Part shown: piece by piece, positions 1-64,000 of the stretch
How the letters are laid out: every line of letters begins with the position of its first letter
How positions within the stretch are numbered: the stretch's first letter is position 1
Translations under genes and position numbers: made by a program
Notes under the pieces: model-generated
What the model was told of the DNA's origin: nothing
What the model saw: the letters and a program-made list of their open reading frames with translations, nothing else
Database searches by the model: none
Assembly: GCA_041659785.1 (NCBI GenBank)
Contig: JBAZXO010000002.1
Coordinates: 55,479 to 119,478 of the forward strand
DNA length: 64,000 bases
From: Minisyncoccota bacterium
Lineage (GTDB): Bacteria; Patescibacteriota; Minisyncoccia; Phycocordibacterales; UBA9973
Direction: 5' to 3'

Positions 1-2506
1 TTAGTAATTTAAATATTTTTCCTATTCCACCCTCGTTATGTTCAAATTTAAGAGTTTCATTAGGTAAATTATTTACTGTGGGAACAGCTTCTGTCTCTAA
101 GGGAGCATGCATAGATTCTGCTATTTTTGCTCCGTGTGAAATATTCCCCCCAGGAACGCTAGAAGCCAAAACTTCATGTGCATCATGAAAGTGGTTCCAA
201 ATATTTGATATCGTTTCTGCCGCTTTTTCTACCGATAAAAGCAATGTTTCTACTGTTGTCGCTGCCACCACTGTTTTTCCAATTGTCTGTCCATAGCGAC
301 CATACATAGCAAGCTTGTCTACTGTACCGTATTGCGTGACGATACGATCATAGTCTTCCAAATTTTTTCTTTGTCCCAATAAAAGTGCTTCTATTTTTTT
401 TGTTTTTTCTTCCTGTGAAAGTTTCTCGTTTTCTTCTATTTTTTCTATTTTATTATTTAATCTAGCTATTGCATTTTCAAGGTCTGTTTTTATTATTCTT
501 TGCATAAGATCGTTTGCTGCTGAAGGATTTCTTACTATTCTTTCTTGTAAATCTTTAGGCATTTCCATTAAATATGCATTTTTAAGAGTTTCAGAAGAAA
601 CAGTATTACCATCTTCTTTATTTCCACCAACTTTTTTCAACGCTCTTTCATATATACGCATAGCTTCATCATATGCTTTTTCTACATCTTGGATTCTGGT
701 TTGCTCTATAACTTCTTCGTTTTTCAATCGTGCTTCTTTTCCAGCTTCAGCTAAGCGAGCGGTTGCCATGCCCCCCATCATTACATAACGTAGTGGTGAA
801 GCTAGAGATGCCCCTGTTAGATCTGTAATCATTCTTCCATATTTAACTATGTTCCCCCAACCAGAAAGTTTAGACATTAAATGGCGGGCTTTACCGCTTG
901 TAGCTTCTTTGGCTTTTTGTTCTGCAGTTTTTGCATCACGGGCAAAAGAATCTTTCATTTCTTTACAAAATCTTCCGAGGGCTCCTTTTTTATCTAATTT
1001 AGATAGTGGTTTATCAAAAGCACTAGCAAAAAAATCATTTTTTGCTTTTTCAATTCTAAGACCAATTACACCCAATCCCCAGCCGATTTTCTCTTTTTCA
1101 GCCTCTGGCATTTTTTTATATTCTGCCTCTACTTTTTGTTCTTCTGGAGTCATTGGTAGTGGTGGTGGTATGGGTTCTCCTTTTTCATTGTAATGTACTT
1201 CCCTTTCATCAGGAAACATTTTTGTAGTAAGTTTTCCTTCTGTATAAAGTTCCATTGTTCCATCTTTTAAACTTCGCAAGGTAAGTTCACCATTTGTGCG
1301 ATGTTCAATTGTTCCATCAGGAAGTGTTTCTGACGTTTTTAATTCTTTAGGTTCGATTGGCATCGGCTGTGTAATAGTAGAAGAATCGGCTAGATTTTCA
1401 GATTCAAGCATATTTTTTAAGATATTTTCTATATCTTTATTGTATTGTGTGTATACAGATATTTCTTCTGGAGATAGGGGTGCCCCAACCTTAAATTTTT
1501 TAGCAATTTCATTTAACACACCCTCTGAAGCTTTTCCTGTTTTAACAAATTCTTCCCAAGCATCTGGGGATAAAATAGGGGTAGTTTCTGGTAAGGGAGT
1601 TTCTGTTGCGTTAGGGACCGTTTTTACTTTTTCTTCTCTTGGTTTTTTGGTTGAAGATTTTTTCTTTGGGATTCTTGTTTCTGTTGTGTTGTCTTTAAAA
1701 AATTCTATTTCAGTTCCATCTGGAAGGGTTTTTTTCCATAGTTTTCCATCAAAATAATGCTCTGTACTTCCATCAACAGGATTAACATGATCTCCATCTT
1801 TTTTTTGTCCTTCAAAAAGTCCTTTCAAGGAAGATACTTCTGTCTCTGACACAGATGGTTCTGTAGACATTCTTTCTGTCAGTTCTGACGCTCCCATTAT
1901 TTGTGTTTCTTTTGATGCCTCTTCACTAGGAACTGTTTCAGTTTGTTCTGTATTCGAGGATCCTTTCCATCCTGCTGTAAGTGTATTCCAATCCCCTACG
2001 TGTTCAGCAGGCGCTCCAAAAACTTTTTCTATTGCCTCCTTTTTTTCTTTGTGTGCGTTCTTTTTAGAAGAACCTGGTTTTGTTTCAAGGACTTGCGTTG
2101 ATTGTGACCCTAAGGGTATTCGAGTTGTAGGCGTGTCAGATGGTTTGGGTGTATCTACAATGGTTCCATCTTGTAGTGTAGTTTTTCCTTTTAGGGGACC
2201 AAAATAGTGTTCTGTTCTTCCGTCATCAAAAAAGCTTTTTTTTAATATTCCAGTTCCACTGAAAGTGTCTTCCCTGTCTTTTTGGGGTACTATCATTTCT
2301 TTTAGCTTTTCGTTTTCATCAAAATATTCTGTTTTGTCAGGATATTTTCTTCGTAGTATTTTCCCTTTTTTATCATAATCCTCGACAATTTCTCCCGGAA
2401 ACACCTTTTTGATAAGTATTCCTTTTCCATCTCTGTATTCCTTGCTTCCATCAGGAAATTTTTTTATGGTTAACCCACCATCCAAAATGGTTTTTTCTTC
2501 TTGCAT
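1..2506 (-). CDS. Large hypothetical protein, 5' complete and 3' running off the window edge; N-terminal MORN/YwqK-like G-x-x-Y/F-x-DG repeats
   Basis: Own translation of the minus strand gives a continuous frame from ATG at 2506 (MQEEKTILDGG...FPDGSKEYRDGKG...YFGPLKGKTTLQDGT...) to position 1 with no stop. Pieces were checked at 877, 238 and 4. The ORF track omits edge-truncated ORFs. The plus ORFs 849..1193 and 1296..1757 are low-complexity antisense artefacts. Confidence 0.5.
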   Translation of the reverse strand, partial: MQEEKTILDGGLTIKKFPDGSKEYRDGKGILIKKVFPGEIVEDYDKKGKILRRKYPDKTEYFDENEKLKEMIVPQKDREDTFSGTGILKKSFFDDGRTEHYFGPLKGKTTLQDGTIVDTPKPSDTPTTRIPLGSQSTQVLETKPGSSKKNAHKEKKEAIEKVFGAPAEHVGDWNTLTAGWKGSSNTEQTETVPSEEASKETQIMGASELTERMSTEPSVSETEVSSLKGLFEGQKKDGDHVNPVDGSTEHYFDGKLWKKTLPDGTEIEFFKDNTTETRIPKKKSSTKKPREEKVKTVPNATETPLPETTPILSPDAWEEFVKTGKASEGVLNEIAKKFKVGAPLSPEEISVYTQYNKDIENILKNMLESENLADSSTITQPMPIEPKELKTSETLPDGTIEHRTNGELTLRSLKDGTMELYTEGKLTTKMFPDEREVHYNEKGEPIPPPLPMTPEEQKVEAEYKKMPEAEKEKIGWGLGVIGLRIEKAKNDFFASAFDKPLSKLDKKGALGRFCKEMKDSFARDAKTAEQKAKEATSGKARHLMSKLSGWGNIVKYGRMITDLTGASLASPLRYVMMGGMATARLAEAGKEARLKNEEVIEQTRIQDVEKAYDEAMRIYERALKKVGGNKEDGNTVSSETLKNAYLMEMPKDLQERIVRNPSAANDLMQRIIKTDLENAIARLNNKIEKIEENEKLSQEEKTKKIEALLLGQRKNLEDYDRIVTQYGTVDKLAMYGRYGQTIGKTVVAATTVETLLLSVEKAAETISNIWNHFHDAHEVLASSVPGGNISHGAKIAESMHAPLETEAVPTVNNLPNETLKFEHNEGGIGKIFKLL

Positions 2507-2551
2507 AGTATTTATATTATATAGTTTTTCATTTTTAAACCTAATTTTTTA

Positions 2552-2580
2552 TTGAAAAGTATCATAATTATGCTAAATAT
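2552..2580 (+). promoter_or_regulatory. Candidate sigma70-like promoter (TTGAAA-16/17-TAAATAT) for the long leader of the LysM/M23 gene
   Basis: Hexamers read directly; the spacing fits. Confidence 0.3.
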
Positions 2581-2587
2581 TGTATGT

Positions 2588-2816
2588 TTTGTCAATCTTA
2601 GGGTTTTCCACAGGAGGTACTGGTCAGATTGACTTTTGGCCATTTTTGAGCTATCTTGAAGGGGTAGTTCCGAAGAGAGGTATGGAGCAAATTGACCGAA
2701 AGATAGAGCCGACAGTAACCATCGTGAGAACCTTTTGTTTGCAGAACCTATTGGTCGTCCTGTGATTCTATCCTTACCTTAAAAGGCTAGAAAAGGAAAT
2801 CTCGCGACATTTAGTT
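2588..2816 (+). promoter_or_regulatory. Long GC-richer 5' leader, candidate cis-regulatory RNA/riboswitch upstream of a cell-wall hydrolase gene
   Basis: About 230 nt that are locally GC-rich and non-coding (only a 61-aa junk ORF). It sits between divergent genes. ydaO-type leaders commonly precede LysM/M23 hydrolases, but no class motif could be verified by eye. Confidence 0.2.
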
Positions 2817-2870
2817 TGTTTTATAAAACCTCAAAATAAAATTTTAAGATCTTCTCTCGCATTTTCCCTG

Positions 2871-3977
2871 TTGTTTGGGACTCTTTTAGTACCTACTCGG
2901 GCAGTAGAGGCAAGCCTATTCTCTTCCATCTCCTCTATGTTCGTCGGGGATCCAGCTTATGCAGAAACGAGCCCTAATACAGTAAGTTTACCTCAAATTG
3001 GTAGCAACTCTCAAAACATTGCCCTTCTTCAGGCCAATGTTTCTTCTGTTTCAATTTTAGATGATAAAAAAAGTAATACCAACGCTAATGCAAGTGATAA
3101 TAATATTGTTTCTGGTAATTCCCTTCTCCCAGCAACTGGACCATTGGGTACGTCTGACGGTAAAAACACAGACAATCTTTCCCCAGAGGACACCAGTGTC
3201 TATGTTGTCAGAAAAGGAGATACAGTGGCGGGCATAGCAAAACTTTTTGATGTTTCCGCAAGCACTATTTTATCAGCCAATGATTTAAAGAAAGGGGCGA
3301 AGCTTACAGAAGGCGACGTCCTTTTAATTTTACCTGTTTCTGGTACTGAACATACAGTCAAAAAAGGTCAAACACTAAAAGGCCTCGCTAGTCTTTATAA
3401 AGTAGATATTTCAGATATTGCTCAATTTAACGGCTTAGATGAAGATTCCAAGCTTGCTATCGGAGACAAGATTATGATTCCAGGGGGAGAAATGCTTGAC
3501 GAAGGAGGTGATAAGCCTGCAGCAAACTTGGGTTCAGCCGTAGCAAAAGATAAAAATTATTACGATATTCACCCAATACAAAATCTTCTTGGATATTTTA
3601 TAGATCCTGTTCCTACTGGCCACAAGACTCAAGGTCTCCATGGTCCAGGACATCGCGGAATAGATATCGGTGCGCCAACTGGTACACCTATTTATGCTTC
3701 TGCTTCCGGAGTTGTATTAGCTGTAAAAACTGGTTGTGTTGTGGGTAGAAAAAGCTGTGGTGGCGGTTATGGAAACATGGCTATCGTTCAACATCCTAAT
3801 GGAACAAAAACTCTTTATGGTCATATGTATAAATTAAATACCAGTACTGGTGCAGAAGTAACTCAAGGCCAACTCATAGGTTTCGTAGGTTCTACTGGCC
3901 GCTCCACTGGTCCTCATGTTCACTTCGAAGTCTTTGGTGCTAAAAATCCCGGATCTGATTGGAGCTGGGCAAATTAA
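2871..3977 (+). CDS. Secreted LysM-LysM-peptidase M23 (cell wall endopeptidase); the start may be TTG at 2817, which adds a signal peptide
   Basis: Two LysM motifs (YVVRKGDTVAGIAKLF..., HTVKKGQTLKGLASLY...). C-terminal M23 signature HRGIDIGAPTGTPIYA...GYGNMAIVQH...GSTGRSTGPHVHFEV. Confidence 0.85.
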   Translation: MFGTLLVPTRAVEASLFSSISSMFVGDPAYAETSPNTVSLPQIGSNSQNIALLQANVSSVSILDDKKSNTNANASDNNIVSGNSLLPATGPLGTSDGKNTDNLSPEDTSVYVVRKGDTVAGIAKLFDVSASTILSANDLKKGAKLTEGDVLLILPVSGTEHTVKKGQTLKGLASLYKVDISDIAQFNGLDEDSKLAIGDKIMIPGGEMLDEGGDKPAANLGSAVAKDKNYYDIHPIQNLLGYFIDPVPTGHKTQGLHGPGHRGIDIGAPTGTPIYASASGVVLAVKTGCVVGRKSCGGGYGNMAIVQHPNGTKTLYGHMYKLNTSTGAEVTQGQLIGFVGSTGRSTGPHVHFEVFGAKNPGSDWSWAN

Positions 3978-3980
3978 AAT

Positions 3981-4026
3981 TTACAAACTAAAAACTCCGC
4001 TTGAGGCGGAATTTTTAGTTTGTAAA
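3981..4026. terminator. Bidirectional hairpin terminator between convergent genes
   Basis: ttacaaactaaaaactccgc-ttga-ggcggaatttttagtttgtaa, a near-perfect ~20-bp stem with a T/A run on both sides. Confidence 0.6.
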
Positions 4027-4030
4027 ATAT

Positions 4031-4762
4031 TTAAATCCCAGCGAGTTTGATTGCTCCGAACAAGACAGCGACACCGAGGACGGTGGCGAAGGTAGTCCAC
4101 ATTGTTGGATGATTGTGATGGCTTTCTGGAAGAAGATCTGAGGCTCCAATATATAAGAAAAACCCTGTAAATACAGCTAGAATTATACCTAAAGTAGCTT
4201 CAGAAACTGAGAAAAACAAAGTAGAAGTTATGCCGAGTACTGGAGCGATAGCATCAACTAAGAGCCATTTGAAAGCTTGTTTCTGCGTGCCGGAATTTTT
4301 TAAAACCATATTCACAGTATTTATTCCATCAGAAAAATCATGCACAAGTACGGCTATGGCAACAATGATTCCAATAGCTGGGGAAACTTTAAACGCGAGA
4401 CCTATAGCTGTACCATCGATGAAGCTATGCATAGACAAACTTCCTGCTCCTAGTACTCCCCTATTATTTAAATCATGTTGTTCATTTTCGTGTTCATGGG
4501 TACCATGCGAATGAAAAAAAACAAATCTATCCAAGATCATATATACGATGAAACCGAGAGCTACGATAGAAGTTATGAAGACAGCATCATAATTATTTTT
4601 ACCTAAATTTAATGCTTCTGGAAGTAAATCAAAAAAAGCTACACCGATTACAGCACCAGCTGAAAAGCCCAAAATTAAGTGTAGTTTATCTTTAAAACGT
4701 AAAGCGAACATTCCACCCAAGAAAGTGGATATCAACGTCATTATGCTTATCCAAATTATCAT
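4031..4762 (-). CDS. zupT: ZIP-family zinc/metal transporter (ZupT-like)
   Basis: Multi-TM protein with an HEHENEQH His-rich loop and the HDFSDG...ESHHN ZIP motifs. Confidence 0.8.
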   Translation of the reverse strand: MIIWISIMTLISTFLGGMFALRFKDKLHLILGFSAGAVIGVAFFDLLPEALNLGKNNYDAVFITSIVALGFIVYMILDRFVFFHSHGTHEHENEQHDLNNRGVLGAGSLSMHSFIDGTAIGLAFKVSPAIGIIVAIAVLVHDFSDGINTVNMVLKNSGTQKQAFKWLLVDAIAPVLGITSTLFFSVSEATLGIILAVFTGFFLYIGASDLLPESHHNHPTMWTTFATVLGVAVLFGAIKLAGI

Positions 4763-4763
4763 G

Positions 4764-4834
4764 TGCGGGATGGGAGAATCGAACTCCCAACCTCAGTTTG
4801 GAAAACTGACGTTTTACCATTAAACTAATCCCGC
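4764..4834 (-). tRNA. tRNA-Gly (anticodon TCC), no encoded CCA
   Basis: Folded by hand: acceptor GCGGGAT/ATCCCGC, anticodon stem TCAGT/ACTGA with loop TTTCCAA, T-loop GGGAGTTCGATTCTCCC. Confidence 0.85.
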
Positions 4835-4838
4835 AATG

Positions 4839-4909
4839 TCGGGCCGCTGGGAATTGAACCCAGTCTAAATGCTCCCAAAGCACTTGTACTACCGGTATAC
4901 TACGGCCCG
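4839..4909 (-). tRNA. tRNA-Pro (anticodon TGG), C1-G72 start, 3-bp D-stem, no encoded CCA
   Basis: Acceptor CGGGCCG/CGGCCCG, anticodon loop TTTGGGA, T-arm CTGGGTTCAATTCCCAG. It lies 4 nt from tRNA-Gly. Confidence 0.75.
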
Positions 4910-4965
4910 CCTTCGCTAAAGCTTCGGCGGGCAAGCCCGCTTCAACTTAAAGCTAACACAGCATA

Positions 4966-5394
4966 TCATAAAATAATATCACTTACCACTTTTATTTTTG
5001 CTTTTTTGTTTTTTATATCAATAAAGACTACCAATAAATCCACTTGCCATTCTTTTTCATCTGGGACTTTTTCAGACAAAAGATAGGTTTGAATTGTCCG
5101 TGACAGACGTTTAAGCTTCCAGGGATGCATGTTGTCTTCAGGTCTATGTTGGTATCGCTCATCAGAATCATTATAAGATTTCGGTATAAAAGTATTTAAT
5201 GTTTCACGCGAAACACTTTTTACTTCTACAAAGTATATTTTATTAGCTTTTTCGGCGACTATATCTATTTCACCCCATTTCTTGGTGTAATTTCGATCTA
5301 ATACTGAAAAACCATGTTTCACAAGGAACTTTACAGCTATATTTTCTCCAATTTCTCCTATTTTTTGTGTGTTTGATGTAAAAACCTTAGGCAT
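4966..5394 (-). CDS. yraN: YraN-family (UPF0102) endonuclease
   Basis: GEIGENIAVKFLVKHGFSVLDRNYTKKWGEIDIVA is the typical YraN N-terminus. Confidence 0.75.
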   Translation of the reverse strand: MPKVFTSNTQKIGEIGENIAVKFLVKHGFSVLDRNYTKKWGEIDIVAEKANKIYFVEVKSVSRETLNTFIPKSYNDSDERYQHRPEDNMHPWKLKRLSRTIQTYLLSEKVPDEKEWQVDLLVVFIDIKNKKAKIKVVSDIIL

Positions 5395-5620
5395 ATAATA
5401 AGTTTCACATGGAACATAGTCTAATTGTGTTTCACGTGAAACGTTTAGCTAAATTTTTGTGTCTTTTATAAAAATATCCTTATTTTATAAGGTTTTATTG
5501 ACAAAAATAGACTTAAAAGACAACTTTTTTTACTGTCCTTTATAAACAGTACCCACATAGTTATCCACATATTTCAATAAAATCCTTGTGTTGCAAAGCT
5601 TTACTAAAGGACAGATTTTG

Positions 5621-5691
5621 TGCGGCTAGGGAGAATCGAACTCCCGTCTCATCCTTGGCAAGGACGTGTTCTACCACTAAACCATAACCGC
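5621..5691 (-). tRNA. tRNA-Gly (anticodon GCC)
   Basis: Acceptor GCGGTTA/TAGCCGC, anticodon stem CGTCC/GGATG with loop TTGCCAA, T-loop GGGAGTTCGATTCTCCC. The 71-aa ORF 5561..5776 overlying it is spurious. Confidence 0.85.
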
Positions 5692-5852
5692 AATAGTATT
5701 TTATAATTTTTTTCGTTTTTAAATTAAAAAATACTATATGATTATAGTATTTTATTGAAACTAATGCAATTGCCATATTAGCTTATAAAATAAGCATTAT
5801 TTGCCAATATTCCAATAATAGTGTAAAATATTGATATTATTAAATTAATTAT

Positions 5853-5924
5853 GCACCCGTAGTGAAATGGATATCACAACAGTCTTCGGAACTGTCGTTG
5901 GGGGTTCGAATCCCTCCGGGTGCA
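5853..5924 (+). tRNA. tRNA-Arg (anticodon TCG)
   Basis: Acceptor GCACCCG/CGGGTGC, D-stem GTGA/TCAC, anticodon stem ACAGT/ACTGT with loop CTTCGGA, T-loop GGGGGTTCGAATCCCTC. Confidence 0.85.
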
Positions 5925-5931
5925 CAAAGTC

Positions 5932-7659
5932 GTGGAACAAAACACTAAAAATTTAATAGCAAAAATACCCAAAGAGGTTTCACATGTAACAGATACATTA
6001 GAAAAGTACGGCTTTGAAGTGTACCTTGTTGGTGGATGTGTCCGTGATCTTTTAATGGGCAAAGAGCCAAAAGACTGGGACATTACAACTAACGCTAAAC
6101 CAGAACAAATTATTCCTCTTTTTAAAAAAACTGTTTATGAAAATACTTTTGGAACGGTAGGTGTGGTTCTCCCCTTTAATAAGGGGGAGTGGCCAAAGGT
6201 CGAGGGGGTGGTTTCACATGTAACAGACCCCTCCTCAATCCTCCCCTTAGCAGGGGAGGAAAATATGATTATTGAGGTTACGCCATACAGAATTGAGGCA
6301 AAATATAGTGATTTTAGGCATCCTGACGAGGTAAAATTCAGTGATAAGCTAGAAGATGACCTTAAAAGGCGTGATTTTACAGTTAACGCCCTGGCCTTAA
6401 GTCCCTCCAATTCGGCGGGCAAGCCTAAAGGACAACTGGTGGATTTGTTTGATGGTATAAAGGACATTAAAGACAAGACGTTAAAAGCAGTAGGGAACCC
6501 AGATGACCGTTTTGCAGAAGATGCGCTTCGAATGTTGCGTGCTGTCCGTTTCTCTTGCCAATTAAATTTTTCTGTGTCGTATGAAACTACAGAAAGTATT
6601 TTAAAAAATTCAGAGTTAATAAAAAAAATATCTGAAGAAAGAATTCGTGATGAGTTTGTAAAAATAATTATGTCAGAAAATCCTGCGAGCGGAATTGTGA
6701 TGTTACAAAAATTTAATTTGTTAAAAAATATTATTCCTGAATTAGAAGAGGGTATTGGTTGTGAACAATTAGGTGAACATATTTATGATGTGTGGGATCA
6801 TTTACTTCATGCACTCTCACATGCCGCAGACAAGAATTGGCCTTTAGAAATAAGGCTCGCAGCACTGTTCCATGATATCGGAAAGCCGAGGGCAAGAAGG
6901 TTAGCCGTACCTGATGCTTTTGCTCGGGATATCCTGGCAGGCCAACGTCACCACTCACAAAAGTATACAGGTTCGGCTAACCAAGAAGATTTCTCTGAGG
7001 CTTTTTCGAATGGTGACGTTGCGAAGCAGGACATTCCTGAGAAAAAGAACTCAGAGAAATCTTCAAAGAAAAAATATACTTTTTACGGTCATGAAGTTAT
7101 CGGCGCAAGGATGGCGAAAAAAATAATGGAGAGATTAAAATTTCCTAAAAAAGAAATTGATCTTGTGGAAAAACTCGTACGCAACCATATGTTTTTCTCA
7201 GACACTGAATTGATTACACTTTCTGCTGTTCGAAGAATTGTTGTGAAAGTTGGTAAAGAAAATATTTGGCCACTTATGAATGTCCGTGAGTGTGATAGAG
7301 TGGGGATGAATAAAAAAGAAGCACCCTATCGGCTTCGAAAATACTTCGCGATGATAGAAGAAGCTCTTCGTGACCCTATTTCTGTAGGACAACTAAAGAT
7401 TAATGGAGAATATATGATAAAAGAGCTTGGGATTACTCCTGGACCCAGAATGGGATGGATTTTAAATGCTTTATTGGAAGAAGTTTTAGACGCGCCAGAG
7501 AAGAATACCGTAAGTCATTTATCTGGATTGGTAAAATCATTAAATATGCTTGGTGATGCTGAGCTTAAAGTCCTCGGTTTGCGAGGAAAAGAAAAGAAAG
7601 AAGAGCTTGAAGAAGAAGAAGTCGCGAAACTTCACGAAAAGCATGGAGTGAGAAAGTAA
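5932..7659 (+). CDS. cca: CCA-adding enzyme / poly(A) polymerase family nucleotidyltransferase with HD domain; likely GTG start at 5932, just after tRNA-Arg
   Basis: YLVGGCVRDLLMGKEPKDWDITT head motif and an HD-domain region (LFHDIGKP). The track start at 5920 overlaps the tRNA 3' end. Confidence 0.8.
   Translation: MEQNTKNLIAKIPKEVSHVTDTLEKYGFEVYLVGGCVRDLLMGKEPKDWDITTNAKPEQIIPLFKKTVYENTFGTVGVVLPFNKGEWPKVEGVVSHVTDPSSILPLAGEENMIIEVTPYRIEAKYSDFRHPDEVKFSDKLEDDLKRRDFTVNALALSPSNSAGKPKGQLVDLFDGIKDIKDKTLKAVGNPDDRFAEDALRMLRAVRFSCQLNFSVSYETTESILKNSELIKKISEERIRDEFVKIIMSENPASGIVMLQKFNLLKNIIPELEEGIGCEQLGEHIYDVWDHLLHALSHAADKNWPLEIRLAALFHDIGKPRARRLAVPDAFARDILAGQRHHSQKYTGSANQEDFSEAFSNGDVAKQDIPEKKNSEKSSKKKYTFYGHEVIGARMAKKIMERLKFPKKEIDLVEKLVRNHMFFSDTELITLSAVRRIVVKVGKENIWPLMNVRECDRVGMNKKEAPYRLRKYFAMIEEALRDPISVGQLKINGEYMIKELGITPGPRMGWILNALLEEVLDAPEKNTVSHLSGLVKSLNMLGDAELKVLGLRGKEKKEELEEEEVAKLHEKHGVRK
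6168..6263. repeat. GC-rich composite palindromic insertion inside cca, read in-frame; contains an 18-nt direct repeat of 5976..5993
   Basis: ctcccctttaataagggggag hairpin, then tggccaaaggtcgagggggtgg, then ggtttcacatgtaacaga (identical to 5976..5993), then cctcccc-ttagca-ggggagg hairpin. Related to the family-B elements at 30945 and 58931. Confidence 0.45.
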
Positions 7660-7751
7660 AAAACAAATCTAGCAAAATTTTATCAGGTCCTCGGTTCTCT
7701 GGGTCCCTGTCCCAGCCAGACCATGCTAAAATTTTCTAGATTTGTTTTTTT
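7658..7751. repeat. MITE-like palindromic element, family A (core caggtcctcgg...ccagcc; TIRs aaaaacaaatctagcaaaatttt / aaaattttctagatttgttttttt). Probably also the cca/TMEM175 terminator
   Basis: The inverted termini and GC core were read directly. Homologous copies lie at 29772 (inside comM) and 57507, with a fragment at 40395. Confidence 0.5.
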
Positions 7752-7759
7752 ATATCTTT

Positions 7760-8422
7760 TTAATCTGCGAAGTGGCCTTTTTTGTCTTCGCCGAAAAACA
7801 TATGATGAAGTGTTTTTAGAAAATTTTCGAAAAGTTTTGTGCTATAAGAGGAAAGGTTGAAAATCACAGCTAATGTAAACAAAACCAAGGAAAGTTTTAT
7901 ATTATAAAAAGAAAGGGGAATAGCAATAAGAGCAAAAACAACAGGAACTAATGTGCGTATGGTGCTGCCACGGATTTCTCTTTTTGTTATTTCTGGATTT
8001 TTTATATGTTCAGAAAAAAGCACGTATCTTCTCATCCAATACAGAGTAAGCCCTATCAACATGATGTGAATAGCGAAAAGTATTATAGATAATTCATTGC
8101 TGCTGAAACTTCCAAGGACGCTCGCTGAAAAAGGAACTAAGCTTATAAGCATAAAAAATAAAGCATTTATATTTGTGAGCCTAGAGTCTATATTTTTTGC
8201 ATAAATAGAGACAAAAAAATGGTGCGCTCTCCAATAAGTGAAAAGTAATGAAAAACTCAAAACATAACTGAGCATTAATGGTAATAATTTTTTGATCTCA
8301 AGCCAGAGGCCGTAGTTGTCTATTGGTCCCCAAATGGTGGGTAATTTAATTTGAAAAACTAACACCGTCATCACTATCGCAAAAATTCCATCGGATAATT
8401 GTTCTAATCTATTGTGGCTCAT
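7760..8422 (-). CDS. TMEM175/DUF1211-family membrane protein (putative K+ channel)
   Basis: NRLEQLSDGIFAIVMTVLV matches the R-x-x-x-FSDGVFAI signature. Multi-TM. Confidence 0.65.
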   Translation of the reverse strand: MSHNRLEQLSDGIFAIVMTVLVFQIKLPTIWGPIDNYGLWLEIKKLLPLMLSYVLSFSLLFTYWRAHHFFVSIYAKNIDSRLTNINALFFMLISLVPFSASVLGSFSSNELSIILFAIHIMLIGLTLYWMRRYVLFSEHIKNPEITKREIRGSTIRTLVPVVFALIAIPLSFYNIKLSLVLFTLAVIFNLSSYSTKLFENFLKTLHHMFFGEDKKGHFAD

Positions 8423-8450
8423 AAAAATATTATAGCATAATTTTTATTGA

Positions 8451-9218
8451 CTATATCTCTAGCCATATGGGGCAATGATCTGAGCCGTAATAGTCAGAGA
8501 GCATTCCAGCACTTTTCACTTTTGGAATAATCTTTGAATCAGCAAAAAAATAATCAATTCTCCAGCCAACGTTTCTGTCTCGAGCTCGTGTTTTTATATC
8601 CCAATATGTATAAACATCTTTTTTATTTGGATTAAGATTCCTCCACACATCTATAAAATTATTTTTAACAACTTTATCTAGCCAGGCACGCTCTATGGGC
8701 AAAAAGCCTGTATTTTCTTCATTTGCTTTTGGACGAGCTAGGTCTATGGGGGTGTGGGCCGTGTTTACATCACCACAAAAAATTACTTTTTCACCATTTT
8801 TGCGAAGTTTTAAGATAAATTTTAAAAATGCCTCATAAAATTCTAGTTTATATTTCAATCTGTCGGGACCTTGGCCACCATTTGGATAGTAGCCGTTTAT
8901 AAGTGTAAAGTTTTTAAATTTAGCACCTATCAGTCTGCCTTCATCGTCGAGTTTTTTTATACCCATTCCATAAAAAACTTCTTTTGGTTTTTCTTTTGTG
9001 TAAATAGCGACTCCGCTATAACCTTTTTTAACTTTTGGATGTGAAAAAAATGAATAATAGCCTTTTACATTGCGTACATCTTCGGGAAGTTGATCTGGTT
9101 CGACTTTTGTTTCTTGTAAACATAAAATATCAGGTTTTTCATCTCTGAAAAGGGGAGCAAAAAAGCCTTGTTTCGCTGTCGCCCTTAAACCATTTGTGTT
9201 CCAACTTATAATTTTCAT
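8451..9218 (-). CDS. xth: Exodeoxyribonuclease III (AP endonuclease)
   Basis: MKIISWNTNGLRA...LCLQETKV...GSDHCPIWLEI. The likely ATG is at 9218; the track uses an upstream GTG at 9236. Confidence 0.9.
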   Translation of the reverse strand: MKIISWNTNGLRATAKQGFFAPLFRDEKPDILCLQETKVEPDQLPEDVRNVKGYYSFFSHPKVKKGYSGVAIYTKEKPKEVFYGMGIKKLDDEGRLIGAKFKNFTLINGYYPNGGQGPDRLKYKLEFYEAFLKFILKLRKNGEKVIFCGDVNTAHTPIDLARPKANEENTGFLPIERAWLDKVVKNNFIDVWRNLNPNKKDVYTYWDIKTRARDRNVGWRIDYFFADSKIIPKVKSAGMLSDYYGSDHCPIWLEI

Positions 9219-9275
9219 GATAATTAATAATAACACGATTTACGAAGGTCTGTCCTTCGTAAATCTTTATTTTTA

Positions 9276-10232
9276 TTATCCTTTGTTGTGAAACTTTTTG
9301 TGTATATCACGCAAATGTTTGTCTGTGACGTGAGTATAGATTTGAGTAGTCGCGATATTGGAGTGCCCGAGCATAGCCTGGACGGAACGTATATCTGCAC
9401 CATTCGAGAGTAGGTCAGTAGCGAAAACATGACGAATGACGTGTGGGGTTACTTTTTTTGAGATGCCGGCTATTGTAGCGTATCTTTTTACAATTCTTTC
9501 CACTGAACGGCGAGTGAGGCCATCATCCTCTTGAGAATTTTTTTCTTTCTTTTTATCTAAATTTTTCTTTGACGATACTTCATCATTTATTTTTACAAAA
9601 AGAGCATCTGACATATTTTTCCTTATAGCCAAATAATTTTTTACTGCCTTTTTTGCTTCATCAGACAGGAAAACCACGCGTACCTTACCACCCTTGCCAC
9701 GTATAGAAAATTCATCTAAATGCAAATCAAGGTCATTTCGTAAAGAACAAAGTTCTGATACACGTAGGCCAGTAGAAAAAAGCATTTCTAAAATTGCTTT
9801 GTCTCTGTATTTCCTCTCTAAATTTTTTTCGTTATTGGGTGCATCTAGAAGTCTCTTGAGTTCTTCTTGGGAAATAACGTCAATTTGTCTTTCTCCAATT
9901 TTTGCTAGCTCTATGTGGTCAGAGGGGAGAGATGTAATATTTCTTCTTGTTAAAAATTTAAGAAAAGTTCGAAGAGCTATTAAATAGTAATTTTGAGTTT
10001 TCTTTTTTATCGTTTCCCCAGTGGCTCTGTTGTTGCCAGTGGTCTGGCGATTGAGCCAAATACGAAAATCTCGAACTTTTGTATCTGTGATATCTTTTGG
10101 ATCAGTGATTTTTGTTTGGTTAAAAAAGACAGTCAGATAATGATCATAGTTTTCGACTGTTCTTATAGCTCGCCCTTTCTCTATTTCGATATATTCCAAA
10201 AATTGAGTTTTAAGTTGTTGCATGGAAGCCAT
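9276..10232 (-). CDS. Tyrosine recombinase (XerC/XerD-like)
   Basis: C-terminal HVIRHVFATDLLSNGADIRSVQAMLGHSNIATTQIYTHV carries the R..H..R..Y catalytic motif. N-terminal SAM-like domain. Confidence 0.8.
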   Translation of the reverse strand: MASMQQLKTQFLEYIEIEKGRAIRTVENYDHYLTVFFNQTKITDPKDITDTKVRDFRIWLNRQTTGNNRATGETIKKKTQNYYLIALRTFLKFLTRRNITSLPSDHIELAKIGERQIDVISQEELKRLLDAPNNEKNLERKYRDKAILEMLFSTGLRVSELCSLRNDLDLHLDEFSIRGKGGKVRVVFLSDEAKKAVKNYLAIRKNMSDALFVKINDEVSSKKNLDKKKEKNSQEDDGLTRRSVERIVKRYATIAGISKKVTPHVIRHVFATDLLSNGADIRSVQAMLGHSNIATTQIYTHVTDKHLRDIHKKFHNKG

Positions 10233-10280
10233 GGGTATATTTTAGCATGTCGCACAATATTTTCTAAGGGAACTTGCAAT

Positions 10281-10305
10281 TTTCGAGGTTTATGCTAATA
10301 TAACA
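10281..10305 (+). promoter_or_regulatory. rpsO promoter (TTGCAA-16-TAATAT) about 7 nt before the ATG; possibly a leaderless transcript
   Basis: Hexamers read directly. Confidence 0.35.
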
Positions 10306-10308
10306 AGC

Positions 10309-10572
10309 ATGTTAGCAACAAAGAAAAAACAAGCAGTTATAAAGAAAAATCAAATTCATGAGACAGATACTGGCTCTCCGGAAGTTCAGGTTGCCGTTTT
10401 GTCTACTCAGATTGATGCTCTTGCCAAACACCTTAAAAAGCATAAAAAAGATAATCATTCTCGCCGGGGGCTTATCAAGATGGTGGCCGATCGCCGAACT
10501 CATTTGAAATATTTGGAACGAAAAAGCAAGCCTCGTTATGCTGCTTTGATGAAGAAAATGGATCTTGCATAA
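10309..10572 (+). CDS. rpsO: 30S ribosomal protein S15
   Basis: LSTQIDALAKHLKKHKKDNHSRRGLIKMVADRRTHLKYL is the canonical S15 sequence. Confidence 0.9.
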   Translation: MLATKKKQAVIKKNQIHETDTGSPEVQVAVLSTQIDALAKHLKKHKKDNHSRRGLIKMVADRRTHLKYLERKSKPRYAALMKKMDLA

Positions 10573-10595
10573 TAGGAAGATTTTTTAACTATTCT

Positions 10596-10689
10596 CGGCA
10601 TGCTTTTTATAAAGCAATCTATCTGGCGTTGCTACGGGAGCGTTCTGCTCGGCGCTCCCGCTTGCGCAAGGCTTTCTAAAAAGCATGCC
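10596..10689. repeat. Palindromic element / terminator after rpsO (TIRs cggcatgctttttataaagc and gctttctaaaaagcatgcc; inner hairpin gggagcg...cgctccc)
   Basis: Read directly. The right arm covers the track ATG of the next ORF, which argues that ORF really starts at 10724. Confidence 0.4.
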
Positions 10690-10723
10690 TTCAACTAGTT
10701 TAAAAATCTGCTATAATATATAC

Positions 10724-11233
10724 ATGACAGTAATAAAACATAAAGAACAGAGGGTTGGGGTTTTTATTGATACTCAAAATTTATACCATTCAGCTCGCAA
10801 CTTATATCAGGCACGAGTTAACTTCGGTGCGGTTTTGAAAGATGCAGTTGCTGGGCGTAAGCTCGTGCGAGCAGTCGCTTATGTCATCACTACTGAAGCA
10901 GGGGATGAGAAAAACTTTTTTGAAGCACTTTCTAAACTTGGGATTGAAACTAAAACAAAAGATTTACAAATATTTGCTGGAGGTGCCAAGAAAGCAGATT
11001 GGGATGTAGGGCTCGCAGTCGATGCTATTAAAATGTCACCACGCTTAGACTCTGTGGTTATCGTTTCTGGGGACGGAGACTTTATTCCCCTTGTAGAATA
11101 TTTACAAACCATAGGAGTGCAAGTCGAAGTCGTATCATTTGGTAAATCAACTTCTGGTAAACTTCGCGAAGCGGTAGATGACTTCGTAGACTTATCTGAG
11201 AATCCAAGAAAATATTTAATGACTACAAAATAG
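10724..11233 (+). CDS. NYN/LabA-like (DUF88) domain protein
   Basis: VGVFIDTQNLYHSAR...VIVSGDGDFIPLVEYLQTIGVQVEVV. The ATG at 10724 lies directly behind a TATAAT (10712-10717), suggesting a leaderless transcript; the track start is 10685. Confidence 0.7.
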   Translation: MTVIKHKEQRVGVFIDTQNLYHSARNLYQARVNFGAVLKDAVAGRKLVRAVAYVITTEAGDEKNFFEALSKLGIETKTKDLQIFAGGAKKADWDVGLAVDAIKMSPRLDSVVIVSGDGDFIPLVEYLQTIGVQVEVVSFGKSTSGKLREAVDDFVDLSENPRKYLMTTK

Positions 11234-11256
11234 AATTTCTATTTTAGAAAATAAAA

Positions 11257-12147
11257 ATGGAAGGATTAGCACCAAAAACTCCGGAGAAAAATTTTTCCAA
11301 CAAGGAAGCCTTAAAAATTTCGTTTGGGTTTTTCAGTGTTGCTAGTGAAATGCATCCAGGGGTGAATGAAGATGCTATTCTTGTTGATGATGAAGAAAAA
11401 ACATTTGGAGTCTTTGACGGTCTAGGGGGACGGGCAGCGGGAGACGTAGCTTCTAGAACAGCATGTGGATTTATTTTAAATCGTATTGAGAAACTTATTC
11501 CCTCAGGTATATCTGTAGAACAAGCTGAAAACATTCTCTTAAACCTTGCTAGACAAACAAAAGAAGCGTTAATAGAAAAAGAACATTCTGATCCTAAATA
11601 TGAAGGCATGGGGACCACATTGTCTTTAGTCAAAATTCATAAAAATGAGAATGGAGAATTATTTGCAATTGTTTTGAATATTGGAGATAGTAGAACATAT
11701 AAATTTAATAAAAAACAAGAAGAGGGAAAAGAGTTGGAGCAAGTTTCTTTTGACGACGACGAGCTTTCAGAGAAAAAAAATATTTTACCTGAAGAAAAAA
11801 AAGTAATAAGAGAACACCTTGCTCAGGCAAAGACACCAGATGATTTGAATTATTTTGAGCAAGACCTTTTTAATTCTAGGCATAAGGTGGCTCAAGAATT
11901 ATTAGGATCTACTCATTGTTTTTCTTCTGTAATTAAAATTAATGCAGGAGATAAATTTGTGATAATTTCTGATGGCATACATGACAATTTAACTTTTGAG
12001 GAAATAAAAAATGTTCTTGCTGAGTCTGGAAGTGATGAAGATCTAGCAAAGAGATTAGTTCAAGAAGCAACGAAGAGAAGTAATGAAAAAATAATGCGAT
12101 CAAAATATGATGATATGACAGCCGTAGTAATTTCATTTAATGAATAA
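11257..12147 (+). CDS. PP2C-family Ser/Thr protein phosphatase
   Basis: FGVFDGLGGRAAGDVAS...NIGDSRTY...VIISDGIHDNL. Confidence 0.85.
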   Translation: MEGLAPKTPEKNFSNKEALKISFGFFSVASEMHPGVNEDAILVDDEEKTFGVFDGLGGRAAGDVASRTACGFILNRIEKLIPSGISVEQAENILLNLARQTKEALIEKEHSDPKYEGMGTTLSLVKIHKNENGELFAIVLNIGDSRTYKFNKKQEEGKELEQVSFDDDELSEKKNILPEEKKVIREHLAQAKTPDDLNYFEQDLFNSRHKVAQELLGSTHCFSSVIKINAGDKFVIISDGIHDNLTFEEIKNVLAESGSDEDLAKRLVQEATKRSNEKIMRSKYDDMTAVVISFNE

Positions 12148-12216
12148 AATTTTCAGATTTTTGCATTTTAGCCTATAAATGCTAAGATAAATCAAGATAT
12201 TATAAGTTAATCCGTT

Positions 12217-12282
12217 CGTCTTCAGACATGCAGTTTTGTTCTTATTTGTGTTAATCAAGAACAATACTTTAGTCTGAAGAGG
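12217..12282 (+). promoter_or_regulatory. pnp 5' leader stem-loop (cgtcttcagac...gtctgaagagg with inner gttctt/aagaac hairpin), overlapping the RBS
   Basis: Inverted repeats read directly. This resembles the RNase III-processed autoregulatory pnp leader hairpin. Confidence 0.35.
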
Positions 12283-12293
12283 AGCCTATAATT

Positions 12294-14429
12294 ATGCAAA
12301 AGAAAGAATATAGTGTAGAAATTGGAGGAAAAAAATTAACCGCCATTTTTACTGATTTAGCAGATCAAGCACAAGGTAGTGTGATGCTCAAATATGGTGA
12401 GACGATTGTACTCGCTACTGCTTGTATGTCTCACGACAAACAAGCTGGTTTAGGATTTTTTAATTTAACTGTGGACTATGGAGAAAAGTTTTATGCTACG
12501 GGGAAAATTTTAGGTTCTCAATATGTCAGGAGAGAAGGTAAAGCATCTACTGAAGCAGTTTTAGCAAGTAGAGTTATTGACCGAACTATTCGTCCACTTT
12601 TCGACCAACACTTGCGACATGCTGTGCAAGTTATCGTGACGGTCATCGCTTGTGATGACAACGATCCAGCGATGCTTGCGGTGAATGCAGCCTCTCTAGC
12701 TCTTGTCGTTTCAAATATTCCATGGAGGGGGCCAATCGGTTGTGTGCGTATCGGAAAATATGATGATGAAACTTTAAAGATAAATCCATCTACGGTTTTG
12801 AGAGCAGAAGAGTATCCATATAAATTTGACCTAACAGTGTGCGGAAGAGAGGGACATGTGAACATGATCGAAGCTGCCGCTAGACAAGTAAAAGAAGAAG
12901 AACTCGTAGAAGCTCTTGAGAGAGCCAGTGTTGAGATTTCTAAATTAGAAGAATTCCAGAAAAATATTGCAAAAGAAATCGGTAAAGAAAAAAGAATTAT
13001 TCCTAAAGAAGTTATAAATCCTGAGGCTGTAACTTTGTTTAAAGAAAACATTTTACCAAAAATGGAAGAAGCTATTTTCGCCACCGCCACGGCGGGGCAA
13101 GCAGTAGCAGGTAAAGCAAAAATTGATGCATTACATACAGAGTGGAATAATTTAGTGAAAGAAAAATTCCCTGATAACGCAGACTATGAGCTCGAAGATG
13201 ACTTGTTTGATAATACTGAAAATGAAATGTTGCATGAGAAAGCAATCAAAGAAGGGAAACGTGCGGACGGACGAGCGATGGATGAAGTACGTGATCTTTA
13301 TGCGCAGGCTGGAGGATTGTCAAAAATATTACACGGCTCTGGAATTTTTTATCGTGGAGGGACACATGTCTTCTCTGCATTGACTCTAGGTGGGCCTGGA
13401 GACAAGCAAGCTGTAAACGGAATGGACGTGACTTCCGAAAGAAGATTTATGCATCACTATAATTTTCCTCCCTTTTCTGCTGGAGAAGCTGGACGTTATG
13501 GTTTTACAAATCGTCGAGAGGTAGGACACGGAGCGCTTGCCGAAAAGGCACTAGCAATGGTATTACCCACTCCTTTAGAATTCCCTTATACGATTCGAAT
13601 AGTCTCTGAATCTATGGCATCCAATGGATCAACTTCCCAAGCTTCTATTTGTGCTTCAACTTTGGCATTGATGGATGGTGGAGTACCAATCAAAGCTCCT
13701 GTCGCTGGTATCGCGATGGGCTTAATGTTTGAGAGTGAAAATAACTATAAAATTTTAACTGATATCCAAGGGCCTGAAGATCACCATGGTGATATGGATT
13801 TCAAGGTTGCTGGGACGAGGAATGGTGTCACCGCTATTCAACTCGACGTGAAAGTAGACGGTGTGCCAATAAAAATATTAGCGGAAGCAATGAAACAATC
13901 TAGGAAAGCACACTTCCATATTTTGGATGTAATGGAAAAAGAAATTTCTGCACCGCGTCCTAATATATCTGCTAATGCACCAAAGATTTTGATTATAAAA
14001 ATTAATCCAGACAAGATCGGCATGGTCATCGGTGGCGGTGGAAAAACTATTAAAGATATTAAAGAGAGATCCGGTGCAGAAATAACTATCGAAGACGATG
14101 GAACAGTATATCTAACTGGTAAAGATGGATCTGCCGAAAAAGCTAGAGAGATAGTTGAAGAAATGACTCATGAATTTAAAGTTGGGGAAGTATTGAAAGG
14201 GGAAGTGGTAAAGCTTGCAGATTTTGGAGTCTTTGTCGCCCTTAATCCTTTTACTGATGGTATGGTGCATATTTCTGAGATGGCCCCATTTCGTGTTGAA
14301 CGAGTTAGCGATATAATAAAGGAAGGTACTATCGTACCAGTGAAAATCATCAGTGTTGATGCAGAGAGGGGCAAGATTGGTTTATCTATTAAAGAAGCTG
14401 ATAAAGATTTCTTTAAACCAAAGGCATAA
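12294..14429 (+). CDS. pnp: Polynucleotide phosphorylase
   Basis: 711 aa with two RNase PH domains, KH and S1 (GMVHISEMAPFRVERVSDIIKEG). Confidence 0.95.
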   Translation: MQKKEYSVEIGGKKLTAIFTDLADQAQGSVMLKYGETIVLATACMSHDKQAGLGFFNLTVDYGEKFYATGKILGSQYVRREGKASTEAVLASRVIDRTIRPLFDQHLRHAVQVIVTVIACDDNDPAMLAVNAASLALVVSNIPWRGPIGCVRIGKYDDETLKINPSTVLRAEEYPYKFDLTVCGREGHVNMIEAAARQVKEEELVEALERASVEISKLEEFQKNIAKEIGKEKRIIPKEVINPEAVTLFKENILPKMEEAIFATATAGQAVAGKAKIDALHTEWNNLVKEKFPDNADYELEDDLFDNTENEMLHEKAIKEGKRADGRAMDEVRDLYAQAGGLSKILHGSGIFYRGGTHVFSALTLGGPGDKQAVNGMDVTSERRFMHHYNFPPFSAGEAGRYGFTNRREVGHGALAEKALAMVLPTPLEFPYTIRIVSESMASNGSTSQASICASTLALMDGGVPIKAPVAGIAMGLMFESENNYKILTDIQGPEDHHGDMDFKVAGTRNGVTAIQLDVKVDGVPIKILAEAMKQSRKAHFHILDVMEKEISAPRPNISANAPKILIIKINPDKIGMVIGGGGKTIKDIKERSGAEITIEDDGTVYLTGKDGSAEKAREIVEEMTHEFKVGEVLKGEVVKLADFGVFVALNPFTDGMVHISEMAPFRVERVSDIIKEGTIVPVKIISVDAERGKIGLSIKEADKDFFKPKA

Positions 14430-14431
14430 TA

Positions 14432-15304
14432 ATGGATAAAGATAAAATAATAAAAAAAGTACTAGTAGAAACTTATGCTGAAGACATGGCGAAGGTTCTT
14501 GAGAGTGACAAAGAAGGTCTAATAAAAAAAATAATACATGGAGAAGAAGAGCATGAAGCAGAAAAGAAGAATTTGTCTCCAGAATCACAGAAAAATAAAC
14601 TGTTTATGTTTATTAGCTTTTTGTTGATATTTCTAGCTTTGGTAACTTTATCTTTTTTTCTTCTTAAAAAAGATAGCAATACAGTACCTGTAGAAAAACA
14701 GTTTGTGCCTATCATTTTCAACGAACAGAGCACCTTCTTAGAAGTTGCGGGGCTCAAGAAAGAAGAAGTGGCACAGACGGTATTAAGTGAAATAAACAAT
14801 ACAAAAGTAAAAGTTGGAGGGATAGAGGGTATTTATCTTACAGAAAACAAAGAGATCGTATGGCTTAGAAGATTTATCACCTTAATTAAGAGTAGTTTTG
14901 TTCCTAATAGCAATAATCTTTTTGTCAGTGATAATTTTTTAATGGGAGCATTTCTTTCTGGTTTAAAATCTTCGTCACCCACATATGGAGACTTTTTTAT
15001 GATATTAAAAGTTCGTTCTACGGCTGATATCTTCGATGCATTGCGTGCGTGGGAGGGAACGATGCTGACGGATCTACACGGATTTTTAGGTGTTAGTTTG
15101 TCGAGTGAGACAAACTATCTTTTCACGAAGGAGTTTCAAAATGATATCGTGGATAATAAAAATGCACGTATTCTTTATGACAAAGATGGTAAAATAGCCC
15201 TCATGTATATTTTTGCCGATGATAATTCTGTAATTATCACTACTTCTCAAGAAGCAGCACATGAGATAATGCTTCGTCTAGCATCTAGCCAGAAGAAACA
15301 ATAA
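14432..15304 (+). CDS. Hypothetical membrane-anchored protein
   Basis: Single TM helix (LFMFISFLLIFLALVTLSFFLL). No recognisable family. Confidence 0.5.
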   Translation: MDKDKIIKKVLVETYAEDMAKVLESDKEGLIKKIIHGEEEHEAEKKNLSPESQKNKLFMFISFLLIFLALVTLSFFLLKKDSNTVPVEKQFVPIIFNEQSTFLEVAGLKKEEVAQTVLSEINNTKVKVGGIEGIYLTENKEIVWLRRFITLIKSSFVPNSNNLFVSDNFLMGAFLSGLKSSSPTYGDFFMILKVRSTADIFDALRAWEGTMLTDLHGFLGVSLSSETNYLFTKEFQNDIVDNKNARILYDKDGKIALMYIFADDNSVIITTSQEAAHEIMLRLASSQKKQ

Positions 15305-15314
15305 ACCTCGTTGT

Positions 15315-16913
15315 TTATACTGCAGATAATTCTATGTGGAAAGTAGAGCCTTTTCCTGCACCTTCAGACTCGGCGGAGACTGTGCCTTTGTGAGCCTCTA
15401 TTATTAGTTTTACAGTATAAAGTCCATAGCCAGTGCTGTCCACATTTATCCTTACAGAATCTTTACCTCGTCCGCCTTCGGTAAATAGATTTTGTTTATC
15501 TTCTTCTGTAATACCTATGCCTGAGTCTTTAACTGAAAGTTTAATTTTTCCATTACCGTCTTCGAGTTTTACTAATATGGTTCCTTCTTTTGTATATTTG
15601 ATAGAGTTTTCAATTAAATTATTTACCGCTTCTTTGAGCCAGAATATATCACCATTTGTATTATAAATGCCGTCTTTAATATCTGTCTCTATTTTGAGTC
15701 CTTTTGCTTCAGCTCCAATTTTCTTTTCCTCAACAGTTTTTATGACGATGTCTTTGAAATCAACAACCTTCATATCATATTTGATAATTCCATTTTGCAA
15801 ATTAGCCACATTTAAGACTAAATCAACCGTCTGTATGCCGTTGTTGTCGAATTCTAGACCTTGTTCAGCTCTCTTTTTAATTTCAGGAGTTATTGGCCCA
15901 AATGTTCCATCTAGTATTCCAGCGAAGAGGAACTTGGTACGGGTAAACGATCCTTTAACCTTATGAGTGACAAGGTGAACCAGACTTTCCCTTTGCTTGA
16001 TTGAAAGCTGAAGTTCCATATTTAGTTTAGCCAATTTTTCCTTTTGTTCTACTTCTCTAAGAACGCTTCTGATCAAATTAATACCAAAAATAAGTACTAG
16101 TAAGAATATGCTACTTCTGAAAATAATAAGTACTAATGAATCCGCAAATATTATTTCTAGAAACAAAACTATAGATAATAAAAAAACTAAAATTGAAGTT
16201 GAAAAAACTTTTATATTAAAAAGTCGATTATATAATATCGCATAAGTTGTTAAAATAACAAATGGGAAAGTAAACAAGGCTCCAAAAGGTAAGTATTTTG
16301 AATTTTCAAAAACAGCAGGAAGTATAAAGTTGAAAGTTATAATCATCCCAAACATTAGAGCTGTTCCAATAAGTATTTTAATATATGCTCTGATGAGCTG
16401 TTTGTTTTTTGCACGATGAAGATTTCTTATAAATATAAACAAAGCTGAGAACACTAATGCTATACTCACCATTCCAAAAAGGGGAATAGCTGGACCATTG
16501 GTTATTTTTGTTATATTGCCTGCAGCTGACACCTCTTTTATTTTAGAAAGAACCAAGGGTGATGCTGATATGGCTGCTGTTAGTAATACAAATGGTATTA
16601 AAAAGTATTTAAATACTTTAGGAAAAATTATCGTTGCGTTTGGAAAAACATAAAAGAGTTGAAAAATAGAAAAAGCTTGCAGTATAGCCAAAAACATAAC
16701 TAACCTTAATAATAGAAATGCAACATTGGAATCTGTAAGTCTATATCCAAAAAAGTTTACCAATCCCCATACTCCAGTAATTAAAGAGAATAAAAGAAAT
16801 GACTTGTTCGTAATACTTTTTCTGTCAGTAAAAAATATAGTAAAACCAAGAACAAAAGTTCCTGCCACCGCTACAGCAACTGACAGTATGTCTAAATTTT
16901 CTATTACGTTCAT
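15315..16913 (-). CDS. Sensor histidine kinase with a multi-TM N-terminus; no adjacent response regulator
   Basis: H-box LVTHKVKGSFTR. HATPase_c with N, G1 and G2 boxes (NLIENSIKYT, DSGIGI, GYGLY). Confidence 0.8.
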   Translation of the reverse strand: MNVIENLDILSVAVAVAGTFVLGFTIFFTDRKSITNKSFLLFSLITGVWGLVNFFGYRLTDSNVAFLLLRLVMFLAILQAFSIFQLFYVFPNATIIFPKVFKYFLIPFVLLTAAISASPLVLSKIKEVSAAGNITKITNGPAIPLFGMVSIALVFSALFIFIRNLHRAKNKQLIRAYIKILIGTALMFGMIITFNFILPAVFENSKYLPFGALFTFPFVILTTYAILYNRLFNIKVFSTSILVFLLSIVLFLEIIFADSLVLIIFRSSIFLLVLIFGINLIRSVLREVEQKEKLAKLNMELQLSIKQRESLVHLVTHKVKGSFTRTKFLFAGILDGTFGPITPEIKKRAEQGLEFDNNGIQTVDLVLNVANLQNGIIKYDMKVVDFKDIVIKTVEEKKIGAEAKGLKIETDIKDGIYNTNGDIFWLKEAVNNLIENSIKYTKEGTILVKLEDGNGKIKLSVKDSGIGITEEDKQNLFTEGGRGKDSVRINVDSTGYGLYTVKLIIEAHKGTVSAESEGAGKGSTFHIELSAV

Positions 16914-16938
16914 AGCTTATATTATTATAACTTAATAT

Positions 16939-18003
16939 TTATATATTTTCTATTATCGGTTCTTTCCTACTACTGCGAGCTGACGGGTCTTTTGCATGAC
17001 CAATACGAAACATCATTAAAGGTGTTTCATCTGAATCTAGATTGAATGTTGAAAAAGTATCTTGATAAGATTTAAGTGCCATATTTATATGTTTATTCTT
17101 CAGTGTTTGATCATTTGGATTACTTTTTAATTTAAAACCTAAAAATAAAATGGCAGAGATCGGTTGAAACGCAAGACCTAATGATGTTGTTTTAAGCCAT
17201 ATTTCCTGCATTTTCATTCCAAGTTTAACAAAATTTTCCGGAGATATTTTTTTTAAAGTTAATAATCCTATAGCCGAACCACTGGAATACAGGGTAGCAT
17301 CTTGCTTTGCAATAAAATACGGCAGACCTATTTTTATCGCAATACGCATTAATGTTTTATTGCTTGCAAGTTTAAAAAGAAATTGTTGTATAGGATTAAA
17401 TTCCATGGTCTTTATATAAAGACCATGACGCTCTCTTCTTTCTTGTTCAGTAGACCACATGACGTCTTTAAAAAGATATTCATGCAGTAATTTATTTTCT
17501 AAAATAATTATTTCAGCTGAACTACCTATTATTCCAGCCTGTTTTTTTTCTTTTGGGTCAATTATGAAATGCAAGATTACGTCTTCAAAAGCCCTTGCTT
17601 CTTTTAAAAGTACATTTTCTTCTTCAGAAAGTGGGTTATTTTTATAAGGACGCCTATTCGTTGCACGTTTTGAGATAAATTCAAACAACGGATCAACCTG
17701 TTGTGCCGAAGATGCTTCTTCAAAAGATATTTCTGCTATTAGATTAGAGTCGTTTGGTGTTGGGAATAATTTTATTTTTGATATTAAGCCTATTTTAGAA
17801 GAAGCTATCTCTATGTTTTTTAGAAGAGCTCCGTGAGCAATCAAAGAACCGCTCTGCATAAAATTTAAATACGGGTTATCTTTGTCTGGAAGATTATATA
17901 TTTTAAGTTTTGTACCAGAGAGAACAAATTTCCATGGTTGGGAATTATCACCCGAGGGGGCCATTACTCCATATTTTAATATTTCTTTTATTTTTTTATC
18001 CAT
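16939..18003 (-). CDS. Nitroreductase-superfamily protein (two-lobed, SagB/McbC-like size)
   Basis: APSGDNSQPWKF near the N-terminus and a second RATNRRPY-type motif mid-protein. The length of 354 aa suggests a tandem nitroreductase fold. Confidence 0.55.
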   Translation of the reverse strand: MDKKIKEILKYGVMAPSGDNSQPWKFVLSGTKLKIYNLPDKDNPYLNFMQSGSLIAHGALLKNIEIASSKIGLISKIKLFPTPNDSNLIAEISFEEASSAQQVDPLFEFISKRATNRRPYKNNPLSEEENVLLKEARAFEDVILHFIIDPKEKKQAGIIGSSAEIIILENKLLHEYLFKDVMWSTEQERRERHGLYIKTMEFNPIQQFLFKLASNKTLMRIAIKIGLPYFIAKQDATLYSSGSAIGLLTLKKISPENFVKLGMKMQEIWLKTTSLGLAFQPISAILFLGFKLKSNPNDQTLKNKHINMALKSYQDTFSTFNLDSDETPLMMFRIGHAKDPSARSSRKEPIIENI

Positions 18004-19493
18004 TTTTGTTTTGTTCCAGATTTAAAGTGTTCCGAACTTCCATTTTTCCAAAGTATAACCGAAACATGTGCTCTAGGTCCAAATTTATTTATTGTTTCTT
18101 TGTACTCTGAATGTGTTTCAATGAGTTGTTTATGGATAATTTCTTTTGTTTCCTTTGAAATTTTTTCTGAAGGGGTTATACCCTTTTTAAGTTCTACGTG
18201 AACGATAAGATTAGGTTCTTGTCTTTCAGAAAAACTAGATTCAAGTGTAAATTTTCCGGTAACTTTTTTCTGTATGTTCCCCTCAAGAAGAATTTTCCTT
18301 ATAGGACCAGGATATACTTGAAAAGCGTAATAACTTACAGAGAAATCACTTCTTTCAAAAACATATACAAAAGGTAACTCCCAAATACTTTTTTGTATAT
18401 TGTTTTTTTTTGCTTCTTTTAAAAGATCAATGTTAAACTTTTTAAACAGAGATTTCATTTCATTAAAACCAATAATATTGCCTTTATCTTCTAGGTTATA
18501 TCTCACAAGAGGAATCGCACTTTCACTAGTGCAGATAAGGTTATTATCAATTGATTCAAAATAAAATAATTCTGGTAAATACTGAGTTAATGTTGGTGTT
18601 TTTATAATATCGCCAAATATCTTTTTATATAAAGTTTTGTTTTTTTCAGCCAATTTTCTTATCAAAATACAAATGGGTGTTTCATACGACATGGTACCAA
18701 GGTCAACGGTGCCATAGTGATTAAGGGTGTCTAAAAAAATATTTTTACTTCCGACGATATTGCCAATATAGTCCCGAAATGATTCAGGAAATGCTTCTGC
18801 TGAGAATATAAATTTTATATTATATTTTTTCCAATTAATTTTTTCATGTAATCCAGTATCAAGGATATCTTTGGTAAATGGACCATATGATCCAATAATT
18901 ATTTGGTCATAATATTGACCCATTTTTTCTATTGTCTTTATTATTGAAGAAGTATCAATACCTGTGGTTATGATACTTAAAGGATATTGTGACTCCCTGG
19001 CAATTCGTGTGATCACTTCATATGTGAAAACCCCACCAATCCAAGGCCCCATAGGAAATGCGTCAATATATAAGGTTTTTTTCTTATGAATACTAAAATT
19101 AGTTCTTAAGTAAAGCTCAGCGTAGAGCTGATATTGTTCGTCTTGCGTTTCTGTTCGAGGAAAATAAAATGGTTCTCCTGTTGATCCAGATGTCACAGAA
19201 AAAACACGAGGGAGATGAGTCAATTTATTTTTTATAAAAAGTTTTTCAAAAGGATAAGAACACAAATAATTATTTTTACTTAATGTTGGCAACTTTTCAA
19301 AATCTTGTACCGTTTTTACGGTGGGGATTTTACTATTTTGTTTTTTATAAAAATCTATATATGCTGGAACTTGTTTTGTTTCATTGAAACGTTTCAATAC
19401 AACTTTCCCTCCACGCTTAATCCAGAAAGATTCTTTTTTAATTTTAAGTAATTTTTCTAATTCAAGAACTTTTTTATGAATGGAATGCTTCAT
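17988..19493 (-). CDS. PaaK/F390-synthetase-like adenylate-forming enzyme (phenylacetate-CoA ligase family)
   Basis: TSGSTGEPFYFP matches the (S/T)SG(S/T)TGxP AMP-binding motif. Overlaps the downstream gene by 16 nt. Confidence 0.65.
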   Translation of the reverse strand: MKHSIHKKVLELEKLLKIKKESFWIKRGGKVVLKRFNETKQVPAYIDFYKKQNSKIPTVKTVQDFEKLPTLSKNNYLCSYPFEKLFIKNKLTHLPRVFSVTSGSTGEPFYFPRTETQDEQYQLYAELYLRTNFSIHKKKTLYIDAFPMGPWIGGVFTYEVITRIARESQYPLSIITTGIDTSSIIKTIEKMGQYYDQIIIGSYGPFTKDILDTGLHEKINWKKYNIKFIFSAEAFPESFRDYIGNIVGSKNIFLDTLNHYGTVDLGTMSYETPICILIRKLAEKNKTLYKKIFGDIIKTPTLTQYLPELFYFESIDNNLICTSESAIPLVRYNLEDKGNIIGFNEMKSLFKKFNIDLLKEAKKNNIQKSIWELPFVYVFERSDFSVSYYAFQVYPGPIRKILLEGNIQKKVTGKFTLESSFSERQEPNLIVHVELKKGITPSEKISKETKEIIHKQLIETHSEYKETINKFGPRAHVSVILWKNGSSEHFKSGTKQKWIKK

Positions 19494-19509
19494 GAGAACT
19501 TATTATTTG

Positions 19510-20565
19510 TTAATTTTTTAATTTATTTATAATTTTTTCCGCCATCCTGTCTGCAACTCTGGCAGGAGATATTTTTTCTTTGTCACTCCCTTCCATTATC
19601 TTTTCCAATGTTTTCTTTATTTTTTTAACCTTTCCTTCTATTCTATCTGCATCAAAATTTTTATTTTCATATTCATCTACCACGCTTATCAGGCCTCCAG
19701 CATTTACCACATAGTCTGGACCATAAAATATACCTTTTTCATATATTTTGTCGGCAATATCCTTACTCTCAAGTTGGTTGTTCGCAGAACCCGTTATTAT
19801 TTTACAATTCAATTCCCCAATAGTTTTTTTATTTAGAGCGTATGAAAGTGCACATGGCATATAGACATCAACTTTCTGTTTTTGAATTTTATCCGGAGCT
19901 ACTATCTTTACTTTTGGGAAAAGTTTTTGTATAAATTTTAATCGATCAATATTTGTGTCTGATATATAAATTTTCCCTGCATTTTTATAAACTATTTTTA
20001 AAAATTCATGGCCAACTTTCCCTACTCCCTGTATGGCAAACGTTCTGTCTTTAAAACTTTCATTTCCAAATATTTTTTTGCAAGCTACTTCAATAGAGAA
20101 AAATAATCCGACGGCCGTATATTTTTCTGGATTTGATTTTAATCCGACAAAATACTCACTTTCTCTTTTCATTTTCTTTAAATCAGTCAAATCTAGCCCC
20201 ACATCTGTACCAGTTATAAATTTACCAGAAAGTTCATTTAATTTTTGCGCATACGCTTTTAAGATTTTGTCTTTTGGAAATTCATCATTTCTTATAATTA
20301 CAGCTTTTGCTCCACCGTATTTAAAGCCAGCCATGGCGCTTTTATAAGACATTAATCTAGAAAGTCGAAGTGCGTCCCTGAGGGCATCATCTTCAGTTTT
20401 ATATTCTAAAAAGCGAGTTGCACCGAAAGAGGGGACTCTTTTTTGGTTTTTGTGAAAAGCAATAAAACCCTTTAAACCTGTTGCTTCGTCATCTAAACGA
20501 AAAACTGATTGGTGATTATCAAATTCTGTAAATTTTTCTAATAGTTTATTTTCTATTTGATTCAT
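19510..20565 (-). CDS. Glu/Leu/Phe/Val-type amino acid dehydrogenase
   Basis: N-terminal substrate domain with the AGFKYGGAKAVII catalytic-Lys region. C-terminal Rossmann fold (FAIQGVGKVGHEF). Confidence 0.75.
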   Translation of the reverse strand: MNQIENKLLEKFTEFDNHQSVFRLDDEATGLKGFIAFHKNQKRVPSFGATRFLEYKTEDDALRDALRLSRLMSYKSAMAGFKYGGAKAVIIRNDEFPKDKILKAYAQKLNELSGKFITGTDVGLDLTDLKKMKRESEYFVGLKSNPEKYTAVGLFFSIEVACKKIFGNESFKDRTFAIQGVGKVGHEFLKIVYKNAGKIYISDTNIDRLKFIQKLFPKVKIVAPDKIQKQKVDVYMPCALSYALNKKTIGELNCKIITGSANNQLESKDIADKIYEKGIFYGPDYVVNAGGLISVVDEYENKNFDADRIEGKVKKIKKTLEKIMEGSDKEKISPARVADRMAEKIINKLKN

Positions 20566-21614
20566 AATACGAATATATTTTTTACTATATATTTATTATT
20601 GTCTTCTTTGTTTATAATTTTTTTAAGCATCACTGTCGCGACTACTCCACCTAAAATGGCAGCAGAGCCAAGCTGAGACCATGATACCAATTCTTTTTTT
20701 AATACTTTTTCAACTGATCTTAATGTTCTTGGGTCAATATTTTTAATACCACCGACGATGTCGTTCATTATAACATTTCCCATCATCTCCATGCTTGGAG
20801 GCTGTGAAAGAATATTTTTCCAATATGAGATATCTTTATCAAATATTTTTTTATATCCTAAGTCATATCGTTCTACATGCAGGACCACTCCGTCACCATT
20901 GTCGGTAATCATAATCACTGGTACTTTGTATTTAATTGCGAGCTCTCTGGCCTCTATTTTGAAAGGTAAACTATCTACTTCCTCTATTATTAAATCAATT
21001 TTCTTTGCCTTTAAGAGTTTTTCAATGTTTTCTTTAGAAGCACCATCAGGTAAAGTTGTTACTTTTGCAAAAGGATTATCCTCATAGATTCTTCTTGCTG
21101 CTATGATTGTCTTATTTAATCCAATTTGGTGTGCTCCCGCTATTATTCTATTTAAATTTGTTGTATCAAGATCGTCAAAATCAGCAATGATAATTTCGTT
21201 TGAAATACCAGCTTGAGTGAGAACAAGAGAAATATTGCTTCCTACACTCATGCCGAAAACAGCTACTTTTGTGTTTCGTAGTCTTTCTTGCTCTTCTTTT
21301 GTTATAAGGTCTCTATTTCTGTTAGTCTTTAATTCTAAGTAGTCTTCTTTTTTTACTGTTTTTACAAGAGAAAAATTCCATGGATAAAATACGTATGTGT
21401 ATTTATTTTCCATCTTTTTTGAAAAATTTGTGAATTCTTTAGTTTTATATCCTTCTGTTTTCTTTGGGCCAGCGTATAGAGGATTTTTAATTATGAAAAG
21501 TTCTTTAAGTTGATGAGAAAAAGCATCTACAAAATTGATGTGTTTTTGCTTCATCAATTTTTCAGCTTCTTTTTTATTCAGTATCTTAGGCCTGTATTCG
21601 TTTTTTTGTTCCAT
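20562..21614 (-). CDS. ThiF/MoeB/E1-like adenylyltransferase with an ~110-aa N-terminal extension
   Basis: VAVFGMSVGSNISLVLTQAGISNEIIIADFDDLDTTNLNRI fits the E1 Rossmann and DxD...NLNRQ pattern. 4-nt overlap with the dehydrogenase gene. Confidence 0.6.
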   Translation of the reverse strand: MEQKNEYRPKILNKKEAEKLMKQKHINFVDAFSHQLKELFIIKNPLYAGPKKTEGYKTKEFTNFSKKMENKYTYVFYPWNFSLVKTVKKEDYLELKTNRNRDLITKEEQERLRNTKVAVFGMSVGSNISLVLTQAGISNEIIIADFDDLDTTNLNRIIAGAHQIGLNKTIIAARRIYEDNPFAKVTTLPDGASKENIEKLLKAKKIDLIIEEVDSLPFKIEARELAIKYKVPVIMITDNGDGVVLHVERYDLGYKKIFDKDISYWKNILSQPPSMEMMGNVIMNDIVGGIKNIDPRTLRSVEKVLKKELVSWSQLGSAAILGGVVATVMLKKIINKEDNNKYIVKNIFVL

Positions 21615-21695
21615 TTTTCTTAAATGAATTCCGTTACGTTAGGGTTACTTATTTTAACATAAAAAAACCCAGCAAGAAAGATACGGGTATCAATT

Positions 21696-22253
21696 TTATT
21701 GATTATTCTTTAGCCACACCATACTGTCGTAGCCGATTAGTATTCTATCCTCATCTTTTATCCCCAATTTTTTTAGAAAATCAAATAGTTCTTTTTGTAC
21801 CTTTTCTCCATCTTCTTCTGACATTTTTTCTACTTCTATAAATGAACCTAGATCATCTACTTCATCAAGGCAAATCTCATAATCATTATATTTACCCCGG
21901 CGTCTCTTTTTATGAACTTCTACTGTTTTTTTGAAATCAAGCAGTTCTATTATTTCTTCTAATTTATTTTTATCACTGACATCAACTTCTTTTTCAATGC
22001 AATCAAGTTCGTTGCTACGATTCTTTTTTAATGTAAAAGTAATTCTTCCATTTTGCTCTCGTATTCTTAAAACTGGAGTACCATGATTGTGGTCCTTAGG
22101 ATTTATTCCTTTTTTGTTATATACACAATCATCTTGAGCGACTGGTTGATTTAAAATACAACCAATTTCTTCTAATTTAGAAATTATACTATCAAGATCT
22201 TTTACCTTAGCTTTTACTTCTATTTCGTTTTTCATATCATTAAAGTATAACAA
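21696..22253 (-). CDS. CYTH-domain protein (CyaB/thiamine-triphosphatase-like)
   Basis: N-terminal EIEVKAKV matches the CYTH ExExK signature. 185 aa. Confidence 0.65.
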   Translation of the reverse strand: MLYFNDMKNEIEVKAKVKDLDSIISKLEEIGCILNQPVAQDDCVYNKKGINPKDHNHGTPVLRIREQNGRITFTLKKNRSNELDCIEKEVDVSDKNKLEEIIELLDFKKTVEVHKKRRRGKYNDYEICLDEVDDLGSFIEVEKMSEEDGEKVQKELFDFLKKLGIKDEDRILIGYDSMVWLKNNQ

Positions 22254-22297
22254 AATTTAGTTTAAAATAATTATTATTTTTTTGTATTTATCTTGAG

Positions 22298-22328
22298 GGT
22301 TGACAAGGCACAAAAGGTATTCTAATAT
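22298..22328 (+). promoter_or_regulatory. Strong sigma70-like promoter (TTGACA-17-TAATAT) for the peptide/radical-SAM locus
   Basis: Read directly. Confidence 0.45.
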
Positions 22329-22403
22329 TTTAACAAGCCTTATTCTTTGACATAAAACAAAAAAGTCCTACTTTTTTGTTGCCATTTGGGTCAATAAAGT
22401 TAA

Positions 22404-22428
22404 TTGAAAATCCATAATGGATTTTCAA
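22404..22428. promoter_or_regulatory. Perfect 12-1-12 palindrome ttgaaaatccat-a-atggattttcaa; operator-like site
   Basis: Read directly. It lies between the promoter and the first mini-ORF. Confidence 0.35.
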
Positions 22429-22474
22429 CCCAACTGACAGCAGAAGATTATAGGCAAGAAAGGAGGAAAATATC

Positions 22475-22555
22475 ATGCGATGCAAAACCAAGAAGTCGAC
22501 GAAGAAGCGTATCAGGGTCCGTATTGGCAAAGGCAGTTGCAGCATCTGCGACTAG
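22475..22555 (+). CDS. Mini-ORF A, 26 aa, MRCKTKKSTKKRIRVRIGKGSCSICD. Candidate leader or precursor peptide
   Basis: Perfect AGGAGG sits 8 nt upstream of the ATG. Cys3 and a C-terminal CSIC motif. GC-rich codons. The 88-aa track ORF from 22480 is an alternative reading through the G10 tract. Confidence 0.35.
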   Translation: MRCKTKKSTKKRIRVRIGKGSCSICD

Positions 22556-22567
22556 TCTGTCGAAAAC

Positions 22568-22608
22568 CTGAGGGGGGGGGGATACTGCGTATCCGCCCCC
22601 TCTTTTTA
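22568..22608 (+). terminator. Hairpin holding a G10 homopolymer (gagggggggggggata-ctgcg-tatccgccccctc) followed by TCTTTTT; terminator/attenuator-like
   Basis: Inverted repeat and T-run read directly. Ten consecutive G at 22572..22581. Confidence 0.45.
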
Positions 22609-22620
22609 AAAGAGGACAAT

Positions 22621-22746
22621 ATGAAGATCAAGAGAAATCTTTCAAAAAAAATTTGTAGGTTTTTCTTTAAAATTGGGAAATTCCTAATTTATCTACCTAG
22701 AGGATTTCCAGTAGATTCTTACATTACTGGTATTTTCAACATATAA
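22621..22746 (+). CDS. Mini-ORF B, 42 aa, MKIKRNLSKKICRFFFKIGKFLIYLPRGFPVDSYITGIFNI. Candidate precursor peptide
   Basis: AGAGGA RBS 5 nt before the ATG. It ends 15 nt before the radical-SAM gene. Confidence 0.35.
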   Translation: MKIKRNLSKKICRFFFKIGKFLIYLPRGFPVDSYITGIFNI

Positions 22747-22761
22747 GGAAAGGACATCGCC

Positions 22762-23841
22762 ATGGAATGTAATTCTGAAATTCCTCGCCTAGAAGTTGAA
22801 ACTGAAGATGCAATTTACGAGATTGAATTCGGACAAGTTCAGATCGAGATTACTGGTCGATGCAACATGAGCTGTTTGCACTGCAGAGCTGCCAATCAAC
22901 TTAAGCAAGATATGCCAGTCGAACAAATTGCTAAAATCATTAAATTCGCTCGGCAGTTTAGTCCAAACTACAAAGAAATTATACTTTCTGGTGGTGAACC
23001 GCTTATGCACCATGATTTTGCTAAGGTGTTGAGACGGGTTCATGATAGCGGTGGTGAATTCATCACTTTAACGACTAACGGTTCACTGCTCACCGATGAA
23101 CACCTTTCACTTATTAGCAAACTTTCTTTTCAGCGTTTTGTTCTTTCTGTGAGTCTAGACAATCTCAACCCCACGAAGCACGACAAGTTTCGTGTTTACA
23201 ACGGAGCATTTACCAAGGCTATTTCTGCTTTACGTCGGGTGGCGGAAAGTAATTTACCAAACGTTATTGCTTCAATGCGATCCACTATTCAGGCTTCCCA
23301 GATTAATGAAATGGAAAGCATGGTGGATTTTGCAAAAAATCTTGGGTGCAAGCGAGTTAGCTTCTCAGCAATACATCCAGCTGGAAGAGCTATCGAGCGT
23401 AACGACCTTTGGATGACCCGTGAACAAAAACGGGAATTTGTAAAAGAGGTTTATCGGCTCAAGGAATTGTTTCCTGATCTTAACGTTACAACGAACGATC
23501 CGCTTAAGTGTTTACTTCGTCAGAAGAATGATTTAGGAAAAGAAGGGGAATTAGTTTTTGATGGTTGTGGCGCTGCTGCTATTACCTTCAACGTTAATTC
23601 CAACGGCACAATGACTCCGTGCGCCTTGCTCGATATTCCGATGATGAATGTTTTCCCTCTTTCTATCGAAGAGATGAACGAGCATTATCAACAAAGTCCA
23701 ATTGTCAGAAGCATGTTGGATATGAACCTTAAGGGTAAATGTGGTGCATGCCACATGAAATATCAATGTGGGGGATGTCGTGCTCGTGCTTTAATCCAGA
23801 ATGGGGATTTTTTAGGGGAGGATCCTCATTGCTGGCTATAA
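22762..23841 (+). CDS. Radical SAM enzyme with a C-terminal SPASM/twitch domain (peptide-modifying-maturase type)
   Basis: CNMSCLHC is a CX3CX2C cluster. GGEPLM. C-terminal Cys cluster CGAAAITF...PCALL...CGACHMKYQCGGCRARA. The gene is GC-richer than its flanks. Confidence 0.85.
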   Translation: MECNSEIPRLEVETEDAIYEIEFGQVQIEITGRCNMSCLHCRAANQLKQDMPVEQIAKIIKFARQFSPNYKEIILSGGEPLMHHDFAKVLRRVHDSGGEFITLTTNGSLLTDEHLSLISKLSFQRFVLSVSLDNLNPTKHDKFRVYNGAFTKAISALRRVAESNLPNVIASMRSTIQASQINEMESMVDFAKNLGCKRVSFSAIHPAGRAIERNDLWMTREQKREFVKEVYRLKELFPDLNVTTNDPLKCLLRQKNDLGKEGELVFDGCGAAAITFNVNSNGTMTPCALLDIPMMNVFPLSIEEMNEHYQQSPIVRSMLDMNLKGKCGACHMKYQCGGCRARALIQNGDFLGEDPHCWL

Positions 23842-23864
23842 TGACCTACACCTCGAAACAATCA

Positions 23865-23908
23865 AACCGCTTTTCAACGAGAACCGTTAGGAGGGCGGTT
23901 TTCTTTTT
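23865..23908 (+). terminator. Hairpin (aaaccgc...gcggttt) plus T-run after the radical-SAM gene
   Basis: Read directly. Confidence 0.4.
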
Positions 23909-23920
23909 ATATAACCTTTT

Positions 23921-24403
23921 TTGTTATACAATAAAATCATGAATACTTATTTGAAAAAATTTATAGATGGAAAATTTAAAAAACCAGGCAAAGCCCTAGA
24001 CTTAGGAGCTGGTGATTTTTTTGATGTTGCTTGTTTAAAACAATTAGGGTGGAAAAGTGAAGGCGTTGATATAAAAATGGGTATTAATTTGGAAAAAACT
24101 TACGAATCAAAAAATAAACCTTTTGACTTGGTTTATTCAAATTATGTACTACATAAGCTAAAAAATAAAAAACAATTCATTCAAACAATTTTTAATAATT
24201 TAAAAAATGAAGGATGGTTTTTTATTCATACCTTTGATCAATCTGATAAAAATAGTAAATCTAATTTATCACGAATTTATTTAAAAAAACTATTATCCGA
24301 ACAAGGATTAAAAAATATTAAAATAAAATTATTTAGTTTTTATGATAATGATGAGGGGCACAAACATTGGCATAAAATTTTAGAAGCAACGGGGCAAAAA
24401 TAG
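23921..24403 (+). CDS. Class I SAM-dependent methyltransferase (small, very AT-rich)
   Basis: Motif I ALDLGAGDFFDVACL. 160 aa. Confidence 0.6.
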   Translation: MLYNKIMNTYLKKFIDGKFKKPGKALDLGAGDFFDVACLKQLGWKSEGVDIKMGINLEKTYESKNKPFDLVYSNYVLHKLKNKKQFIQTIFNNLKNEGWFFIHTFDQSDKNSKSNLSRIYLKKLLSEQGLKNIKIKLFSFYDNDEGHKHWHKILEATGQK

Positions 24404-24414
24404 ACAGCCATTTT

Positions 24415-25491
24415 TTATTTTATCTTCTCAATTTTTTCCCAAGGGAGATTTGGTTTTCCGAAGTGGCCATAGGTGGATGTTTGGCTGTATATTGGGTTGC
24501 GAAGGCCGAGAGTTTCGATGATTGCAAGTGGTTTGAAATCGAAATTTTTGCGAACGATTTCTGCCAAGTTTTCTCCTTTTTCATTAATTGCTTCTATCAT
24601 TAATGGTTCAGCCATACCTATGGCATAAGCTACAGATACGAGCACCTCTTTACCATAACCACCCGCAACGAGGCTTTTCGCAACAAAGCGAGCCATATAG
24701 GCGCCTGAACGGTCTACCTTTGTGGCATCTTTTCCTGAGAAACATCCACCACCGTGGGGGATGAGTCCTCCATAAGTATCTACCATTATTTTTCTTCCCG
24801 TTAATCCTGTATCTGCCTCGAAACCACCTTGGATAAATTTTCCCGTAGGGTTTACCAATATCTTCACCACACTTTTTTCCTCAGAAGAAAGAAGAGGATT
24901 TATTATTTTTTCAGTAATTTCTTTTTTAATTTCTTCTAACGTCACTTCTGGTGTGTGTTGCGTACTTACAAGTACGGTATTCAGTTCGCCGTTCGTATAA
25001 GTGACTTGTGTTTTGCCATCTGGGCGCAACCATTCTATTCTTTTAGTCTCATCTGCACTGTTCCTCAATTCTTCTAAACGTTTTGCAAGTTTGTGTGCGA
25101 GCACTACACCCTTAGGTAAAAATTCTGGAGTTTCATCTGTAGCAAAGCCGTACATTATTCCTTGGTCTCCAGCTCCGCCTGTATCTACGCCTTGAGCGAT
25201 GTCAGGGGATTGGGTGACGATATGTGCAGAGATCTCGAGTTCGTCTGTGTAGCCAATTTTTCTATAAACATCACGAGCAATTTTTATATAATCTACTTTT
25301 CCCGTCGAGGTGACTTCTCCACCAATCACAAGCTTGCCATGGCCACCAAAGGTTTCCACAGCCACACGACTCTTTGGGTCTAAAGTTAAATATGCATCTA
25401 AAATAGCATCTGATATTTGGTCACAGATTTTGTCCGGATGGCCTCCCGTGACGCTCTCGACTGTGTAGTTGTCATTGTGTTTGTAAAACAT
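24415..25491 (-). CDS. metK: S-adenosylmethionine synthetase
   Basis: GGHPDKICDQISDAILDAYL and GGAGDQGIMYGFA signatures. Confidence 0.9.
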   Translation of the reverse strand: MFYKHNDNYTVESVTGGHPDKICDQISDAILDAYLTLDPKSRVAVETFGGHGKLVIGGEVTSTGKVDYIKIARDVYRKIGYTDELEISAHIVTQSPDIAQGVDTGGAGDQGIMYGFATDETPEFLPKGVVLAHKLAKRLEELRNSADETKRIEWLRPDGKTQVTYTNGELNTVLVSTQHTPEVTLEEIKKEITEKIINPLLSSEEKSVVKILVNPTGKFIQGGFEADTGLTGRKIMVDTYGGLIPHGGGCFSGKDATKVDRSGAYMARFVAKSLVAGGYGKEVLVSVAYAIGMAEPLMIEAINEKGENLAEIVRKNFDFKPLAIIETLGLRNPIYSQTSTYGHFGKPNLPWEKIEKIK

Positions 25492-25548
25492 TAACTGACT
25501 ATATCACTATAGTGGATAAAAATAAAACTGATATAATGTAGTTTACAT

Positions 25549-26109
25549 ATGAACATTGAAGTTGAGATAAAAGTAAAAATAGATAATTTTGAAGAAATAA
25601 AGGAAAAGGTTTCCAAACTCGGGAGGCTTGTAAAAGCAGTAAAACAGATAGACGAATATTATGTACCAATACATAGGGATTTCTTTGATCACAAGCCACG
25701 GCCTGTAGAACATTTAAGAATAAGGACCAATCCTGATAAAACTGTTTTTGAATATACTAGAACGATAGGATTGCAAGCAGGTGGAGATTATGATTACGCA
25801 GAAGAGTATGAGACAGGTATTTCTAACGTGGAAGAATTCAAGAAGACTTTGGAATTTTTGGATTTTAAAAAAGTTGTGATTGTGGAAAAAGAAAGAGAGT
25901 ACTGGATGTGCGGAGGGATAGAAGTCGCACTCGATAAAGTGAAGGACTTAGGAACATTTATGGAAGCAGAAGCAAAAGGAGATTTTAAGGATGAAAAAGA
26001 AGCCAAGCAGGCCTGCATAGATTTTTTAGAAAATCTTGGAATTAAAGATGTTGAAAATACGCAAATAAGGCACGGTTATCCGCAATTCTTTTTAGAAAAG
26101 AAAAGTTAA
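25549..26109 (+). CDS. CYTH-domain protein, a paralog of the one at 21696..22253
   Basis: MNIEVEIKVKIDN ExExK motif. C-terminal acidic motifs. Confidence 0.65.
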   Translation: MNIEVEIKVKIDNFEEIKEKVSKLGRLVKAVKQIDEYYVPIHRDFFDHKPRPVEHLRIRTNPDKTVFEYTRTIGLQAGGDYDYAEEYETGISNVEEFKKTLEFLDFKKVVIVEKEREYWMCGGIEVALDKVKDLGTFMEAEAKGDFKDEKEAKQACIDFLENLGIKDVENTQIRHGYPQFFLEKKS

Positions 26110-26208
26110 TTTTTTGTTCCAAGTGTCGGACACCTGGGAATTATTGATCCATAAAAACATAAATTGATGAGTTTTTAGAGTCTTTGTAAATAAGTTATAC
26201 TGTTTTAT

Positions 26209-26706
26209 ATGAATATTATAGAAAAATACAAAGGAAAAAGCGGAGTTGATTATATTTTTGAATATTCAGATGCGGATTCTTTTGATGATTTAAATAAAAC
26301 AAAATGTACACAAGTATATGCGGTGTGCTTTTGTAATGGGAAAATGGTGATAGTTTTAAATGTACATAGTAAAACGTGGGGACTTGTTGGAGGAACTATT
26401 GAAAAAGGAGAAAGTTTTGAGGAAACCCTAAAGAGAGAAATACAAGAAGAATCAAACATGGAAGTTGTTTCATTTTTACCAGTTGGATACCAAAAAGTCA
26501 TAGATACTCGAAATAGTGATGTTGTATATCAGCTTCGTTATCTTTGCACCGCAAAACCATACGGTGAATTTATTTCAGATCCAGCAGGGCATGTTACAGA
26601 AATTAAGTTGATTGACCCCAAAGATTACAAACAATATTTTGATTGGGGAGAAATAGGTGAACGTATTATAAGAAGAGCAGAAGAATTATTGGTTAAATCA
26701 GTATAA
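26209..26706 (+). CDS. Nudix hydrolase
   Basis: Nudix box GGTIEKGESFEETLKREIQEESNME. Confidence 0.8.
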   Translation: MNIIEKYKGKSGVDYIFEYSDADSFDDLNKTKCTQVYAVCFCNGKMVIVLNVHSKTWGLVGGTIEKGESFEETLKREIQEESNMEVVSFLPVGYQKVIDTRNSDVVYQLRYLCTAKPYGEFISDPAGHVTEIKLIDPKDYKQYFDWGEIGERIIRRAEELLVKSV

Positions 26707-26712
26707 TATTTT

Positions 26713-27129
26713 ATGAAAAAATTTTACTCGGTTATTGTAAATAGTGTAATTGTAAACGATGAAGGCAAGGTATTAATTGCTCAAAGAAGTCCAGATGAAG
26801 GTCATGAAGGGGGGAAATGGAGCATTCCTGGTGGAAAGATAGAATCTGTGGGCGAAGAGCATGATGTTTTAATAAAAAATATTAAAAAAGAAATTCTTGA
26901 AGAAGTGGGGGTTGAAATATTTGATGATATCGTTTTAGTCCATGATAATACTTTTACTAGAAGTAACGGTGATGATGTTTTGGCTTTGATATTCGTGTGT
27001 AGGTATAAATCAGGAGAAGCGAAGCCATTAGAAGATACAATCGACGTAAAATGGATAAGAAAAGGTGAAGTTGATAATTATGAATTTCCTCCTAACGTGA
27101 AAGAATACGTGTTAAAAGGTTTTAAATAA
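26713..27129 (+). CDS. Nudix hydrolase
   Basis: Nudix box GGKIESVGEEHDVLIKNIKKEILEEVGVE. Confidence 0.8.
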   Translation: MKKFYSVIVNSVIVNDEGKVLIAQRSPDEGHEGGKWSIPGGKIESVGEEHDVLIKNIKKEILEEVGVEIFDDIVLVHDNTFTRSNGDDVLALIFVCRYKSGEAKPLEDTIDVKWIRKGEVDNYEFPPNVKEYVLKGFK

Positions 27130-27136
27130 TTTACCT

Positions 27137-27580
27137 TTAGTTTATTTTTTGTAAATAATTCACGATTGTTGTTCGTCCTTTTGGATTAAAGCCATCATTA
27201 TATTCTCCGTCTGAGATGTAATCATTTTTTGATACCCAGCGCCATTCTGAAAATTTTTCTGGCTCCATGAGTTTAGCATCTTCTTTTGTTGTACAAAAAA
27301 ATATGAAGATGGTGTCATTTTCTGTTACTGCTGGAACTTCTCCAATATAATCAATTATTTCGAATTCAGTAATGCCGACTTCTTCTTGCACCTCTCTTTT
27401 TAAGGTATCCTTTAGGGTTTCTCCGTCTTCACATCTACCACCTGGAATAGTCCAGACAGAAATATCTTTCCATTTATCTTTTGTGTAATTACGATAGCCA
27501 GTTAGTATTTTTTCATCCCGCATTATCACCGCTAAAGCAACTTTATTTTTATTTCCTATTTCTTTTAATTTTGTTTCCAT
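27137..27580 (-). CDS. Nudix hydrolase
   Basis: Nudix box GGRCEDGETLKDTLKREVQEEVGI. Confidence 0.8.
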   Translation of the reverse strand: METKLKEIGNKNKVALAVIMRDEKILTGYRNYTKDKWKDISVWTIPGGRCEDGETLKDTLKREVQEEVGITEFEIIDYIGEVPAVTENDTIFIFFCTTKEDAKLMEPEKFSEWRWVSKNDYISDGEYNDGFNPKGRTTIVNYLQKIN

Positions 27581-27584
27581 AATT

Positions 27585-28022
27585 TTATTTCAAAAAAATC
27601 CACCTTTTCATTAATTTATTTGCCTCTTTGGTGAATTCTTCTGGGTCTAGGTTATATTTTTTAGCGATAAATTTTAATTTTTCTATCTTTTTAGGATTAC
27701 GGACTTCCTTTAGTTTTGCATTTTTGTCTATTTTCTTTCCTAGGGTTCTATAAAATCCATAACGCAAAGAATATTTGGGGAACATATACAAAAGTCCAAT
27801 ATAAAAATCAATTTTTTTGAGTGGATATTTTATATCAGTGTGTCCAGACCAATGTGCTCGGGTGTAAGTATATGTAACGTCCGACAATTCACTCCATTTA
27901 TTTATTAATCCCTTAGCTTCTTCTAACTCCCTCAGCTCTTCTAAAACATCAGCTAGGTGCCAATAGTAATCCTTTTTCGGCATATCTAATATTGAGTGCC
28001 AATAGTTAATTATTTTTTTCAT
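27585..28022 (-). CDS. Hypothetical protein
   Basis: 145-aa ORF 5 nt downstream of the Nudix gene on the same strand. No motif recognised. Confidence 0.45.
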   Translation of the reverse strand: MKKIINYWHSILDMPKKDYYWHLADVLEELRELEEAKGLINKWSELSDVTYTYTRAHWSGHTDIKYPLKKIDFYIGLLYMFPKYSLRYGFYRTLGKKIDKNAKLKEVRNPKKIEKLKFIAKKYNLDPEEFTKEANKLMKRWIFLK

Positions 28023-28069
28023 AATATAGATATTGGTATTTTATCATAAAAATCAATAAAACTGATATA

Positions 28070-28585
28070 ATGGTAAAGACAATGATTAATTCACAAATTG
28101 AAACAACTGCAGAAATAAATAATTTAATTAAAGATATCAAATACCCAATTACTTTAAGTACGCTTATTCAATTAAGAGACTTAATATATTCAAAAATTAA
28201 AATACACACATATGATGATTCCACAAAAGAGCATGAAAAATCAATAAGATGGAAAAGAACAGCTGCTGAAATCATCAAAGATGGATATGTATATAGTGGT
28301 AAGGCTTGTACAGATTTAACTGTACTATTTATCGCTTTATGCAGAGCACTTGGACTAGATACAAATTTTGTGAAAGTTAAAAAAGAAAATTCAGTTCATT
28401 CTGTTGCAGAAATAAAATTAGATAATGGTTGGTACATTTTTGATGTTTCAAATATAAACAATATTCCAATAAACGGGATCATCACAGAGAATACACCATA
28501 TAAAGATTGGCAGTTATGGAAAAAAGGAAGAGATGCTTGGGATTTAGGGCTTAGTGAGCTTAAAGATATTGATAAGATTTTTTAA
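28070..28585 (+). CDS. Transglutaminase-like cysteine-protease-fold protein
   Basis: GKACTDLTVLFIALCRALG (Cys), HSVAEIKLDNGWYIFD (His/Asp), arranged as in the TGase core. Confidence 0.55.
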   Translation: MVKTMINSQIETTAEINNLIKDIKYPITLSTLIQLRDLIYSKIKIHTYDDSTKEHEKSIRWKRTAAEIIKDGYVYSGKACTDLTVLFIALCRALGLDTNFVKVKKENSVHSVAEIKLDNGWYIFDVSNINNIPINGIITENTPYKDWQLWKKGRDAWDLGLSELKDIDKIF

Positions 28586-28594
28586 ATTAAGTGT

Positions 28595-28677
28595 GCGAGC
28601 TTGCCCGGTTAGTAGAACTTGGCAATGCGCAAAGCGCGTCTTTTAAAGACTTTGCCAAGTCTCACTACCGGGCTTGC
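28595..28677. other. Long imperfect inverted repeat (~27-nt arms) enclosing two small GC hairpins (gcgc-aaa-gcgc; gtcttt-taa-agac); structured RNA or terminator
   Basis: Read directly. Confidence 0.3.
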
Positions 28678-28790
28678 TACAAAAAATTAACATGCTATGA
28701 TGAACTAGTTAAAAGTTATCAAGTTCCTAAAGTTATAAAGAGAAATACTTTACAAACTTTATAACATTATAAACTTTAAGAACTAAATTC

Positions 28791-29147
28791 ATGTTAGATA
28801 AGAAAAAAATTAAAGAGAAATTAGAAAAAGAGAGAGACCTTTTATTAGAACAGATGAAAGGTATGGGTAAATTTGATAAAGAAACAGGTGAATGGGAAAC
28901 TACGCCTGAGGAATTGGAGTTTCCAGAGTCAGATGAGAATGATAAAGCTGACCGCTTTGAAGACTTTGAAGCAAGAACTTCCACAATGAGAACCCTTGAA
29001 CCTAGACTTAATAATATTTTGAAGGCTTTGAAAGGAATAAACAGAGAGTCATTCGGTAAATGTGAAGTTTGTAAAAAGGATATTGAGATGACCCGCTTGG
29101 AAGCAAATCCCGCTGCCCGAACCTGTAAAAAACATTTAGAAAGTTAA
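28791..29147 (+). CDS. DksA/TraR-family C4 zinc-finger protein
   Basis: Coiled-coil N-terminus. C-terminal CEVCKKDI...ARTCKKH zinc ribbon. Confidence 0.7.
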   Translation: MLDKKKIKEKLEKERDLLLEQMKGMGKFDKETGEWETTPEELEFPESDENDKADRFEDFEARTSTMRTLEPRLNNILKALKGINRESFGKCEVCKKDIEMTRLEANPAARTCKKHLES

Positions 29148-29150
29148 CAT

Positions 29151-29243
29151 AATCACAAAAATTCAAAAAATTTTGGCGCCTTCGCCCTCGGAGACATAGT
29201 GCAGGTGACCCACGACGCTTTAAATTTTTTAATTTTTGTGATT
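29151..29243. repeat. Palindromic element (TIRs aatcacaaaaattcaaaaaatttt and aaattttttaatttttgtgatt) with a GC-rich core ggcgccttcgccctcggagaca...
   Basis: Read directly. The aaaatttt termini and the ccctcgg core resemble family A. Confidence 0.35.
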
Positions 29244-29257
29244 TAAAAGCAATCATT

Positions 29258-30877
29258 ATGAGTTTTGCAAAAGTCTACTCTGCACAAGTTAATTTACTTA
29301 AGGGTTCTATCGTGACAATTGAAGTGGACCTCTCGCGAGGTCTTCATTCTTTTAGTTTGGTTGGTCTGCCTGATAAAGCGGTGGATGAGTCTAAAGACAG
29401 AGTAAGCGGAGCGATAAAGAATTCTGGTTTTAAGTCACCGAAAGCAAAAAATCAAAAGATAATCGTCTCACTTTCACCAGCTGATTTAAAAAAAGAAGGA
29501 CCATTTTTTGATCTTGGGATTGCACTATCTTATATGCTCGCCGCAGGAGATGTGAAGTTTGATTCAGAGAAAAAGATTTTCTTAGGAGAACTTGGGCTCG
29601 ATGGCACTCTGCGTAGAATTCGTGGAGCATTGCCTCTCGCCCAAGAAGCGAAGAGGCTTGGCTTCGAAGAAATATATTTACCAAAAGAGAATGCAGTCGA
29701 GGCGGCACTCGTGGAGGGCGTCACAATTTTCGGAGCAAATAGTTTAAAAGAAGTTGTTGAGCACCTCAGTTTCCGTGAGTCTAGCAAAATTTCTTCGGGT
29801 CCTCGGTCCTCCGGGGCCCCACACCCCGGCCAGACCACTCAGAAATTTTCTAGTCTCACGGAAACCGGGAAGCTTATTTTGTCTCAGCCACAAACTAAAA
29901 TAAATTATAAAAAAGAAGTTTCACGCACAGACTTTTCTGATATTCGTGGACAAGAAGGAGCAAAACGAGGACTGGAGATTGCAGCAGCTGGCGGGCACAA
30001 TATTGCTATGTACGGTCCGCCAGGCACAGGCAAGACGATGCTTGCACGAGCATTCTCACAACTTCTGCCAGATTTAAATATTGAAGAAGTGTTAGAGATT
30101 ACAGGTATCCATTCTGTGGCGGGGAGTACAATGGGGGAGCTCGTTTGTTTTGCTCCATTTCGAGCGCCACACCACACGTCGTCTTATGTCTCTATCATTG
30201 GTGGAGGAACATACCCAAAGCCAGGGGAAGTGACCCTCGCGCATCGCGGGGTTTTATTTTTAGACGAATTTCCAGAATTTGAAAAGAGAGTTATCGAATC
30301 TTTGCGTCAGCCCCTCGAAGACAACATCGTCTCGATCTCTCGCGCTAAAGGCACAGCCGTATTTCCTTCAAATTTTATTTTAGTAGCAGCGATGAACCCT
30401 TGCCCTTGCGGGAATGCGACTTCAAAACAAAAAGCCTGCATTTGCAAACCTTCAGACCTGGATAGATATAAAAGAAAACTTTCTGGTCCAATAATTGACC
30501 GTATTGATCTATGGGTTTCCGTAGGGAATGTGGATTATAAAAAGTTGGGAGGGGAGGGCAACGGAGAGAAGAGTGAGAAGATAAAAGAGAGAGTTACAAA
30601 AGCGCGAGAAATTCAAAAAGATAGATTTAAAAAATTTGGAAAGAGCATAATTACAAATAGCGAAATGAATGTGAAAGATTTAGGAGCGATGATAAACCTC
30701 TCTGGCAAGGTGCGAGACTTATTGGATGACAGCGCAGAGCGTTTATCACTGTCGGCTCGTGCGTATCATCGAGTTATTAAAATAGCTCAAACTATCGCAG
30801 ATCTGGAATCTTCTCCCAATATCGAAGAACACCATATTCTAGAAGCCATACAATATAGGCCTAAAGTTAATAATTAA
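29258..30877 (+). CDS. comM: YifB/ComM Mg-chelatase-like AAA+ ATPase
   Basis: N-terminal Lon-like domain. Walker A MYGPPGTGKTML. C-terminal ChlI-type domain. Confidence 0.9.
   Translation: MSFAKVYSAQVNLLKGSIVTIEVDLSRGLHSFSLVGLPDKAVDESKDRVSGAIKNSGFKSPKAKNQKIIVSLSPADLKKEGPFFDLGIALSYMLAAGDVKFDSEKKIFLGELGLDGTLRRIRGALPLAQEAKRLGFEEIYLPKENAVEAALVEGVTIFGANSLKEVVEHLSFRESSKISSGPRSSGAPHPGQTTQKFSSLTETGKLILSQPQTKINYKKEVSRTDFSDIRGQEGAKRGLEIAAAGGHNIAMYGPPGTGKTMLARAFSQLLPDLNIEEVLEITGIHSVAGSTMGELVCFAPFRAPHHTSSYVSIIGGGTYPKPGEVTLAHRGVLFLDEFPEFEKRVIESLRQPLEDNIVSISRAKGTAVFPSNFILVAAMNPCPCGNATSKQKACICKPSDLDRYKRKLSGPIIDRIDLWVSVGNVDYKKLGGEGNGEKSEKIKERVTKAREIQKDRFKKFGKSIITNSEMNVKDLGAMINLSGKVRDLLDDSAERLSLSARAYHRVIKIAQTIADLESSPNIEEHHILEAIQYRPKVNN
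29772..29862. repeat. Family-A palindromic element inserted in-frame inside comM (encodes ...FRESSKISSGPRSSGAPHPGQTTQKFSSLTETG...)
   Basis: TIRs tccgtgagtctagcaaaatttct and agaaattttctagtctcacgga. Core cgggtcctcggtcctccggggccccacaccccggccagacc aligns with the 7658 copy. Confidence 0.5.
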
Positions 30878-30896
30878 GTTATCCACAGGTAGTGTG

Positions 30897-30926
30897 TTGA
30901 CAGGTGAACGCTCGTTCACTTATACT
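30897..30926 (+). promoter_or_regulatory. lexA-operon promoter (TTGACA-17-TATACT) with a Cheo-type LexA box tGAACgctcGTTCa (30905..30918) in the spacer
   Basis: Read directly; the GAAC-N4-GTTC palindrome is perfect. Confidence 0.6.
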
Positions 30927-30944
30927 ATTTAGGTAGGTCGTTTA

Positions 30945-31005
30945 AATACCCCTACCCAGCCTCCCCCTATGTAGGGGGAGGTGCCAAAGGCGGAGGGGGA
31001 AAATT
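30945..31005. repeat. Family-B GC palindromic element (aatacccc...cctccccctatgtagggggagg...tgccaaaggcggagggggaaaatt) in the 5' UTR of the lexA operon
   Basis: The 22-nt perfect hairpin at 30960..30981 is identical to 58957..58978. Confidence 0.5.
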
Positions 31006-31027
31006 ATTAAAGTAAATTAAAAATTTT

Positions 31028-31234
31028 ATGTCACAATCACAATATTTAAAAATGTTAGAAAGGGAGATACAAAAGATCAATAAGAAAATTGACTTAAAGA
31101 TTTTAGAAGGAGCAAAGTATGCCAAAGAGGCTAGAGAGCATAAATTACTCTTGAGGAAAGTTCGTTATCATACTAGAAGGAGTTTCTTTAGTAGATTTTT
31201 TCCCACATTTTTTAACTCCAGACTTCAATTCTAA
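31028..31234 (+). CDS. Small hypothetical protein (68 aa, C-terminal hydrophobic/aromatic tail) co-transcribed with lexA
   Basis: Its stop abuts the lexA start (31234/31235). It is the first gene behind the LexA-box promoter. Confidence 0.45.
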   Translation: MSQSQYLKMLEREIQKINKKIDLKILEGAKYAKEAREHKLLLRKVRYHTRRSFFSRFFPTFFNSRLQF

Positions 31235-31801
31235 ATGAAAAATGTTTATCAAACAAAACTAGAATCTTTTTACGGCGACAACAAAAGGATGCCTACGTAT
31301 TCTGAGATGATGAAGCTCTTTGGTTTTAAATCAAAGAATGCCGTTTTTCGCGTGGTGGAGAAATTAATAGAAGCTGGACTCGTAGCAAAAGACCACTTGG
31401 GTAGACTTGTCCCAGCTGAAACTTTTGGAGAAGTACCAATGCTTGGTTTTGTAACTGCGGGGTTTCCAGCTACCGTAGAAGAAGAGTTAGCAGACACTAT
31501 AAAATTAGACGATCTTTTAATAAAAAATAAATCTTTAACATATATGCTCGAAGTCGATGGTGACTCTATGATCGATGCTCACATCGAGCGGGGAGACATG
31601 GTGCTCGTAGAGAAGGCAACTGTCGCGAAAGATGGGCAGATAGTCATAGCTGAAGTAGATGGAGAGTTTACGATGAAATATTTTCGTAAAGATGGAGCAA
31701 AGGTCTGGCTCGAACCAGCTAATAAAAAATATAAACCAATCTATCCAGAACACTCTTTAAATATAAATGCAGTTTTAAAAGCAGTAATAAGAAAATATTA
31801 A
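31235..31801 (+). CDS. lexA: LexA repressor
   Basis: wHTH N-terminus. Ala-Gly cleavage site (VTAGFPA). S24 peptidase motifs VDGDSM...GDMVLV...GEFTMKYF. Confidence 0.85.
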   Translation: MKNVYQTKLESFYGDNKRMPTYSEMMKLFGFKSKNAVFRVVEKLIEAGLVAKDHLGRLVPAETFGEVPMLGFVTAGFPATVEEELADTIKLDDLLIKNKSLTYMLEVDGDSMIDAHIERGDMVLVEKATVAKDGQIVIAEVDGEFTMKYFRKDGAKVWLEPANKKYKPIYPEHSLNINAVLKAVIRKY

Positions 31802-31804
31802 AAT

Positions 31805-31843
31805 AAACTAAAAAATCCCCCAGAAGGGGATTTTTTAGTTTAT
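31805..31843. terminator. Bidirectional terminator aaactaaaaaatcccc-cagaa-ggggattttttagttt
   Basis: Read directly. Confidence 0.6.
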
Positions 31844-31859
31844 CTCGAGATAAAATGAA

Positions 31860-32132
31860 TTAGGCAACCATGTCTTTCAAACCTTTTGCAGCTCGGAATT
31901 TTGGAACTTTCTTTGCAGCTACTTTTACTTGCTCTCCAGTCTTTGGATTGCGAGCCATTCTTGCAGCTCTTGCCTTTACAGAAAAGATACCAAAACCTGC
32001 GATTGAAACTTCACCTCCTTTTTTCAAAGTTCCGATGATAGCATCAAATATTGAGTCTACGATTTCCTCAGCTTGTACTTTTGTACCACCGAGCTTTCCA
32101 TGTACTAATTCAGCTAATGCTTGTTTATTCAT
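31860..32132 (-). CDS. hup: HU-family DNA-binding protein
   Basis: GFGIFSVKARAARMARNPKTGEQV arm motif. Confidence 0.9.
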   Translation of the reverse strand: MNKQALAELVHGKLGGTKVQAEEIVDSIFDAIIGTLKKGGEVSIAGFGIFSVKARAARMARNPKTGEQVKVAAKKVPKFRAAKGLKDMVA

Positions 32133-32292
32133 ATTTTTTTAAAATTAATATATTTTATAATCAGCTCGACCTGCCCCGCTAATAGCGGTAGCCATTTAAC
32201 CCTTATTTTTAATACCTATACATTATATATCAAGGGTTTTTTAAGGCAAGTGTTTGTATGTTTTAGAAAAATTGTTACAAATATTAACTTTT

Positions 32293-33822
32293 TTATCTAG
32301 CGTATTCAATAATTCTTGTTTCACGAATCATTGTGACCTTGATTTCTCCTGGATATTTGAGTTCTTGTTCAATTTTAATAGCAATATCACGAGCCATAAG
32401 CTTCGCTTCAGCATCAGAAATCTTTTCTGGGGTAACAAATATACGGATTTCACGTCCAGCTTGCAAGGCGTATGATTTTTCGACAGCAGGGAAGCCATTT
32501 ACTAAGGCTTCAAGCTCCTGGAGTCTCTTTAAGTAGTTCTCTACTGAGTCACGACGAGCTCCAGGGCGTCCGCCAGAGATGGCGTCAGCTGTCTGAACGA
32601 TAATTGATTCGATAGTTTCATAAGGATAATCTTCGTGGTGACTTTTCATTGCTGTAACGATACGTTCATCAGCGCCGAACTTCTGTAAGATACGCATACC
32701 TATTTCAATATGTGTACCTTGTACTTCGTGGTCGAGAGCTTTACCGATATCGTGTACCAACGCTCCAGCTTTCGCTATAGCAACGTCTGCGCCGAGTTCT
32801 TCAGCGAGCATTCCTGCTATGTGTGCCATCTCGATAGAGTGCTGTAGAACGTTTTGTCCATAACTTGTACGGAAATACAATCTTCCGATGATTGCGATGA
32901 TACGTGGATCGAAATTGAATATTCCACACTCGTAGACTGCCTGTTCACCTTTTTCTTTAATGATTTTATTTATTTCTTCTTTTGCCTTATCTACTAATTC
33001 TTCGATTTTAGCTGGTTGAATGCGTCCATCGAGAATTAAATTCTCAAGTGCGAGTCTTGCGACCTGTCTTCGAATAGGGTCAAATGAAGAGATAACGATT
33101 GAGCCAGGTGTATCATCCACAATGAGCTCAACTCCAGAAGCTCTTTCGAATGCTCGGATGTTTCGTCCTTCTTTTCCGATGATTTTACCCTTGATTTCGT
33201 TGTTGGGAATAGAAACCACTGTAGTCATGAGTTCAGACGCAGTACTTGAGGCTAGACGCTGAATAGAAGTAGCCAAAATGTCTTTTGCCCTACGGTCTAA
33301 CTTCTCCTCATTAGAATTCTCTAATTTTTGAATCCTAATTAAGATATCTTCCTCGTATTTTTTCTCGACATCTTTTAGAAGCTCTTCTTTTGCTTCTACC
33401 TCAGTCAACTTTGCCACTCTTTCCAACTCAACTATTTTTTCTGCTTCTATTTTTGATACTTTTTCTTGGATTCTTTTTATCTCTTCTACCTTGAGCTTTA
33501 TGCTCTCGACTTCTTTATTTACTTCAACTTGTCTTGAGTCTAGAAATTCGTCCTTTTTGATAAGTCTTTTTTCTGTCTCCTTAAATTCATTTTCTTTCTT
33601 TTTCTCTTCTTCTTTTAAATAAGCGAGCTGTTCTTCAGACTTCTTCTTTGCTTCGTCGGTTATTTTCTGTGCTTCTTCTTTTGCACCGACCATCATTTGC
33701 TTGATGTCTATTTCAATGGATCTTCTTTTCCCTAACGCGATGATTAAGCGAAGATAGTATCCTATCCCCACGCCTAAAAGGAGTACAGCGACTCCGAGTA
33801 GAATTATTATTGTTATACTCAT
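32293..33822 (-). CDS. rny: Ribonuclease Y
   Basis: N-terminal TM, coiled coil, KH domain, HD domain (HSIEMAHIAGMLAEELG...VHDIGKA). Confidence 0.9.
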   Translation of the reverse strand: MSITIIILLGVAVLLLGVGIGYYLRLIIALGKRRSIEIDIKQMMVGAKEEAQKITDEAKKKSEEQLAYLKEEEKKKENEFKETEKRLIKKDEFLDSRQVEVNKEVESIKLKVEEIKRIQEKVSKIEAEKIVELERVAKLTEVEAKEELLKDVEKKYEEDILIRIQKLENSNEEKLDRRAKDILATSIQRLASSTASELMTTVVSIPNNEIKGKIIGKEGRNIRAFERASGVELIVDDTPGSIVISSFDPIRRQVARLALENLILDGRIQPAKIEELVDKAKEEINKIIKEKGEQAVYECGIFNFDPRIIAIIGRLYFRTSYGQNVLQHSIEMAHIAGMLAEELGADVAIAKAGALVHDIGKALDHEVQGTHIEIGMRILQKFGADERIVTAMKSHHEDYPYETIESIIVQTADAISGGRPGARRDSVENYLKRLQELEALVNGFPAVEKSYALQAGREIRIFVTPEKISDAEAKLMARDIAIKIEQELKYPGEIKVTMIRETRIIEYAR

Positions 33823-34025
33823 AAGCTTTGAGCGAGCTTACAAGAACAAACCACTATATTTTTGGTTTTATTTCCTTGCTGGAAAAAACTCTAGTAAAGG
33901 TTTCCAAATTTTTCTTTAAAAACTTCATAATATATGGGATATTCCTGCGAACCAACTATAAATTAAACGAAATAAAAATTTTTAAAATTCAACGTTTAAA
34001 GTATAACAAACAAACGAGCATATGT

Positions 34026-34655
34026 CTAGTTGCTTTCTTTCTCTCCTTGGTTTTTAGATTTGGTCACTATTTCGTCAATAATGCCGTATTTTTTAGCCTC
34101 AATTGCATCCATAAAGAAATCCCTTTCTACGTCTTTTTCTAATTGTGCGAGAGATTTACCAGTATTTTTGGCGAGTAGTTTATTTAAATTGTCTCTTGTT
34201 TTCAAGATATGCCTTGCAGTGATCTCTATGTCTGTCGCTTGACCCTCTACTCCGCCGAGTGGCTGATGAATCATAACTTCAGCATTTGGAAGGATATAAC
34301 GTTTGCCTTTTTTACCAGCGGACAAGATGATAGCTGCACCCGAAGCGGCGAGCCCTACGCAAAAAGTAGAAATATCTGGACGAACGTGATTCATCGTGTC
34401 TACGATAGCCATCGTGGAGGTGACTGAACCACCAGGAGAATTTATATAAAGGAAGATGTCCTTTTTCGCATCTTCGGATTCAAGAAAGAGGAGCTGGGCA
34501 ATAACGATATTTGCAGTGTGGTCATCGATTGGTCCAGCTAAAAAGATAATACGTTCACGTAAAAGGCGAGAATATATATCATAAGCTCTCTCTCCAAACT
34601 GTGATTTTTCTATAACTGTAGGTATAAGCATACCCTTATAATATATCTTTTTCAT
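34026..34655 (-). CDS. clpP: ATP-dependent Clp protease proteolytic subunit
   Basis: [18 protein letters not shown] and MIHQPLGG catalytic motifs. Confidence 0.95.
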
Positions 34656-34749
34656 TATTTTTCAAGTTTCTAATATTTTGCTATCTTTTTTATGATTTCA
34701 GTATGTTATAATAAATCTATTATAAGTATGTTTTAAAAAATTTCATTTT

Positions 34750-35880
34750 ATGTCTATAAAAATATTCAATACTCTTAAAATATTTCTTTTATCCTTAATT
34801 GTTTTATTGAGTGCAGGATATATGTCTGTTACTGTTATTCATGCGCAAGTTGCTTCTCAGTCAATGCCTACTATCACTATTACTGCGCCCACAATAAATA
34901 GTATTTGGGATTTCGGAAATACTAAAACTATTGCTTGGCAAACAACAAAACTTTTAAGCAGTGTTAAGGGTCAAATATTCCTTACCAAAAAAGATGCAAC
35001 TTCTCTTACCAGTGGGGCCCTAACAAGATATCTTGTTGTAAATAATTTACCAAATACAGGAAGCTACGTGTGGAGCTCTGTAGGGAATGTGTATGCTCTC
35101 AATAAGAGTGGTTTTACTTCTTTAAACGAAACCTGCAATCAAACTATGCCTCCAGTAGAATGCTATACCATAGCGACAAAAATTCCTGCCGGAATTTACG
35201 TTATGAATATATGGTTTAGCGCTGACCCAGCAGATATTTTCCCTACTAACCCCCTTGGTCAATTCATTGTAAATGGCAGCCTCTCGAATATTGTGGGAAT
35301 GATGACTGTTGCTAGTCCTGGAGTGTCATTACAAATAGGAACCATTGTGGCCACAACTACTACTACCACAACAACTTCTACTACTCTGACTCCAGGATGT
35401 ACTGGAGGAAATTTATTTGACCCGATAACGGGTAAATCCTGTTCAGTCGTTACACTTCCTCAAGGTTGTAGAGTAGGGGACTTATTTAATGGTAAAACAG
35501 GTAAACCTTGTGTTGCAGGAGTAACTCCAATAAATCCAGTGACTCCAGGTTGTCCGGTGGGCGCACTTTATAATGGGATAACAGGTAAACCTTGTGTGGC
35601 AGGAGTACATTCAGTAACTAGCTCACAAAATATTTCAACAAATACGTCTACTTCTTATTACAATTTTGGTACTCTCATTTTAAAAAGAGGAAGTAGTGGG
35701 ATAGCAGTAACAGAACTTCAAAGATTCCTTAATGATAAAGAAAGTTTTAGTCTAGTATTAGATGGTAAATTTGGCCCAAAAACGCAAACAGCAGTAATAC
35801 AATTTCAACAACAAAATGGACTCAAGCCAGATGGGATTGCGGGACCAAAAACAAAAGCGAAAATGAATACTGTTCTTTAG
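34750..35880 (+). CDS. Secreted protein with a Thr-rich linker, three G-C-x-G-x-L-F/Y-x-G-x-TGK-x-C repeats and a C-terminal peptidoglycan-binding (PG_binding_1) domain
   Basis: Signal peptide, T9 linker, repeats PGCTGGNLFDPITGKSC / QGCRVGDLFNGKTGKPC / PGCPVGALYNGITGKPC, and SSGIAVTELQRFLN...DGKFGPKTQTAVIQFQQQNGLKPDGIAGPKT. Confidence 0.65.
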   Translation: MSIKIFNTLKIFLLSLIVLLSAGYMSVTVIHAQVASQSMPTITITAPTINSIWDFGNTKTIAWQTTKLLSSVKGQIFLTKKDATSLTSGALTRYLVVNNLPNTGSYVWSSVGNVYALNKSGFTSLNETCNQTMPPVECYTIATKIPAGIYVMNIWFSADPADIFPTNPLGQFIVNGSLSNIVGMMTVASPGVSLQIGTIVATTTTTTTTSTTLTPGCTGGNLFDPITGKSCSVVTLPQGCRVGDLFNGKTGKPCVAGVTPINPVTPGCPVGALYNGITGKPCVAGVHSVTSSQNISTNTSTSYYNFGTLILKRGSSGIAVTELQRFLNDKESFSLVLDGKFGPKTQTAVIQFQQQNGLKPDGIAGPKTKAKMNTVL

Positions 35881-35881
35881 A

Positions 35882-36946
35882 TTATTTTTGATTCTCTAGA
35901 AACTGAAAGATTTTCTCGTTAGTTAGAACATTTTCTGCATGCATTCGAGCTCTCTCGGGGTCGGCATCTTTGTAATGTTCTAATATAGCTGCGACTTCTC
36001 TCGCGATTTGTTCTTCATCTGCAGTTATTTTTTCTATTTTAGCTATTTCATTTAAGATCAGAGCAAATTTAGCTTTTTTCTCCGCATCCGTTCTGAATTC
36101 TTTCCTCAGATCCTCTACTGTTTTGTTTAAATGTTTTAGATAATCTTCAAATTTCAATCCCATCTGAGTGATATCAGATTCCATTTTATACAATATTTTA
36201 TCTAGCTCAATTTCAACTAAAATATTAGGTAAGTCTATCTCACTATCATCTATTATCTTTTCGATTATTTTTAATCGAGTTTTTTCTTTTAATTGATTTT
36301 CTTTTTCTAGTTTTATATTTTCTTTTAATTTAGCCTTGAAATCTGCCACATCCTTAAAGGGTCCCAAGCCTTTCACAAATTCATCATTGAATTCTGGAAG
36401 TTCTGGTTCTGGATGGACGTGTTCCTCACCCTCTTTGTGTTCATGCTCTTCCGCCATATGTATTTTCGGAGCACGGGATTTCCTGATATCCATTATGGTG
36501 TTTTCTAAGTCCTCGGGGGATACCTCAGTATTTTTTTCAGCGTCTGTTATTTTTGAGATTATTTTTTTAGCATCTTCTTTATAGTCTGGAAGCTTAATTG
36601 TGGGCAATATTGCAGTTTTGATTTTAAAACCTAAAGGATTCTTGCGTGCCAATTTTGTGATAGAAATTTCTGGACGACTTATTGCATCAATTTTTTCTTC
36701 TTCAATTATTTTAGTATAGTGTTCAGACAATGCCATTTCGGCCATCTCTTCCAAGATGCTGATTTCTGGTATTTTAGAAAGCAAAACATTCTCTGGCACT
36801 TTGCCTTTTCTAAAACCATCTATTTTTATATTTTCGCCGAGTTTTTTTAGCGCCTTTTCAAAATAAGATTCGAATACTTCGGAATCTATTTCTCCTTCTA
36901 TTTCCACTTCGCTTTTAGGTAGTTTTTTTACGTTTATTTTAGACAT
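35882..36946 (-). CDS. tig: Trigger factor (short form, apparently lacking the PPIase domain)
   Basis: N-terminal ribosome-binding motif GFRKGKVP. 354 aa against ~430 aa for the typical protein. Confidence 0.75.
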   Translation of the reverse strand: MSKINVKKLPKSEVEIEGEIDSEVFESYFEKALKKLGENIKIDGFRKGKVPENVLLSKIPEISILEEMAEMALSEHYTKIIEEEKIDAISRPEISITKLARKNPLGFKIKTAILPTIKLPDYKEDAKKIISKITDAEKNTEVSPEDLENTIMDIRKSRAPKIHMAEEHEHKEGEEHVHPEPELPEFNDEFVKGLGPFKDVADFKAKLKENIKLEKENQLKEKTRLKIIEKIIDDSEIDLPNILVEIELDKILYKMESDITQMGLKFEDYLKHLNKTVEDLRKEFRTDAEKKAKFALILNEIAKIEKITADEEQIAREVAAILEHYKDADPERARMHAENVLTNEKIFQFLENQK

Positions 36947-36981
36947 AGGTCTATACTATATTTAAGAGTGCCTTTTGTCAA

Positions 36982-37013
36982 AAAGCCCCGCCACTTGCAA
37001 GTGGCGGGGCTTT
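36982..37013. terminator. Hairpin aaagccccgccacttgcaagtggcggggcttt
   Basis: Perfect 11-bp GC stem, read directly. Confidence 0.6.
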
Positions 37014-37036
37014 AAGAAGAGAACCATGGAATGGTT

Positions 37037-37297
37037 TTATTTTATAGTTTTTACATCAACACCAACATTGGTATCTGTAGCGTTGATAGTTTTATCTAAA
37101 GCATTTAATGCATTTGTGTCCGCAGGTGTCACAGGACCTGATGGAATTTTATTTTGTTCAAGTGTGTTTTTTACTTTTGATTGCCAAATATATATTCCAC
37201 CAAGTATAAGGATAACAACAATAACGATTAATCCAACAAGGGCTCCATTTGATTTTTTTTCTGGTTCCATATTTTTTCCCCGCCGTAGCGTGGGCAA
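37037..37297 (-). CDS. Small membrane protein (hypothetical)
   Basis: Single TM helix ALVGLIVIVVILILGGIYIW. Confidence 0.4.
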   Translation of the reverse strand: MPTLRRGKNMEPEKKSNGALVGLIVIVVILILGGIYIWQSKVKNTLEQNKIPSGPVTPADTNALNALDKTINATDTNVGVDVKTIK

Positions 37298-37322
37298 GTA
37301 ATTTTATAATAGTTTTTAAAAC

Positions 37323-38207
37323 TTATTGATTAGTTCCTGTTGTCGTAGGGGTCGTATTTGTTGATGTAGTACTTGTGCTAGCTTTTAGATCAGCTTCTAT
37401 TTTTAGTTGTACCGCATTCTTTAAGGATTTTACAGCATTGTTTAGGGCAAGATGGGCATCTCTTATAAGAGTTTGAATCTCTTGCGCTAGAGTTATTAAC
37501 TTTGCTTTATTTTCAGACGTTAATTCGTTAATTGATACTGCGAGTAAAACGTGAGCTTCCGCAATCTTTACTTCGGCATTAGTTAAATCTGTATCAGCTG
37601 TAAGTGTGAAAGTTTTAGCTTCTGTAACTACTACTCCTTTTGCTTCAAGTGCCACTATTGCAGCGTTAACTCTGTCTTTCAATTCGCTAATTCTTTCTAC
37701 CGCATTATCAAATTTTTCTAATGCATTTTCTCGTCCAGTTATGCGGTCTTCTTTCTCTTTAGCTTTCACCTCATCTTTCTCATTTTTGATTTCAGCCTTC
37801 AGATCTTCCATTTTTTGTTTTGCTTGTTCTCGAGCGTTTTCATTTTCTTTTTGCTTTGCTTCAATTTTTATTTCTAATTCATTCTGAGATGCTTCTATTT
37901 GGTCTTTTGTTTTGCCCTTTATTTCAATCTTTATCTCATTATCATCACTCTCTCTTAATCTTATGAGCGGTGAGTTCTTTGATTTTTCTGTGTCTTTTGT
38001 ATCCCCTGAATCAGGACATTCTGCAAATTCACAATCTGGACCTGTTCTACTGACAAAAGACCCGTCGTCACACTGCTTAGCTTCTGTGGTGCATGCTTTT
38101 ACATTAGCACCTACATTTAACTTAATAGAGTCTTCTGCTTTGGTGACATTAGTGCTAAAGACAAATGCCATTATTAAAACAATAAACAAACTTAAATATT
38201 TTTTCAT
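37323..38207 (-). CDS. Secreted coiled-coil protein with a Cys-rich N-terminal module and a Thr-rich tail
   Basis: Signal peptide, CTTEAKQCDDGSF...CEFAEC, long K/E-rich coiled coil, C-terminal TSTTSTNTTPTTTGTNQ. Confidence 0.5.
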   Translation of the reverse strand: MKKYLSLFIVLIMAFVFSTNVTKAEDSIKLNVGANVKACTTEAKQCDDGSFVSRTGPDCEFAECPDSGDTKDTEKSKNSPLIRLRESDDNEIKIEIKGKTKDQIEASQNELEIKIEAKQKENENAREQAKQKMEDLKAEIKNEKDEVKAKEKEDRITGRENALEKFDNAVERISELKDRVNAAIVALEAKGVVVTEAKTFTLTADTDLTNAEVKIAEAHVLLAVSINELTSENKAKLITLAQEIQTLIRDAHLALNNAVKSLKNAVQLKIEADLKASTSTTSTNTTPTTTGTNQ

Positions 38208-38329
38208 ATTTCTCTTATGGCCACGCCTTGGCGGGGCAAATTAATTTAGTAAATTAGTAATAATAAATAGGTTCGACACCTATTCATTATACACCAATTA
38301 TGACGTTGTAAAGACCAAGAATATTACAA

Positions 38330-40360
38330 CTAGATCAAGAAAACGACCAAAAGTAAGGCAACGATGTTTAAGATCTTTATCATTGGGTTTATGGCAGGAC
38401 CAGCTGTGTCTTTATAAGGGTCTCCGACGGTATCACCCGTAACTGCAGCTTTGTGGGCATCGCTACCCTTGCCACCGTGGTTGCCTTGTTCAATGTGTTT
38501 CTTAGCATTGTCCCAAGCGCCTCCACCGGAGGTCATTGAAATAGCCACGAAGAGTCCAGTGACGATAGATCCAACGAGGAGTCCTCCTAGAACTATTAAA
38601 CCATTATTTTTTCCAAAAACTAGAACTACAACTATCGGCGCAAGCACAGGGATGAGTGCTGGCAAAATCATTTGTTTGATAGCTGCACCAGTGATGATGG
38701 AAACTGCTTTAGCGTAATCAGGTTTTGCCGTACCTTCCATGATTCCTTTTATTTCTCTGAATTGTCTGCGGATTTCTTCTACAACTTTTCCTGCAGTTTT
38801 TCCTACAGCTTCCATGCAAAGTGCACCGAAATAATATGGTAGAAGTCCTCCCAAGAATAGACCGATGATTACGTAAGGATTAGTTAAATCGAAAGTGATA
38901 GCTTTTCCAGCTTTTATAATTTCTTCTGTGTAAGAAGCGAATAGTACAAGTGCAGCGAGGCCTGCAGAGCCGATAGCATAACCCTTCGTGACAGCCTTTG
39001 TGGTATTTCCAACAGCATCGAGGGGGTCAGTGACATTTCGAACTGATTCTGGAAGTTCTGCCATCTCTGCGATTCCTCCGGCATTGTCAGTAATAGGACC
39101 ATAAGCATCTATCGCAACAATGATTCCTGTCATTGAGAGCATAGACATTGCAGCGACGGCTATACCGTAAAGTCCAGCTGCATTGTAACTAACAAATATT
39201 CCTAGGACGATTGTGATCAAGGGTAAAGCAGTAGCTTTCATAGAGATAGCTAAACCTTGAATAACATTTGTGCCGTGACCAGAGACGGATGCTTCTGCAA
39301 TTGATTTTACTGGATAGTATTTTGTAGAAGTGAAATATTCTGTAATGACGACGAGAGCTCCAGTAACAAAGAGTCCAACAAGAGAAGAAATAAATAAAGA
39401 CATTACTGAATATTTACCATTACCTTCCATTAATAATTTTGTAACAGGATAAAAGAGGACTGCGGCAATAACGCCAGAAGCAATGAGACCCTTGTATAGG
39501 GCACCCATGATGTTTTGTTTTTTACCCAAACGTACGAACCATGTACCGATGATAGATGCAAAAATTGCTATTCCACCTATTACGAGAGGGAAGATAATAG
39601 CGTTTTCAAAACCTACAAAAAGAAGTGAACCTAGAAGCATCGTAGCGACTGAGGTAACAGCATAAGTTTCAAATAAATCAGCGGCCATACCAGCACAGTC
39701 TCCAACATTGTCTCCGACATTGTCTGCGATAACTCCAGGATTTCTTGGATCATCTTCTGGAATGCCTGCTTCTAGTTTGCCTACGAGGTCAGCACCCACG
39801 TCTGCAGCTTTAGTAAAAATTCCTCCACCGAGTCTTGCGAAAATAGAAATGAGAGATGCACCGAAGCCAAGTCCAACGAGAGCAGTGACATCTTTTGTAA
39901 TTGCATAAAAAGCAGTAACACCGAGAAGGGCAAGACCGACTACAAGGAGTCCAGTAACTGTGCCACCTTTAAAAGCGAGAGAAAGAGCTTCGTTGATTCC
40001 ACTTCGGGCAGCTTCTGTCGTTCGGACATTTGCTCTAACGGATACATTCATACCGATATATCCTGCAAGTCCAGAAAAAACAGCCCCAACAAGGAAACCC
40101 ATTGCCATTGTAAAACCGAGCTTCGGAGTGAGTGCAATGACAAGGAAAAGTATCACAGCGATAAAGCCGATAGTTTTGTATTGTTTATTTAAATAAGCAG
40201 AGGCTCCCTCTTGGATTGCTTTAGCTATCTCCTGCATGCGTTCATTGCCGGGGCTCTTTTTTAATATTATTTTAGCGAGAAATAAACCGTAAACGATAGC
40301 GATAAACGAACTGATGATTGCGAACAATAAAAATTGATTCATATCTTTTTTGCCAAACAA
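38330..40360 (-). CDS. hppA: Membrane-bound proton/sodium-translocating pyrophosphatase
   Basis: [18 protein letters not shown] and [19 protein letters not shown] signature motifs. 676 aa, multi-TM. Confidence 0.95.
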
Positions 40361-40394
40361 ATTATTTTACTTCTGAATGGTCTGGGGATTTTTT

Positions 40395-40408
40395 CCGAGG
40401 ACCTGAAG
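40395..40408. repeat. Fragment of the family-A element (ccgaggacctgaag, reverse orientation) between hppA and nusA
   Basis: It is the reverse complement of the cttcaggtcctcgg/cttcgggtcctcgg cores at 7686 and 29795. Confidence 0.3.
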
Positions 40409-40466
40409 AAAAAAAGATAATTTATTTGGCCTACGTTAAATTACTAATATTAATAATAAATTTACT

Positions 40467-41651
40467 TTATTTTTCCTCAATTATTTCAACTTTTTCACCG
40501 TCTGTACTTGCTACTTCTTTATCATCACCTTTGATATCTATTCTCCAGCCTGTAAGTTTCGCGGCGAGACGGACATTTTGTCCACCTTTACCAATAGCAA
40601 GAGAAAGCTGATCATTTGCTACTTCTACTGTTGCTTTGTGTTCTTTCTCATCTATATCGATAGAAATAACTTTCGCTGGGGAAAGAGCATTAGAAACAAA
40701 TTGTGTAGGATTTTCAGACCAAGGAATTATATCAATTTTTTCTCCAGAAAGTTCTGTGGTAATAGTATTTACTCGAGTACCTTTTTGTCCGACGCATGAG
40801 CCGACAGCGTCTATATGCTCATCGTTTGAATAAACTGCGATTTTAGAACGCGCACCTGCTTCACGAGCAACTGATTTTATTTCCACTACTCCATTTTCTA
40901 TTTCTGGTGCTTCCATTGCGAAAAGTTTCTCTATAAATTTAGGATGGGTACGAGAAAGGCGCAAATTTATACCTCTTGGTGTATCTTCTACGCTGTAGAG
41001 ATAAGCTCGGACTCTGCGGCCACGTTCCCAATATTCTCCGGGAATTTGTTCTTCGGCAGGGAGGATACCAGTAGCTCTGTTGAAATCAACGTAGACATTT
41101 CCACGTTCTACTTTTTGTACGATACCAGAAATTATTTCTCCTTCCTTTGTACCATATTCGTCTATGATGGATGTGCGTTCTGCTTCACGAATTTTCTGAA
41201 CAATGACTTGCTTGGCTGTTTGAGCAGCGATACGTCCGTAATCATCTTTCGCTTCCAATGGGAAAATAATCTCATCATTGAGTTCTACTCCCTTTTTTAT
41301 TTTTTTTGCATCTTCGAGGAGAATATGGTGTTCGCTATTGAAGTGTACGCGTTCGTCACCTTCTGTTTTTAAAGAATATTCAACCTCATCCCCCGCCTTC
41401 CCCTGAGAGGGTTGGGGTGAGGTGTCCAAGATTGCAATACTTTCGTCGACTACAATTTTTACTTGGAAGAAATCTGTTTTACCAGTTTCCATGTCGAATT
41501 TAGCTCGAACGATTTGTCCTTTCTTGCCGTAATCTTTTTTATAAGCGGCGGCCATCGCTTGTTCTATCGCTTCTAGAATTTTTTCCTTTGGAATTTTTCT
41601 CTCTTCCTCTAACTGCTCGAGTGCTGATTTGAATGTTTTTATATCTAACAT
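40467..41651 (-). CDS. nusA: Transcription termination/antitermination factor NusA
   Basis: N-terminal domain, S1, and two KH domains (GxxG loops). Confidence 0.9.
   Translation of the reverse strand: MLDIKTFKSALEQLEEERKIPKEKILEAIEQAMAAAYKKDYGKKGQIVRAKFDMETGKTDFFQVKIVVDESIAILDTSPQPSQGKAGDEVEYSLKTEGDERVHFNSEHHILLEDAKKIKKGVELNDEIIFPLEAKDDYGRIAAQTAKQVIVQKIREAERTSIIDEYGTKEGEIISGIVQKVERGNVYVDFNRATGILPAEEQIPGEYWERGRRVRAYLYSVEDTPRGINLRLSRTHPKFIEKLFAMEAPEIENGVVEIKSVAREAGARSKIAVYSNDEHIDAVGSCVGQKGTRVNTITTELSGEKIDIIPWSENPTQFVSNALSPAKVISIDIDEKEHKATVEVANDQLSLAIGKGGQNVRLAAKLTGWRIDIKGDDKEVASTDGEKVEIIEEK
41383..41428. repeat. GC-rich near-palindromic insertion inside nusA (cctcatcccccgccttcccctgagagggttggggtgagg), read in-frame as LDTSPQPSQGKAGDE
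   Basis: Outer arms cctcatcccc / ggggtgagg. It is a GC island in an AT-rich gene. Confidence 0.35.
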
Positions 41652-41982
41652 AATTGATTTTCTTGAGCGAAGCGATTTAACATGGTTTTTAAAATATATT
41701 CGCCTTGCTCATTATTTTAATAAAAAAGCCCTGTTTCTGACAGGACTTATATGGGAAGAATATACCATAAAACATATTTAAATGCAAATTACACAACAAA
41801 CAGAGTTAAATTTTGTACATTTGTATTTTCATGTTTAATTATTGACATACTAACGTTAGTATTGCGAAATTTAAAAATGTGTGTTATAGCTATAAAAAAG
41901 ATTGTTCATTGTTAATTAAATAAACTCAATGGGAATCCTCCCATAACTTCAGGCTTAAATGCCAATCGAAAGGAGTAATACA

Positions 41983-43140
41983 ATGGAAAAGATTAGATAT
42001 TTCGGGGAATGGGCTTGTGTAAATGGCTATGCCTTTAATACACAAACTAAACAGTTAATTGATTTAAAAGATCATCTTATCTCTAGAGAGTTTCTCAGCT
42101 CAAAGATTTTTAAGGATATAGTTAATTCTGATTTAAGTAAAGTATACGAGAAAAGAAAAGCTAATCAAATATTAGCCCTAGAGATAACTGAAAGATGTAA
42201 CTACGAATGCCGTTATTGTTTTGAAGGTAATAGTAGTCAAATCAAAAACAATTCTCTTAGTTTTCAAAAAGCATGTAATGCTATTGATAAATTACCAAAT
42301 GGCAGTAAGTTAAGATTTTTTGGTGGTGAACCATTACTGGAATTTGATTTGATAAAAGATATGGTTGCGAAATATCCACAACACATATATTCAATAGTTA
42401 CTAATGGTAGTCTAGTAACATCTGAAATTGCCAGCTTTCTTGCTGAGCACAAATTTTCTGTTGGTCTTTCTTATGATGGTTATGGATGGCAAAAAAGAAA
42501 TAGAATATGCCGAAATCATGATTCACAGCATGATTTTGAAAATGCTATCAAGCTTTTATCAGAAGCCGGTGTTTATGTAGGGATTTCAACAGTAGTAACA
42601 AAAGAAAGCATACCTAGTTTATATGATATTCATCTTGAAGTATTTGATGATTATCCGATTAGTGGTTGGGCTTATTTGATTGGCTATACAAGCGATATGA
42701 CTTTTTTAGATTTAGATATATTTAGAAATAATTTAATGGGAATCATTGAAGATTTTCCAGCAAGACATTTACTTAAAATAAATGATCTCAGAAGATGGTC
42801 TATGAAAGTTACAGGAGAGTGGCCCATTGATGGATTTTGTGGGGCTGGTGCTTGTTATAAAGCAATAACAAGTCAAGGAGAAGAAAGATTCTGCCCATTT
42901 TTCCTTAGAGAGCCATCTTGTTATGGGCCAAGTATTGGGTTAGTTGAAGTTAATTGCAAAAAATGCCAAATTTGGAATTTTTGCAAAGGCGGATGTTTAG
43001 CATTGAATTTATATGGTTCTGGGTCAACAAACAAAAGTCATCCATTTTCATGTAAGAAAAACCATATTTATTTCGAAGCTGGATTAAGAACTAGAATAAA
43101 AATAAGAGAAGAAATTGAAAATCCAGCCAAAATGCGATAA
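41983..43140 (+). CDS. Radical SAM/SPASM maturase (ranthipeptide/sactipeptide-maturase type)
   Basis: ITERCNYECRYC is a CX3CX2C cluster. GGEPLL. C-terminal SPASM cysteines CGAGACYKAI...CPFF...CYGP...CKKCQIWNFCKGGC. An AAGGAG RBS sits before the ATG at 41983; the track uses 41959. Confidence 0.85.
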   Translation: MEKIRYFGEWACVNGYAFNTQTKQLIDLKDHLISREFLSSKIFKDIVNSDLSKVYEKRKANQILALEITERCNYECRYCFEGNSSQIKNNSLSFQKACNAIDKLPNGSKLRFFGGEPLLEFDLIKDMVAKYPQHIYSIVTNGSLVTSEIASFLAEHKFSVGLSYDGYGWQKRNRICRNHDSQHDFENAIKLLSEAGVYVGISTVVTKESIPSLYDIHLEVFDDYPISGWAYLIGYTSDMTFLDLDIFRNNLMGIIEDFPARHLLKINDLRRWSMKVTGEWPIDGFCGAGACYKAITSQGEERFCPFFLREPSCYGPSIGLVEVNCKKCQIWNFCKGGCLALNLYGSGSTNKSHPFSCKKNHIYFEAGLRTRIKIREEIENPAKMR

Positions 43141-43254
43141 ACAATAAACTAACCAAAATAATTACAAGTCCAAAGGAGGTGGTGTTTATGATTGTATGAT
43201 GGGCATAGTTTCAGTTTGTTAACTTCAAATGATCAAAACCCAAGGGAGGTATGC

Positions 43255-43416
43255 ATGACTCGCGCAAAGCAGTACTCTGAACTGGAGAGAGGAGAGAAAA
43301 GAAGAAGAATTCTTTCCAGGTACGGCGCAAAGACACAAAGTCAAGGTTGTGACACGCCGTGCGATACACCATGTGACACGCCATGTGACACGCCGTGCGA
43401 TACACCGTGTGGGTAA
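43255..43416 (+). CDS. RiPP precursor peptide, 53 aa: MTRAKQYSELERGEKRRRILSRYGAKTQSQG-(CDTP)5-CG, with six Cys in the last 22 residues
   Basis: GGAGG RBS 5 nt before the ATG. The 12-nt tandem repeats vary only at synonymous positions (tgt/tgc, gac/gat, acg/aca, ccg/cca). A terminator hairpin follows immediately. The longer 74-aa track ORF from 43192 has no RBS. Confidence 0.6.
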   Translation: MTRAKQYSELERGEKRRRILSRYGAKTQSQGCDTPCDTPCDTPCDTPCDTPCG

Positions 43417-43434
43417 CACCCTAATGTGAACATG

Positions 43435-43468
43435 GAGGTGGTAATTAATTTACCACCTCTTTTTTATA
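43435..43468. terminator. Hairpin gaggtggtaa-ttaat-ttaccacctc plus T6 after the precursor gene; shared with the convergent gene
   Basis: Read directly. Confidence 0.55.
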
Positions 43469-44071
43469 TATTTTTATAACCTCCGCTACCCATTCATCAA
43501 AATTAATATTTTCTTTTATCCATAAGTTGAAAATTTTTTCACGAATATTTTTATGATTTGGATATCCTTCGTCAAGTCTGTCAATAATATTAGCAAATTC
43601 CTTATTTATGATTACAGTTATTATTTCCTTCAGCTCATTTCTTTCTTTTTCCGAAATTAAATCAGAGGTTTTTGAAATGTTGTTAAATTTTAAGAATTTT
43701 TTGCTATTTATATAATTATAAAAATAAATGTGGCTAATTTCATGAATGATTACTGCAGGATATTTATTAAATGAATGATATTGGCTTATTGATATATATG
43801 ATTTCTTGCTGTTATGAAGAGAGACTGGTGTGTTGTTAATATAATAATCGAAATCATTTATTTTATAAGATAAGCTTGTTAGTTTATTAAATCTCGCGAA
43901 TATTTTTTTTCCGTACTTATTAAAATATCTATTTAAATAAATAATTAAAAAAGGAGATGTTAAGGATTTTGAATTATTTTTATTTTTTGGTATTTTATTA
44001 CCCCAAACTTTGTCTAGATTTTTAATCATCTTTTTAGACCAAATATCAATTTTTTTATCATACTTAAACAT
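43445..44071 (-). CDS. Hypothetical protein with an HExxH motif (HEISH); candidate zinc metallopeptidase / leader peptidase
   Basis: AVIIHEISHIYFYNY. Very AT-rich, with no other recognisable domain. Confidence 0.4.
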   Translation of the reverse strand: MFKYDKKIDIWSKKMIKNLDKVWGNKIPKNKNNSKSLTSPFLIIYLNRYFNKYGKKIFARFNKLTSLSYKINDFDYYINNTPVSLHNSKKSYISISQYHSFNKYPAVIIHEISHIYFYNYINSKKFLKFNNISKTSDLISEKERNELKEIITVIINKEFANIIDRLDEGYPNHKNIREKIFNLWIKENINFDEWVAEVIKIYKKEVVN

Positions 44072-44206
44072 AGTTTTAGTTTAAAACAAGTATTGTTTCA
44101 TTATAACAATAATAATCAACAAAATATAGCTCTATTTAGACATCGGACGTCCAGGTGACAGTTGTATATAGAAATATGAGGAGTATAATAAGGGGGAATA
44201 GGTGGT

Positions 44207-44240
44207 TGCAATTTTGGCGAGAACATGGTATAATAGCCAT
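44207..44240 (+). promoter_or_regulatory. Strong promoter TTGCAA-17-TGGTATAAT (extended -10) with a ~130-nt leader upstream of the lipoprotein gene
   Basis: Read directly. Confidence 0.45.
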
Positions 44241-44376
44241 GAGTAAAGTATAAATCCTGAACTTTGTCATTTTAATAGGAGAAGTAAAAAATATTAAATT
44301 AGTTCTTGAAATTAGAAATATGGCAATTTCGCCAATTTCTTTCCGCACGATTGCGGACATCCCATAGGAGGGGATC

Positions 44377-45609
44377 ATGTTTAAGTTCATGCAAGTTCTT
44401 CGTAATACCTTGGTGTTGTCCGGAGTCCTGACTCTCGGGTTTAACATCAGCTGTTCTGGAGGAGGTGGGGACCCAAAACCAAACCCACCACCTGTCGTGA
44501 CTTACGTCACGACGATTGATCCGAAGGAGGGGACGCATTCTAGTCCTCTCTCTACAACTACAGAAGCGGGGAAACCCACTTCGTTCGGTATTACTCTTGA
44601 TGCGGGGTATTCGAACCCCGTACTTACCCCCATGGTGGGAACAATTGCGCCTGGTGTGACTACGGGAACGTATGTTTACACCATTCCATCCGTCAATGCG
44701 ACTTCAACAATCGTCTTGACGGCGACAAAAGATCCGACGCTTTACAAGGTTTCGGGAAAGGTGACCGGTGTCAACATCAGTGGCCTAACTATGACCTTGC
44801 AGTCAACAGGCAAGTCTGTGTTGACAGATGCCAACGGGAACTACACCTTTTACGGTGTGCCTACTGGCAACGACGTTATAACACCCAGTGGGCCTGTGAA
44901 ATTCTCTCCCACATATCGCAATGTCGGCATTAACAATGCCGATTCCGTCGGTAATGACTTCACGACGACGTTGGTGGAAGGTTCTCCGGAAATGGCGATT
45001 TCCATCATTTACAGAGATTATGGAGATGGACGAGTGACTACTGTGATAGCACAGTCTATGACTCCATTGGTTCTAGGGGATGTTCTTACTTTCTGGGGGA
45101 AAAAACCTGGTGAAAGTATTTCTACCCAGTGGCATGATCCTGTTATAATAGACTCCAATCTTGCTGGGAGATACATGACGTTTTACTTTTACGACGGCAA
45201 GGACTTTTTCGACGTCCTCCCTGACGGCACCAAGAAGTTCTGGCTGCCCGGGTCTGCTGTCTTCGAAGTAAGGGACAAAAAATTGTCAGGATTGACGACG
45301 TTTGTGCTAGCAGAAGTACCTGTACCAGGGGATCCTAATCGAACATTCGGCCCTCTTGTAAGGGTTGATGTTTCCCCAGATGGAAAGAGCGCTCAGCTCT
45401 TCGGTGAAGGGTTAGCTGGAACGGTGGTCGAACTTTACCAAATGGTAGGTACGGCTTTTCGGTCAGTTACTTTGGTACCCCAGAACGGAATCATCACCAT
45501 TCCGTCCGATTTCTACGGTCTCAAATCTCCAGTAACGGTTGTGTTCAGAAAGCAGGATGGGAGTTATCTGTGCTCCACTGCTTATCCTGACATACCCAAG
45601 CAACAATAA
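44377..45609 (+). CDS. Secreted/lipoprotein-like protein with a CarboxypepD_reg-like beta-sandwich segment; GC-rich relative to the rest of the window
   Basis: Signal peptide ending ...LTLGFNISC. YKVSGKVTGVNISGLTMTLQSTGKSVLTDANGNYTFYGVP motif. Confidence 0.55.
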   Translation: MFKFMQVLRNTLVLSGVLTLGFNISCSGGGGDPKPNPPPVVTYVTTIDPKEGTHSSPLSTTTEAGKPTSFGITLDAGYSNPVLTPMVGTIAPGVTTGTYVYTIPSVNATSTIVLTATKDPTLYKVSGKVTGVNISGLTMTLQSTGKSVLTDANGNYTFYGVPTGNDVITPSGPVKFSPTYRNVGINNADSVGNDFTTTLVEGSPEMAISIIYRDYGDGRVTTVIAQSMTPLVLGDVLTFWGKKPGESISTQWHDPVIIDSNLAGRYMTFYFYDGKDFFDVLPDGTKKFWLPGSAVFEVRDKKLSGLTTFVLAEVPVPGDPNRTFGPLVRVDVSPDGKSAQLFGEGLAGTVVELYQMVGTAFRSVTLVPQNGIITIPSDFYGLKSPVTVVFRKQDGSYLCSTAYPDIPKQQ

Positions 45610-45617
45610 TCTCAAAG

Positions 45618-45660
45618 TGCTGATACGTCAGCCCGCCGACAGAAATGCCGGCGGTTTTTT
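45618..45660 (+). terminator. Hairpin gcccgccg...cggcggttttttat
   Basis: Read directly. Confidence 0.4.
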
Positions 45661-45794
45661 ATTTTAATTGTACTATTCACTTGTTTTTTATTTTGTAGTA
45701 TAATCAAGTAGTTATAAAGTTGAAAATTATAAGGCTATTTTTGATTATTATTTAATTTAAGTAAAAGTAATAAATATCTTTTACTTCTAATGGG

Positions 45795-48314
45795 ATGAAA
45801 TACAAATCTTTTAAAATTATTATTTTGGCAGTTTTTGTTTTATTAATGGCTGGTACTTTTGTTCAAAAAGCAAAAGCAATTGGTGGTGGATCAGGCGTCG
45901 CGTCAGTATGGGCACCTAGCTTTACCGTAAATTACAATCTATCAGGTGACCAAAATACTATGACATACTCTACAGTTGGAACTCGTTCTGGAAGTATTCG
46001 GGTAAATTGTGGAGCTTTTACTCCATTTTGGTACGATAATACAAGCGGTTATAACTGGGGTGGATACATTGGTGGTTATTATGTTGATACTCCGTATCTA
46101 ATGGATAATGGAACTGCTTCTGTTGTTAGCACAAGCGTTTCAGGAAGTATTTCTTCGGGTGAAATAATTCAACAAACTCCTGGAAGAGCTGGTGATGCAC
46201 TTTGTAATGACTCAAGAAGATATTCTTATTATGATAGTGATCCACCTATTGATAATGGAACTCAAGGCACATTTATTACAGTATCAAAGTCTTTGAATGT
46301 TTCTAGTCTTCCAAGTGGCACCTATACTCTTTCTGTTACTCTATGTGCGGAAAATACAAGTACAAGTGGTTCTCCAAATTGTGGCGTTCGAACCCAGTCT
46401 TTTACAATCTCAAGAGCTGCCACCCCTTACACCGTTTCCGCAGCCATTGATCCTGCTAGTGCGAGCCATGGTACTGTTGACCCAACTACAACCCCTCGAA
46501 CAGGCTTAGCCTCTGATGGTACTGCCACTACTACCTTCAAACTTATACCAGATACAGCTAATAATTATGTTGTAGACACATTGATTACTAATGTTACCGG
46601 CGGTAACTGTCTTAAAGATAAATTTCTTGCTGATAACGTTACTTACCAAACCGGTCCAATCACTGCTAATAATTGTGTTTACACTTTTGGATTTAAGTTA
46701 GCTCCAGCTGGTGTTCCCGTCGTTACTCTAACAGCAAATCCAACTTCTGGTACAGTAAATGTTGTTAATCCAGGGCTTACTTGGAGCGCAACAAATTCTC
46801 CTACATCATGTACGGCTAGTGGTGATTGGTCAGGATCAAAAGCAACAAGTGGAACAAACGTATCTCAAGGAGTGTTGACACAGGTAAAGACATATACATA
46901 CAACCTAAGTTGTTCTAATGCTAGTGGCACGAGCGCTTTAGCGACTGCCACAGTCGATGTCATCGCTGCCGCTCCCCCCATGTCCGGCACGCTCACTGCC
47001 TCCGACTGTCAAATCACAGCAGGGAATAACAGCTGTCTTTCTTCTTTAAGTTGGACAACTACAAACCCCGAAGGTGTCTCTAATGTTACTTCCAACACTC
47101 CTGTTGCGAATACCGTCGTCGGTGGTCCTGCAAATAATGGAACTAGTTCAGCGAGTGTTTCTTACGGTACTAGAACATTCTTTTTAAACAATAATGCAAA
47201 GTCACTTGTTCCTGCTTCTGAATCTCCAGCTGGCTCTGGAGTTATAGCTACTGCTACTTGTGCTTCTGGAACTACATGGAACGGAAGTATTTGTATTTCT
47301 GCAGGTGGAATGACCGGTACTCTAACCCCAGCCTCTTCTACTTGTACGATTAGTTCTGGAGCAAGTACTTGTACCAGGATTCTAGCTTGGACTACTACAA
47401 ATCCTGTCGCTGTTTCTGCTGTCACCAATGCTGACGGAGCCACACCTAACCCAAGCGCAAGCAACAACAACACTTCTCAAGTTTTCACAATTCATTACAA
47501 TCTCGGATCTCCTTCAACCTTCTATCTCTACAACAATATGCAAAATCTCGCGACTGCTACCGTCACTCCAGTCTGTACTGCTGGTACCACTTGGAATGGA
47601 ACAACATGCGCTCCTTCTACAGCCATGACGGGCACTCTGACTTCTCTAACGAATACTTGTACAATAGCTTCTGGAGCAAGTACTTGTCTTAATAAAGTTC
47701 TATCTTGGACGACTACAAATCCTGTTGCTACTTCTTCTGTTTCTAATTCAAATGGAGCTACTCCCAACCCAGGCCCAAGTGCAAACAATGGTTCTCAAGG
47801 GTTCACTATTCAATACAATAACAGCGTTGCTACGACATTCTGGCTTTACAACAATGGAGTTCCTCTTGCTTCGAAAGCTATCACTCCAGTCTGTGCTTCT
47901 GGAAGTGGCTGGGATGGAACGAAATGTTTAGCAGGTTTGTGTAGTAATGGCGCTAACAATCCTCCAACCTGTAATACCTGTACTCCTCCAGCGACATATT
48001 CTTTATTAGATAATAAATGTGTTAATTTGGGTCTTTGTTTAAACGGTGCAACTAATCCTCCTGCTTGTACGACCAATAGTGGAGGTACATGTCTAAACGG
48101 TGCAACTAATCCTCCTGCTTGTGACAACTTTGGTGCTGGCACGGCTGGAGTCTGCGCGCCAACACACTACAATTGTTCTGTAGGAACGGTAAATGCAGCA
48201 AGTAAGAAAAGTAATACTTCTAACTTTACTTGGACTTGTGATGGAGTAAGTGGTGGAGCTTCAAGTCCACAGTGCTTAGAGTTAAAAAAGAAACCTATAT
48301 TTATTGAGAATTAG
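45795..48314 (+). CDS. Giant secreted Ser/Thr/Asn-rich repeat protein (adhesin or pilus-associated); three ~105-aa tandem modules and three CLNGATNPPAC-type Cys repeats
   Basis: Signal peptide. Repeats GTLT..S.C.I..G.S.C...L.WTTTNP.. occur three times (about 46990..47930). C-terminal Cys-rich repeats. Confidence 0.65.
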   Translation: MKYKSFKIIILAVFVLLMAGTFVQKAKAIGGGSGVASVWAPSFTVNYNLSGDQNTMTYSTVGTRSGSIRVNCGAFTPFWYDNTSGYNWGGYIGGYYVDTPYLMDNGTASVVSTSVSGSISSGEIIQQTPGRAGDALCNDSRRYSYYDSDPPIDNGTQGTFITVSKSLNVSSLPSGTYTLSVTLCAENTSTSGSPNCGVRTQSFTISRAATPYTVSAAIDPASASHGTVDPTTTPRTGLASDGTATTTFKLIPDTANNYVVDTLITNVTGGNCLKDKFLADNVTYQTGPITANNCVYTFGFKLAPAGVPVVTLTANPTSGTVNVVNPGLTWSATNSPTSCTASGDWSGSKATSGTNVSQGVLTQVKTYTYNLSCSNASGTSALATATVDVIAAAPPMSGTLTASDCQITAGNNSCLSSLSWTTTNPEGVSNVTSNTPVANTVVGGPANNGTSSASVSYGTRTFFLNNNAKSLVPASESPAGSGVIATATCASGTTWNGSICISAGGMTGTLTPASSTCTISSGASTCTRILAWTTTNPVAVSAVTNADGATPNPSASNNNTSQVFTIHYNLGSPSTFYLYNNMQNLATATVTPVCTAGTTWNGTTCAPSTAMTGTLTSLTNTCTIASGASTCLNKVLSWTTTNPVATSSVSNSNGATPNPGPSANNGSQGFTIQYNNSVATTFWLYNNGVPLASKAITPVCASGSGWDGTKCLAGLCSNGANNPPTCNTCTPPATYSLLDNKCVNLGLCLNGATNPPACTTNSGGTCLNGATNPPACDNFGAGTAGVCAPTHYNCSVGTVNAASKKSNTSNFTWTCDGVSGGASSPQCLELKKKPIFIEN

Positions 48315-48324
48315 AAAAGATATT

Positions 48325-48353
48325 AAAAAACCTCCCATTTGGGAGGTTTTTTT
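48325..48353 (+). terminator. Hairpin aaaaaacctccc-attt-gggaggttttttt
   Basis: Read directly. Confidence 0.6.
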
Positions 48354-48368
48354 GTTATAATAAATATA

Positions 48369-50147
48369 ATGCAAATAAATGAAGAACAGCTAAAGAAATC
48401 TATTCTAGAATCAAAGCTTGTTTCTAAGTCTGACTTTGAAGATGCTTTTAAAAAAGCTGAAGCTAAAAAGCAAAAAGTCGGGGATGTTTTACTTTCTCTC
48501 GGAAAAATATCTGAAATAGATTTGAAAAAAATAGAAGCTTTTGTTTTGGGGATACCATTTATTAATTTAAACAATCAGAAAATAGATTTCTCTGTGCTCT
48601 CTCTCATTCCCGAACCCATCGCACGCAATTACAATATCGTTGCTTATAAAAAAAGCGATAATAGTTTAGAGGTTGCTATGCTTGATGCTGATGACCTGCC
48701 AGTAATTGATTTTATAAAGAAACGTTCAGGCTTGAAAATATTACCCAGGCTTACTGATGCTACTTCCATCAGATCTGTCTTGGTGCAATACAGGCAGAGT
48801 TTGAAATCCGAATTTCAAGATATTATTCAAAAAGAAGCTACGGCGTTTAGTACTTCCTCTGAAGAAAGTTTGTCTACGCAGGCAGGGGGTGAAAAGATTG
48901 GCGAAAAATCTGAATCAGAATTAAAAGAAATGGCTGAAGATTTGCCAGTGGTAAAAATAGTCGACTCTCTTATTTTCCATGCAATTTTACAAAACGCATC
49001 TGATGTCCATATCGAACCAGGAGAGAAGGAGCTCACTGTGCGTTATCGAATAGACGGCATCTTGCACGATGCGATGGTCTTGGACAAGAATGCCGGTGCT
49101 GGAATAACCGCCCGCATAAAAGTATTGTCTAATTTAAAACTAGATGAAAAGAGATTGCCGCAAGATGGCAGATTTAAAATAGAACAAAATGGAGAAAAGA
49201 TTTCTTTTCGTGTTTCTACCTTGCCGACTTTCTTTGGAGAAAAGACAGTTATCAGAATTTTAAAAGAAAATGCTCATGGTTTTTCTCTAGAGAAACTTGG
49301 CTTTCATGGAGAAGGACTAGAGAGAATTCATGATTCATTAAAACAAAAAACAGGAATGGTGCTCGCGACAGGTCCGACCGGTAGCGGAAAGACGACTACG
49401 CTTTACACCCTGCTCGACCTTTTAAATAAACCAGAAGTTAATATTTCAACGGTGGAAGATCCTATCGAATATCAAATGCCAAGGGTTAATCAAACCCAGG
49501 TCAAGCCTGAGATTGGTTTGACCTTCGCAAACGGACTTCGTTCACTCTTACGTCAGGATCCAGATATCGTGATGGTAGGAGAGATTCGTGATGGAGAGAC
49601 AGCAGGGCTCGCCATCAATGCATCTCTCACGGGGCACCTTGTTCTATCTACTATACATACGAATTCCGCGGCTGGTGCGATACCTAGACTTATGGATATG
49701 GGAGTTGAGCCCTTTTTAATAACTGCAACTGTTAAGACAATCATCGCGCAAAGACTCGTTCGTAGGCTCACTCCAAACAAAGAAAAGTATTTTCTTTCTT
49801 CTGCTGAAATAAAAAATTTAGAAAAGATTGTAGATTTAAATAGAGTGTCTGAGTTTCTGAAAGTCGAGAATGTGATAGGTAAAAATGATACATGGGATAA
49901 AATTCCTTTTTATAAAGCAGTCAAGAGTGCTGAATTTGAAGATGGGTATTCAAGTCGTGTCGGCATGCATGAAGTTTTGAAAGTCACAGCCACGATAAGG
50001 GAGATGATCATCAAGGGTAGTTCTCAGGATGAGATAGAAGCTCAAGCCAAGAAAGAGGGCATGATGACGATGATCGAAGATGGGGTTTTCCAGGCAGTTT
50101 TGGGAGTGACAACATTAGAAGAAGTCTTTCGTGTTGTTTCCGAATAA
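48369..50147 (+). CDS. pilB: Type IV pilus assembly ATPase PilB (GspE family)
   Basis: N-terminal GSPII_E_N domain. Walker A ATGPTGSGKTTTLY. Asp box and His box. The ATG at 48369 sits directly behind TATAAT; the track start is 48339. Confidence 0.9.
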   Translation: MQINEEQLKKSILESKLVSKSDFEDAFKKAEAKKQKVGDVLLSLGKISEIDLKKIEAFVLGIPFINLNNQKIDFSVLSLIPEPIARNYNIVAYKKSDNSLEVAMLDADDLPVIDFIKKRSGLKILPRLTDATSIRSVLVQYRQSLKSEFQDIIQKEATAFSTSSEESLSTQAGGEKIGEKSESELKEMAEDLPVVKIVDSLIFHAILQNASDVHIEPGEKELTVRYRIDGILHDAMVLDKNAGAGITARIKVLSNLKLDEKRLPQDGRFKIEQNGEKISFRVSTLPTFFGEKTVIRILKENAHGFSLEKLGFHGEGLERIHDSLKQKTGMVLATGPTGSGKTTTLYTLLDLLNKPEVNISTVEDPIEYQMPRVNQTQVKPEIGLTFANGLRSLLRQDPDIVMVGEIRDGETAGLAINASLTGHLVLSTIHTNSAAGAIPRLMDMGVEPFLITATVKTIIAQRLVRRLTPNKEKYFLSSAEIKNLEKIVDLNRVSEFLKVENVIGKNDTWDKIPFYKAVKSAEFEDGYSSRVGMHEVLKVTATIREMIIKGSSQDEIEAQAKKEGMMTMIEDGVFQAVLGVTTLEEVFRVVSE

Positions 50148-50150
50148 ATC

Positions 50151-51368
50151 ATGCTTTTTTCTTACAAAGCAAAATCAAAAACAGGAGAAATTTTAGAAAA
50201 TGTATTAGAAGCTACAGATCGTTTTGCCCTTTCTCGTGAATTGCGTTCCCGTGGATTTATCCCTTTGTCAATCTCAGAAAAGAATAAGAATTTTTTTGAT
50301 AAATTCTCCCCAATATCCAACATTTTTTCTAGAATAAAAATTGCAGAACAAATTCTTCTTACAAAAAATCTAAGCGGAATGATCAAGGCTGGCCTCTCGC
50401 TCTCTAGGGCATTGTCAGTTTTAAAGAAACAAGCAAAAAATCCCAAACTTGATAAAATTTTAACTTCAATAATGGGTGACATAAATTCAGGTGAAACTTT
50501 TTCTTCTGCACTTTCAAAATTTCCAGATGTTTTTTCGAAACTTTTTGTATCAATGACGCGTGCTGGTGAAGAATCTGGGAATCTTGCTGGAGCATTGTCT
50601 GATATTGGATTGAACTTAGAGAAATCAAATTCTCTGACTAAAAAGATTAAAGGAGCGCTTATTTATCCGGGTGTTATTTTGTCAGCAATGATCGTCATTG
50701 GTGTTTTGATGTTTGCTTTTGTTGTGCCCACATTGGCTGGGACGTTTAAAGAGCTAGGTGTTGTCTTGCCTCTATCCACCAGAATTATTATCTTTCTTGG
50801 AAATTTCTTTTCAAATAATTTAATATTAACTTTTGCAATCATTCTTGGTGTCGGTTTTATTTTATACACAGCTTTTCGGTCTAAATTTATGGCCCCATAT
50901 ATTGATTTTACAATTATTAAAATTCCGGTTGTCGGTAATTTATCAAAAGAATTAAATACTGCCCGTACTGCTCGCACCATTTCTTCACTTTTACTTTCTG
51001 GTGTTTCTTTAACACGGGCAATTGAGATCACAGAAGATGTGGTACAAAATATTTATTTTAAAAAAGTTTTAAATGAAGCGAAAGTCGGGATAGAAAAAGG
51101 AGCTCCGTTTTCAGCAGCCTTCGAAGCTCATTCTGATTTGTATCCTATAATGATGTCAGAAATGATCCAGGTTGGAGAAGAAACAGGAAAATTATCCGAT
51201 ATGCTTCTCGAGATTGCTTTGTTTTATGAAGAGGAAATTGAAAATAAAACAAAAAATCTCTCAACGATTATTGAACCAGTGTTAATGATTATTATAGGTG
51301 CTGCCGTCGGGTTTTTTGCAATCTCGATGATATCACCACTTTATTCAATTCTTGGAAGCATAAATTAA
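50151..51368 (+). CDS. pilC: Type IV pilus platform protein PilC (GspF family)
   Basis: Two T2SSF repeats and three TM segments. Confidence 0.9.
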   Translation: MLFSYKAKSKTGEILENVLEATDRFALSRELRSRGFIPLSISEKNKNFFDKFSPISNIFSRIKIAEQILLTKNLSGMIKAGLSLSRALSVLKKQAKNPKLDKILTSIMGDINSGETFSSALSKFPDVFSKLFVSMTRAGEESGNLAGALSDIGLNLEKSNSLTKKIKGALIYPGVILSAMIVIGVLMFAFVVPTLAGTFKELGVVLPLSTRIIIFLGNFFSNNLILTFAIILGVGFILYTAFRSKFMAPYIDFTIIKIPVVGNLSKELNTARTARTISSLLLSGVSLTRAIEITEDVVQNIYFKKVLNEAKVGIEKGAPFSAAFEAHSDLYPIMMSEMIQVGEETGKLSDMLLEIALFYEEEIENKTKNLSTIIEPVLMIIIGAAVGFFAISMISPLYSILGSIN

Positions 51369-51373
51369 AATTT

Positions 51374-51838
51374 ATGATAAACTTTTATAAAAAAGGATTT
51401 ACCGTTGTAGAATTATTAATTGTTTTAGCTGTTATCGGAATTATTTTTTCAATCGTACTTCCACAATTTTCAGCAATCAGAGAAAACCAAGTATTGAAGG
51501 GAGCGGTAAATGATATAATATCCAGCTTAAACAAGGCACAATCACAGACTTTGTCCTCGGTTAACTCTTCATCTTATGGCGTGCATTTTCAGTCGGATAA
51601 AGTTATAATTTTTTTAGGTACAACTTTTTTAGTCAATGATATGAATGAAACAATAAACATTATATCTCCTGCAAATATTTCCAATGTTACCCTCTCTGGA
51701 GTTAGTGGAAATTCTGGAGATATATATTTTAATCGCCTTTCTGGAATACCTAGTAAAACTGGCACGATCACTGTTTCAACTCCCTCCTATTCTAAAATTA
51801 TTACAATCTCTACTACAGGTGTTATTAGCGTAAACTAA
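51374..51838 (+). CDS. Type IV pilin (major pilin candidate)
   Basis: KKGFTVVELLIVLAVIGII prepilin-peptidase motif (G/FTxxE). Confidence 0.8.
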   Translation: MINFYKKGFTVVELLIVLAVIGIIFSIVLPQFSAIRENQVLKGAVNDIISSLNKAQSQTLSSVNSSSYGVHFQSDKVIIFLGTTFLVNDMNETINIISPANISNVTLSGVSGNSGDIYFNRLSGIPSKTGTITVSTPSYSKIITISTTGVISVN

Positions 51839-52330
51839 ATGAAAAATTTTTTTAAAAATGAAATAAAATTGACTACCGGATTTATGATAGTTGAGATATT
51901 AGTAGCAATATCTATTATTACAGTTTCTCTTTTAGCTGCGATGGCAGTAACTCAAAAATCCGTTTCTGTTTCTCATCAAGCCTTTCGTTCGGCACAAGCG
52001 GCGTTTTTATTGGAAGAAGGGGCTGAAGCAGTTAGAACACTTCGAGATAATGCATGGACGAACATTTCTTCTCTAACTGTAAATACAAATTATTATCCAA
52101 TTTTTTCCGCAGGAACTTGGACACTTTCAACTACACCAAACACAATAGATGTTTTTACTCGTACAGTCAGTATCACGAGTGTGAATAGAGATAACACAAC
52201 AAAAGATATTGCAAGTGTGGGCACAGATGATCCTGGAACAAAGTTGATTACAGTTACAGTGTCTTGGGTCGAGGGGGGTGTCACAGTGACCAAGACCTTA
52301 CAGTTTTATATAATGGATATTTTTTCTTAA
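51839..52330 (+). CDS. Pilin-like / pseudopilin
   Basis: LTTGFMIVEILVAISIITV N-terminal pilin helix. Confidence 0.7.
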   Translation: MKNFFKNEIKLTTGFMIVEILVAISIITVSLLAAMAVTQKSVSVSHQAFRSAQAAFLLEEGAEAVRTLRDNAWTNISSLTVNTNYYPIFSAGTWTLSTTPNTIDVFTRTVSITSVNRDNTTKDIASVGTDDPGTKLITVTVSWVEGGVTVTKTLQFYIMDIFS

Positions 52331-52338
52331 ATATAATT

Positions 52339-52851
52339 ATGAAAAATTTTTTCAAAAATAATAATAAAAAAAAGTCGGGCTATTCTGTAGTAGAACTTAT
52401 TTTTTATATCGCTATTTTTTCCGTTGTTTCCATAGTCGTTATCGATGCGATGATTGTAATGGCGAGGTCTTTAAAAGAAACTTCTTTACAGAATGAATTT
52501 ATTCAAAATGGAACAATAATGGAAAGGGTTTCAAGAGAGATAAGAGCATCTTACGCTATAGGTTCTATCGGTCCGACTGATTTAGTATTAAATACTAAAG
52601 ATAATTCTGGAGCGAACAAAACTGTAGAATTTTTACTTTCTGGCTCCAATTTACAACTTCTAGAGAATGGTACCCTTACGGGTAACTTGAACGCGCCAAG
52701 TATTTCTATCTCAAACCTTATATTTACACAAATAACTACAGCAAAAGGAAAAGCAGTTAAAGTATCTTTTTCTATTCAATCCAGTAATGATTTATCTGGT
52801 CGTATTCAGAATTTTTATGACACGGTCGTTCTAAGGGGTTATTATAGATAA
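52339..52851 (+). CDS. Pilin-like / pseudopilin
   Basis: KSGYSVVELIFYIAIFSVV. The ATG at 52339 is preferred over the upstream track start at 52264. Confidence 0.65.
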   Translation: MKNFFKNNNKKKSGYSVVELIFYIAIFSVVSIVVIDAMIVMARSLKETSLQNEFIQNGTIMERVSREIRASYAIGSIGPTDLVLNTKDNSGANKTVEFLLSGSNLQLLENGTLTGNLNAPSISISNLIFTQITTAKGKAVKVSFSIQSSNDLSGRIQNFYDTVVLRGYYR

Positions 52852-52852
52852 T

Positions 52853-54589
52853 ATGAAAAAAGATTTTAGAAAAATAAAAAGAAATGGTGGTGCAGCGATG
52901 CTTATATCTGTAATATTTTTTCTTTTTATTTCTCTGGCAATAATTTCTGGTCTTGTTTCTCCAACAGTGCGTGAATTTAGAATATCTAACGATTTAATAA
53001 AGTCTCGTCAAAGTCTCATTTTGTCTGAGTCTGGAGGAGAAGATGCTTATTTTAGATTAAAAAATGCGAAACCAATAGGTTCTTCAACTACTTTAACTTT
53101 AAATAACAACACAGCTACAACGCAGATTGTTGATTCTGGTTATAATGAAAAAACAATAACTACCTTAGGAAATGTTTCTTCTTTGCAAAGAACAAATCAG
53201 CTAGTATTGTCTACTGGAACTGGCGTTTCTTTCAGCTATGGAGTGCAGTCAGGAGTAGGGGGATTTAATATGGAAAATGGCTCTTCCGTCACAGGAAGTG
53301 TATATTCAAATGGAAACATTACTGGCTCCGGAACAATAAGTGGCTCCGCATTATCTGCAAATTCCCCAGCATTGACCGCTGATCAATCAAATGGTTCCGG
53401 TATACCACCTTACGATGTGATTTTTGGGAATGCAGATGCTACTCAAGATTTCGCACAAAGTTTCCAAGTGAGCACCACATCAGTAGTTAATAAAGTTGAT
53501 TTATATCTTAAAAAATTCAGTACTCCTTCGAATTTAACAGTAAGAATTGTCACAGATGGAGGAGGAAAACCTAGCTCCTCTACTCTTGCATCTGGCTCTC
53601 TTTCAGCCTCTCTTGTATCTACCAACTATGGTTGGGTTAATGTTCCATTTTCTTCAAACCCAGAATTAATAATGGGGACAACTTATTGGATTGTGATAGA
53701 TAGTGTTACAAACTCTTCTCGTTATTATTCAATTGGTGCCAATAATGATGGATATATAAATGGAATTAGTAAAATTGGCCGATACACAGTAACTTGGAAC
53801 AATACTAGCCCTTCTACTCTCGATGGATTTTTCAAACTTTATCTCGGAGGTTTGACTGGTCTTATACGTGGGGTGACTGTCGGTACTGGCAGTACTGGTA
53901 ATGCTTATGCTCATACAGTAAACAATACTACTGTTGCTGGTACAAATTATTGCCAAACAGGAACTGGCAACAATAAAGCTTGCAACACTTCGCTCGCTGA
54001 TCCTACTCAAGTTGCTATGCCGATTTCTGATCAAAATATCTTAGACTGGAAGGCTGAAGCAGAAGCGGGAGGTACTTATACTGGAAATTTTACAGTAAAT
54101 AGTACTTCAGCTTCTTTAGGACCTCAAAAAATTACCGGAAATCTTAGCGTTACGAATAATGCTCATCTTACCGTCACAGGGACACTATGGGTGCAAGGCA
54201 ATATAACAATAAGCAACAACGCTACAGTAAGTCTTTCCCCTAGTTATGGATCAGGAGATGGCGTGATAGTTGCAGACGGCCTTGTAAATATAGGGAATAA
54301 TTCTGTTTTTTCTGGTTCGGGCACTGCCGGGAGTTATTTGATGATACTTTCTACTTCTACTTCTATACAGGCTATAATATTGTCAAATAATGGCGGAGCA
54401 GTTTTACTTTATGCTGCTAATGGCACCGTAGAATTGGACAATAATGCCAGCGCAAAAGCCTTAAATGGCAAATATATTGAGCTAGGAAATAATTCTACGG
54501 TAGTTTATGATTCTGGATTAGTAAATTCTAATTTTGTGAATGGCCCTTCGGGAGGATGGAGCATAACGTCTTGGAAGGAAACTCAATAA
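52853..54589 (+). CDS. Large minor pilin / PilX-like pilus-tip protein
   Basis: N-terminal GGAAMLISVIFFLFISLAIISGL pilin-like helix, followed by a long Ser/Thr/Gly/Asn-rich beta-rich region. Confidence 0.55.
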   Translation: MKKDFRKIKRNGGAAMLISVIFFLFISLAIISGLVSPTVREFRISNDLIKSRQSLILSESGGEDAYFRLKNAKPIGSSTTLTLNNNTATTQIVDSGYNEKTITTLGNVSSLQRTNQLVLSTGTGVSFSYGVQSGVGGFNMENGSSVTGSVYSNGNITGSGTISGSALSANSPALTADQSNGSGIPPYDVIFGNADATQDFAQSFQVSTTSVVNKVDLYLKKFSTPSNLTVRIVTDGGGKPSSSTLASGSLSASLVSTNYGWVNVPFSSNPELIMGTTYWIVIDSVTNSSRYYSIGANNDGYINGISKIGRYTVTWNNTSPSTLDGFFKLYLGGLTGLIRGVTVGTGSTGNAYAHTVNNTTVAGTNYCQTGTGNNKACNTSLADPTQVAMPISDQNILDWKAEAEAGGTYTGNFTVNSTSASLGPQKITGNLSVTNNAHLTVTGTLWVQGNITISNNATVSLSPSYGSGDGVIVADGLVNIGNNSVFSGSGTAGSYLMILSTSTSIQAIILSNNGGAVLLYAANGTVELDNNASAKALNGKYIELGNNSTVVYDSGLVNSNFVNGPSGGWSITSWKETQ

Positions 54590-54623
54590 AATTTAATTTT
54601 TCTAAATGTGATATAATTTCCTT

Positions 54624-55409
54624 ATGTCTAAAAAGATTATTATAGGAAATTGGAAAATGAACCCGCTTGTATTAAAAGAAGCAGAAAAGCTTTTTTTTCT
54701 TGTAGCGAAAGGCATTTATGGCGTTAAAAAAACAGAAATAGTTATTTGTCCGCCATTTTTATATATAGAAAAATTAAAATCCGCCAGCTGGCGGACTAAA
54801 AAAATATCATTAGGTGCACAGAATGCTTTTGCTGGGGACGTGGGAGCCTTTACAGGAGAAGTCTCTGTAGAAATGCTTTATGAAATTGGTGCAAGATATG
54901 TGATATTGGGCCATTCTGAAAGACGAGAGATGCCTGTCCGTCTGGGCGGAGGGGAAACGAATGAAATAATAAATAAAAAAATAAAAAGTGCACTTGTCGC
55001 GGGGCTCATTCCTATCTTATGTGTTGGAGAAAGTTCTAGAGATGAGAATCATGGATATTTTAATTTTGTAAAAAATCAATTAGAAGAATGCCTAAATGGT
55101 GTTTCTAAAAATTCAATAGCTAAAATAATTATTGCCTATGAGCCAATTTGGGCTATCTCTAGTACGCCAGATCGCCGGGATGCTACGCCAGACGATTGTA
55201 GAGAGATGGTTATTTTTATTCGTAAAATTCTCTCTGATAAATTTGGTAAAGATGCAATAGGAATGAGGATTATGTATGGCGGTTCAGTTAATGAAAAAGA
55301 CGCAGAAAGTTTCTTAAAAAATGGCAGTGTCGAAGGGTTACTCGTCGGGCGCGCATCACTCGACCCTAAAAAGTTTGTGGAAATTTTAAAAATAGCAGAA
55401 AAGATATGA
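54624..55409 (+). CDS. tpiA: Triosephosphate isomerase
   Basis: IIGNWKMNP...ILGHSERR...YEPIWAI. Confidence 0.9.
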   Translation: MSKKIIIGNWKMNPLVLKEAEKLFFLVAKGIYGVKKTEIVICPPFLYIEKLKSASWRTKKISLGAQNAFAGDVGAFTGEVSVEMLYEIGARYVILGHSERREMPVRLGGGETNEIINKKIKSALVAGLIPILCVGESSRDENHGYFNFVKNQLEECLNGVSKNSIAKIIIAYEPIWAISSTPDRRDATPDDCREMVIFIRKILSDKFGKDAIGMRIMYGGSVNEKDAESFLKNGSVEGLLVGRASLDPKKFVEILKIAEKI

Positions 55410-56620
55410 AGCTAAAAACTTTAGAAAGTGTAAATTTAGAAGGTAAAACCATTCTCTATCGAGCGCCTTATGATATTGATGTTAAAGAGGTGAGTGGCGG
55501 ATTAGAAGTAAAAGATGACTTGCGCATTAGGGCAACACTTTCAACACTTCAATATTTATTGCAAAAAAATTGTAAAATTATAATTCTCACATATGTTGGG
55601 CGTCCAGATGGAAAAGTCGTGGAAAATCTTCGCACTGCTCCTCATGCAAAAAAACTCTCTGAACTTTTAAATCATTCGGTTGAAAAAGTCGATGATTGTA
55701 TTGGTCCACTAGTTGATAAAAAAATCTCAAAGATGCAGGTGGGTGATATTTTAATGCTTGAAAATGTGCGATTTTATAAGGAAGAAATGGAAGATGATGA
55801 TGAGTTTGCAAAAAAACTTTGTAAGGGGAAAGATTTAATTGTTTTTGATGGTTTCCCTCAGGCAATGAGAATACATGCTTCCACGACCGGGATTGAAAGA
55901 CATTTGCCGGCAGTAGCAGGCTTATATTTACAACATGAAGTTGAAATGCTATCAAACTTACTGGATAATCCAGCGCGACTTTTTACAGTAATTATCGGTG
56001 GAGCAAAGGTTTCTGACAAAGTTGATGCGGTAAATAATTTATTAAAATTAGCTGATAAGGTTTTAGTTGGCGGTGCGGTGGCAAGTGTTTTTTTGAAAGC
56101 ACAAGGGAAAGAACTAGGGGATTCTTTTGTTGAAGATGTTTTTGTAGATGAAAAAAGACGTGAGAAAAAAGACTGGGTTGTTTATGCGAAAGAAATTCTA
56201 CAAAAATATAAAGAAAAAATTGCGTATCCAGAAGATGTTGTAATTTCTGATGGTGTTACAATTAAAACTATTAATATTTTGACCGAAGAAGTTCCAGAAA
56301 AATGGATGGCGCTTGATATTGGTCCTAAAACACAAAAAGTCTTTTCTGAAATAATAGAAAATTCCAAAACAGTTTTTCTAGGTGGTCCAATGGGGAAATT
56401 CGAAGATGAAAAATTTGCTCAAGGGTCAAAAGCCATACTTGAAGCAATAAAAAATACGCAAGGGAAAACAATTATTGCTGGTGGAGATACGATTGATATG
56501 GCACGCAGATATGGCAATCTAAACGACTATTCTCATGTCAGTCTTGCTGGGGGAGCAACATTAGATTTCCTTGCTGGCAAAGAACTTCCGGCGCTTCAGG
56601 CACTTTTAGAAAAAGATTAA
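55406..56620 (+). CDS. pgk: Phosphoglycerate kinase
   Basis: RAPYDIDV...GRPDGK N-terminal motifs, hinge, and C-terminal nucleotide domain. 4-nt overlap with tpiA. Confidence 0.95.
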   Translation: MKLKTLESVNLEGKTILYRAPYDIDVKEVSGGLEVKDDLRIRATLSTLQYLLQKNCKIIILTYVGRPDGKVVENLRTAPHAKKLSELLNHSVEKVDDCIGPLVDKKISKMQVGDILMLENVRFYKEEMEDDDEFAKKLCKGKDLIVFDGFPQAMRIHASTTGIERHLPAVAGLYLQHEVEMLSNLLDNPARLFTVIIGGAKVSDKVDAVNNLLKLADKVLVGGAVASVFLKAQGKELGDSFVEDVFVDEKRREKKDWVVYAKEILQKYKEKIAYPEDVVISDGVTIKTINILTEEVPEKWMALDIGPKTQKVFSEIIENSKTVFLGGPMGKFEDEKFAQGSKAILEAIKNTQGKTIIAGGDTIDMARRYGNLNDYSHVSLAGGATLDFLAGKELPALQALLEKD

Positions 56621-56644
56621 ATAAATTTATTAAACCAAATTCAC

Positions 56645-56664
56645 ATCTACGCTATAGCGTAGAT
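56645..56664. repeat. Perfect 20-bp palindrome atctacgctatagcgtagat (copy 1), 24 nt upstream of the Cas2-like gene
   Basis: Read directly. Identical to 57066..57085. Confidence 0.7.
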
Positions 56665-56688
56665 TTAGAAAAGAGGTATAATAGGAAT

Positions 56689-57060
56689 ATGGAAAATAGA
56701 AGGCGTCGTTATAAAGGCATGTCAGTAAATCTTTTGGGTTTGCCGAGTTTTGATAGTTTTGAAAAAGCCAAAGTAAACACACGCAAAGTACCTAAACGAT
56801 TTTATCTTAAATCTTTTGTTTCTGATTTTCACAAAAATGCGCCCAAAAACTTGCTTCTTATTTATGATATACCCGAAGGGAGAAAAAAAGAAAGAGATTG
56901 GTTTCGTAGGCAACTTAAGAATTTTGATTTTGTGATGATCCAAAGAAGTGTCTGGGTTGGACCAGCACCTTTACCGGCAGACTTTCTTTCTTATTTGAAA
57001 AGAATAGGTTTACGAAAAGAATTCAAAACATTTAAATTAGCTAAATCATATAATAGTTAA
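56689..57060 (+). CDS. Cas2-like (Cas2/VapD-superfamily) small protein with a ~55-aa basic N-terminal extension. Orphan: no cas genes or CRISPR array in the window
   Basis: LLLIYDIPEGRKKERDWFRRQLKNFDFVMIQRSVWVG fits the Cas2 pattern h-h-YD-h..R.+..L...G.R.Q.SVF. Confidence 0.4.
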   Translation: MENRRRRYKGMSVNLLGLPSFDSFEKAKVNTRKVPKRFYLKSFVSDFHKNAPKNLLLIYDIPEGRKKERDWFRRQLKNFDFVMIQRSVWVGPAPLPADFLSYLKRIGLRKEFKTFKLAKSYNS

Positions 57061-57065
57061 TGTTA

Positions 57066-57085
57066 ATCTACGCTATAGCGTAGAT
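57066..57085. repeat. Perfect 20-bp palindrome atctacgctatagcgtagat (copy 2), 5 nt after the Cas2-like stop
   Basis: Read directly. Confidence 0.7.
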
Positions 57086-57112
57086 ATGAATATTGGGGTA
57101 GTTGTTTTAAAA

Positions 57113-57505
57113 TTAAAATGCTTGAAGAATTTTTTCTAGAATTTTTTTCTCTTGATCTCCTTTGTATTCCTTTGTTGGAAAATTTGCTAAATTATCACCC
57201 TTGTATCTTGGTATTAAATGAATATGAAAATGTGGAACTTCGTTACCTACTACGGATTCTTGCACATAGTCACAAGCAAATGTCTTTTTTAACACAAGCA
57301 TTAATTTTTTTGTTAGTTTAAATATTTCGGAAATTGTTTCATCATCCACGTCTTGCATCCAAACTGTATGTTTTCTAGGAATTATTACAAGATGACCATA
57401 GGAAACTGGTTTGATATCAAGAAAAACCAAAAATTTTTCATCTTGGTAAACAAATTCTTTTGGAATTTCTCCATTTGCAATTTTACAAAAAATACAGTTT
57501 TCCAT
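57113..57505 (-). CDS. HIT-family (histidine triad) nucleotide hydrolase
   Basis: CIFCKI zinc motif and HFHIHLIP histidine triad. Confidence 0.85.
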   Translation of the reverse strand: MENCIFCKIANGEIPKEFVYQDEKFLVFLDIKPVSYGHLVIIPRKHTVWMQDVDDETISEIFKLTKKLMLVLKKTFACDYVQESVVGNEVPHFHIHLIPRYKGDNLANFPTKEYKGDQEKKILEKILQAF

Positions 57506-57506
57506 A

Positions 57507-57590
57507 GAAATTGAAATAAATCAAATTTTTTTTCGGGTCCTCGGAAAAAATCCGGAGATTAGCTCAAAAAATTTATTTATTTCAATTTCT
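57507..57590. repeat. Family-A palindromic element (TIRs agaaattgaaataaatcaaatttttttt and aaaaaatttatttatttcaatttct; core cgggtcctcggaaaaaatccggag) between the HIT gene and recJ
   Basis: Read directly. Its core start matches the comM and 7686 copies. Confidence 0.45.
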
Positions 57591-57623
57591 ATATTGTACT
57601 CCATTTATGCTAAAATTCAATTC

Positions 57624-59339
57624 ATGCAAAAGTATGGTGAATTATTGCGGACATTGTTAGAAAAAAGAGGCATTACTGATTCAGCACAGGCTGAGGTTTT
57701 TTTAAACCCCGACTACGAAAGAGATTTCAATAACCCATTCCTGATGAAGGATATGGAGCGTGCCTGTGTGCGTATATTTGAGGCCATAGAAGCAAAAGAA
57801 AAGATAGTTATCTATGCGGATTATGATTGTGATGGTATCCCCGGAGCTGTAATTTTAAATGACCTATTTAAATTATTAGAATACAAAAATTATGAGGTAT
57901 ATATACCCCAGAGAAACTCTGAGGGATATGGCCTAAATTTAGAAGCAATAGAACAATTTGCACAAAACGAAGTAAAGCTTTTAATAACCATTGACTTAGG
58001 CATCACCGCGGTAGCTGAAGTAGCTCAAGCAGAAGTTGATGGTATTGATGTCATAATTACTGACCACCACATTCCTCATGCAGTTTTACCTCGCGCTTAT
58101 GCTATTTTAAATCCTAAAGTAGATGACCCCGCCAAGGCCGGGGCAAGTTACCCAGAGAAAATGCTTTGTGGGGCAGGTGTTGCGTTCAAGCTTGCGCAAG
58201 GATTTATAAAAAAATACGGAGAGTATTTCAAAATAAAAGACGGGCAGGAAAAATGGATGCTCGACATGGCAGGGCTCGCCACACTTTCGGATATGGTCCC
58301 ACTAACTGGTGAGAACAGGGCGATGGTTTATTTCGGGATGAAAGTTTTGAGAAAATCTCCACGTCCAGGCTTACAGAAACTTCTTGCGAAAATGAAAATT
58401 GAGCAGAAATATTTATCTGAAGATGATGTTGGTTTTATGATAACCCCACGCTTAAATGCTGCTTCTCGTATGGATGACCCGATGCGAGCTTATGAACTTC
58501 TTTCTACAAATGATGAAAGAGAAGCTGGTGTCCTTGCAGATCATTTGTCGAAAATAAATGATGACAGGAAAACTATCGTGAAGAGTATTATGCGTGAAGT
58601 GAATAAAAAATTTGAAGAGAGAGAAATGAGAGAAGTAATAGTGATAGGGAATCCAAGCTGGCGAGTCGGTATTTTAGGATTAGTTGCGGGGAAAATATCT
58701 GATGAATACAAAAAACCCGTTTTCGTTTGGGGTAAAGATGAGAATGATTGCATCAAGGGTTCTTGTAGGAGTGATGGTTCAGTGTCTGTGGTAGAGCTAA
58801 TGACCGAAACGACTGAATCATTTATAGATTTCGGTGGGCATGAGCTTGCGGGCGGCTTTTCTGTACATAATGATAAGATTCATTTCTTGGAAGAGGCTTT
58901 ATCTCTTTCTTATAAAAAAATTACTACTTTAAAAAATACCCCCTCCACTGATGGCACCTCCCCCTATGTAGGGGGAGGACAGGTGGGGGTAAATTTTGAT
59001 ATAAAATTTACGCTAGATATGGTAAACATGAAAAATTGGCGAGAGATAGAGAAGCTAGCACCATTTGGTCTGGGAAATCCAAAACCAGTTTTTCTCTTTG
59101 ATAATGTAAAAATAGAAAAAATAAAAAAGTTTGGTAAAAATGGTTCAGGAGAGCATTTAGAAATTAAATTTTCAGATATGAACAATCATAAAGCTACTGC
59201 AATTTCCTTTTTCTCCAACCACGATTCCTTCGAAAAGACTTTATCTGAAGGTATTAATGTAAATTTGCTAGCCACCTTTGACTTATCGAGGTTCCGAGGT
59301 AGAGAAGAGCTAAGATTGAGGATTATTGGTATATGCTGA
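57624..59339 (+). CDS. recJ: Single-stranded-DNA-specific exonuclease RecJ
   Basis: DHH motifs (IYADYDCDGIPGA, ITDHH) and a DHHA1 domain. The ATG at 57624 is preferred; the track TTG start is 57594. Confidence 0.9.
   Translation: MQKYGELLRTLLEKRGITDSAQAEVFLNPDYERDFNNPFLMKDMERACVRIFEAIEAKEKIVIYADYDCDGIPGAVILNDLFKLLEYKNYEVYIPQRNSEGYGLNLEAIEQFAQNEVKLLITIDLGITAVAEVAQAEVDGIDVIITDHHIPHAVLPRAYAILNPKVDDPAKAGASYPEKMLCGAGVAFKLAQGFIKKYGEYFKIKDGQEKWMLDMAGLATLSDMVPLTGENRAMVYFGMKVLRKSPRPGLQKLLAKMKIEQKYLSEDDVGFMITPRLNAASRMDDPMRAYELLSTNDEREAGVLADHLSKINDDRKTIVKSIMREVNKKFEEREMREVIVIGNPSWRVGILGLVAGKISDEYKKPVFVWGKDENDCIKGSCRSDGSVSVVELMTETTESFIDFGGHELAGGFSVHNDKIHFLEEALSLSYKKITTLKNTPSTDGTSPYVGGGQVGVNFDIKFTLDMVNMKNWREIEKLAPFGLGNPKPVFLFDNVKIEKIKKFGKNGSGEHLEIKFSDMNNHKATAISFFSNHDSFEKTLSEGINVNLLATFDLSRFRGREELRLRIIGIC
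58931..58995. repeat. Family-B GC palindromic element inserted in-frame inside recJ (encodes KNTPSTDGTSPYVGGGQVGVNFD)
   Basis: The 22-nt hairpin at 58957..58978 equals 30960..30981. Flanks aaaaaatacccc and gggggtaaatttt mirror the lexA-UTR copy. Confidence 0.5.
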
Positions 59340-59415
59340 GCATATACCAACGGCACTCGGACATTGAACAAATAAATTTGTTCATGCTCCTCGTTTGTTG
59401 GTATAATGTAATCAT

Positions 59416-59919
59416 ATGTTAAAAGATAAGATCCAAATCTATACTGATGGTGCCGCAAAAGGTAATCCAGGGCCTGCTGGGTGGGGAGCCGTCATCATAT
59501 TTTATGATGACAAGTTAAAAGTTGAAAGTAAAAAGTTAAAAGTAATAGAGATTGGAGGAAGGAGTGACCATGCCACTAATAATCAAATGGAATTAACGGG
59601 GCCAATAGAAGCATTGAAGTATTTAAAACATAAAAAGATGCATGGTTCTTCTGTGGAAATTGTTTCAGACTCAAAATATGTGATTTTAGGAATTACGGAA
59701 TGGATTTTTAATTGGCAGAAGAATAATTGGCGCAATGCTGCCAAGAAACCAGTTATGAATAAAGAACTCTGGGAAGAGCTTTTTACGCTTACCGAAGAAT
59801 TAAAACCTAAATGGACTTATGTGAAGGGTCACAACGGAGATAAATGGAACGAACGAGCAGACATCATCGCGACTAGTTTCGCGGATGATGATCCGGTGGA
59901 GCTTAAAAATAAAAAATAA
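59416..59919 (+). CDS. rnhA: Ribonuclease HI
   Basis: IYTDGAAKGNPGPAGWGAVI...NNQMEL...GHNGDKWNERAD. Confidence 0.9.
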   Translation: MLKDKIQIYTDGAAKGNPGPAGWGAVIIFYDDKLKVESKKLKVIEIGGRSDHATNNQMELTGPIEALKYLKHKKMHGSSVEIVSDSKYVILGITEWIFNWQKNNWRNAAKKPVMNKELWEELFTLTEELKPKWTYVKGHNGDKWNERADIIATSFADDDPVELKNKK

Positions 59920-59930
59920 AATATTTTTAA

Positions 59931-61433
59931 ATGCGGGATAGAGTTTTTTATACAATATGTTTTGGATTTTTGTTTGGGGTGCTGTTGCGCTCTTTTTTAT
60001 TTGTAAATTTATATTTTGTTATTTTATTTAGTGTAATTGCATTGGCTTTATTATTATTCTTTACACTTATCTCGAAAAATAATTGGGGAATATTAGCTTC
60101 TCTTTTTATTTTGATTTTTTGTTTTGGAATTTTTAGATTTAATATGGTGGACGTTACTAACCCTACTGTTTTTGAGTCCTGTGTTGGGCAAAAGATTACT
60201 TTAAGAGGGGAAATTGTAGATGAACCAAGTATTAAAGAAAATAATCAGCAGCTAATTGTACTTGCCACCACTCGAAGTTGGACATTGGGTTCTTTTGATG
60301 TCCAACCTCAGGAAACAGAAATTTTATTGTCAGTTAATTTAGATGAAAATTACAAATACGGAGATGAAATAAATTTCACAGGTGTTTTAAAAAAGCCGGA
60401 GAATTTTATTACAGATACGGGTAAGGTTTTTGATTATGTAAATTATCTCCGCAAAGACGGCATTTTGTATGTGATGAGTTATCCTAAAGTTGAGATCATT
60501 TCACGAGGAAATGGCAACAGCATTCAAAATGCCTTATTTTCCGCTAAGGAAAAGTTTTTAGAAAAAATGAATTTGGCTATAACCGGACCCGAGAGTCTGC
60601 TCATGGGTGGGCTCATTTTAGGAGAGAAGTCTTCTTTCAGCCAAGCTTTAAGGGCTAGCTTCGTGAATACTGGAACGATACATATAGTAGCGCTTTCTGG
60701 ATACAATGTGACGATTGTCGCAGAATGGATAATGAAACTATTTGCTCGAATATCTTTTGTTTCCTTAAATTTTAGTATTGGAATGGGTATTTTGACTATT
60801 ATTTTATTTATTTTAATGACGGGTGGAAGTTCTACAGCTATTCGGGCGGGGATAATGGCGACTCTCGCGCTTATTGCCCGCGCGACCGGCAGAAATTATG
60901 ATGTCGCGCGGGCTCTTGTTCTGGCCGGAGTATCTATGATAATCCTCAATCCATTTTTACTTGTGTATGATGTTTCTTTTCAGCTTTCTTTTATTGCGAC
61001 AGTGGCGGTGATATTCCTTGCCCCTAGAATTGAGAAATATTTTATGTGGGTACCAGAGCGTTTTCAATTACGAGACATTGTGTCTGTCACGTCTGCAGCA
61101 TATATTTTTGTTTTTCCATTTATTCTTTATAAAATGGGGAATTTCTCACTTGTCGCTTTACCCGCGAACGTTTTAATTCTTCCCTTTATTCCATTTACGA
61201 TGATGCTTGGTTTTATTACCGGTTTTGCAGGACTTATTTATTATGTATTTGCTATACCTTTTGGTTATGTTTCTTATTTATTTTTACACTATGAGCTCAG
61301 TGTGATTAATTTCTTCTCACATCTTCCTTTCGCAGCTTTTTCTTTTCCAGATTTTCCACTTTTCCTCACAATAGCAATATACATATATTTTATTTACAAA
61401 CTTTTTTGGAGGAGTATAAAAGAAAATATATGA
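59931..61433 (+). CDS. comEC: ComEC/Rec2 competence channel, membrane part (DUF4131 plus competence domain). Lacks the beta-lactamase-like domain
   Basis: Multi-TM protein. LLMGGLILGEKSSFSQALRASFVNTGTIHIVALSGYNV competence-domain motif. Confidence 0.8.
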   Translation: MRDRVFYTICFGFLFGVLLRSFLFVNLYFVILFSVIALALLLFFTLISKNNWGILASLFILIFCFGIFRFNMVDVTNPTVFESCVGQKITLRGEIVDEPSIKENNQQLIVLATTRSWTLGSFDVQPQETEILLSVNLDENYKYGDEINFTGVLKKPENFITDTGKVFDYVNYLRKDGILYVMSYPKVEIISRGNGNSIQNALFSAKEKFLEKMNLAITGPESLLMGGLILGEKSSFSQALRASFVNTGTIHIVALSGYNVTIVAEWIMKLFARISFVSLNFSIGMGILTIILFILMTGGSSTAIRAGIMATLALIARATGRNYDVARALVLAGVSMIILNPFLLVYDVSFQLSFIATVAVIFLAPRIEKYFMWVPERFQLRDIVSVTSAAYIFVFPFILYKMGNFSLVALPANVLILPFIPFTMMLGFITGFAGLIYYVFAIPFGYVSYLFLHYELSVINFFSHLPFAAFSFPDFPLFLTIAIYIYFIYKLFWRSIKENI

Positions 61434-61491
61434 AAATTTTCTTACGGGCAATGCAGTAGCCTCCCGTGGCGAAAACCTTCATATATTTTCT

Positions 61492-62088
61492 TTATAAAGC
61501 CCCAACAAAATTCTTTTCTATTACCTCCCAGTTTAGATTTTCAAAGAAGTCCTCAACATATTGTTTTTTACCACTTGGTTGATAGTCTGCGACGAAAGCA
61601 TGTTCCCACATATCAAGCATAAGTATTGGTGTCGCGCCATTTAGTTGTCCCAAATGTTGTTCATCAATCCAATAAGCAAGAAGACGTTTGTCTTTTTTGT
61701 CATACCAAAGCACAGCCCAGCCGATACCACGAGTTGTTACTGCCATATTTTTAAAAGCTGAAAGAAAATTATCAAAAGATCCTGACGCATCTTCTATTGC
61801 TTTTTTGAGCATGCTTTCTGCTGCAAGTGGTTTTGGTCCACCCTCGAGCGAAGAAAAATATATTTCATGATTGCGCATTCCGTTGTACTCAAAACTAAAT
61901 CGGCGGTGAAGTTCTCCAATCACGTAAGAGTTTGCTACTATGTCAGTATTGTATTTTTCAAACAAGTCAAAAATGCTATTTGCATTTTTGACGTATCCCG
62001 CATATAGCTTCAAGTGTTCTTCGACATTTTTAGCTGAAATACCCTTCAGCTCTCCTATATTAAATTTTTTCTCTTCAAATTTTTTCAT
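61492..62088 (-). CDS. sod: Fe/Mn superoxide dismutase
   Basis: HEIYFSSL...DMWEHAFVADYQ motifs. Confidence 0.9.
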   Translation of the reverse strand: MKKFEEKKFNIGELKGISAKNVEEHLKLYAGYVKNANSIFDLFEKYNTDIVANSYVIGELHRRFSFEYNGMRNHEIYFSSLEGGPKPLAAESMLKKAIEDASGSFDNFLSAFKNMAVTTRGIGWAVLWYDKKDKRLLAYWIDEQHLGQLNGATPILMLDMWEHAFVADYQPSGKKQYVEDFFENLNWEVIEKNFVGAL

Positions 62089-62130
62089 AATGTTTTTATT
62101 TTCACCCCGACTTATGTCGAAGCAAGTTAA

Positions 62131-63015
62131 TTGATATACTATAAGTATATCATGTTAGAAAAACAGATAAAATATAGTCTGTTATTGTTCACTTTTTTGC
62201 TTTTAGTGGCAAATTTTTTTCTTTTTTACACAGATTGGAAGAATTCTCATAAACAGCTTACTTTTGCAATGCTTGATGTCGGCCAAGGCGACGGCTTTTT
62301 TATAGAATCTCCGACAGGTATACAGGTTATGTTCGATGCTGGGCCACCCCGTAAAGTTTTAGGCCCACTTACGCATGTGATGTCCCCATTTGATAAAAGT
62401 ATTGATGCAGTTGTTATTACAAATCCTGACGCAGATCATATTGGTGGGTTATTAGATATTTTGAAAAACTATAAAGTGGGTCGTGTTCTAGAATCTGGCA
62501 CTTTGACTGATTCGAAAACTTATCAAAGTTTGAGGGATGAAATGAAGAGACAAAATATTCCTGATATCTTAGCTAAAAGGGGAATGAAGTTAGACATGGG
62601 TGGTGGAGTGGTGATAGATATTTTATTTCCTGATCGTGACGTATCTTCTTGGGCGACGAATGATGGATCTGTCGTGGCGCGTCTGAGTTATGGCAAGACG
62701 TCAATAATGTTAACTGGTGATGCACCGATAAAAACTGAACAAATAATATTGAAAGAAAATTCGATAGCACAGTTAGCCAGTACTATTTTAAAAGTTGGGC
62801 ACCATGGTTCACGTACTTCTACTTCTAATAATTTCTTAAAAGCTGTTTTTCCTAGTTATGCATTAATCTCTGATGGTAAAGATAATAAATACGGCCATCC
62901 CCACAAAGAAACTCTCAATGCTCTTGCCCAGTTGGGTGTAAAAATTTTAAGAACTGACCTATTGGGTACGATATTTATTAAATGTGATACAATATTGCCA
63001 TGCGAGATAAACTAA
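62131..63015 (+). CDS. ComEC-type metallo-beta-lactamase domain protein, encoded separately from the channel part
   Basis: MLDVGQGDGFFIE...ITNPDADHIGG...TGDAP...VGHHGS, the ComEC C-terminal domain pattern. N-terminal TM anchor. Confidence 0.75.
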   Translation: MIYYKYIMLEKQIKYSLLLFTFLLLVANFFLFYTDWKNSHKQLTFAMLDVGQGDGFFIESPTGIQVMFDAGPPRKVLGPLTHVMSPFDKSIDAVVITNPDADHIGGLLDILKNYKVGRVLESGTLTDSKTYQSLRDEMKRQNIPDILAKRGMKLDMGGGVVIDILFPDRDVSSWATNDGSVVARLSYGKTSIMLTGDAPIKTEQIILKENSIAQLASTILKVGHHGSRTSTSNNFLKAVFPSYALISDGKDNKYGHPHKETLNALAQLGVKILRTDLLGTIFIKCDTILPCEIN

Positions 63016-64000
63016 TAGAAAAACTAATAAAAAGCGAGGAAAAGAGGCAAAGAGAGGGTTTGGAATTAATACCTTCTGAGAATTATGTGTCAGAAGATGT
63101 TTTAAAAGCTAATGGTTCTGTTTTTACAAATAAATATTCTGAAGGTTATCCAGGACGCAGATATTATGGCGGGCAAGATTTCACTGATGCAGTCGAGAGA
63201 TTAGCTATAGAGCGTGTCTGTAAATTATTCAAATGTAAATTTGCCAATGTTCAGCCGCACTCTGGAGCTCCTGCGAACCTTGCCGTATACGCAGCACTTC
63301 TTCAGCCAGGGGATACTGTGCTCGGTATGGATTTGTCTCATGGAGGACATCTCACTCACGGACACCCCATGACTCTTCCTGCAAAGATTTATAAATTTGT
63401 CACTTATAAGATGAAAGATCCTGAGACAGGAGAAATAGATTATGAAGATCTTGCTCGTGTGGCGAGAGAACACAAGCCCAAAATCATCCTTGCAGGATTT
63501 TCTGCTTATCCCAGAACACTGGATTATAAAAAGTTCGTAGACATTGCTCATGAAGTAGGAGCTATCACTGTGGCAGACATGGCACACATAGCAGGCCTCA
63601 TAGCAGCAGGCGCATTGCGGAATCCATTTGATGATGGTTTTGATGTTATTACTTCTACTACACATAAGACCTTGCGTGGTCCGCGTGGAGGAATAATTTT
63701 AACCAGAGAGAATGAAGAGATAGCAAAGAAAATTGATAAATCTATTTTCCCAGGTATTCAAGGTGGCCCTCATATGCACACTATCGCTGCGAAGGCTGTG
63801 GCTTTCGGAGAAGCGTTGACACCCAAATATAAAAAGTACGCAAAACAGATATTAAAAAATGCGAAAGCAATGGAAAAAGTTTTCCATAAAAACAAAGTTC
63901 GCATGATTGGCGGAGGCACTGACAATCACCTCATCTTAGCTGATGTTTTCGGCTCATTAGGAGTTACAGGTAAAGAAGCGCAGACGGTGCTTGATGAAGT
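63000..64000 (+). CDS. glyA: Serine hydroxymethyltransferase (3' end beyond the window)
   Basis: Own translation: MRDKLIEKLIKSEEKRQREGLELIPSENYVSEDV...PLTLPAKIY...TTHKTLRGPRGG. Not in the ORF track because it is edge-truncated. The minus ORF 63225..63665 is antisense junk. Confidence 0.9.
   Translation, partial: MRDKLIEKLIKSEEKRQREGLELIPSENYVSEDVLKANGSVFTNKYSEGYPGRRYYGGQDFTDAVERLAIERVCKLFKCKFANVQPHSGAPANLAVYAALLQPGDTVLGMDLSHGGHLTHGHPMTLPAKIYKFVTYKMKDPETGEIDYEDLARVAREHKPKIILAGFSAYPRTLDYKKFVDIAHEVGAITVADMAHIAGLIAAGALRNPFDDGFDVITSTTHKTLRGPRGGIILTRENEEIAKKIDKSIFPGIQGGPHMHTIAAKAVAFGEALTPKYKKYAKQILKNAKAMEKVFHKNKVRMIGGGTDNHLILADVFGSLGVTGKEAQTVLDE

Follow-up and report, generated by a model that had tools for sequence, protein, structure and literature searches.

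A gene cassette conserved across Patescibacteria with a predicted oxazolone-type pathway and a membrane sensor kinase

Patescibacteria (CPR) account for a large part of bacterial diversity; their genomes are tiny, their biosynthetic capacity is scant, and most of them appear unable to do without other cells. Their means of perceiving partner cells or one another are hardly known. A stretch of 64,000 nucleotides from a Minisyncoccota genome, referred to here as the window, raises this question in a particular form, since it carries an operon in which genes for four enzymes are followed by one for a sensor histidine kinase. What might these enzymes make, and does the kinase belong with them? A small-molecule pathway together with a sensor kinase constitutes a concrete and testable candidate for communication or host interaction.

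An operon conserved across Patescibacteria

Five close-set genes on the minus strand make up the window operon (15315-21614), and all of the open reading frames lie at the coordinates given in the first-pass annotation. They encode a ThiF-like adenylating enzyme, the predicted cyclase (ThiF; 20562-21614, 350 aa), an NAD(P)-dependent hydrophobic/aromatic amino-acid dehydrogenase (DH; 19510-20565, 351 aa), a divergent PaaK-fold adenylate-forming ligase (LIG; 17988-19493, 501 aa), a two-lobed FMN oxidoreductase of the Acg/TyzC type within the nitroreductase superfamily (NTR; 16939-18003, 354 aa), and a multi-pass membrane sensor histidine kinase (15315-16913, 532 aa). The overlaps reported earlier hold, with 4 nt shared by ThiF and DH (20565/20562) and 16 nt by LIG and NTR (18003/17988; ATGGATAAAAAAATAA, read directly from the sequence); DH and LIG are separated by 16 nt, and the gap to the kinase is 25 nt and not the 26 nt first given. 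The operon was confirmed, its gene identities were upheld by profile or fold search, and the E1-like and nitroreductase calls both passed profile search (PF00899 and PF00881, respectively).

The window operon is one copy of a cassette that is conserved across Patescibacteria. Its genes are found together in 80 loci of different species, and within the cassettes of these relatives the median gap between genes is 2 nt (at most 100 nt in 240 of 258 gaps); given this co-occurrence and spacing, the arrangement is recurrent far beyond chance, and the synteny predicted for CPR relatives is strongly borne out. At 30 loci, a class-I aminotransferase (AT) stands in place of DH. Within a core set of 54 species-representative loci with good flanks, each from a MAG of the candidate-phyla type, LIG and ThiF are present in 54/54, the 7TM kinase in 51/54 and NTR in 42/54. 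DH occurs in 30 of these 54 and AT in 21; one or the other is found in 51, and both together in none. A description of the cassette was not found in the literature searched.

Further, the genes are fused in several combinations in the relatives, as DH-LIG (carried by P0143 and P0186), DH-LIG-ThiF, LIG-ThiF, ThiF-LIG, ThiF-NTR (in several loci, e.g. L002, L026, L029, L036, L046, L067 and L074), NTR-ABH and ThiF-ABH. The fusions that join DH, LIG and ThiF, LIG and ThiF, ThiF and NTR, and, as seen in several loci, NTR and either ThiF or a hydrolase, argue that the enzymes act in one pathway.

The first-pass annotation had seen in these genes hallmarks of peptide heterocyclisation and modification, in a small-molecule or peptide-tailoring pathway beside an rSAM/SPASM locus. 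Taken further, this would make them accessory enzymes of a RiPP/TOMM-like pathway, perhaps acting together with the neighbouring rSAM/SPASM maturase. The rSAM/SPASM gene and a 41-codon ORF are indeed nearby, and MccB, the closest solved sequence relative of ThiF, modifies peptides and is matched over part of its N-terminal region. However, ThiF has its N-terminal region in common with the small-molecule enzyme TrzS, the Rv1355c model being aligned from position 14 on, and the proposed link to the rSAM/SPASM-metK block could not be sustained. The block is not beside the cassette in any of the 80 relatives, and in the closest ones the flanks join directly; it is a lineage-specific insertion and not a partner of the cassette. 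None of the cassette proteins matched the ocin-ThiF, SagB or YcaO models at E<=0.01, consistent with the earlier remark that the operon fits no known TOMM layout. In the relatives, no small ORF is conserved with the cassette, every gene of the window cassette is assigned otherwise, and the intra-cassette gaps are too small to leave room for a precursor gene. A peptide-modifying role is thus very improbable.

Predicted functions of the four enzymes

A different chemistry is indicated by the relatives of ThiF (20562-21614) and NTR (16939-18003). ThiF matched PF00899 with 82 bits, and it reached 220 bits with the Rv1355c family of NCBIfam (positions 14-324 of the 722 in the model) as against at most 68 bits for the next-best ThiF/MoeB/TcdA models. 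NTR, besides its match to PF00881, is matched over its full length by the C-terminal half of Rv1355c (183 bits, positions 375-713) and by the Acg family, where its score of 137 bits (2-275 of 319) falls short of the subfamily cut-off of 199 bits; it scored 197 bits against the C-terminal half of PRK14851, and its only match in the PDB was Acg, 2YMV. Judged by these profiles, ThiF is specifically related to the Rv1355c/OxzB clade and is the equivalent of the N-terminal half of TrzS/Rv1355c, and NTR is the equivalent of the C-terminal half and a predicted C-alpha/C-beta desaturase. The equivalog cut-off of the Rv1355c family, 476 bits, is reached neither by the window halves nor by a fused ThiF-NTR homologue from Roizmanbacteria (381.5 bits over model positions 11-645 of 722), so that the two proteins represent a related clade and not an equivalog. 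The fused homologue does lie above the Acg-family cut-off (229 vs 199 bits).

The nucleotide-binding, catalytic and FMN residues expected of such enzymes are retained. In ThiF, D144xD146, N152-L-N-R155, K167 and D213 are at least 95% conserved among 79 homologues, and D213 coincides in position with the catalytic Asp of ThiF/MoeB, judged from the 1ZFN alignment range; through that range, rather than by direct alignment to TrzS, it would correspond to TrzS D217. ThiF contains no cysteine at all and therefore has no thioester or persulfide site and no CxxC zinc site. The FMN motifs of NTR (A15-P-S, N20, Q22-P-W and R113) are conserved among 64 homologues. TrzS, OxzB and TyzB/TyzC have been shown experimentally to be oxazolone synthetases (PMC12856293, PMC10404671, bioRxiv 10.1101/2020.06.11.147165), and the substrates of Rv1355c/TrzS are free N-acyl amino acids (PMC12856293, PMC10404671). 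The pair of ThiF and flavoenzyme hence has a characterised relative, and with both proteins matching the halves of this synthetase, neither the label 'uncharacterised' nor the framing as peptide heterocyclisation could be retained.

The dehydrogenase (19510-20565) matched both the N and C domains of ELFV_dehydrog, scored 278 bits against the ScyB TrpDH model, and found LeuDH and TrpDH in the PDB with E-values of 1e-61 to 1e-66. Its pocket residues F46-G-A-T-R, G119 and L292, conserved in 41 cassette homologues, agree with TrpDH (5B37) and not with LeuDH, which points to a hydrophobic/aromatic amino-acid dehydrogenase with a TrpDH/PheDH-like pocket. The earlier suggestion that it could supply a 2-oxo acid is supported as far as the handling of a pair of 2-oxo acid and amino acid is concerned.

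LIG (17988-19493) had no match in Pfam, and it matched PaaK (TIGR02155) weakly and only in the N-terminal region (21.9 bits, E 5e-5, against an equivalog cut-off of 646 bits). Its AlphaFold (AF2) model (pLDDT 84, pTM 0.85) was matched by Foldseek to the PaaK-type ligases BT_0428, PaaK1/2 and ClxA (E 1e-20, TM 0.67/0.77). Like these and NatL2, LIG has the two-domain PaaK fold, a P-loop-like motif (the invariant T101-SGSTGEP) and a C-terminal lysine (in the invariant G493-x-K495); it differs in its identity of about 14%, in being roughly 70 residues longer and in escaping recognition by Pfam. The family comprises 749 clusters at 50% identity (E<=1e-30). ClxA and NatL2, CoA-independent amide/ester ligases, show that enzymes of the PaaK fold can join an acyl-adenylate to a nucleophile that is not CoA (PMC9400959, PMC12519233, PMC7204872), and LIG is predicted to catalyse a CoA-independent step that forms N-acyl amino acids.

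Public annotations call LIG a 'phenylacetate-CoA ligase', and DH with a PaaK-like ligase superficially resembles phenylalanine/phenylacetate catabolism. The cassette would on that account be catabolic or housekeeping, either leading from an aromatic amino acid through arylpyruvate to arylacetyl-CoA or using ThiF for E1-type sulfur-carrier or protein activation. We regard this as exceedingly improbable: LIG falls far below the PaaK cut-off, a decarboxylase, an oxidoreductase and downstream paa genes are absent, ThiF is free of cysteine and no ThiS/MoaD-like gene is present, and neither the fusions to ThiF and NTR nor the near-invariant kinase would be explained.

A predicted route to an oxazolone

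The evidence leans, by a modest amount, toward a cassette that starts from an aromatic or bulky amino acid in N-acylated form, makes of it a small compound of the oxazolone (azlactone) type, and is functionally coupled to a dedicated two-component sensor. Gene content, homology, motifs, synteny, fusions and the displacement of DH by AT are observed; from them we infer each chemical step, what the substrates are, which way the dehydrogenase runs and what the kinase does. DH, or AT in other lineages, would interconvert an aromatic or bulky L-amino acid and its 2-oxo acid and so supply one building block. LIG would adenylate a carboxylic acid, possibly this 2-oxo acid, and couple it to the amine of an amino acid, giving the N-acyl amino acid. 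ThiF would then adenylate the carboxylate of this product, whereupon the amide oxygen would close the 5(4H)-oxazolone ring, and NTR would desaturate the C-alpha/C-beta bond. In some relatives, a serine hydrolase could open or transfer the ring. The kinase would finally sense the product or control its production upon another cue.

In known oxazolone clusters, the N-acyl amino acid is the work of an acyl-CoA-dependent N-acyltransferase, a step that LIG would replace. The window cassette encodes no such enzyme (OxzA/TyzA/TrzA), a lack of the defining partner that counts against the oxazolone reading, and no recurrent acyltransferase-like family appeared among the 80 relatives in the largest clusters examined of unassigned neighbouring ORFs. 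Its slot is occupied by LIG plus DH or AT, and LIG probably takes over its role. Known natural oxazolones all derive from Tyr, Phe or Trp. The characterised desaturation by TrzS/TyzC uses O2, which may count against the oxazolone reading for these uncultured hosts. Moreover, NTR is absent from 12/54 loci, and on two short contigs (L006 and L011) a methyltransferase adjoins LIG and replaces ThiF/NTR; an unsaturated oxazolone may therefore not be the end product everywhere.

The patchy occurrence of NTR also bears on a different ring, for which LIG would join two amino-acid-derived units into a dipeptide or pseudo-dipeptide, ThiF would activate the C-terminus so that a six-membered ring closes (a diketopiperazine or a related ring), and NTR would act in the manner of a cyclic-dipeptide oxidase. 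Two successive ATP-dependent carboxylate activations, by LIG and ThiF, are universal in the cassette and NTR is not. AlbA, a subunit of the cyclic-dipeptide oxidase, is itself a flavoprotein of the nitroreductase family and introduces C-alpha/C-beta double bonds. Cyclic dipeptides, too, are cited as signalling molecules (PMC12856293). However, oxazolone formation and desaturation are what the nearest characterised relatives of ThiF and NTR carry out, a dedicated DH/AT argues for a 2-oxo acid and not a second free amino acid as substrate, and homology to systems of the cyclodipeptide synthase kind was not observed; this ring is accordingly improbable.

If the oxazolone reading is true, oxazolone biosynthesis extends beyond Proteobacteria and Actinomycetota, a CoA-independent way to the N-acyl amino acid precursor exists, and a PaaK-fold family of more than 700 clusters, missed by Pfam and at present labelled 'phenylacetate-CoA ligase', gains a function. 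The reading may also illuminate the physiological role of oxazolones, including those of M. tuberculosis.

The membrane kinase and known systems

The kinase (15315-16913) has about eight membrane helices with short loops, as judged by hydropathy, followed by a DHp helix with His317 and a HATPase_c domain (78 bits); it lacks a sizeable extracytoplasmic domain. H317 and the N/G boxes are conserved among 71 homologues. In an iterated search, its N-terminal membrane domain proved homologous to that of a Roizmanbacteria kinase that matches Pfam HisKA_7TM. In 51/54 loci the gene follows directly after those of the enzymes, and L029 and L048 carry two copies in tandem. A kinase placed merely at the tail of the operon, as first described, does not account for a homologous sensor domain recurring in this way, which argues that the kinase belongs to the system. 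The 64-kb window encodes no response regulator. Receiver proteins are encoded in 32/54 loci, and the associated regulators each consist of a lone receiver domain (120-135 aa) without a DNA-binding output.

Adjacency of this kind may reflect sensing of the product or mere regulation of the operon. Oxazolones, which are labile, have been put forward as signals, and the reading we prefer, tentatively and at somewhat less than an even chance, is that of a synthase-receptor pair in which the kinase would sense a hydrophobic, labile product of the pathway. A bare bundle of membrane helices suits a hydrophobic ligand, and a kinase gene downstream in the same transcription unit resembles autoinduction loops. 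The same chemistry could instead yield an effector, such as an antimicrobial, a membrane-active lipid-like compound or a stress metabolite, with the kinase only a regulator that responds to host contact, substrate, membrane stress or another external cue. The adjacency fits this no less well, many loci also encode receiver proteins, N-acyl tyrosine derivatives are antimicrobial, and proteobacterial oxazolone production is inducible by antibiotics; yet bare receivers would be unusual for a simple transcriptional on-switch, and we consider such a role rather unlikely.

A multi-enzyme small-molecule pathway kept across many CPR classes, nearly always beside one type of membrane kinase, suggests an undescribed chemical signalling module. 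In its widest and still speculative form, for which we would put the chances as low, the synthase-receptor reading becomes lineage-wide chemical communication among Patescibacteria: an autoinducer, labile and either of the oxazolone type or a ring-opened N-acyl dehydroamino acid, would be built from amino and oxo acids that the cells scavenge, with ATP alone and no CoA, and would be detected by the 7TM kinase and relayed to stand-alone receivers. If true, it would be the first native synthase-receptor circuit defined in ultra-small episymbionts, and it would give natural oxazolones a physiological role.

Among known systems, TrzAS, which makes N-acyl tryptazolone in Mycobacterium tuberculosis, M. 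smegmatis and Rhodococcus (Rv1356c-Rv1355c; PMC12856293), likewise combines a ThiF-like ATP-dependent cyclase with an Acg-type two-lobed flavin oxidase; the window proteins align to the two halves of its Rv1355c model, CPR relatives carry the same fusion, and the substrate of the cassette is probably also an aromatic amino acid. In contrast, ThiF and NTR of the window are separate genes with two others in between, LIG with DH/AT and a co-conserved 7TM kinase are present where a TrzA-type N-acyltransferase is not, and the hosts are Patescibacteria and not Actinomycetota. The tyrazolone pathway TyzACB (Rv2336-Rv2338c; PMC10404671) has a separate ThiF homologue (TyzB) and oxidase (TyzC), the arrangement also seen in the window. 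In OxzAB of Pseudoalteromonas rubra (bioRxiv 10.1101/2020.06.11.147165), a ThiF homologue and a nitroreductase-superfamily oxidase are joined in OxzB. Both clusters, however, consist of two or three genes with an acyl-CoA-using N-acyltransferase (TyzA/OxzA) and are without a ligase, an amino-acid dehydrogenase or a dedicated sensor kinase. CqsA/CqsS, LuxM/LuxN and PhcB/PhcS are gene pairs of an autoinducer synthase and a membrane kinase. In these systems, as in the cassette, small-molecule biosynthesis genes adjoin a multi-pass kinase without a large extracytoplasmic domain, whereas the synthases and kinase of the cassette bear no sequence relationship to theirs and its regulators are bare receiver domains. 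The methyltransferase in the cassette variants L006 and L011 provides a further parallel, to PhcB.

The operon and its relatives

The operon consists of five closely spaced open reading frames on the minus strand (15315-21614), at exactly the coordinates assigned by the first-pass annotation. Profile searches upheld four of its gene calls: a ThiF-like protein (20562-21614; 350 aa; PF00899), an amino-acid dehydrogenase (19510-20565; 351 aa; both ELFV dehydrogenase domains), a nitroreductase-family protein (16939-18003; 354 aa) and a histidine kinase (15315-16913; 532 aa; HATPase_c). The remaining gene, a PaaK-fold ligase (17988-19493; 501 aa), has no Pfam match and is identified by a weak PaaK match and an AlphaFold model (pLDDT 84, pTM 0.85), which superposes on BT_0428 and PaaK1/2, then on ClxA (E about 1e-20, TM 0.67/0.77). 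The ThiF and dehydrogenase genes overlap by 4 nt and, as read directly in the sequence, the ligase and nitroreductase genes by 16 nt; the remaining neighbours are separated by 16 and 25 nt. Because the DNA is AT-rich, a promoter and terminator scan carried little information, with 45 promoter-like sites against 35 expected. The only gathering-level Rfam matches in the whole window are four tRNA genes clustered at 4764-5924, none of them near the operon.

That these genes belong together, as first proposed, is borne out by their synteny in CPR relatives, from which 80 loci were fetched. Genes were counted by iterated HMM searches on six-frame ORFs in the 54 loci whose ligase is flanked by 4 kb or more upstream and 5 kb or more downstream. 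The ligase and ThiF are present in all 54, a kinase with a homologous multi-pass membrane domain in 51, the nitroreductase in 42, a receiver-only response regulator in 32, the dehydrogenase in 30, a class I/II aminotransferase (PF00155) in 21 and a serine hydrolase of one of two families in 14. Moreover, fusions link every enzyme (L and P numbers denote related loci or proteins from other genomes): dehydrogenase to ligase (P0143), ligase to ThiF (P0030, L023), ThiF to ligase (P0197), ThiF to nitroreductase (several loci), nitroreductase to hydrolase (five loci) and ThiF to hydrolase (L048), with dehydrogenase, ligase and ThiF joined in a single 1242-aa protein in P0186. The operon is a genuine biosynthetic cassette, strongly conserved across the CPR. 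The ligase family, in which the TSGSTGEP loop is invariant, comprises more than 1,200 close relatives, nearly all from candidate-phyla MAGs, and 749 clusters (50% identity, E<=1e-30), and is encoded in about 130 GTDB species representatives. No cultivated carrier, such as TM7x/Nanosynbacter, is among the named matches. CPR-type cassettes also occur under 'uncultured Gammaproteobacteria' or 'Polyangiaceae' titles (L011, L013, L015, L026, L029, L036, L047, L060, L062, L082 and L086), one of these records being a 938-kb 'chromosome'; such titles are probably unreliable labels on CPR genomes.

The median gap inside the cassette is 2 nt, 240 of 258 gaps do not exceed 100 nt, and no conserved small ORF was found among the neighbouring ORFs of the fetched loci. 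Together these results argue against a ribosomal precursor peptide. The peptide-heterocyclisation reading raised by the first-pass annotation thus fell away: the SagB and ocin-ThiF profiles gave no match, there is no room for a precursor gene, and the absence of YcaO, already remarked there, was confirmed. A known anti-phage defence system was likewise set aside, PADLOC returning weak E1-core matches and nothing else. Two further genes were seen in particular loci. On the short contigs L006 (2095-2628) and L011 (2899-3621), a SAM methyltransferase lies between ligase and kinase, and ThiF and the nitroreductase are missing there. A gene of about 265 aa for a GMSGG serine-hydrolase-like protein lies between nitroreductase and kinase in L009 (7575-8375) and L010 (10208-11017), both close relatives of the window, and in L027 (12630-13412); the window has none.

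Chromosomal setting

A functional link to the divergent rSAM/SPASM-methyltransferase-MetK locus had also been suggested, and it did not survive the comparison, the block, CYTH genes included, being absent beside the cassette in all relatives. In the three closest loci (L008-L010), whose ligases are 71-78% identical to that of the window, gene order on the kinase side is the same as in the window (a 290-aa protein, then PNPase), and the ThiF side joins directly to homologues of the window genes at 29258-31801. Since the flanking genes directly adjoin in these relatives, the block at about 21696-29250 looks like a lineage-specific insertion beside the cassette. It holds genes for a CYTH protein (21696-22253), an rSAM/SPASM protein (22762-23841), a methyltransferase (23921-24403), MetK (24415-25491), a second CYTH protein (25549-26109) and two Nudix-like proteins (26209-27129). 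None of its genes, including the CYTH gene upstream of the operon, accompanies the cassette elsewhere.

Within this block, a very G+C-rich 15-bp hairpin at 22570-22604 on the plus strand (-32.3 kcal/mol, z -4.2) is followed by a T-run, a ribosome-binding-site-like AAAGAGGA and a 41-codon ORF (22621-22746, plus strand; MKIKRNLSKKICRFFFKIGKFLIYLPRGFPVDSYITGIFNI) ending 15 nt before the rSAM/SPASM gene. Rfam gave no match at 22570-22746. The hairpin may be a terminator or attenuator, and the ORF may encode a candidate precursor peptide for the rSAM/SPASM maturase. Elsewhere in the window, an iterated search picked up the ORF at 41959-43140 (plus strand) as a weak match (E 1.6e-6) to the rSAM/SPASM protein.

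The cassette itself has a G+C content of 30-32%, against 36-39% in its flanks. Its genes differ in their closest loci: ThiF is nearest to L009 (81% identity), the dehydrogenase to L020 (71%, and only 46% to L007/L008), and the ligase, nitroreductase and kinase to L007/L008 (76-79%). This mosaic pattern suggests that CPR lineages recombined or swapped modules within the cassette.

Predicted chemistry

ThiF and the nitroreductase match the N- and C-terminal parts of one NCBIfam model, that of the Rv1355c family (positions 14-324 of 722 with 220 bits, and 375-713 with 183 bits), and the two genes therefore represent an Rv1355c-type fusion protein split in two. Ordinary ThiF/MoeB/TcdA models score at most 68 bits against the window ThiF. 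The nitroreductase also matches the C-terminal half of PRK14851 and, over nearly its full length, the Acg family of two-lobed FMN oxidoreductases. A fused Roizmanbacteria homologue scores 381 bits against the Rv1355c model, below the equivalog cut-off of 476. The nucleotide-binding residues and catalytic-position Asp of ThiF (D144xD146, NLNR155, K167, D213) are conserved at 95% or more among 79 cassette homologues, as are the FMN motifs APS..N.QPW and R113 of the nitroreductase among 64. The window ThiF has no cysteine, which argues against E1-type thioester or sulfur-transfer chemistry.

Rv1355c is TrzS, and the 2025 study of its M. smegmatis orthologue found that the ThiF domain uses ATP to cyclise N-acyl tryptophan, after which the flavin oxidase domain desaturates it with O2 to give N-acyl tryptazolone (PMC12856293). 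Acg (2YMV), the sole solved relative of the window nitroreductase, is also the closest structure reported for the TrzS oxidase domain (PMC12856293). The fused OxzB of proteobacteria (bioRxiv 10.1101/2020.06.11.147165) belongs to a related system, and so does the split pair of TyzB (ThiF) and TyzC (oxidase) in M. tuberculosis (PMC10404671).

Every characterised oxazolone cluster includes an acyl-CoA-dependent N-acyltransferase that produces the N-acyl amino acid substrate, namely OxzA (bioRxiv 10.1101/2020.06.11.147165), TyzA (PMC10404671) or TrzA (PMC12856293). The cassette has none. In its slot stands the ligase, together with either the dehydrogenase directly upstream of it or an upstream, divergently oriented aminotransferase gene. 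Acyl-adenylates can be joined to non-CoA nucleophiles by PaaK-fold enzymes: ClxA, a structural neighbour of the cassette ligase, is reported to be an amide ligase, and the reaction of NatL2 yields an ester (PMC9400959, PMC12519233, PMC7204872). By analogy with these enzymes, we infer that the ligase would use ATP to form the N-acyl amino acid directly.

Across 83 distinct loci the dehydrogenase occurs in 43 and the aminotransferase in 30, never together. One slot is filled by two unrelated enzymes with a common reaction, the interconversion of amino acid and 2-oxo acid, which makes this reaction integral to the pathway. CPR organisms are assumed, from their general physiology, to scavenge their amino acids. 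The oxo acid could serve as acyl donor or the amino acid as acceptor; if amino acids are indeed scavenged, a dedicated enzyme makes more sense as a source of the oxo acid, and we incline to the view that the pathway consumes the oxo acid. The dehydrogenase pocket (F-G-A-T-R, ITG119TDVG, GGL292ISV), conserved among cassette dehydrogenases, matches tryptophan dehydrogenase (5B37; MGATR, ITGQDVN, GGLINV) and not leucine dehydrogenase (LGGTR, ITAEDVG, GGVINV). Such a pocket would suit a substrate that is aromatic or bulky; Tyr, Phe and Trp are the sources of all known oxazolones (PMC12856293).

The sensor kinase and known oxazolone systems

Short loops connect the roughly eight hydrophobic helices of the window kinase, which also has a conserved His317 and conserved N and G boxes. 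Pfam HisKA_7TM does not match it even at E<=1; the Roizmanbacteria cassette kinase matches this model, and iterated searches within the fetched loci found the window membrane domain homologous to those of other cassette kinases, HisKA_7TM-positive ones included. In 51 of 54 loci the kinase gene lies downstream of the enzyme genes, and two tandem 7TM copies are present in L029 and L048. Response regulators accompanying cassettes are bare receiver domains. No receiver-domain ORF was detected in the whole 64-kb window, so the partner of the window kinase must be encoded elsewhere in the genome.

Small-molecule synthesis genes lie beside a membrane-embedded kinase in the CqsA/CqsS, LuxM/LuxN and PhcB/PhcS layouts. 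Hydrophobic, labile molecules whose half-life at pH 8 is a matter of hours, oxazolones may be signals, as those who discovered them have suggested (PMC12856293; bioRxiv 10.1101/2020.06.11.147165). They are also destroyed by acid and by alcohols (PMC12856293). Given these parallels, our preferred reading is that the kinase may sense the pathway product in synthase-receptor signalling. We hold it tentatively, with the chances somewhat against it, because gene adjacency is equally compatible with plain regulation, and the kinase is possibly a regulator and not a product receptor.

The function best supported for the cassette is to make an oxazolone-type N-acyl (dehydro)amino-acid metabolite by a route that is driven by ATP and independent of CoA, and that is coupled to a dedicated membrane sensor kinase; for the product class itself, an oxazolone-type small molecule, our confidence is slightly better than even. 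No prior description of the cassette was found in open-access papers and bioRxiv full text, and a 2020 survey of CPR quorum-sensing genes mentions neither ThiF, nitroreductase, oxazolone nor histidine kinase. In mechanism the cassette is most like TrzAS, TyzACB and OxzAB. By membership, however, it forms a clade that is related to them yet separate: it lacks their defining N-acyltransferase and brings in the ligase, the dehydrogenase or aminotransferase, in many cases a hydrolase, and a two-component sensor of its own.

Follow-up and report, generated by a model that had tools for sequence, protein, structure and literature searches.

A 26-residue peptide gene (ORF1), a radical-SAM/SPASM (rSAM) gene and a methyltransferase gene probably form a compact cassette of the RiPP type in the window, that is, the whole stretch of 64,000 nucleotides of Minisyncoccota DNA that was analysed; in this arrangement ORF1 would supply the substrate, the rSAM enzyme would modify its tail, the methyltransferase would be the third component, and a further small reading frame, ORF2, would be accidental. 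The cassette is unnamed and of a known RiPP-type kind, with a short precursor gene beside, and co-oriented with, the gene of its modifying enzyme across genomes; the enzyme itself reaches no curated family threshold. Approximately 90 related loci were compared to tell the conserved features from the rest.

Layout, composition and distribution of the locus

A preliminary description of this DNA had listed a TTGACA-17-TAATAT promoter, a perfect palindrome, a 26-aa ORF behind a perfect AGGAGG, a hairpin with ten consecutive G followed by a T-tract, ORF2 behind AGAGGA and 15 nt before the rSAM gene, an rSAM with CNMSCLHC and a C-terminal SPASM motif, a terminator of its own, and an immediately convergent metK. 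All of these elements are present in the sequence (Table 1), and a hairpin with a T-run also occupies the position after the rSAM gene in the homologous loci that were folded.

Table 1. Features of the cassette and its surroundings, in window coordinates
Feature	Position	Strand	Remarks
Sigma-70-type promoter TTGACA-17-TAATAT	22300..22328	+	-35 at 22300-22305, -10 at 22323-22328; 17-nt spacer
Structured 5' leader RNA, ~140 nt	22338..22474	+	Covariance model and covariation test
Perfect 12-1-12 palindrome	22404..22428	+	Central stem-loop of the leader RNA
RBS AGGAGG of the peptide gene	22461..22466	+	Read from sequence; kept across the leader alignment
ORF1, 26-aa precursor-like peptide MRCKTKKSTKKRIRVRIGKGSCSICD	22475..22555	+	
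G10 hairpin and T-run	22570..22607	+	Hairpin 22570-22602, TTTTT 22603-22607
AT-rich lineage-specific insertion with ORF2	22606..22761	+	ORF2 at 22621-22746
Radical-SAM/SPASM gene, 359 aa	22762..23841	+	
Intrinsic terminator 3' of the rSAM gene	23863..23908	+	Scan gave stem 23879-23903 and T-run
-10-like box TATACAAT	23925..23932	+	6 nt before the methyltransferase ATG
Class I SAM-dependent methyltransferase, 154 aa	23939..24403	+	Pfam Methyltransf_23
metK, convergent	24415-25491		TIGR01034, 435 bits

The small ORFs and the rSAM gene had been described as GC-richer than the methyltransferase and the flanks. The contrast is real but uneven: GC3 is 0.74 in the peptide gene and 0.38 in the rSAM gene, but only 0.26 in ORF2, compared with 0.17 in the methyltransferase gene, 0.35 in metK and a mean of 0.28 (sd 0.075) for the genes of the window. 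GC-richness as such was dropped as evidence of transfer, metK being equally GC-rich; the more telling signal is that, across hosts, the rSAM gene is GC-rich and the methyltransferase gene AT-rich irrespective of host GC3. The composition suggests a horizontally acquired module, as had been proposed, but the methyltransferase gene, AT-rich as it is, belongs to this module and not to its flank.

Three groups of neighbouring genes were considered as functional partners and set aside. A metK neighbour is carried by none of the 73 loci and CYTH genes by only two of the 73, and a ThiF-like gene at 20562-21614, two genes upstream and a possible MccB-like partner, belongs to a split Rv1355c-like pair and is absent beside the cassette in other loci.

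A search of 185,579 species genomes gave no more than about 40 close loci, and a metagenome scan yielded only five. Groundwater lineages and Saccharibacteria from mouth and gut carry the cassette, which is present in CPR bacteria and also in bins labelled DPANN archaea, and the pairing of peptide and rSAM persists across phyla and changing genomic contexts, archaea-labelled bins included. One copy (L034) is disrupted by an insertion sequence. Because of the stable GC contrast, the sparse distribution and this insertion sequence, the cassette, which is accessory and sporadic, is probably horizontally mobile among CPR bacteria. A search of IMG/VR returned no close relative (best identity 29%), and there is therefore no evidence for a phage vehicle. 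Literature searches on RiPPs, ranthipeptides and radical SAM/SPASM enzymes in Patescibacteria or Saccharibacteria turned up no account of the cassette.

The precursor-like peptide and the two enzymes

An ORF1-type peptide is encoded directly 5' of the rSAM gene in all intact close loci for which upstream sequence is available; the proposal of a peptide-maturase arrangement, with a short Cys-containing ORF conserved upstream of rSAM homologs, is therefore borne out for ORF1. The peptides share the C-terminus (K/R)V(K/R)VRIGKGSCxxC(D/E), in which the residues R-I-G-K-G-S-C..C-D are invariant and are each written with two to five synonymous codons, a pattern that points to selection on the protein. 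The last residues are C-x-x-C-D or C-x-x-C-E in most of the close peptides, but a minority finish with N, S or GD and distant relatives carry G at the acceptor position, which is thus not universal. Conservation is confined to the tail, with a variable N-terminus, which is the reverse of typical antimicrobial RiPPs and resembles cofactor precursors. As a called protein, the peptide is matched by only 29 database entries, all of them unnamed, and NCBIfam and Pfam profile searches with the peptides gave no match. ORF1, which had been regarded as a mere leader ORF, is itself a conserved, substrate-like peptide, and we infer that it is the substrate of the rSAM.

The enzyme belongs to the Radical SAM/SPASM superfamily by its CxxxCxxC motif, seven-Cys SPASM motif and matching fold (Pfam Radical_SAM PF04055, 86 bits). 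The SPASM set is complete (C269, C287, C327, C330, C336, C339 and C357), and these cysteines, as well as C34/C38/C41, are invariant among homologs, except that C287 is nearly so; homologs are 60-83% identical across CPR lineages. An AlphaFold2 model (pLDDT 91.5) is nearest to the solved structures of SkfB, CteB, SuiB (TM 0.77), PqqE and anSME, so that the closest structures, on this model, are peptide- or protein-modifying enzymes. CteB (SCIFF/thermocellin) and SkfB (sactipeptide) have SPASM or twitch domains and form thioethers on Cys-containing peptides, and SCIFF peptides share with ORF1 a conserved core. Unlike CteB and SkfB, however, the rSAM has no N-terminal RRE (peptide-recognition) domain; its CxxxCxxC motif starts at position 34, preceded in the model by no more than a short beta-hairpin. 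PADLOC reported nothing beyond generic rSAM (pVip) similarity.

The rSAM most likely modifies the cysteine-containing tail of ORF1, and our best guess, by analogy, is a PapB-like thioether from Cys to the C-terminal Asp. This chemistry is proposed because the ORF1 tail reads Cys-X3-Asp, the motif cross-linked by PapB, which acts on Cys-X3-Asp/Glu and also accepts C-terminal residues (PMC9413430, PMC12373016). A Cys-Xn-Asp/Glu motif, as in PapB-family substrates, is present in most of the close peptides. The ranthipeptide systems (PapA/PapB, freyrasin) likewise employ a radical-SAM/SPASM enzyme, and the window substrate carries C-S-I-C-D at its extreme C-terminus; in contrast to PapA, however, the window peptide has one motif and not six, is very short and basic, and has a variable acceptor residue. 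Against the PapB family (NF047865), for which the cut-off is 340, the rSAM scores only 84.4 bits.

The 154-aa methyltransferase is dedicated to this cassette; its gene adjoins the rSAM gene in 22 genome loci, the window included, and in further assemblies. Its family has 326 members. The fold is generic class I, and a fold search matched only generic small-molecule methyltransferases; the methylation target would be the product of the cassette. The ATG has no Shine-Dalgarno sequence before it, and 14 of 16 loci (counted by eye) have TATAAT or TACAAT 6-8 nt upstream; both features suggest that the gene is transcribed from a promoter of its own into a leaderless mRNA.

The leader RNA and the intergenic hairpin

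Promoter-like sites are no more frequent in the whole region than in shuffled sequence (14 found, 12.8 expected); TTGACA is found again, 31-43 nt ahead of a conserved leader, at 13 of the 16 homologous loci. This leader contains the conserved blocks TCTTTRACAT and AAGTCCTAY, an internal loop TCAATAAAGTTAA, and ATAGGCARGAAAGGAGG, which includes the RBS. A covariance model (R1) scored 124.7 bits on the window leader and between 84 and 157 bits on the leaders of 15 further close loci, and it matches almost exclusively directly 5' of the ORF1-type peptide gene. In the covariation test, 90.1% of cells were paired and 10 of 19 pairs showed compensatory changes, none of 500 shuffles attained the covariation score of the real alignment, and slid controls paired at just 31-62%.

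The palindrome, which had been read as an operator-like DNA site, behaves instead as an RNA stem. The central hairpin has compensatory changes in 6 of 10 pairs, with 92.5% of cells paired; G-U wobbles occur on the + strand of the stem in four loci (L001, L022, L075 and L082); and RNAalifold prolongs the stem by pairing GGG 22388-22390 with CCC 22429-22431. The 25-bp palindrome is, as judged by covariation, the central stem of a conserved leader RNA of about 140 nt. The minimum-free-energy fold pairs the RBS AGGAGG with the 5' CUUU block, a prediction only. The outer helices (CCUAU:AUAGG, and the CUUU block with the RBS) are plausible, and they lie beyond confirmation by covariation because both of their sides are nearly invariant. 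A scan of 21500-25000 with Rfam covariance models at E <= 1 returned nothing, and the leader, which fits no Rfam family, is the most novel part of the cassette. Two loci (L079 and L080) have a second leader copy ahead of a different operon encoding a Cys-rich peptide and an rSAM; the leader is therefore tied to peptide-maturase operons.

The G10 hairpin folds at -33.1 kcal/mol (z = -4.1), and none of 200 shuffles folds as well; a simple terminator scan missed it because its stem is bulged. Of 34 loci, 28 have an equivalent GC-rich hairpin between the peptide and rSAM genes; as a rule a T-tract comes next, and the rSAM ribosome-binding site after it. These features identify the hairpin as an intrinsic terminator or attenuator, and attenuation itself may be inferred. 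The hairpin with its T-run sits 15 nt past the ORF1 stop codon; as a terminator it is strong on paper, and read-through is a prediction. Of the attenuator proposed between a leader ORF and a core ORF, one part stands, as the hairpin follows ORF1 in most loci, and the other does not, as the genes on its two sides encode the peptide and the enzyme. RiPP operons, those of lantibiotics among them, can have an attenuator in the form of a hairpin or weak terminator that directly follows the precursor gene and precedes the modification genes. The cassette differs from these attenuators in that the hairpin position is kept across dozens of CPR loci and a separate structured 5' leader is present.

Proposed pathway and alternatives

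In the proposed pathway, the sigma-70 promoter would transcribe the structured leader and the 26-aa peptide gene; most transcripts would probably end at the G-rich hairpin and T-run, and read-through would reach the rSAM gene, yielding more peptide than enzyme. The rSAM would bind the (K/R)V(K/R)VRIGKG stretch and modify the invariant C-terminal C-x-x-C-(D/E) tail, most likely by joining a Cys sulfur and the terminal Asp or Glu in an intramolecular thioether. The methyltransferase, from its own promoter and probably from a leaderless mRNA, would methylate the product.

The preliminary description had instead placed an attenuator-like structure between ORF1 as leader ORF and ORF2 as candidate core ORF; in a model of this kind, ORF1 would serve translation-coupled attenuation at the hairpin and ORF2 would be the core precursor of the maturase. 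ORF2 has a plausible RBS and lies close to the rSAM gene; however, it is contained in a 156-nt insertion that the window shares with L078 alone, a locus of the same organism, and the other loci have no room for it, their peptide-to-rSAM gaps being -19 to 106 nt versus 206 nt in the window. Furthermore, tblastn with ORF2 gave no match in the 73 related loci (best E 0.8), no homolog was present among 1.84 billion proteins, its GC3 is near the gene average and far under that of ORF1, and the protein-level conservation of ORF1 is not needed by an attenuation leader. ORF2 is, to judge from these comparisons, an accident of a lineage-specific insertion outside the conserved system, and the model built on it, now scarcely credible, is largely refuted. 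It is also very unlikely that the rSAM, as an AhbD/NirJ-like enzyme of the cofactor or heme type, acts on no peptide at all and that ORF1 is an unrelated basic Cys-knuckle protein sharing the operon, which might bind nucleic acid or the ribosome, for example. The best NCBIfam scores were indeed for NirJ2, GeoRSP, TIGR04053 and AhbD, ORF1 is Lys/Arg-rich like small ribosomal proteins, and in L007 the peptide gene lies just 3' of an ORF resembling the uL2 C-terminus (by eye). All of these scores, however, fall short of the curated cut-offs by factors of 2.5 to 3.5 (AhbD TIGR04545, 146 bits, and NirJ2 TIGR04055, 162 bits, both against 500), heme or siroheme genes are absent nearby, the peptide-rSAM pairing holds across phyla, contexts and archaea-labelled bins, and the nearest structures are peptide-modifying enzymes; the sporadic distribution and the disrupted copy speak against a housekeeping role.

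In PQQ, mycofactocin and scaffold-peptide (PEARL-type) pathways, a small molecule is excised from a peptide. That ORF1 is likewise a scaffold or precursor, from which the modified C-terminal residues are cut out as a cofactor or antimetabolite, the final product being no peptide, is unlikely. As with PqqA/PqqE and MftA/MftC, the precursor is tiny, its C-terminal target is conserved and its N-terminus variable, the SPASM enzyme lacks a fused RRE, and no exporter is conserved; around the cassette, the close family shows no conserved gene for a protease, a transporter or immunity. Distant homologous cassettes (33-41% identity), whose peptides end in ...C-x-T-[SC]-G-S-[YFW]-K, adjoin an archaeal-type ThrRS without an editing domain in 14 loci (591 bits against a cut-off of 484), and also a putative amidohydrolase (weakly TatD-like, 18 bits), a kinase-like protein and GNAT acetyltransferases; gene sets of this kind are typical of self-resistance or release enzymes. 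However, the ThrRS linkage is limited to these distant relatives and could be housekeeping-gene synteny, and the subfamily of the window has no conserved peptidase or amidohydrolase. The rSAM neighbourhoods contain none of the partner genes PqqD/B/C or MftB/D/E, MftF is lacking from the window cassette, and the rSAM falls below the thresholds for PqqE (TIGR02109, 82 against 381 bits) and MftC (TIGR03962, 76 against 265 bits). A wider proposal, which we consider rather unlikely, is that the product of the cassette is no ordinary bacteriocin but a small molecule or cofactor, conserved and derived from the peptide, with distant versions of the cassette perhaps linked to ThrRS, that the cassette is exchanged between CPR and DPANN, and that its bacterial form is under a new riboswitch-like leader which also serves a second peptide-maturase operon.

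The genomes of CPR bacteria and DPANN archaea are tiny, and few recognisable natural-product pathways are commonly credited to them. As a three-gene RiPP-type cassette that is highly conserved and probably mobile, the locus is a concrete candidate for the source of a host-interaction molecule or cofactor. ORF1 is a directly testable substrate candidate of 26 residues, and the conserved leader RNA is a candidate for a new cis-regulatory element of peptide-maturase operons.

The peptide gene and its radical-SAM/SPASM partner

All elements listed in a preliminary description of the locus were present on reading positions 21900-25200 together with the ORF list; the interpretation offered there, of a leader ORF (ORF1), an attenuator, a core ORF (ORF2) and an operator palindrome, was partly supported, as set out below.

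Features of the locus and of the surrounding window
Feature	Position	Strand	Basis
Gene group separate from the cassette	15315-21614	-	
CYTH/CyaB-like paralog	21696-22253	-	
Promoter TTGACA-17-TAATAT	22300-22328	+	read from sequence
Palindrome, perfect 12-1-12	22404-22428	+	read from sequence
AGGAGG ribosome-binding site ahead of ORF1	22461-22466	+	read from sequence
ORF1, 26 aa	22475-22555	+	ORF list
Hairpin with ten consecutive G, then TTTTT	22570-22602	+	sequence and folding
Additional 156-nt stretch	22606-22761		
ORF2	22621-22746	+	ORF list
Radical-SAM/SPASM gene (rSAM)	22762-23841	+	ORF list
Terminator 3' of the rSAM gene	23879-23903	+	sequence
Small methyltransferase gene (MTase)	23939-24403	+	ORF list
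metK, convergent to the MTase gene	24415-25491	-	ORF list
CYTH/CyaB-like paralog	25549-26109	+	
Other rSAM gene	41959-43140		
Compositional outlier ORF (GC3 0.50)	44377-45609		
Compositional outlier ORF (GC3 0.60)	63225-63665	-	

Homologous loci (L numbers) were compared across 73 genome loci and 20 further metagenome loci. Wherever a close locus is intact and its upstream sequence is available, a short ORF lies directly 5' of the rSAM gene and ends in the motif (K/R)V(K/R)VRIGKGSCxxC(D/E), and the expected conservation of such an ORF upstream of close rSAM homologs therefore holds for ORF1. The residues R-I-G-K-G-S-C..C-D are invariant in 23 of 23 distinct peptide genes and are encoded by 2-5 synonymous codons each, which indicates selection on the protein. 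Judged from this conservation, ORF1 is a real gene and the conserved partner of the rSAM. The N-terminus of these peptides differs in length and remains Lys-rich; a database of 5.8 billion clusters lists only 29 of them as called proteins, and none of the 29 carries a name or a Pfam domain. The proposal of ORF2 as the core ORF was not supported: the gap between peptide gene and rSAM is 206 nt in the window versus -19 to 106 nt in the compared loci, and ORF2 lies inside the additional 156 nt, which no locus has but the window and L078 (a fragment from the same organism). ORF2 had no tblastn match in the 73 loci (best E 0.8) and no homologs among 1.84 billion representative proteins, and its GC3 (0.26) is near the window gene average, whereas that of ORF1 (0.74) is far higher.

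Residues 34-41 of the rSAM form the cluster motif CxxxCxxC, and its set of SPASM cysteines is complete; an identical protein from a Candidatus Paceibacterota MAG has been deposited under the name radical SAM protein. No curated NCBIfam cut-off was reached (NirJ2, 162 bits against 500; GeoRSP, 151 against 400; AhbD, 146 against 500; PapB, 84 against 340; PqqE, 82 against 381; MftC, 76 against 265), and an N-terminal RRE domain is absent. AlphaFold2 models the enzyme with confidence (pLDDT 91.5), and the nearest solved structures, SkfB, CteB, SuiB (TM 0.77), PqqE and anSME, are all peptide or protein modifiers. Homologs 60-83% identical occur in Paceibacteria, Moranbacteria, Magasanikbacteria, Falkowbacteria, Campbellbacteria and Saccharibacteria, and homologs from WS2, from Planctomycetota and from MAGs bearing a Woesearchaeota or Nanoarchaeota label fall within the same range. 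Within the rSAM/SPASM peptide-maturase kind, the locus is a new member without a name.

With regard to the product, the conserved tail, variable N-terminus and lack of an exporter resemble cofactor precursors, and a small molecule of that sort is a less likely alternative reading. The ORF1 tail, C-S-I-C-D, is also a Cys-X3-Asp motif, the type that PapB cross-links, also to C-terminal residues (PMC9413430, PMC12373016); by this analogy, a thioether on the tail is the leading guess. The rSAM falls short of the threshold for the PapB family, the acceptor residue of the cassette peptides varies and distant homologs carry a different tail; these points speak against placing the enzyme among the PapB members. 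The window has one more rSAM, the "first locus" of the preliminary description, which matches the PapB family best (90 bits against 340) and has no copy of the leader RNA upstream.

Distant rSAM relatives (33-41% identity; L036-L062 and L072) reside in homologous cassettes with peptide tails of the form ...KN[ST]C-x-T-[SC]-G-S-[YFW]-K, in hosts labelled Bacilli/Mycoplasma-like, Rickettsiales, Bdellovibrionales, Woesearchaeota and CPR. In 14 loci these cassettes adjoin an archaeal-type ThrRS without editing domain (591 bits; cut-off, 484), and further neighbours are a putative, weakly TatD-like amidohydrolase (18 bits), a kinase-like protein and GNAT acetyltransferases; this set may represent self-resistance or a link to translation.

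A structured leader RNA and the proposed control of the cassette

The most novel element of the locus is the leader RNA, the ~140 nt from promoter to ORF1, whose nucleotide sequence is conserved within a subclade. RNAalifold lengthened the palindrome stem by GGG:CCC and CUCUUU:AAAGAG. When covariation was assessed in 16 distinct leaders against 500 shuffles and slid controls, 90.1% of cells were paired (31-62% in the slid controls), compensatory changes occurred in 10 of 19 pairs, and the observed score was matched by 0 of 500 shuffles. G-U pairs of the stem are confined to the + strand, which speaks for an RNA stem rather than a DNA operator; the palindrome is part of the leader RNA, and its earlier reading as an operator is disfavoured. 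Hardly any variation is seen in a 14-nt internal loop (UCAAUAAAGUUAAA) or in the blocks AAGUCCUA and AUAGGCA, and a 5' CUUU block is predicted to pair with the ORF1 ribosome-binding site in the minimum-free-energy fold. TTGACA is conserved 31-43 nt 5' of the leader in 13 of 16 loci, and no Rfam match to the leader was found.

Covariance-model matches over 664 kb lay directly upstream of an ORF1-type peptide gene with one exception, a second leader copy (144 bits) in the 5142-5500 region of L079 and L080, ahead of a different operon. This operon encodes, in order, a 50-aa Cys-rich acidic peptide (MENTETVIVQTIADLEVACSMQADLSGPEHKLAGEACCDQCCDDYICSSD, with the C-terminal end ...CCDQCCDDYICSSD), a hairpin and a 468-aa rSAM (Fer4_12 and Radical_SAM); the leader is thus common to two peptide-maturase operons within one genome.

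The G10 hairpin of the window folds at -33.1 kcal/mol (z = -4.1), and in 28 of 34 loci a GC-rich stem of 10-16 bp stands 10-25 nt past the stop codon of the peptide gene, in most cases with an imperfect T-tract and then the rSAM ribosome-binding site behind it; the stem keeps its position but not its sequence. This layout fits partial termination, which would set how much precursor is made relative to enzyme, and the hairpin may also stabilise the short mRNA.

The MTase gene adjoins the rSAM gene in 22 genome loci (the window included), usually downstream, and in most metagenome loci. Its family (326 members of ~154 aa) bears generic names only. The MTase has a minimal class I methyltransferase fold akin to TehB, BioC and JHAMT, and D136, H141, H143, W144 and H145 are invariant. 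A terminator separates the two genes, and in 14 of 16 loci the MTase ATG has a TATAAT or TACAAT box 6-8 nt ahead of it but no Shine-Dalgarno sequence; this arrangement suggests a separate, leaderless MTase transcript.

Probable mobility and host range

In the window, two diverged CYTH/CyaB-like paralogs in inverted orientation flank the cassette (ORF1, rSAM and MTase) and metK. The nearby minus-strand group, whose place next to the cassette is not conserved elsewhere, encodes a histidine kinase, a 500-aa ORF of unknown function, a ScyB-like tryptophan dehydrogenase (278 bits), and nitroreductase-like and ThiF-like proteins that jointly match the two halves of Rv1355c-family proteins. Two further ORFs are compositional outliers against the window mean GC3 of 0.28.

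Close loci found among 185,579 species genomes number only ~40, and the neighbours of the cassette differ in nearly every locus. Whatever the host GC3, the rSAM and peptide genes are GC-rich and the MTase gene AT-rich (GC3 of rSAM, MTase and other genes: 0.58, 0.26 and 0.57 in L001; 0.59, 0.20 and 0.31 in L002). In the 3300-4060 region of L034, which is among the relatives closest to the window in the genome collection, an insertion cuts the rSAM off at ~residue 70; the insertion contains a reverse-strand ORF, transposase-like by eye, and the repeated palindrome GTGCAAAGTCGAACTTTGCACA. No phage copy of the cassette was found. The GC contrast, rarity, L034 insertion and changing neighbours indicate an accessory cassette that was probably horizontally transferred.

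Copies in MAGs labelled Woesearchaeota or Nanoarchaeota (L006, L009, L010, L028 and L033; rSAM 66-73% identical to that of the window) have no leader, hairpin or Shine-Dalgarno sequence and show apparent TATA-box sequences, ~24-30 nt ahead of the ATG in L009 and L033; these two loci carry a GNAT in place of the MTase. The missing and the apparent new signals suggest that the cassette has passed between domains with its expression signals replaced.

What the first reader, a model, noticed from the sequence alone, without database searches (positions are those of the whole stretch)
29772..29862. Family-A palindromic element ('ggtcctcgg' core, tctag(c)aaaatttt termini) present in at least 4 copies, one inserted in-frame inside comM/yifB
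Full copies lie at 7658..7751 (cca/TMEM175 intergenic), 29772..29862 (inside comM, translated as a 30-aa loop between the Lon-like and AAA+ domains) and 57507..57590. A fragment lies at 40395..40408, and a related element sits at 29151..29243. All have AT-rich inverted termini and a GC-rich core, which makes them MITE-like. In-frame survival inside an essential-looking gene parallels the Rickettsia palindromic elements (RPEs). The comM copy is 90 or 91 nt depending on where the terminal-repeat boundary is set, so the frame is preserved only if the true element is 90 nt.
Basis: seen in the sequence. Interest (0 to 1): 0.7.

Follow-up and report, generated by a model that had tools for sequence, protein, structure and literature searches.

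The report
In-frame palindromic repeat of Paceibacteria genomes
A roughly 90-base hairpin-forming repeat with a GC-rich core occurs six times in this stretch of a candidate-phyla-radiation bacterium, once read through in frame inside comM, and the same repeat sits in frame inside many housekeeping genes of related genomes, much like the palindromic elements of Rickettsia.

Summary
The window comes from a Candidatus Paceibacterota MAG. It carries three intact copies of one hairpin repeat: A 7658-7750, B 29769-29865 inside comM, and D 40352-40430 on the minus strand. D is a full short-core copy, not a fragment. Three decayed copies exist: C 57505-57591, and F1 6903-6978 and F2 6985-7064, both in frame inside cca. 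The hairpin at 29151-29243 has the same architecture but an unrelated core.

Each copy has the core TCA-GGTCCTCGG-(mini-hairpin or AAAAAAT)-CCAGACC-ATTC. A 15-27 bp A/T-rich stem clasps it, and 20 of 21 stem pairs covary.

A pattern scan of species-representative genomes found about 55 further copies, all in low-GC Patescibacteria MAGs. About two thirds lie inside long ORFs with no stop, in five of six frames. Hosts include LeuRS, PheRS-beta, GatA, Pol I, UvrA, UvrD, SMC and the CCA enzyme.

comM and gatA relatives include intact, partly deleted and unoccupied alleles. The complementary strand folds better in 45 of 50 copies, whatever the host gene's direction.

Best reading: a non-autonomous, RPE-like selfish palindromic repeat, translated as a loop. 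How it moves is unresolved. I found no published description.

The parts
7658..7750 (+). Copy A. Intact long-core copy in the spacer between the convergent cca (stop at 7659) and TMEM175 (stop at 7760) genes. A T-run follows it.
   Evidence: dG -36.9, z -8.2; 85.9 bits; this copy was in the training set.
29769..29865 (+). Copy B. Intact long-core copy inside comM, read through in frame as about aa 172-203 (FRESSKISSGPRSSGAPHPGQTTQKFSSLTE).
   Evidence: (dG -51.1, z -8.8).
40352..40430 (-). Copy D. Intact short-core copy (GGTCCTCGG-AAAAAAT-CCCCAGACC) in the nusA / H+-PPase spacer. The relative L118 has a plain GC hairpin at this position instead.
   Evidence: 49.2 bits, E 8e-10; not in the training set.
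57505..57591 (+). Copy C. Decayed copy with the left box kept and the right box lost. It fills the spacer between the divergent HIT and recJ genes. Its flanks are orthologous to those of the intact copy in L045.
   Evidence: (23.6 bits, E 0.002).
6903..6978 (+). Copy F1. Decayed copy in frame inside cca (HD domain). Its arms CCTGATGCTTTTGC / (G/A)CAAAAG(C/T)ATACAGG match those of the LeuRS copy L037.
   Evidence: (21.4 bits).
6985..7064 (-). Copy F2. Decayed copy in the opposite orientation, in frame inside cca and adjacent to F1. The relative L002 has an intact copy at the same protein site.
   Evidence: I11, I17; 30.6 bits, E 4e-5.
29258..30877 (+). comM/yifB ORF (539 aa), host of copy B.
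   Evidence: (100% identical to a Candidatus Paceibacterota YifB protein).
5920..7659 (+). cca ORF (579 aa), host of F1 and F2.
29151..29243 (+). Hairpin E in the dksA-like / comM spacer. It has the same architecture (13-bp stem, bulged C, 9-bp A/T stem, GC-rich centre) but a different core. It is not demonstrably family A.
   Evidence: this spacer is only 3-19 nt in five relatives; 13.2 bits, E about 1.

Best explanation
Family A is a real, non-autonomous palindromic repeat of Paceibacteria (Parcubacteria) genomes. It is about 75-100 nt long.

Anatomy (shown):
- A conserved GC-rich centre: TTTTyc-TCA-GGTCCTCGG, then either TTCTC plus a 5-6 bp GC mini-hairpin or the loop AAAAAAT, then CCAGACC-ATTC-rrAAAA.
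- The centre is closed by a 15-27 bp A/T-rich stem. The stem sequence differs between copies but stays complementary.
- There is often an unpaired C, or a mismatch, 13 nt before the core.

Distribution (shown):
- It occurs in several copies per genome in Paceibacteria MAGs from many independent assemblies.
- Variant cores are shared by copies at unrelated sites.
- Related genomes differ in whether a given site is occupied.

Inferred history: the repeat multiplied copy-wise. The surviving copies are those in intergenic spacers, and those that landed in frame and free of stop codons in tolerant loops or inter-domain linkers of proteins.

In comM (inferred): the ribosome reads through copy B and produces a Gly/Pro/Ser-rich loop of about 25-30 aa between the Lon-like and AAA+ domains.

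The comM element then decays by slippage deletions across the hairpin (shown for comM alleles).

Folding strand: the strand complementary to GGTCCTCGG forms the more stable hairpin, independently of host-gene direction (shown). This suggests that the selected or mechanistic form is a single strand of fixed polarity, either ssDNA or an own transcript, rather than the host mRNA (inferred).

The enzyme and the insertion chemistry are unknown.
For: Repeat and structure:
-.
- 83.5% of cells are paired against 64.9% in shuffles. 20 of 21 stem pairs change on both sides. The covariation score is 0.452 against 0.141, reached by 0 of 500 shuffles, and it falls to 0.23 or less when the partners are slid.
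- 57 model hits in 527 kb of related loci.

Spread:
- about 55 copies in low-GC Patescibacteria MAGs. The hits in high-GC genomes lack flanking stems and are chance matches.
- Several copies per genome, for example four in JBAQFO01.

In-frame residence:
- about 40 of 62 copies lie inside long ORFs. Frame use is +2:16, -2:9, +0:7, -0:4, +1:2, so the encoded peptides are unrelated to each other.
- The one frame with a conserved TGA is used only by a doubtful hit.
- the hosts are the CCA enzyme, PheRS-beta, GatA, SMC, Pol I, LeuRS, UvrA and UvrD.
- at most one ambiguous gene-interrupting copy.

Mobility and turnover:
- The short-core variant AAAAAAT and the variant GTCGCAAkCTCAA each occur at unrelated loci.
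- Arm motifs are shared by copies in unrelated genes.
- LeuRS carries the element in the same loop in opposite orientations, with unrelated arms (L037 and L089).
- comM alleles are intact, partly deleted or lack the element.
- The GatA loop is 33 aa with the element and 12-15 aa in relatives.

Strand asymmetry:
- A.C 29 against G.T 9, p = 0.002.
- the complementary strand is more stable in 45 of 50 copies, -41.4 against -35.7 kcal/mol.
- the direction is the same whichever strand carries the host ORF.
Against: - No target-site duplication, no autonomous element and no associated enzyme were found. Half-sites occur only at chance level.
- No pair of copies at different loci is identical over its full length, so recent transposition is not shown.
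- Many copies are old and orthologous: PheRS-beta in four species, and GatA in genomes with 36% and 47% GC. Their core boxes are nevertheless unchanged. A purely selfish, inactive relic would not be expected to behave this way.
- Translation through the element is inferred from open frames only.
- What exactly was inserted in comM and gatA is ambiguous: the net difference is 63-75 nt, but the hairpin is about 90-97 nt.
Confidence: 0.62

Rival explanations
1. A host-functional structured nucleic-acid motif. The hairpin, folded from the strand complementary to GGTCCTCGG, would be a recognition site for a host protein in replication, recombination, repair or RNA metabolism. It would be kept in place by selection, and its presence inside genes would be tolerated or exploited.
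For: - The core boxes are invariant in old orthologous copies while the surrounding coding sequence, the arms and the mini-hairpin have diverged.
- Compensatory changes occur between orthologous copies (PheRS-beta, Pol I, comM).
- The fold is strand-specific and independent of host transcription.
- Element orientation correlates weakly with local GC skew: 42 against 19, p = 0.007. This is confounded with gene orientation and not corrected for orthologous copies.
Against: - Decayed and partly deleted copies persist without visible consequence (C, F1, F2; comM alleles P0029, P0040).
- Close relatives lack the element at the same sites.
- The positions show no common theme beyond tolerant loops and spacers.
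- Covariation in a palindrome can also arise without selection, through template switching between the arms.
Confidence: 0.2
2. An intervening sequence that does not reach the protein. It would be excised from the mRNA or bypassed by the ribosome, as described for the GC-rich 'byp' inserts of a yeast mitochondrion (from my own knowledge).
For: It is a stable hairpin inside ORFs of an AT-rich genome. There is no direct evidence of translation.
Against: - Every clearly intragenic copy is stop-free in the host frame, and that frame stays open across the whole element.
- The only frame that carries a conserved stop (TGA in GACCTGA) is the one that is not used.
- That pattern is what read-through predicts. 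It would not be needed if the element were removed or bypassed.
- No Rfam ribozyme or intron matches.
Confidence: 0.05
3. An ordinary fast-evolving linker, or chance similarity. The comM segment would be just a variable Gly/Pro-rich linker.
For: The comM linker is hypervariable in length (507-553 aa) and carries other GC-rich hairpin-coding inserts in relatives.
Against: The same nucleotide sequence occurs in intergenic DNA and in at least ten unrelated proteins, in five reading frames and both orientations. The similarity is therefore at the DNA level.
Confidence: 0.02
4. Hairpins generated locally at each site. A short core would be captured, and its arms built by snap-back copying of the neighbouring sequence (an inverted target duplication), so that the arms are host-derived.
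For: - In comM, short alleles (P0011, P0012, P0031) retain a sequence like the left arm but lack the core and right arm. The difference is 72-75 nt.
- In GatA, the difference is exactly 63 nt, the size of the unit from the bulged C to the end of the inner stem.
- Pairing dips at the -13 junction.
Against: - Arm sequences are shared by copies in unrelated genes: TCTAGCAAAATTT in A, B and Pol I; CCTGATGCTTTTGC in LeuRS, L003 and cca; TTCGCCGG in GatA, L059, L105 and L043. The arms therefore travel with the element.
- The short comM alleles contain that shared arm motif, so they are better read as deletion remnants. Proven slippage deletions point the same way (P0040 against P0009).
Confidence: 0.08

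Closest known systems
Rickettsia palindromic elements (RPE; Ogata et al. 2000, as listed in PMC3184786, about 105-146 bp)
   Same: Short palindromic repeats in a small AT-rich genome. They occur in intergenic DNA and fused internally and in frame into protein-coding genes, including housekeeping genes. No transposase is known.
   Different: - A different phylum, and no sequence relationship was tested.
- Shorter, about 75-100 nt.
- A sharply conserved 40-nt centre with freely covarying arms.
- A measurable strand preference for folding.
- Found in low-GC Patescibacteria MAGs from many different assemblies, not within a single genus.
Bacterial MITEs such as Correia/NEMIS, ERIC, RUP and Coxiella QMITEs (PMC3184786, PMC5896051)
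   Same: Small, non-autonomous, inverted arms, multiple copies, occasional in-frame fusion with ORFs, able to fold as RNA hairpins.
   Different: No target-site duplication and no parent IS with matching ends were found. The ends are the least conserved part, whereas MITE ends are usually the most conserved.
GC clusters and double-hairpin elements of fungal mitochondrial DNA (from my own knowledge)
   Same: GC-rich palindromic modules scattered through a very AT-rich genome, including inside coding regions.
   Different: Bacterial host, long A/T stems, and a single conserved core sequence.
Strand-specific ssDNA hairpin substrates: integron attC sites, and IS200/IS605 ends and REP/RAYT (PMC3733652 for REP)
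   Same: Structure is conserved more than sequence. There are extrahelical bases or mismatches at fixed places. One strand folds better than the other.
   Different: - attC sites conserve the outer R boxes and vary in the centre; here it is the reverse.
- REPs are 20-40 nt, extragenic and tagged with GTAG/CGTC.
- No cassette context, and no TnpA or RAYT link was seen.

Membership tests
RPE-like in-frame palindromic repeats (functional kind) | A repeated palindromic DNA element, present in several copies per genome | tested here: met
   Six copies in the window. 57 hits in 527 kb of related loci, with up to four per genome.
RPE-like in-frame palindromic repeats (functional kind) | Copies inserted inside protein-coding genes without breaking the frame, while homologues lack the segment | tested here: met
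   comM; gatA; about 40 of 62 copies inside long ORFs.
RPE families of Rickettsia (homology) | Sequence similarity to the RPE consensus sequences | not tested
   No RPE consensus was available in the tools. The Rfam search found nothing. The host lineage is unrelated, so I do not file it as an RPE.
MITE | Terminal inverted repeats | tested here: met
   Arms of 13-30 paired bases.
MITE | Target-site duplication flanking each copy | tested here: inconclusive
   Flanks of A, B, L109 and the GatA copies were compared with the sequences printed. Only the GatA copy has a possible 7-nt direct repeat (ACTTCGT), and it is weaker in its orthologue L012. No fresh empty site was available.
MITE | A parent autonomous element with the same ends | tested here: not met
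   Isolated half-sites occur only at chance level in 590 kb. There are no genuine copies in viral contigs. This covers held sequence only, not whole genomes.
REP / BIME (RAYT-associated) | A 20-40 nt extragenic imperfect palindrome tagged with GTAG or CGTC | tested here: not met
   The length is 75-100 nt and most copies are intragenic. No GTAG or CGTC tag is seen in the aligned copies.
Integron attC | Conserved outer R''/R' boxes (RYYYAAC / GTTRRRY) with a variable centre, at cassette boundaries | tested here: not met
   The ends carry no conserved sequence and the centre is conserved. The copies lie inside housekeeping genes.
Any described RNA family (Rfam 15) | A match at or near a family's gathering score | tested here: not met
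   Only four tRNAs reach gathering score in the window. Around copies B and E, all matches with E up to 10 are far below gathering score.
Intrinsic terminator | A GC-rich hairpin directly followed by a T-run at a gene's 3' end | tested here: inconclusive
   Copy A lies between convergent genes and is followed by TTTTTTT. Intragenic copies cannot act as terminators without killing their host gene. The terminator scan tool was not run.

The most novel reading that the evidence does not exclude
The element may be a new kind of strand-specific hairpin element. Its unit would be defined by a conserved 40-nt core plus 'any' complementary stem. It would be processed as single-stranded DNA (or as its own RNA) of fixed polarity. 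It would then be either a mobile element with an undescribed mechanism or a host-recruited recognition signal. In either case it has colonised essential genes across a whole class of candidate-phyla-radiation bacteria and is maintained there by selection at the nucleotide level.
Probability: 0.25. Interest if true: 0.85.

Novelty: new member of a known kind. Interest (0 to 1): 0.68.

Why it matters
- Candidate-phyla-radiation bacteria have tiny, streamlined genomes. Even so, an aminoacyl-tRNA synthetase, a DNA polymerase, repair proteins and other housekeeping proteins carry in-frame copies of one selfish-looking hairpin.
- This gives a second, independent and much broader natural system beside Rickettsia RPEs for asking two questions: how repeats enter proteins without harm, and whether they seed new loops.
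- It explains part of the length variation and the 'insertions' seen in these organisms' proteins.
- It is a practical warning for annotation, alignment and phylogeny of these genomes.
- The conserved core and the strand-specific fold give concrete handles for finding the enzyme or host factor that recognises it.

Tried and rejected
- **Rfam.** Searches at gathering score and at E up to 10 found only tRNAs and noise.
- **Viral contigs.** The core pattern gave nine hits. None has flanking stems, so they are chance matches.
- **Peptide search.** A search of the protein database with the element's two commonest translations failed: no candidate shared enough words. This cost one search.
- **AlphaFold2 of ComM.** With 67 close homologues the model had mean pLDDT 46. 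Residues 174-204 are coil with pLDDT below 50, but so is most of the AAA+ domain. It is not usable as evidence.
- **NJ tree of ComM.** It suggested that identical backbones carry swapped linkers. DNA alignment showed this is a recombination mosaic: L126 and L123 are 100% identical over the 3' 800 nt and about 10% diverged upstream. I dropped the 'cassette swap' idea.
- **Inverted target duplication (snap-back) model.** It fits the arithmetic in comM (63+12 nt) and gatA (63 nt). It conflicts with arm motifs shared between unrelated genes. I kept it only as a minor rival.
- **DNA-uptake-sequence idea.** Isolated core words occur only at chance level.
- **K-turn, C/D-box, SRP-like and tRNA-like readings of the core.** No convincing match. 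The only lead is a 13-nt identity with the variable-loop and T-arm region of a tRNA-Lys gene.
- **Taxon labels.** Records labelled 'Candidatus Saccharibacteria' encode a LeuRS that is nearly identical, over the segments compared, to that of a Paceibacterota record. I therefore do not claim spread beyond Paceibacteria-type genomes.
Full report
**1. What is in the window**

The comM-like ORF 29258..30877 (539 aa) reads through the element. It is 100% identical to a YifB/ComM protein of a Candidatus Paceibacterota MAG. The window is about 36% GC.

The 9-mer GGTCCTCGG occurs exactly four times. With one mismatch allowed there are 10 matches against 3.2 expected, and no shuffle reaches 10. All four exact matches sit in the centre of long hairpins. 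These fold far better than shuffled controls, with z from -5.1 to -8.8.

Reading the copies side by side shows a common plan:
- an outer stem whose sequence is different in every copy but complementary within each copy;
- an unpaired C on the 5' arm;
- a 9-bp A/T inner stem;
- a GC-rich centre, TCA-GGTCCTCGG ... CCAGACC-ATTC.

**2. Census of the window**

A covariance model was built from 31 copies, two of them from the window. Run without filters, it finds the following:

| Copy | Coordinates reported by the model (strand) | Score |
|---|---|---|
| A | 7662-7746 (+) | 85.9 bits |
| B | 29774-29860 (+) | 75.6 bits |
| D | 40354-40428 (-) | 49.2 bits, E 8e-10, not in the training set |
| F2 | 6987-7062 (-) | 30.6 bits |
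| C | 57511-57585 (+) | 23.6 bits |
| F1 | 6903-6978 (+) | 21.4 bits |

- D is a full copy whose inner mini-hairpin is replaced by AAAAAAT.
- C has lost the right-hand box.
- F1 and F2 are decayed copies in opposite orientation, side by side and in frame inside the cca ORF 5920..7659, within its HD domain. A relative has an intact copy at the same place in cca (L002).
- The hairpin at 29151-29243 has the same architecture but an unrelated centre. It is not significant with the model (13 bits, E about 1).
- Other hits at this level are plain long hairpins, for example 3980-4026 and 31801-31845.

**3. The family outside the window**

The pattern GGTCCTCGG-N5-35-CCAGACCAYKC was scanned over one genome per species of bacteria and archaea. 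About 55 are genuine copies. All are in low-GC Patescibacteria MAGs labelled Paceibacterota, Nomurabacteria, Kaiserbacteria, Minisyncoccia, Parcubacteria or 'Saccharibacteria'. The rest are matches in high-GC genomes with no flanking stems.

I distrust the 'Saccharibacteria' labels. The LeuRS of one such record is nearly identical, over the segments compared, to that of a Paceibacterota record.

The model finds 57 copies in 527 kb of these loci, including eight that the pattern had missed. Several genomes contribute two to four loci. Viral contigs hold only chance matches. Rfam has nothing similar. Five literature searches found no description.

**4. Anatomy and conservation**

Sequence conservation is confined to TTTTycTCA-GGTCCTCGG ... 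CCAGACCATTC-rrAAAa. Beyond that the information content drops to background. Even so, left position -k still pairs with right position k-3 in 80-98% of copies for k = 4-12. Pairing dips at k = 13, the place of the bulged C or a mismatch, and continues to about k = 27.

On a 31-sequence alignment with a structure I specified:
- 83.5% of cells pair, against 64.9% in shuffles.
- 20 of 21 stem pairs show changes on both sides.
- The covariation score is 0.452 against 0.141, reached by 0 of 500 shuffles. It falls to 0.23 or less when the partners are slid.
- The GGTC/GACC and GG/CC helices never vary.
- One pair of the mini-hairpin switches between C-G (20 copies) and U-A (10 copies).

Variants of the centre recur at unrelated loci. 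They behave as subfamilies:
- long core;
- AAAAAAT short core;
- GTCGCAAkCTCAA;
- GGGGwAAGTCA.

**5. Where the copies sit**

About 40 of 62 copies lie well inside long stop-free ORFs. Five more that I first counted as genic sit within 20 codons of the ORF's upstream stop codon and are probably upstream of the true start.

Frame use relative to the element is +2:16, -2:9, +0:7, -0:4, +1:2. The peptides are therefore unrelated: QVLGSPGPQPRPDHS, GPRFSGAPTPARPF, NGLAGVGDPENRGP, EWSGRGVGPRRTEDL. The sixth frame carries a conserved TGA and is used only by one doubtful hit.

Pfam identifies the hosts as the CCA-adding enzyme, PheRS-beta, GatA, SMC, DNA polymerase I, LeuRS, UvrA and UvrD/PcrA, plus ComM here.
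- Pol I carries the element at the same site in two species.
- PheRS-beta carries it in four species.
- LeuRS carries it in the same loop in two genomes, but in opposite orientations and with unrelated arms.

Among the copies not inside ORFs, only one (L024) could be read as interrupting a gene. This pattern is what translation through the element plus purifying selection would give. It argues against removal or bypass of the element.

**6. comM in detail**

The 120 closest ComM homologues (80-95% identity) range from 507 to 553 aa. Essentially all of that variation lies in the linker after EVVEH. Their linkers fall into these classes:
- the same insert (SKISSGPR ... QTTQKFSSL), with variable middles;
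- short Lys-rich linkers (IDETKK ...);
- other GC-rich hairpin-coding inserts;
- the left arm only (LSFSESSK|KTNKLI; P0011, P0012, P0021, P0031, P0062);
- partial elements (P0029, P0040).

DNA from eleven alleles shows two things. Carriers of the peptide keep the palindrome, with compensated arm changes (L121, L126). P0040 is a slippage deletion of a P0009-like allele.

An NJ tree suggested that identical backbones carry different linkers. DNA alignment shows this is homologous-recombination mosaicism: L126 and L123 are identical over the last 800 nt and about 10% diverged upstream.

The 'left-arm-only' alleles could in principle be the pre-insertion state. That would mean the right arm is an inverted copy of host sequence, with 63 + 12 = 75 nt added. 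However, their TCCAGTAAA matches the arm motif TCTAGCAAA / CCAGCAGAA. Copy A, the Pol I copies and others at unrelated sites share that motif. I therefore read these alleles as deletion remnants.

An AlphaFold2 model was too poor to use.

**7. A second gene, gatA**

In L036 and L012 the loop between DSTS and IGVP is 33 aa and consists almost entirely of the hairpin. In the closest relatives recovered from metagenomes (74% and 68% identity, and more distant ones) the loop is 12-15 aa. In ordinary bacteria it is about 20 aa. L138 shows no trace of the element. L137 may hold a collapsed remnant.

The net difference of 63 nt is smaller than the 87-nt hairpin. Either part of the native loop was lost or overwritten, or the arms include native sequence. 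I could not resolve this. No general target-site duplication is visible.

**8. Which strand folds**

In the stems, transition-type mismatches are A.C on the GGTCCTCGG strand 29 times and G.T 9 times (43 non-orthologous copies, p = 0.002). Pyrimidine-pyrimidine mismatches outnumber purine-purine ones 28 to 8. On the complementary strand these become G.U/G.T and G.A, the least disruptive mismatches.

Accordingly the complementary strand folds better in 45 of 50 copies: -41.4 against -35.7 kcal/mol, Wilcoxon p = 9e-9. For the stems alone it is 29 against 8.

The direction of the bias is the same for copies in ORFs on either strand and for intergenic copies: 30:9, 9:3 and 8:3. It is therefore not a property of the host mRNA. 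Five of the six window copies follow the rule.

Element orientation also correlates weakly with local GC skew (42 against 19, p = 0.007). This is confounded with gene orientation and not corrected for orthologous copies.

**9. Interpretation**

Shown:
- a repeat family with a conserved core and covarying stems;
- many copies across low-GC Patescibacteria MAGs;
- frequent in-frame residence in housekeeping genes;
- occupied, decayed and unoccupied states at the same site;
- subfamilies shared between unrelated sites;
- a strand-specific fold.

Inferred:
- copy-wise spread of a non-autonomous element;
- translation through it as a loop;
- survival by selection for frame and location;
- a single-stranded intermediate or ligand.

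Unknown: the enzyme, the exact ends, and whether the invariant core boxes reflect ongoing activity, gene conversion or a host function.

The closest known phenomenon is the Rickettsia palindromic element (about 105-146 bp, fused internally into protein genes; PMC3184786, citing Ogata et al. 2000). I file this as the same kind of thing in a new lineage, not as a member of the RPE families.

Noticed in passing
window 6903-7064: The cca gene carries two decayed family-A copies in opposite orientation, back to back and in frame. Their variant cores (CAACGTCACCAyTC) are inverted repeats of each other, which suggests a local inverted duplication.
   Followed up: partly
window 10597-10689 and 61402-61510; L118 9875-10000 and L120 9874-10000: Further hairpins have long A/T-rich stems and GC-rich centres of unrelated sequence. 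The dksA-like / comM spacer holds a different 126-nt hairpin element in two relatives and is only 3-19 nt long in five others. This genome group seems to hold several families of such elements.
   Followed up: partly
window 3980-4026 and 31801-31845: Two near-perfect 18-21 bp hairpins at gene ends share the arm sequence AAACTAAAAA(A/C)TCC. They may be a small repeated terminator family.
   Followed up: no
L123 about 10515-10580 (P0060); L125 about 10510-10570 (P0114); L124 (P0096): At the same comM linker, other relatives carry different GC-rich hairpin-coding inserts, for example PPLSNKNRTSPPSQGERNK encoded by ctcccccttcgcagggggag, and KGVGVPTSDKVRASG. The linker is a hot spot for such sequences.
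   Followed up: partly
L126 1-1606 versus L123 10001-11596: The two comM genes are 100% identical over the 3' 800 nt and about 10% diverged in the 5' half. This is a clear homologous-recombination mosaic between Paceibacteria lineages.
   Followed up: yes
L109 4175-4248: A tRNA-Lys(UUU) gene contains AGGTCCTCGGTTC (variable loop plus T-arm). This is identical over 13 nt to the left box of the element plus the next three bases. It may be chance or a hint at the element's origin.
   Followed up: partly
L037 2489-2574 and L089 2698-2785: LeuRS carries the element in the same loop (after RFIEKVWR) in two genomes, but in opposite orientation and with unrelated arms. This means either two independent insertions or an inversion between the arms.
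   Followed up: partly
62 copies in the window and loci: The GGTCCTCGG strand tends to lie on the locally G-rich strand (42 against 19). This could reflect an orientation bias relative to replication, or merely the 26:11 excess of copies on the coding strand.
   Followed up: partly
window 40361-40466 versus L118 21252-21297: Copy D occupies the nusA / H+-PPase spacer. A relative has an ordinary GC hairpin (gccccgccatggcgggg) at that position, so intergenic copies may stand in for terminators.
   Followed up: partly
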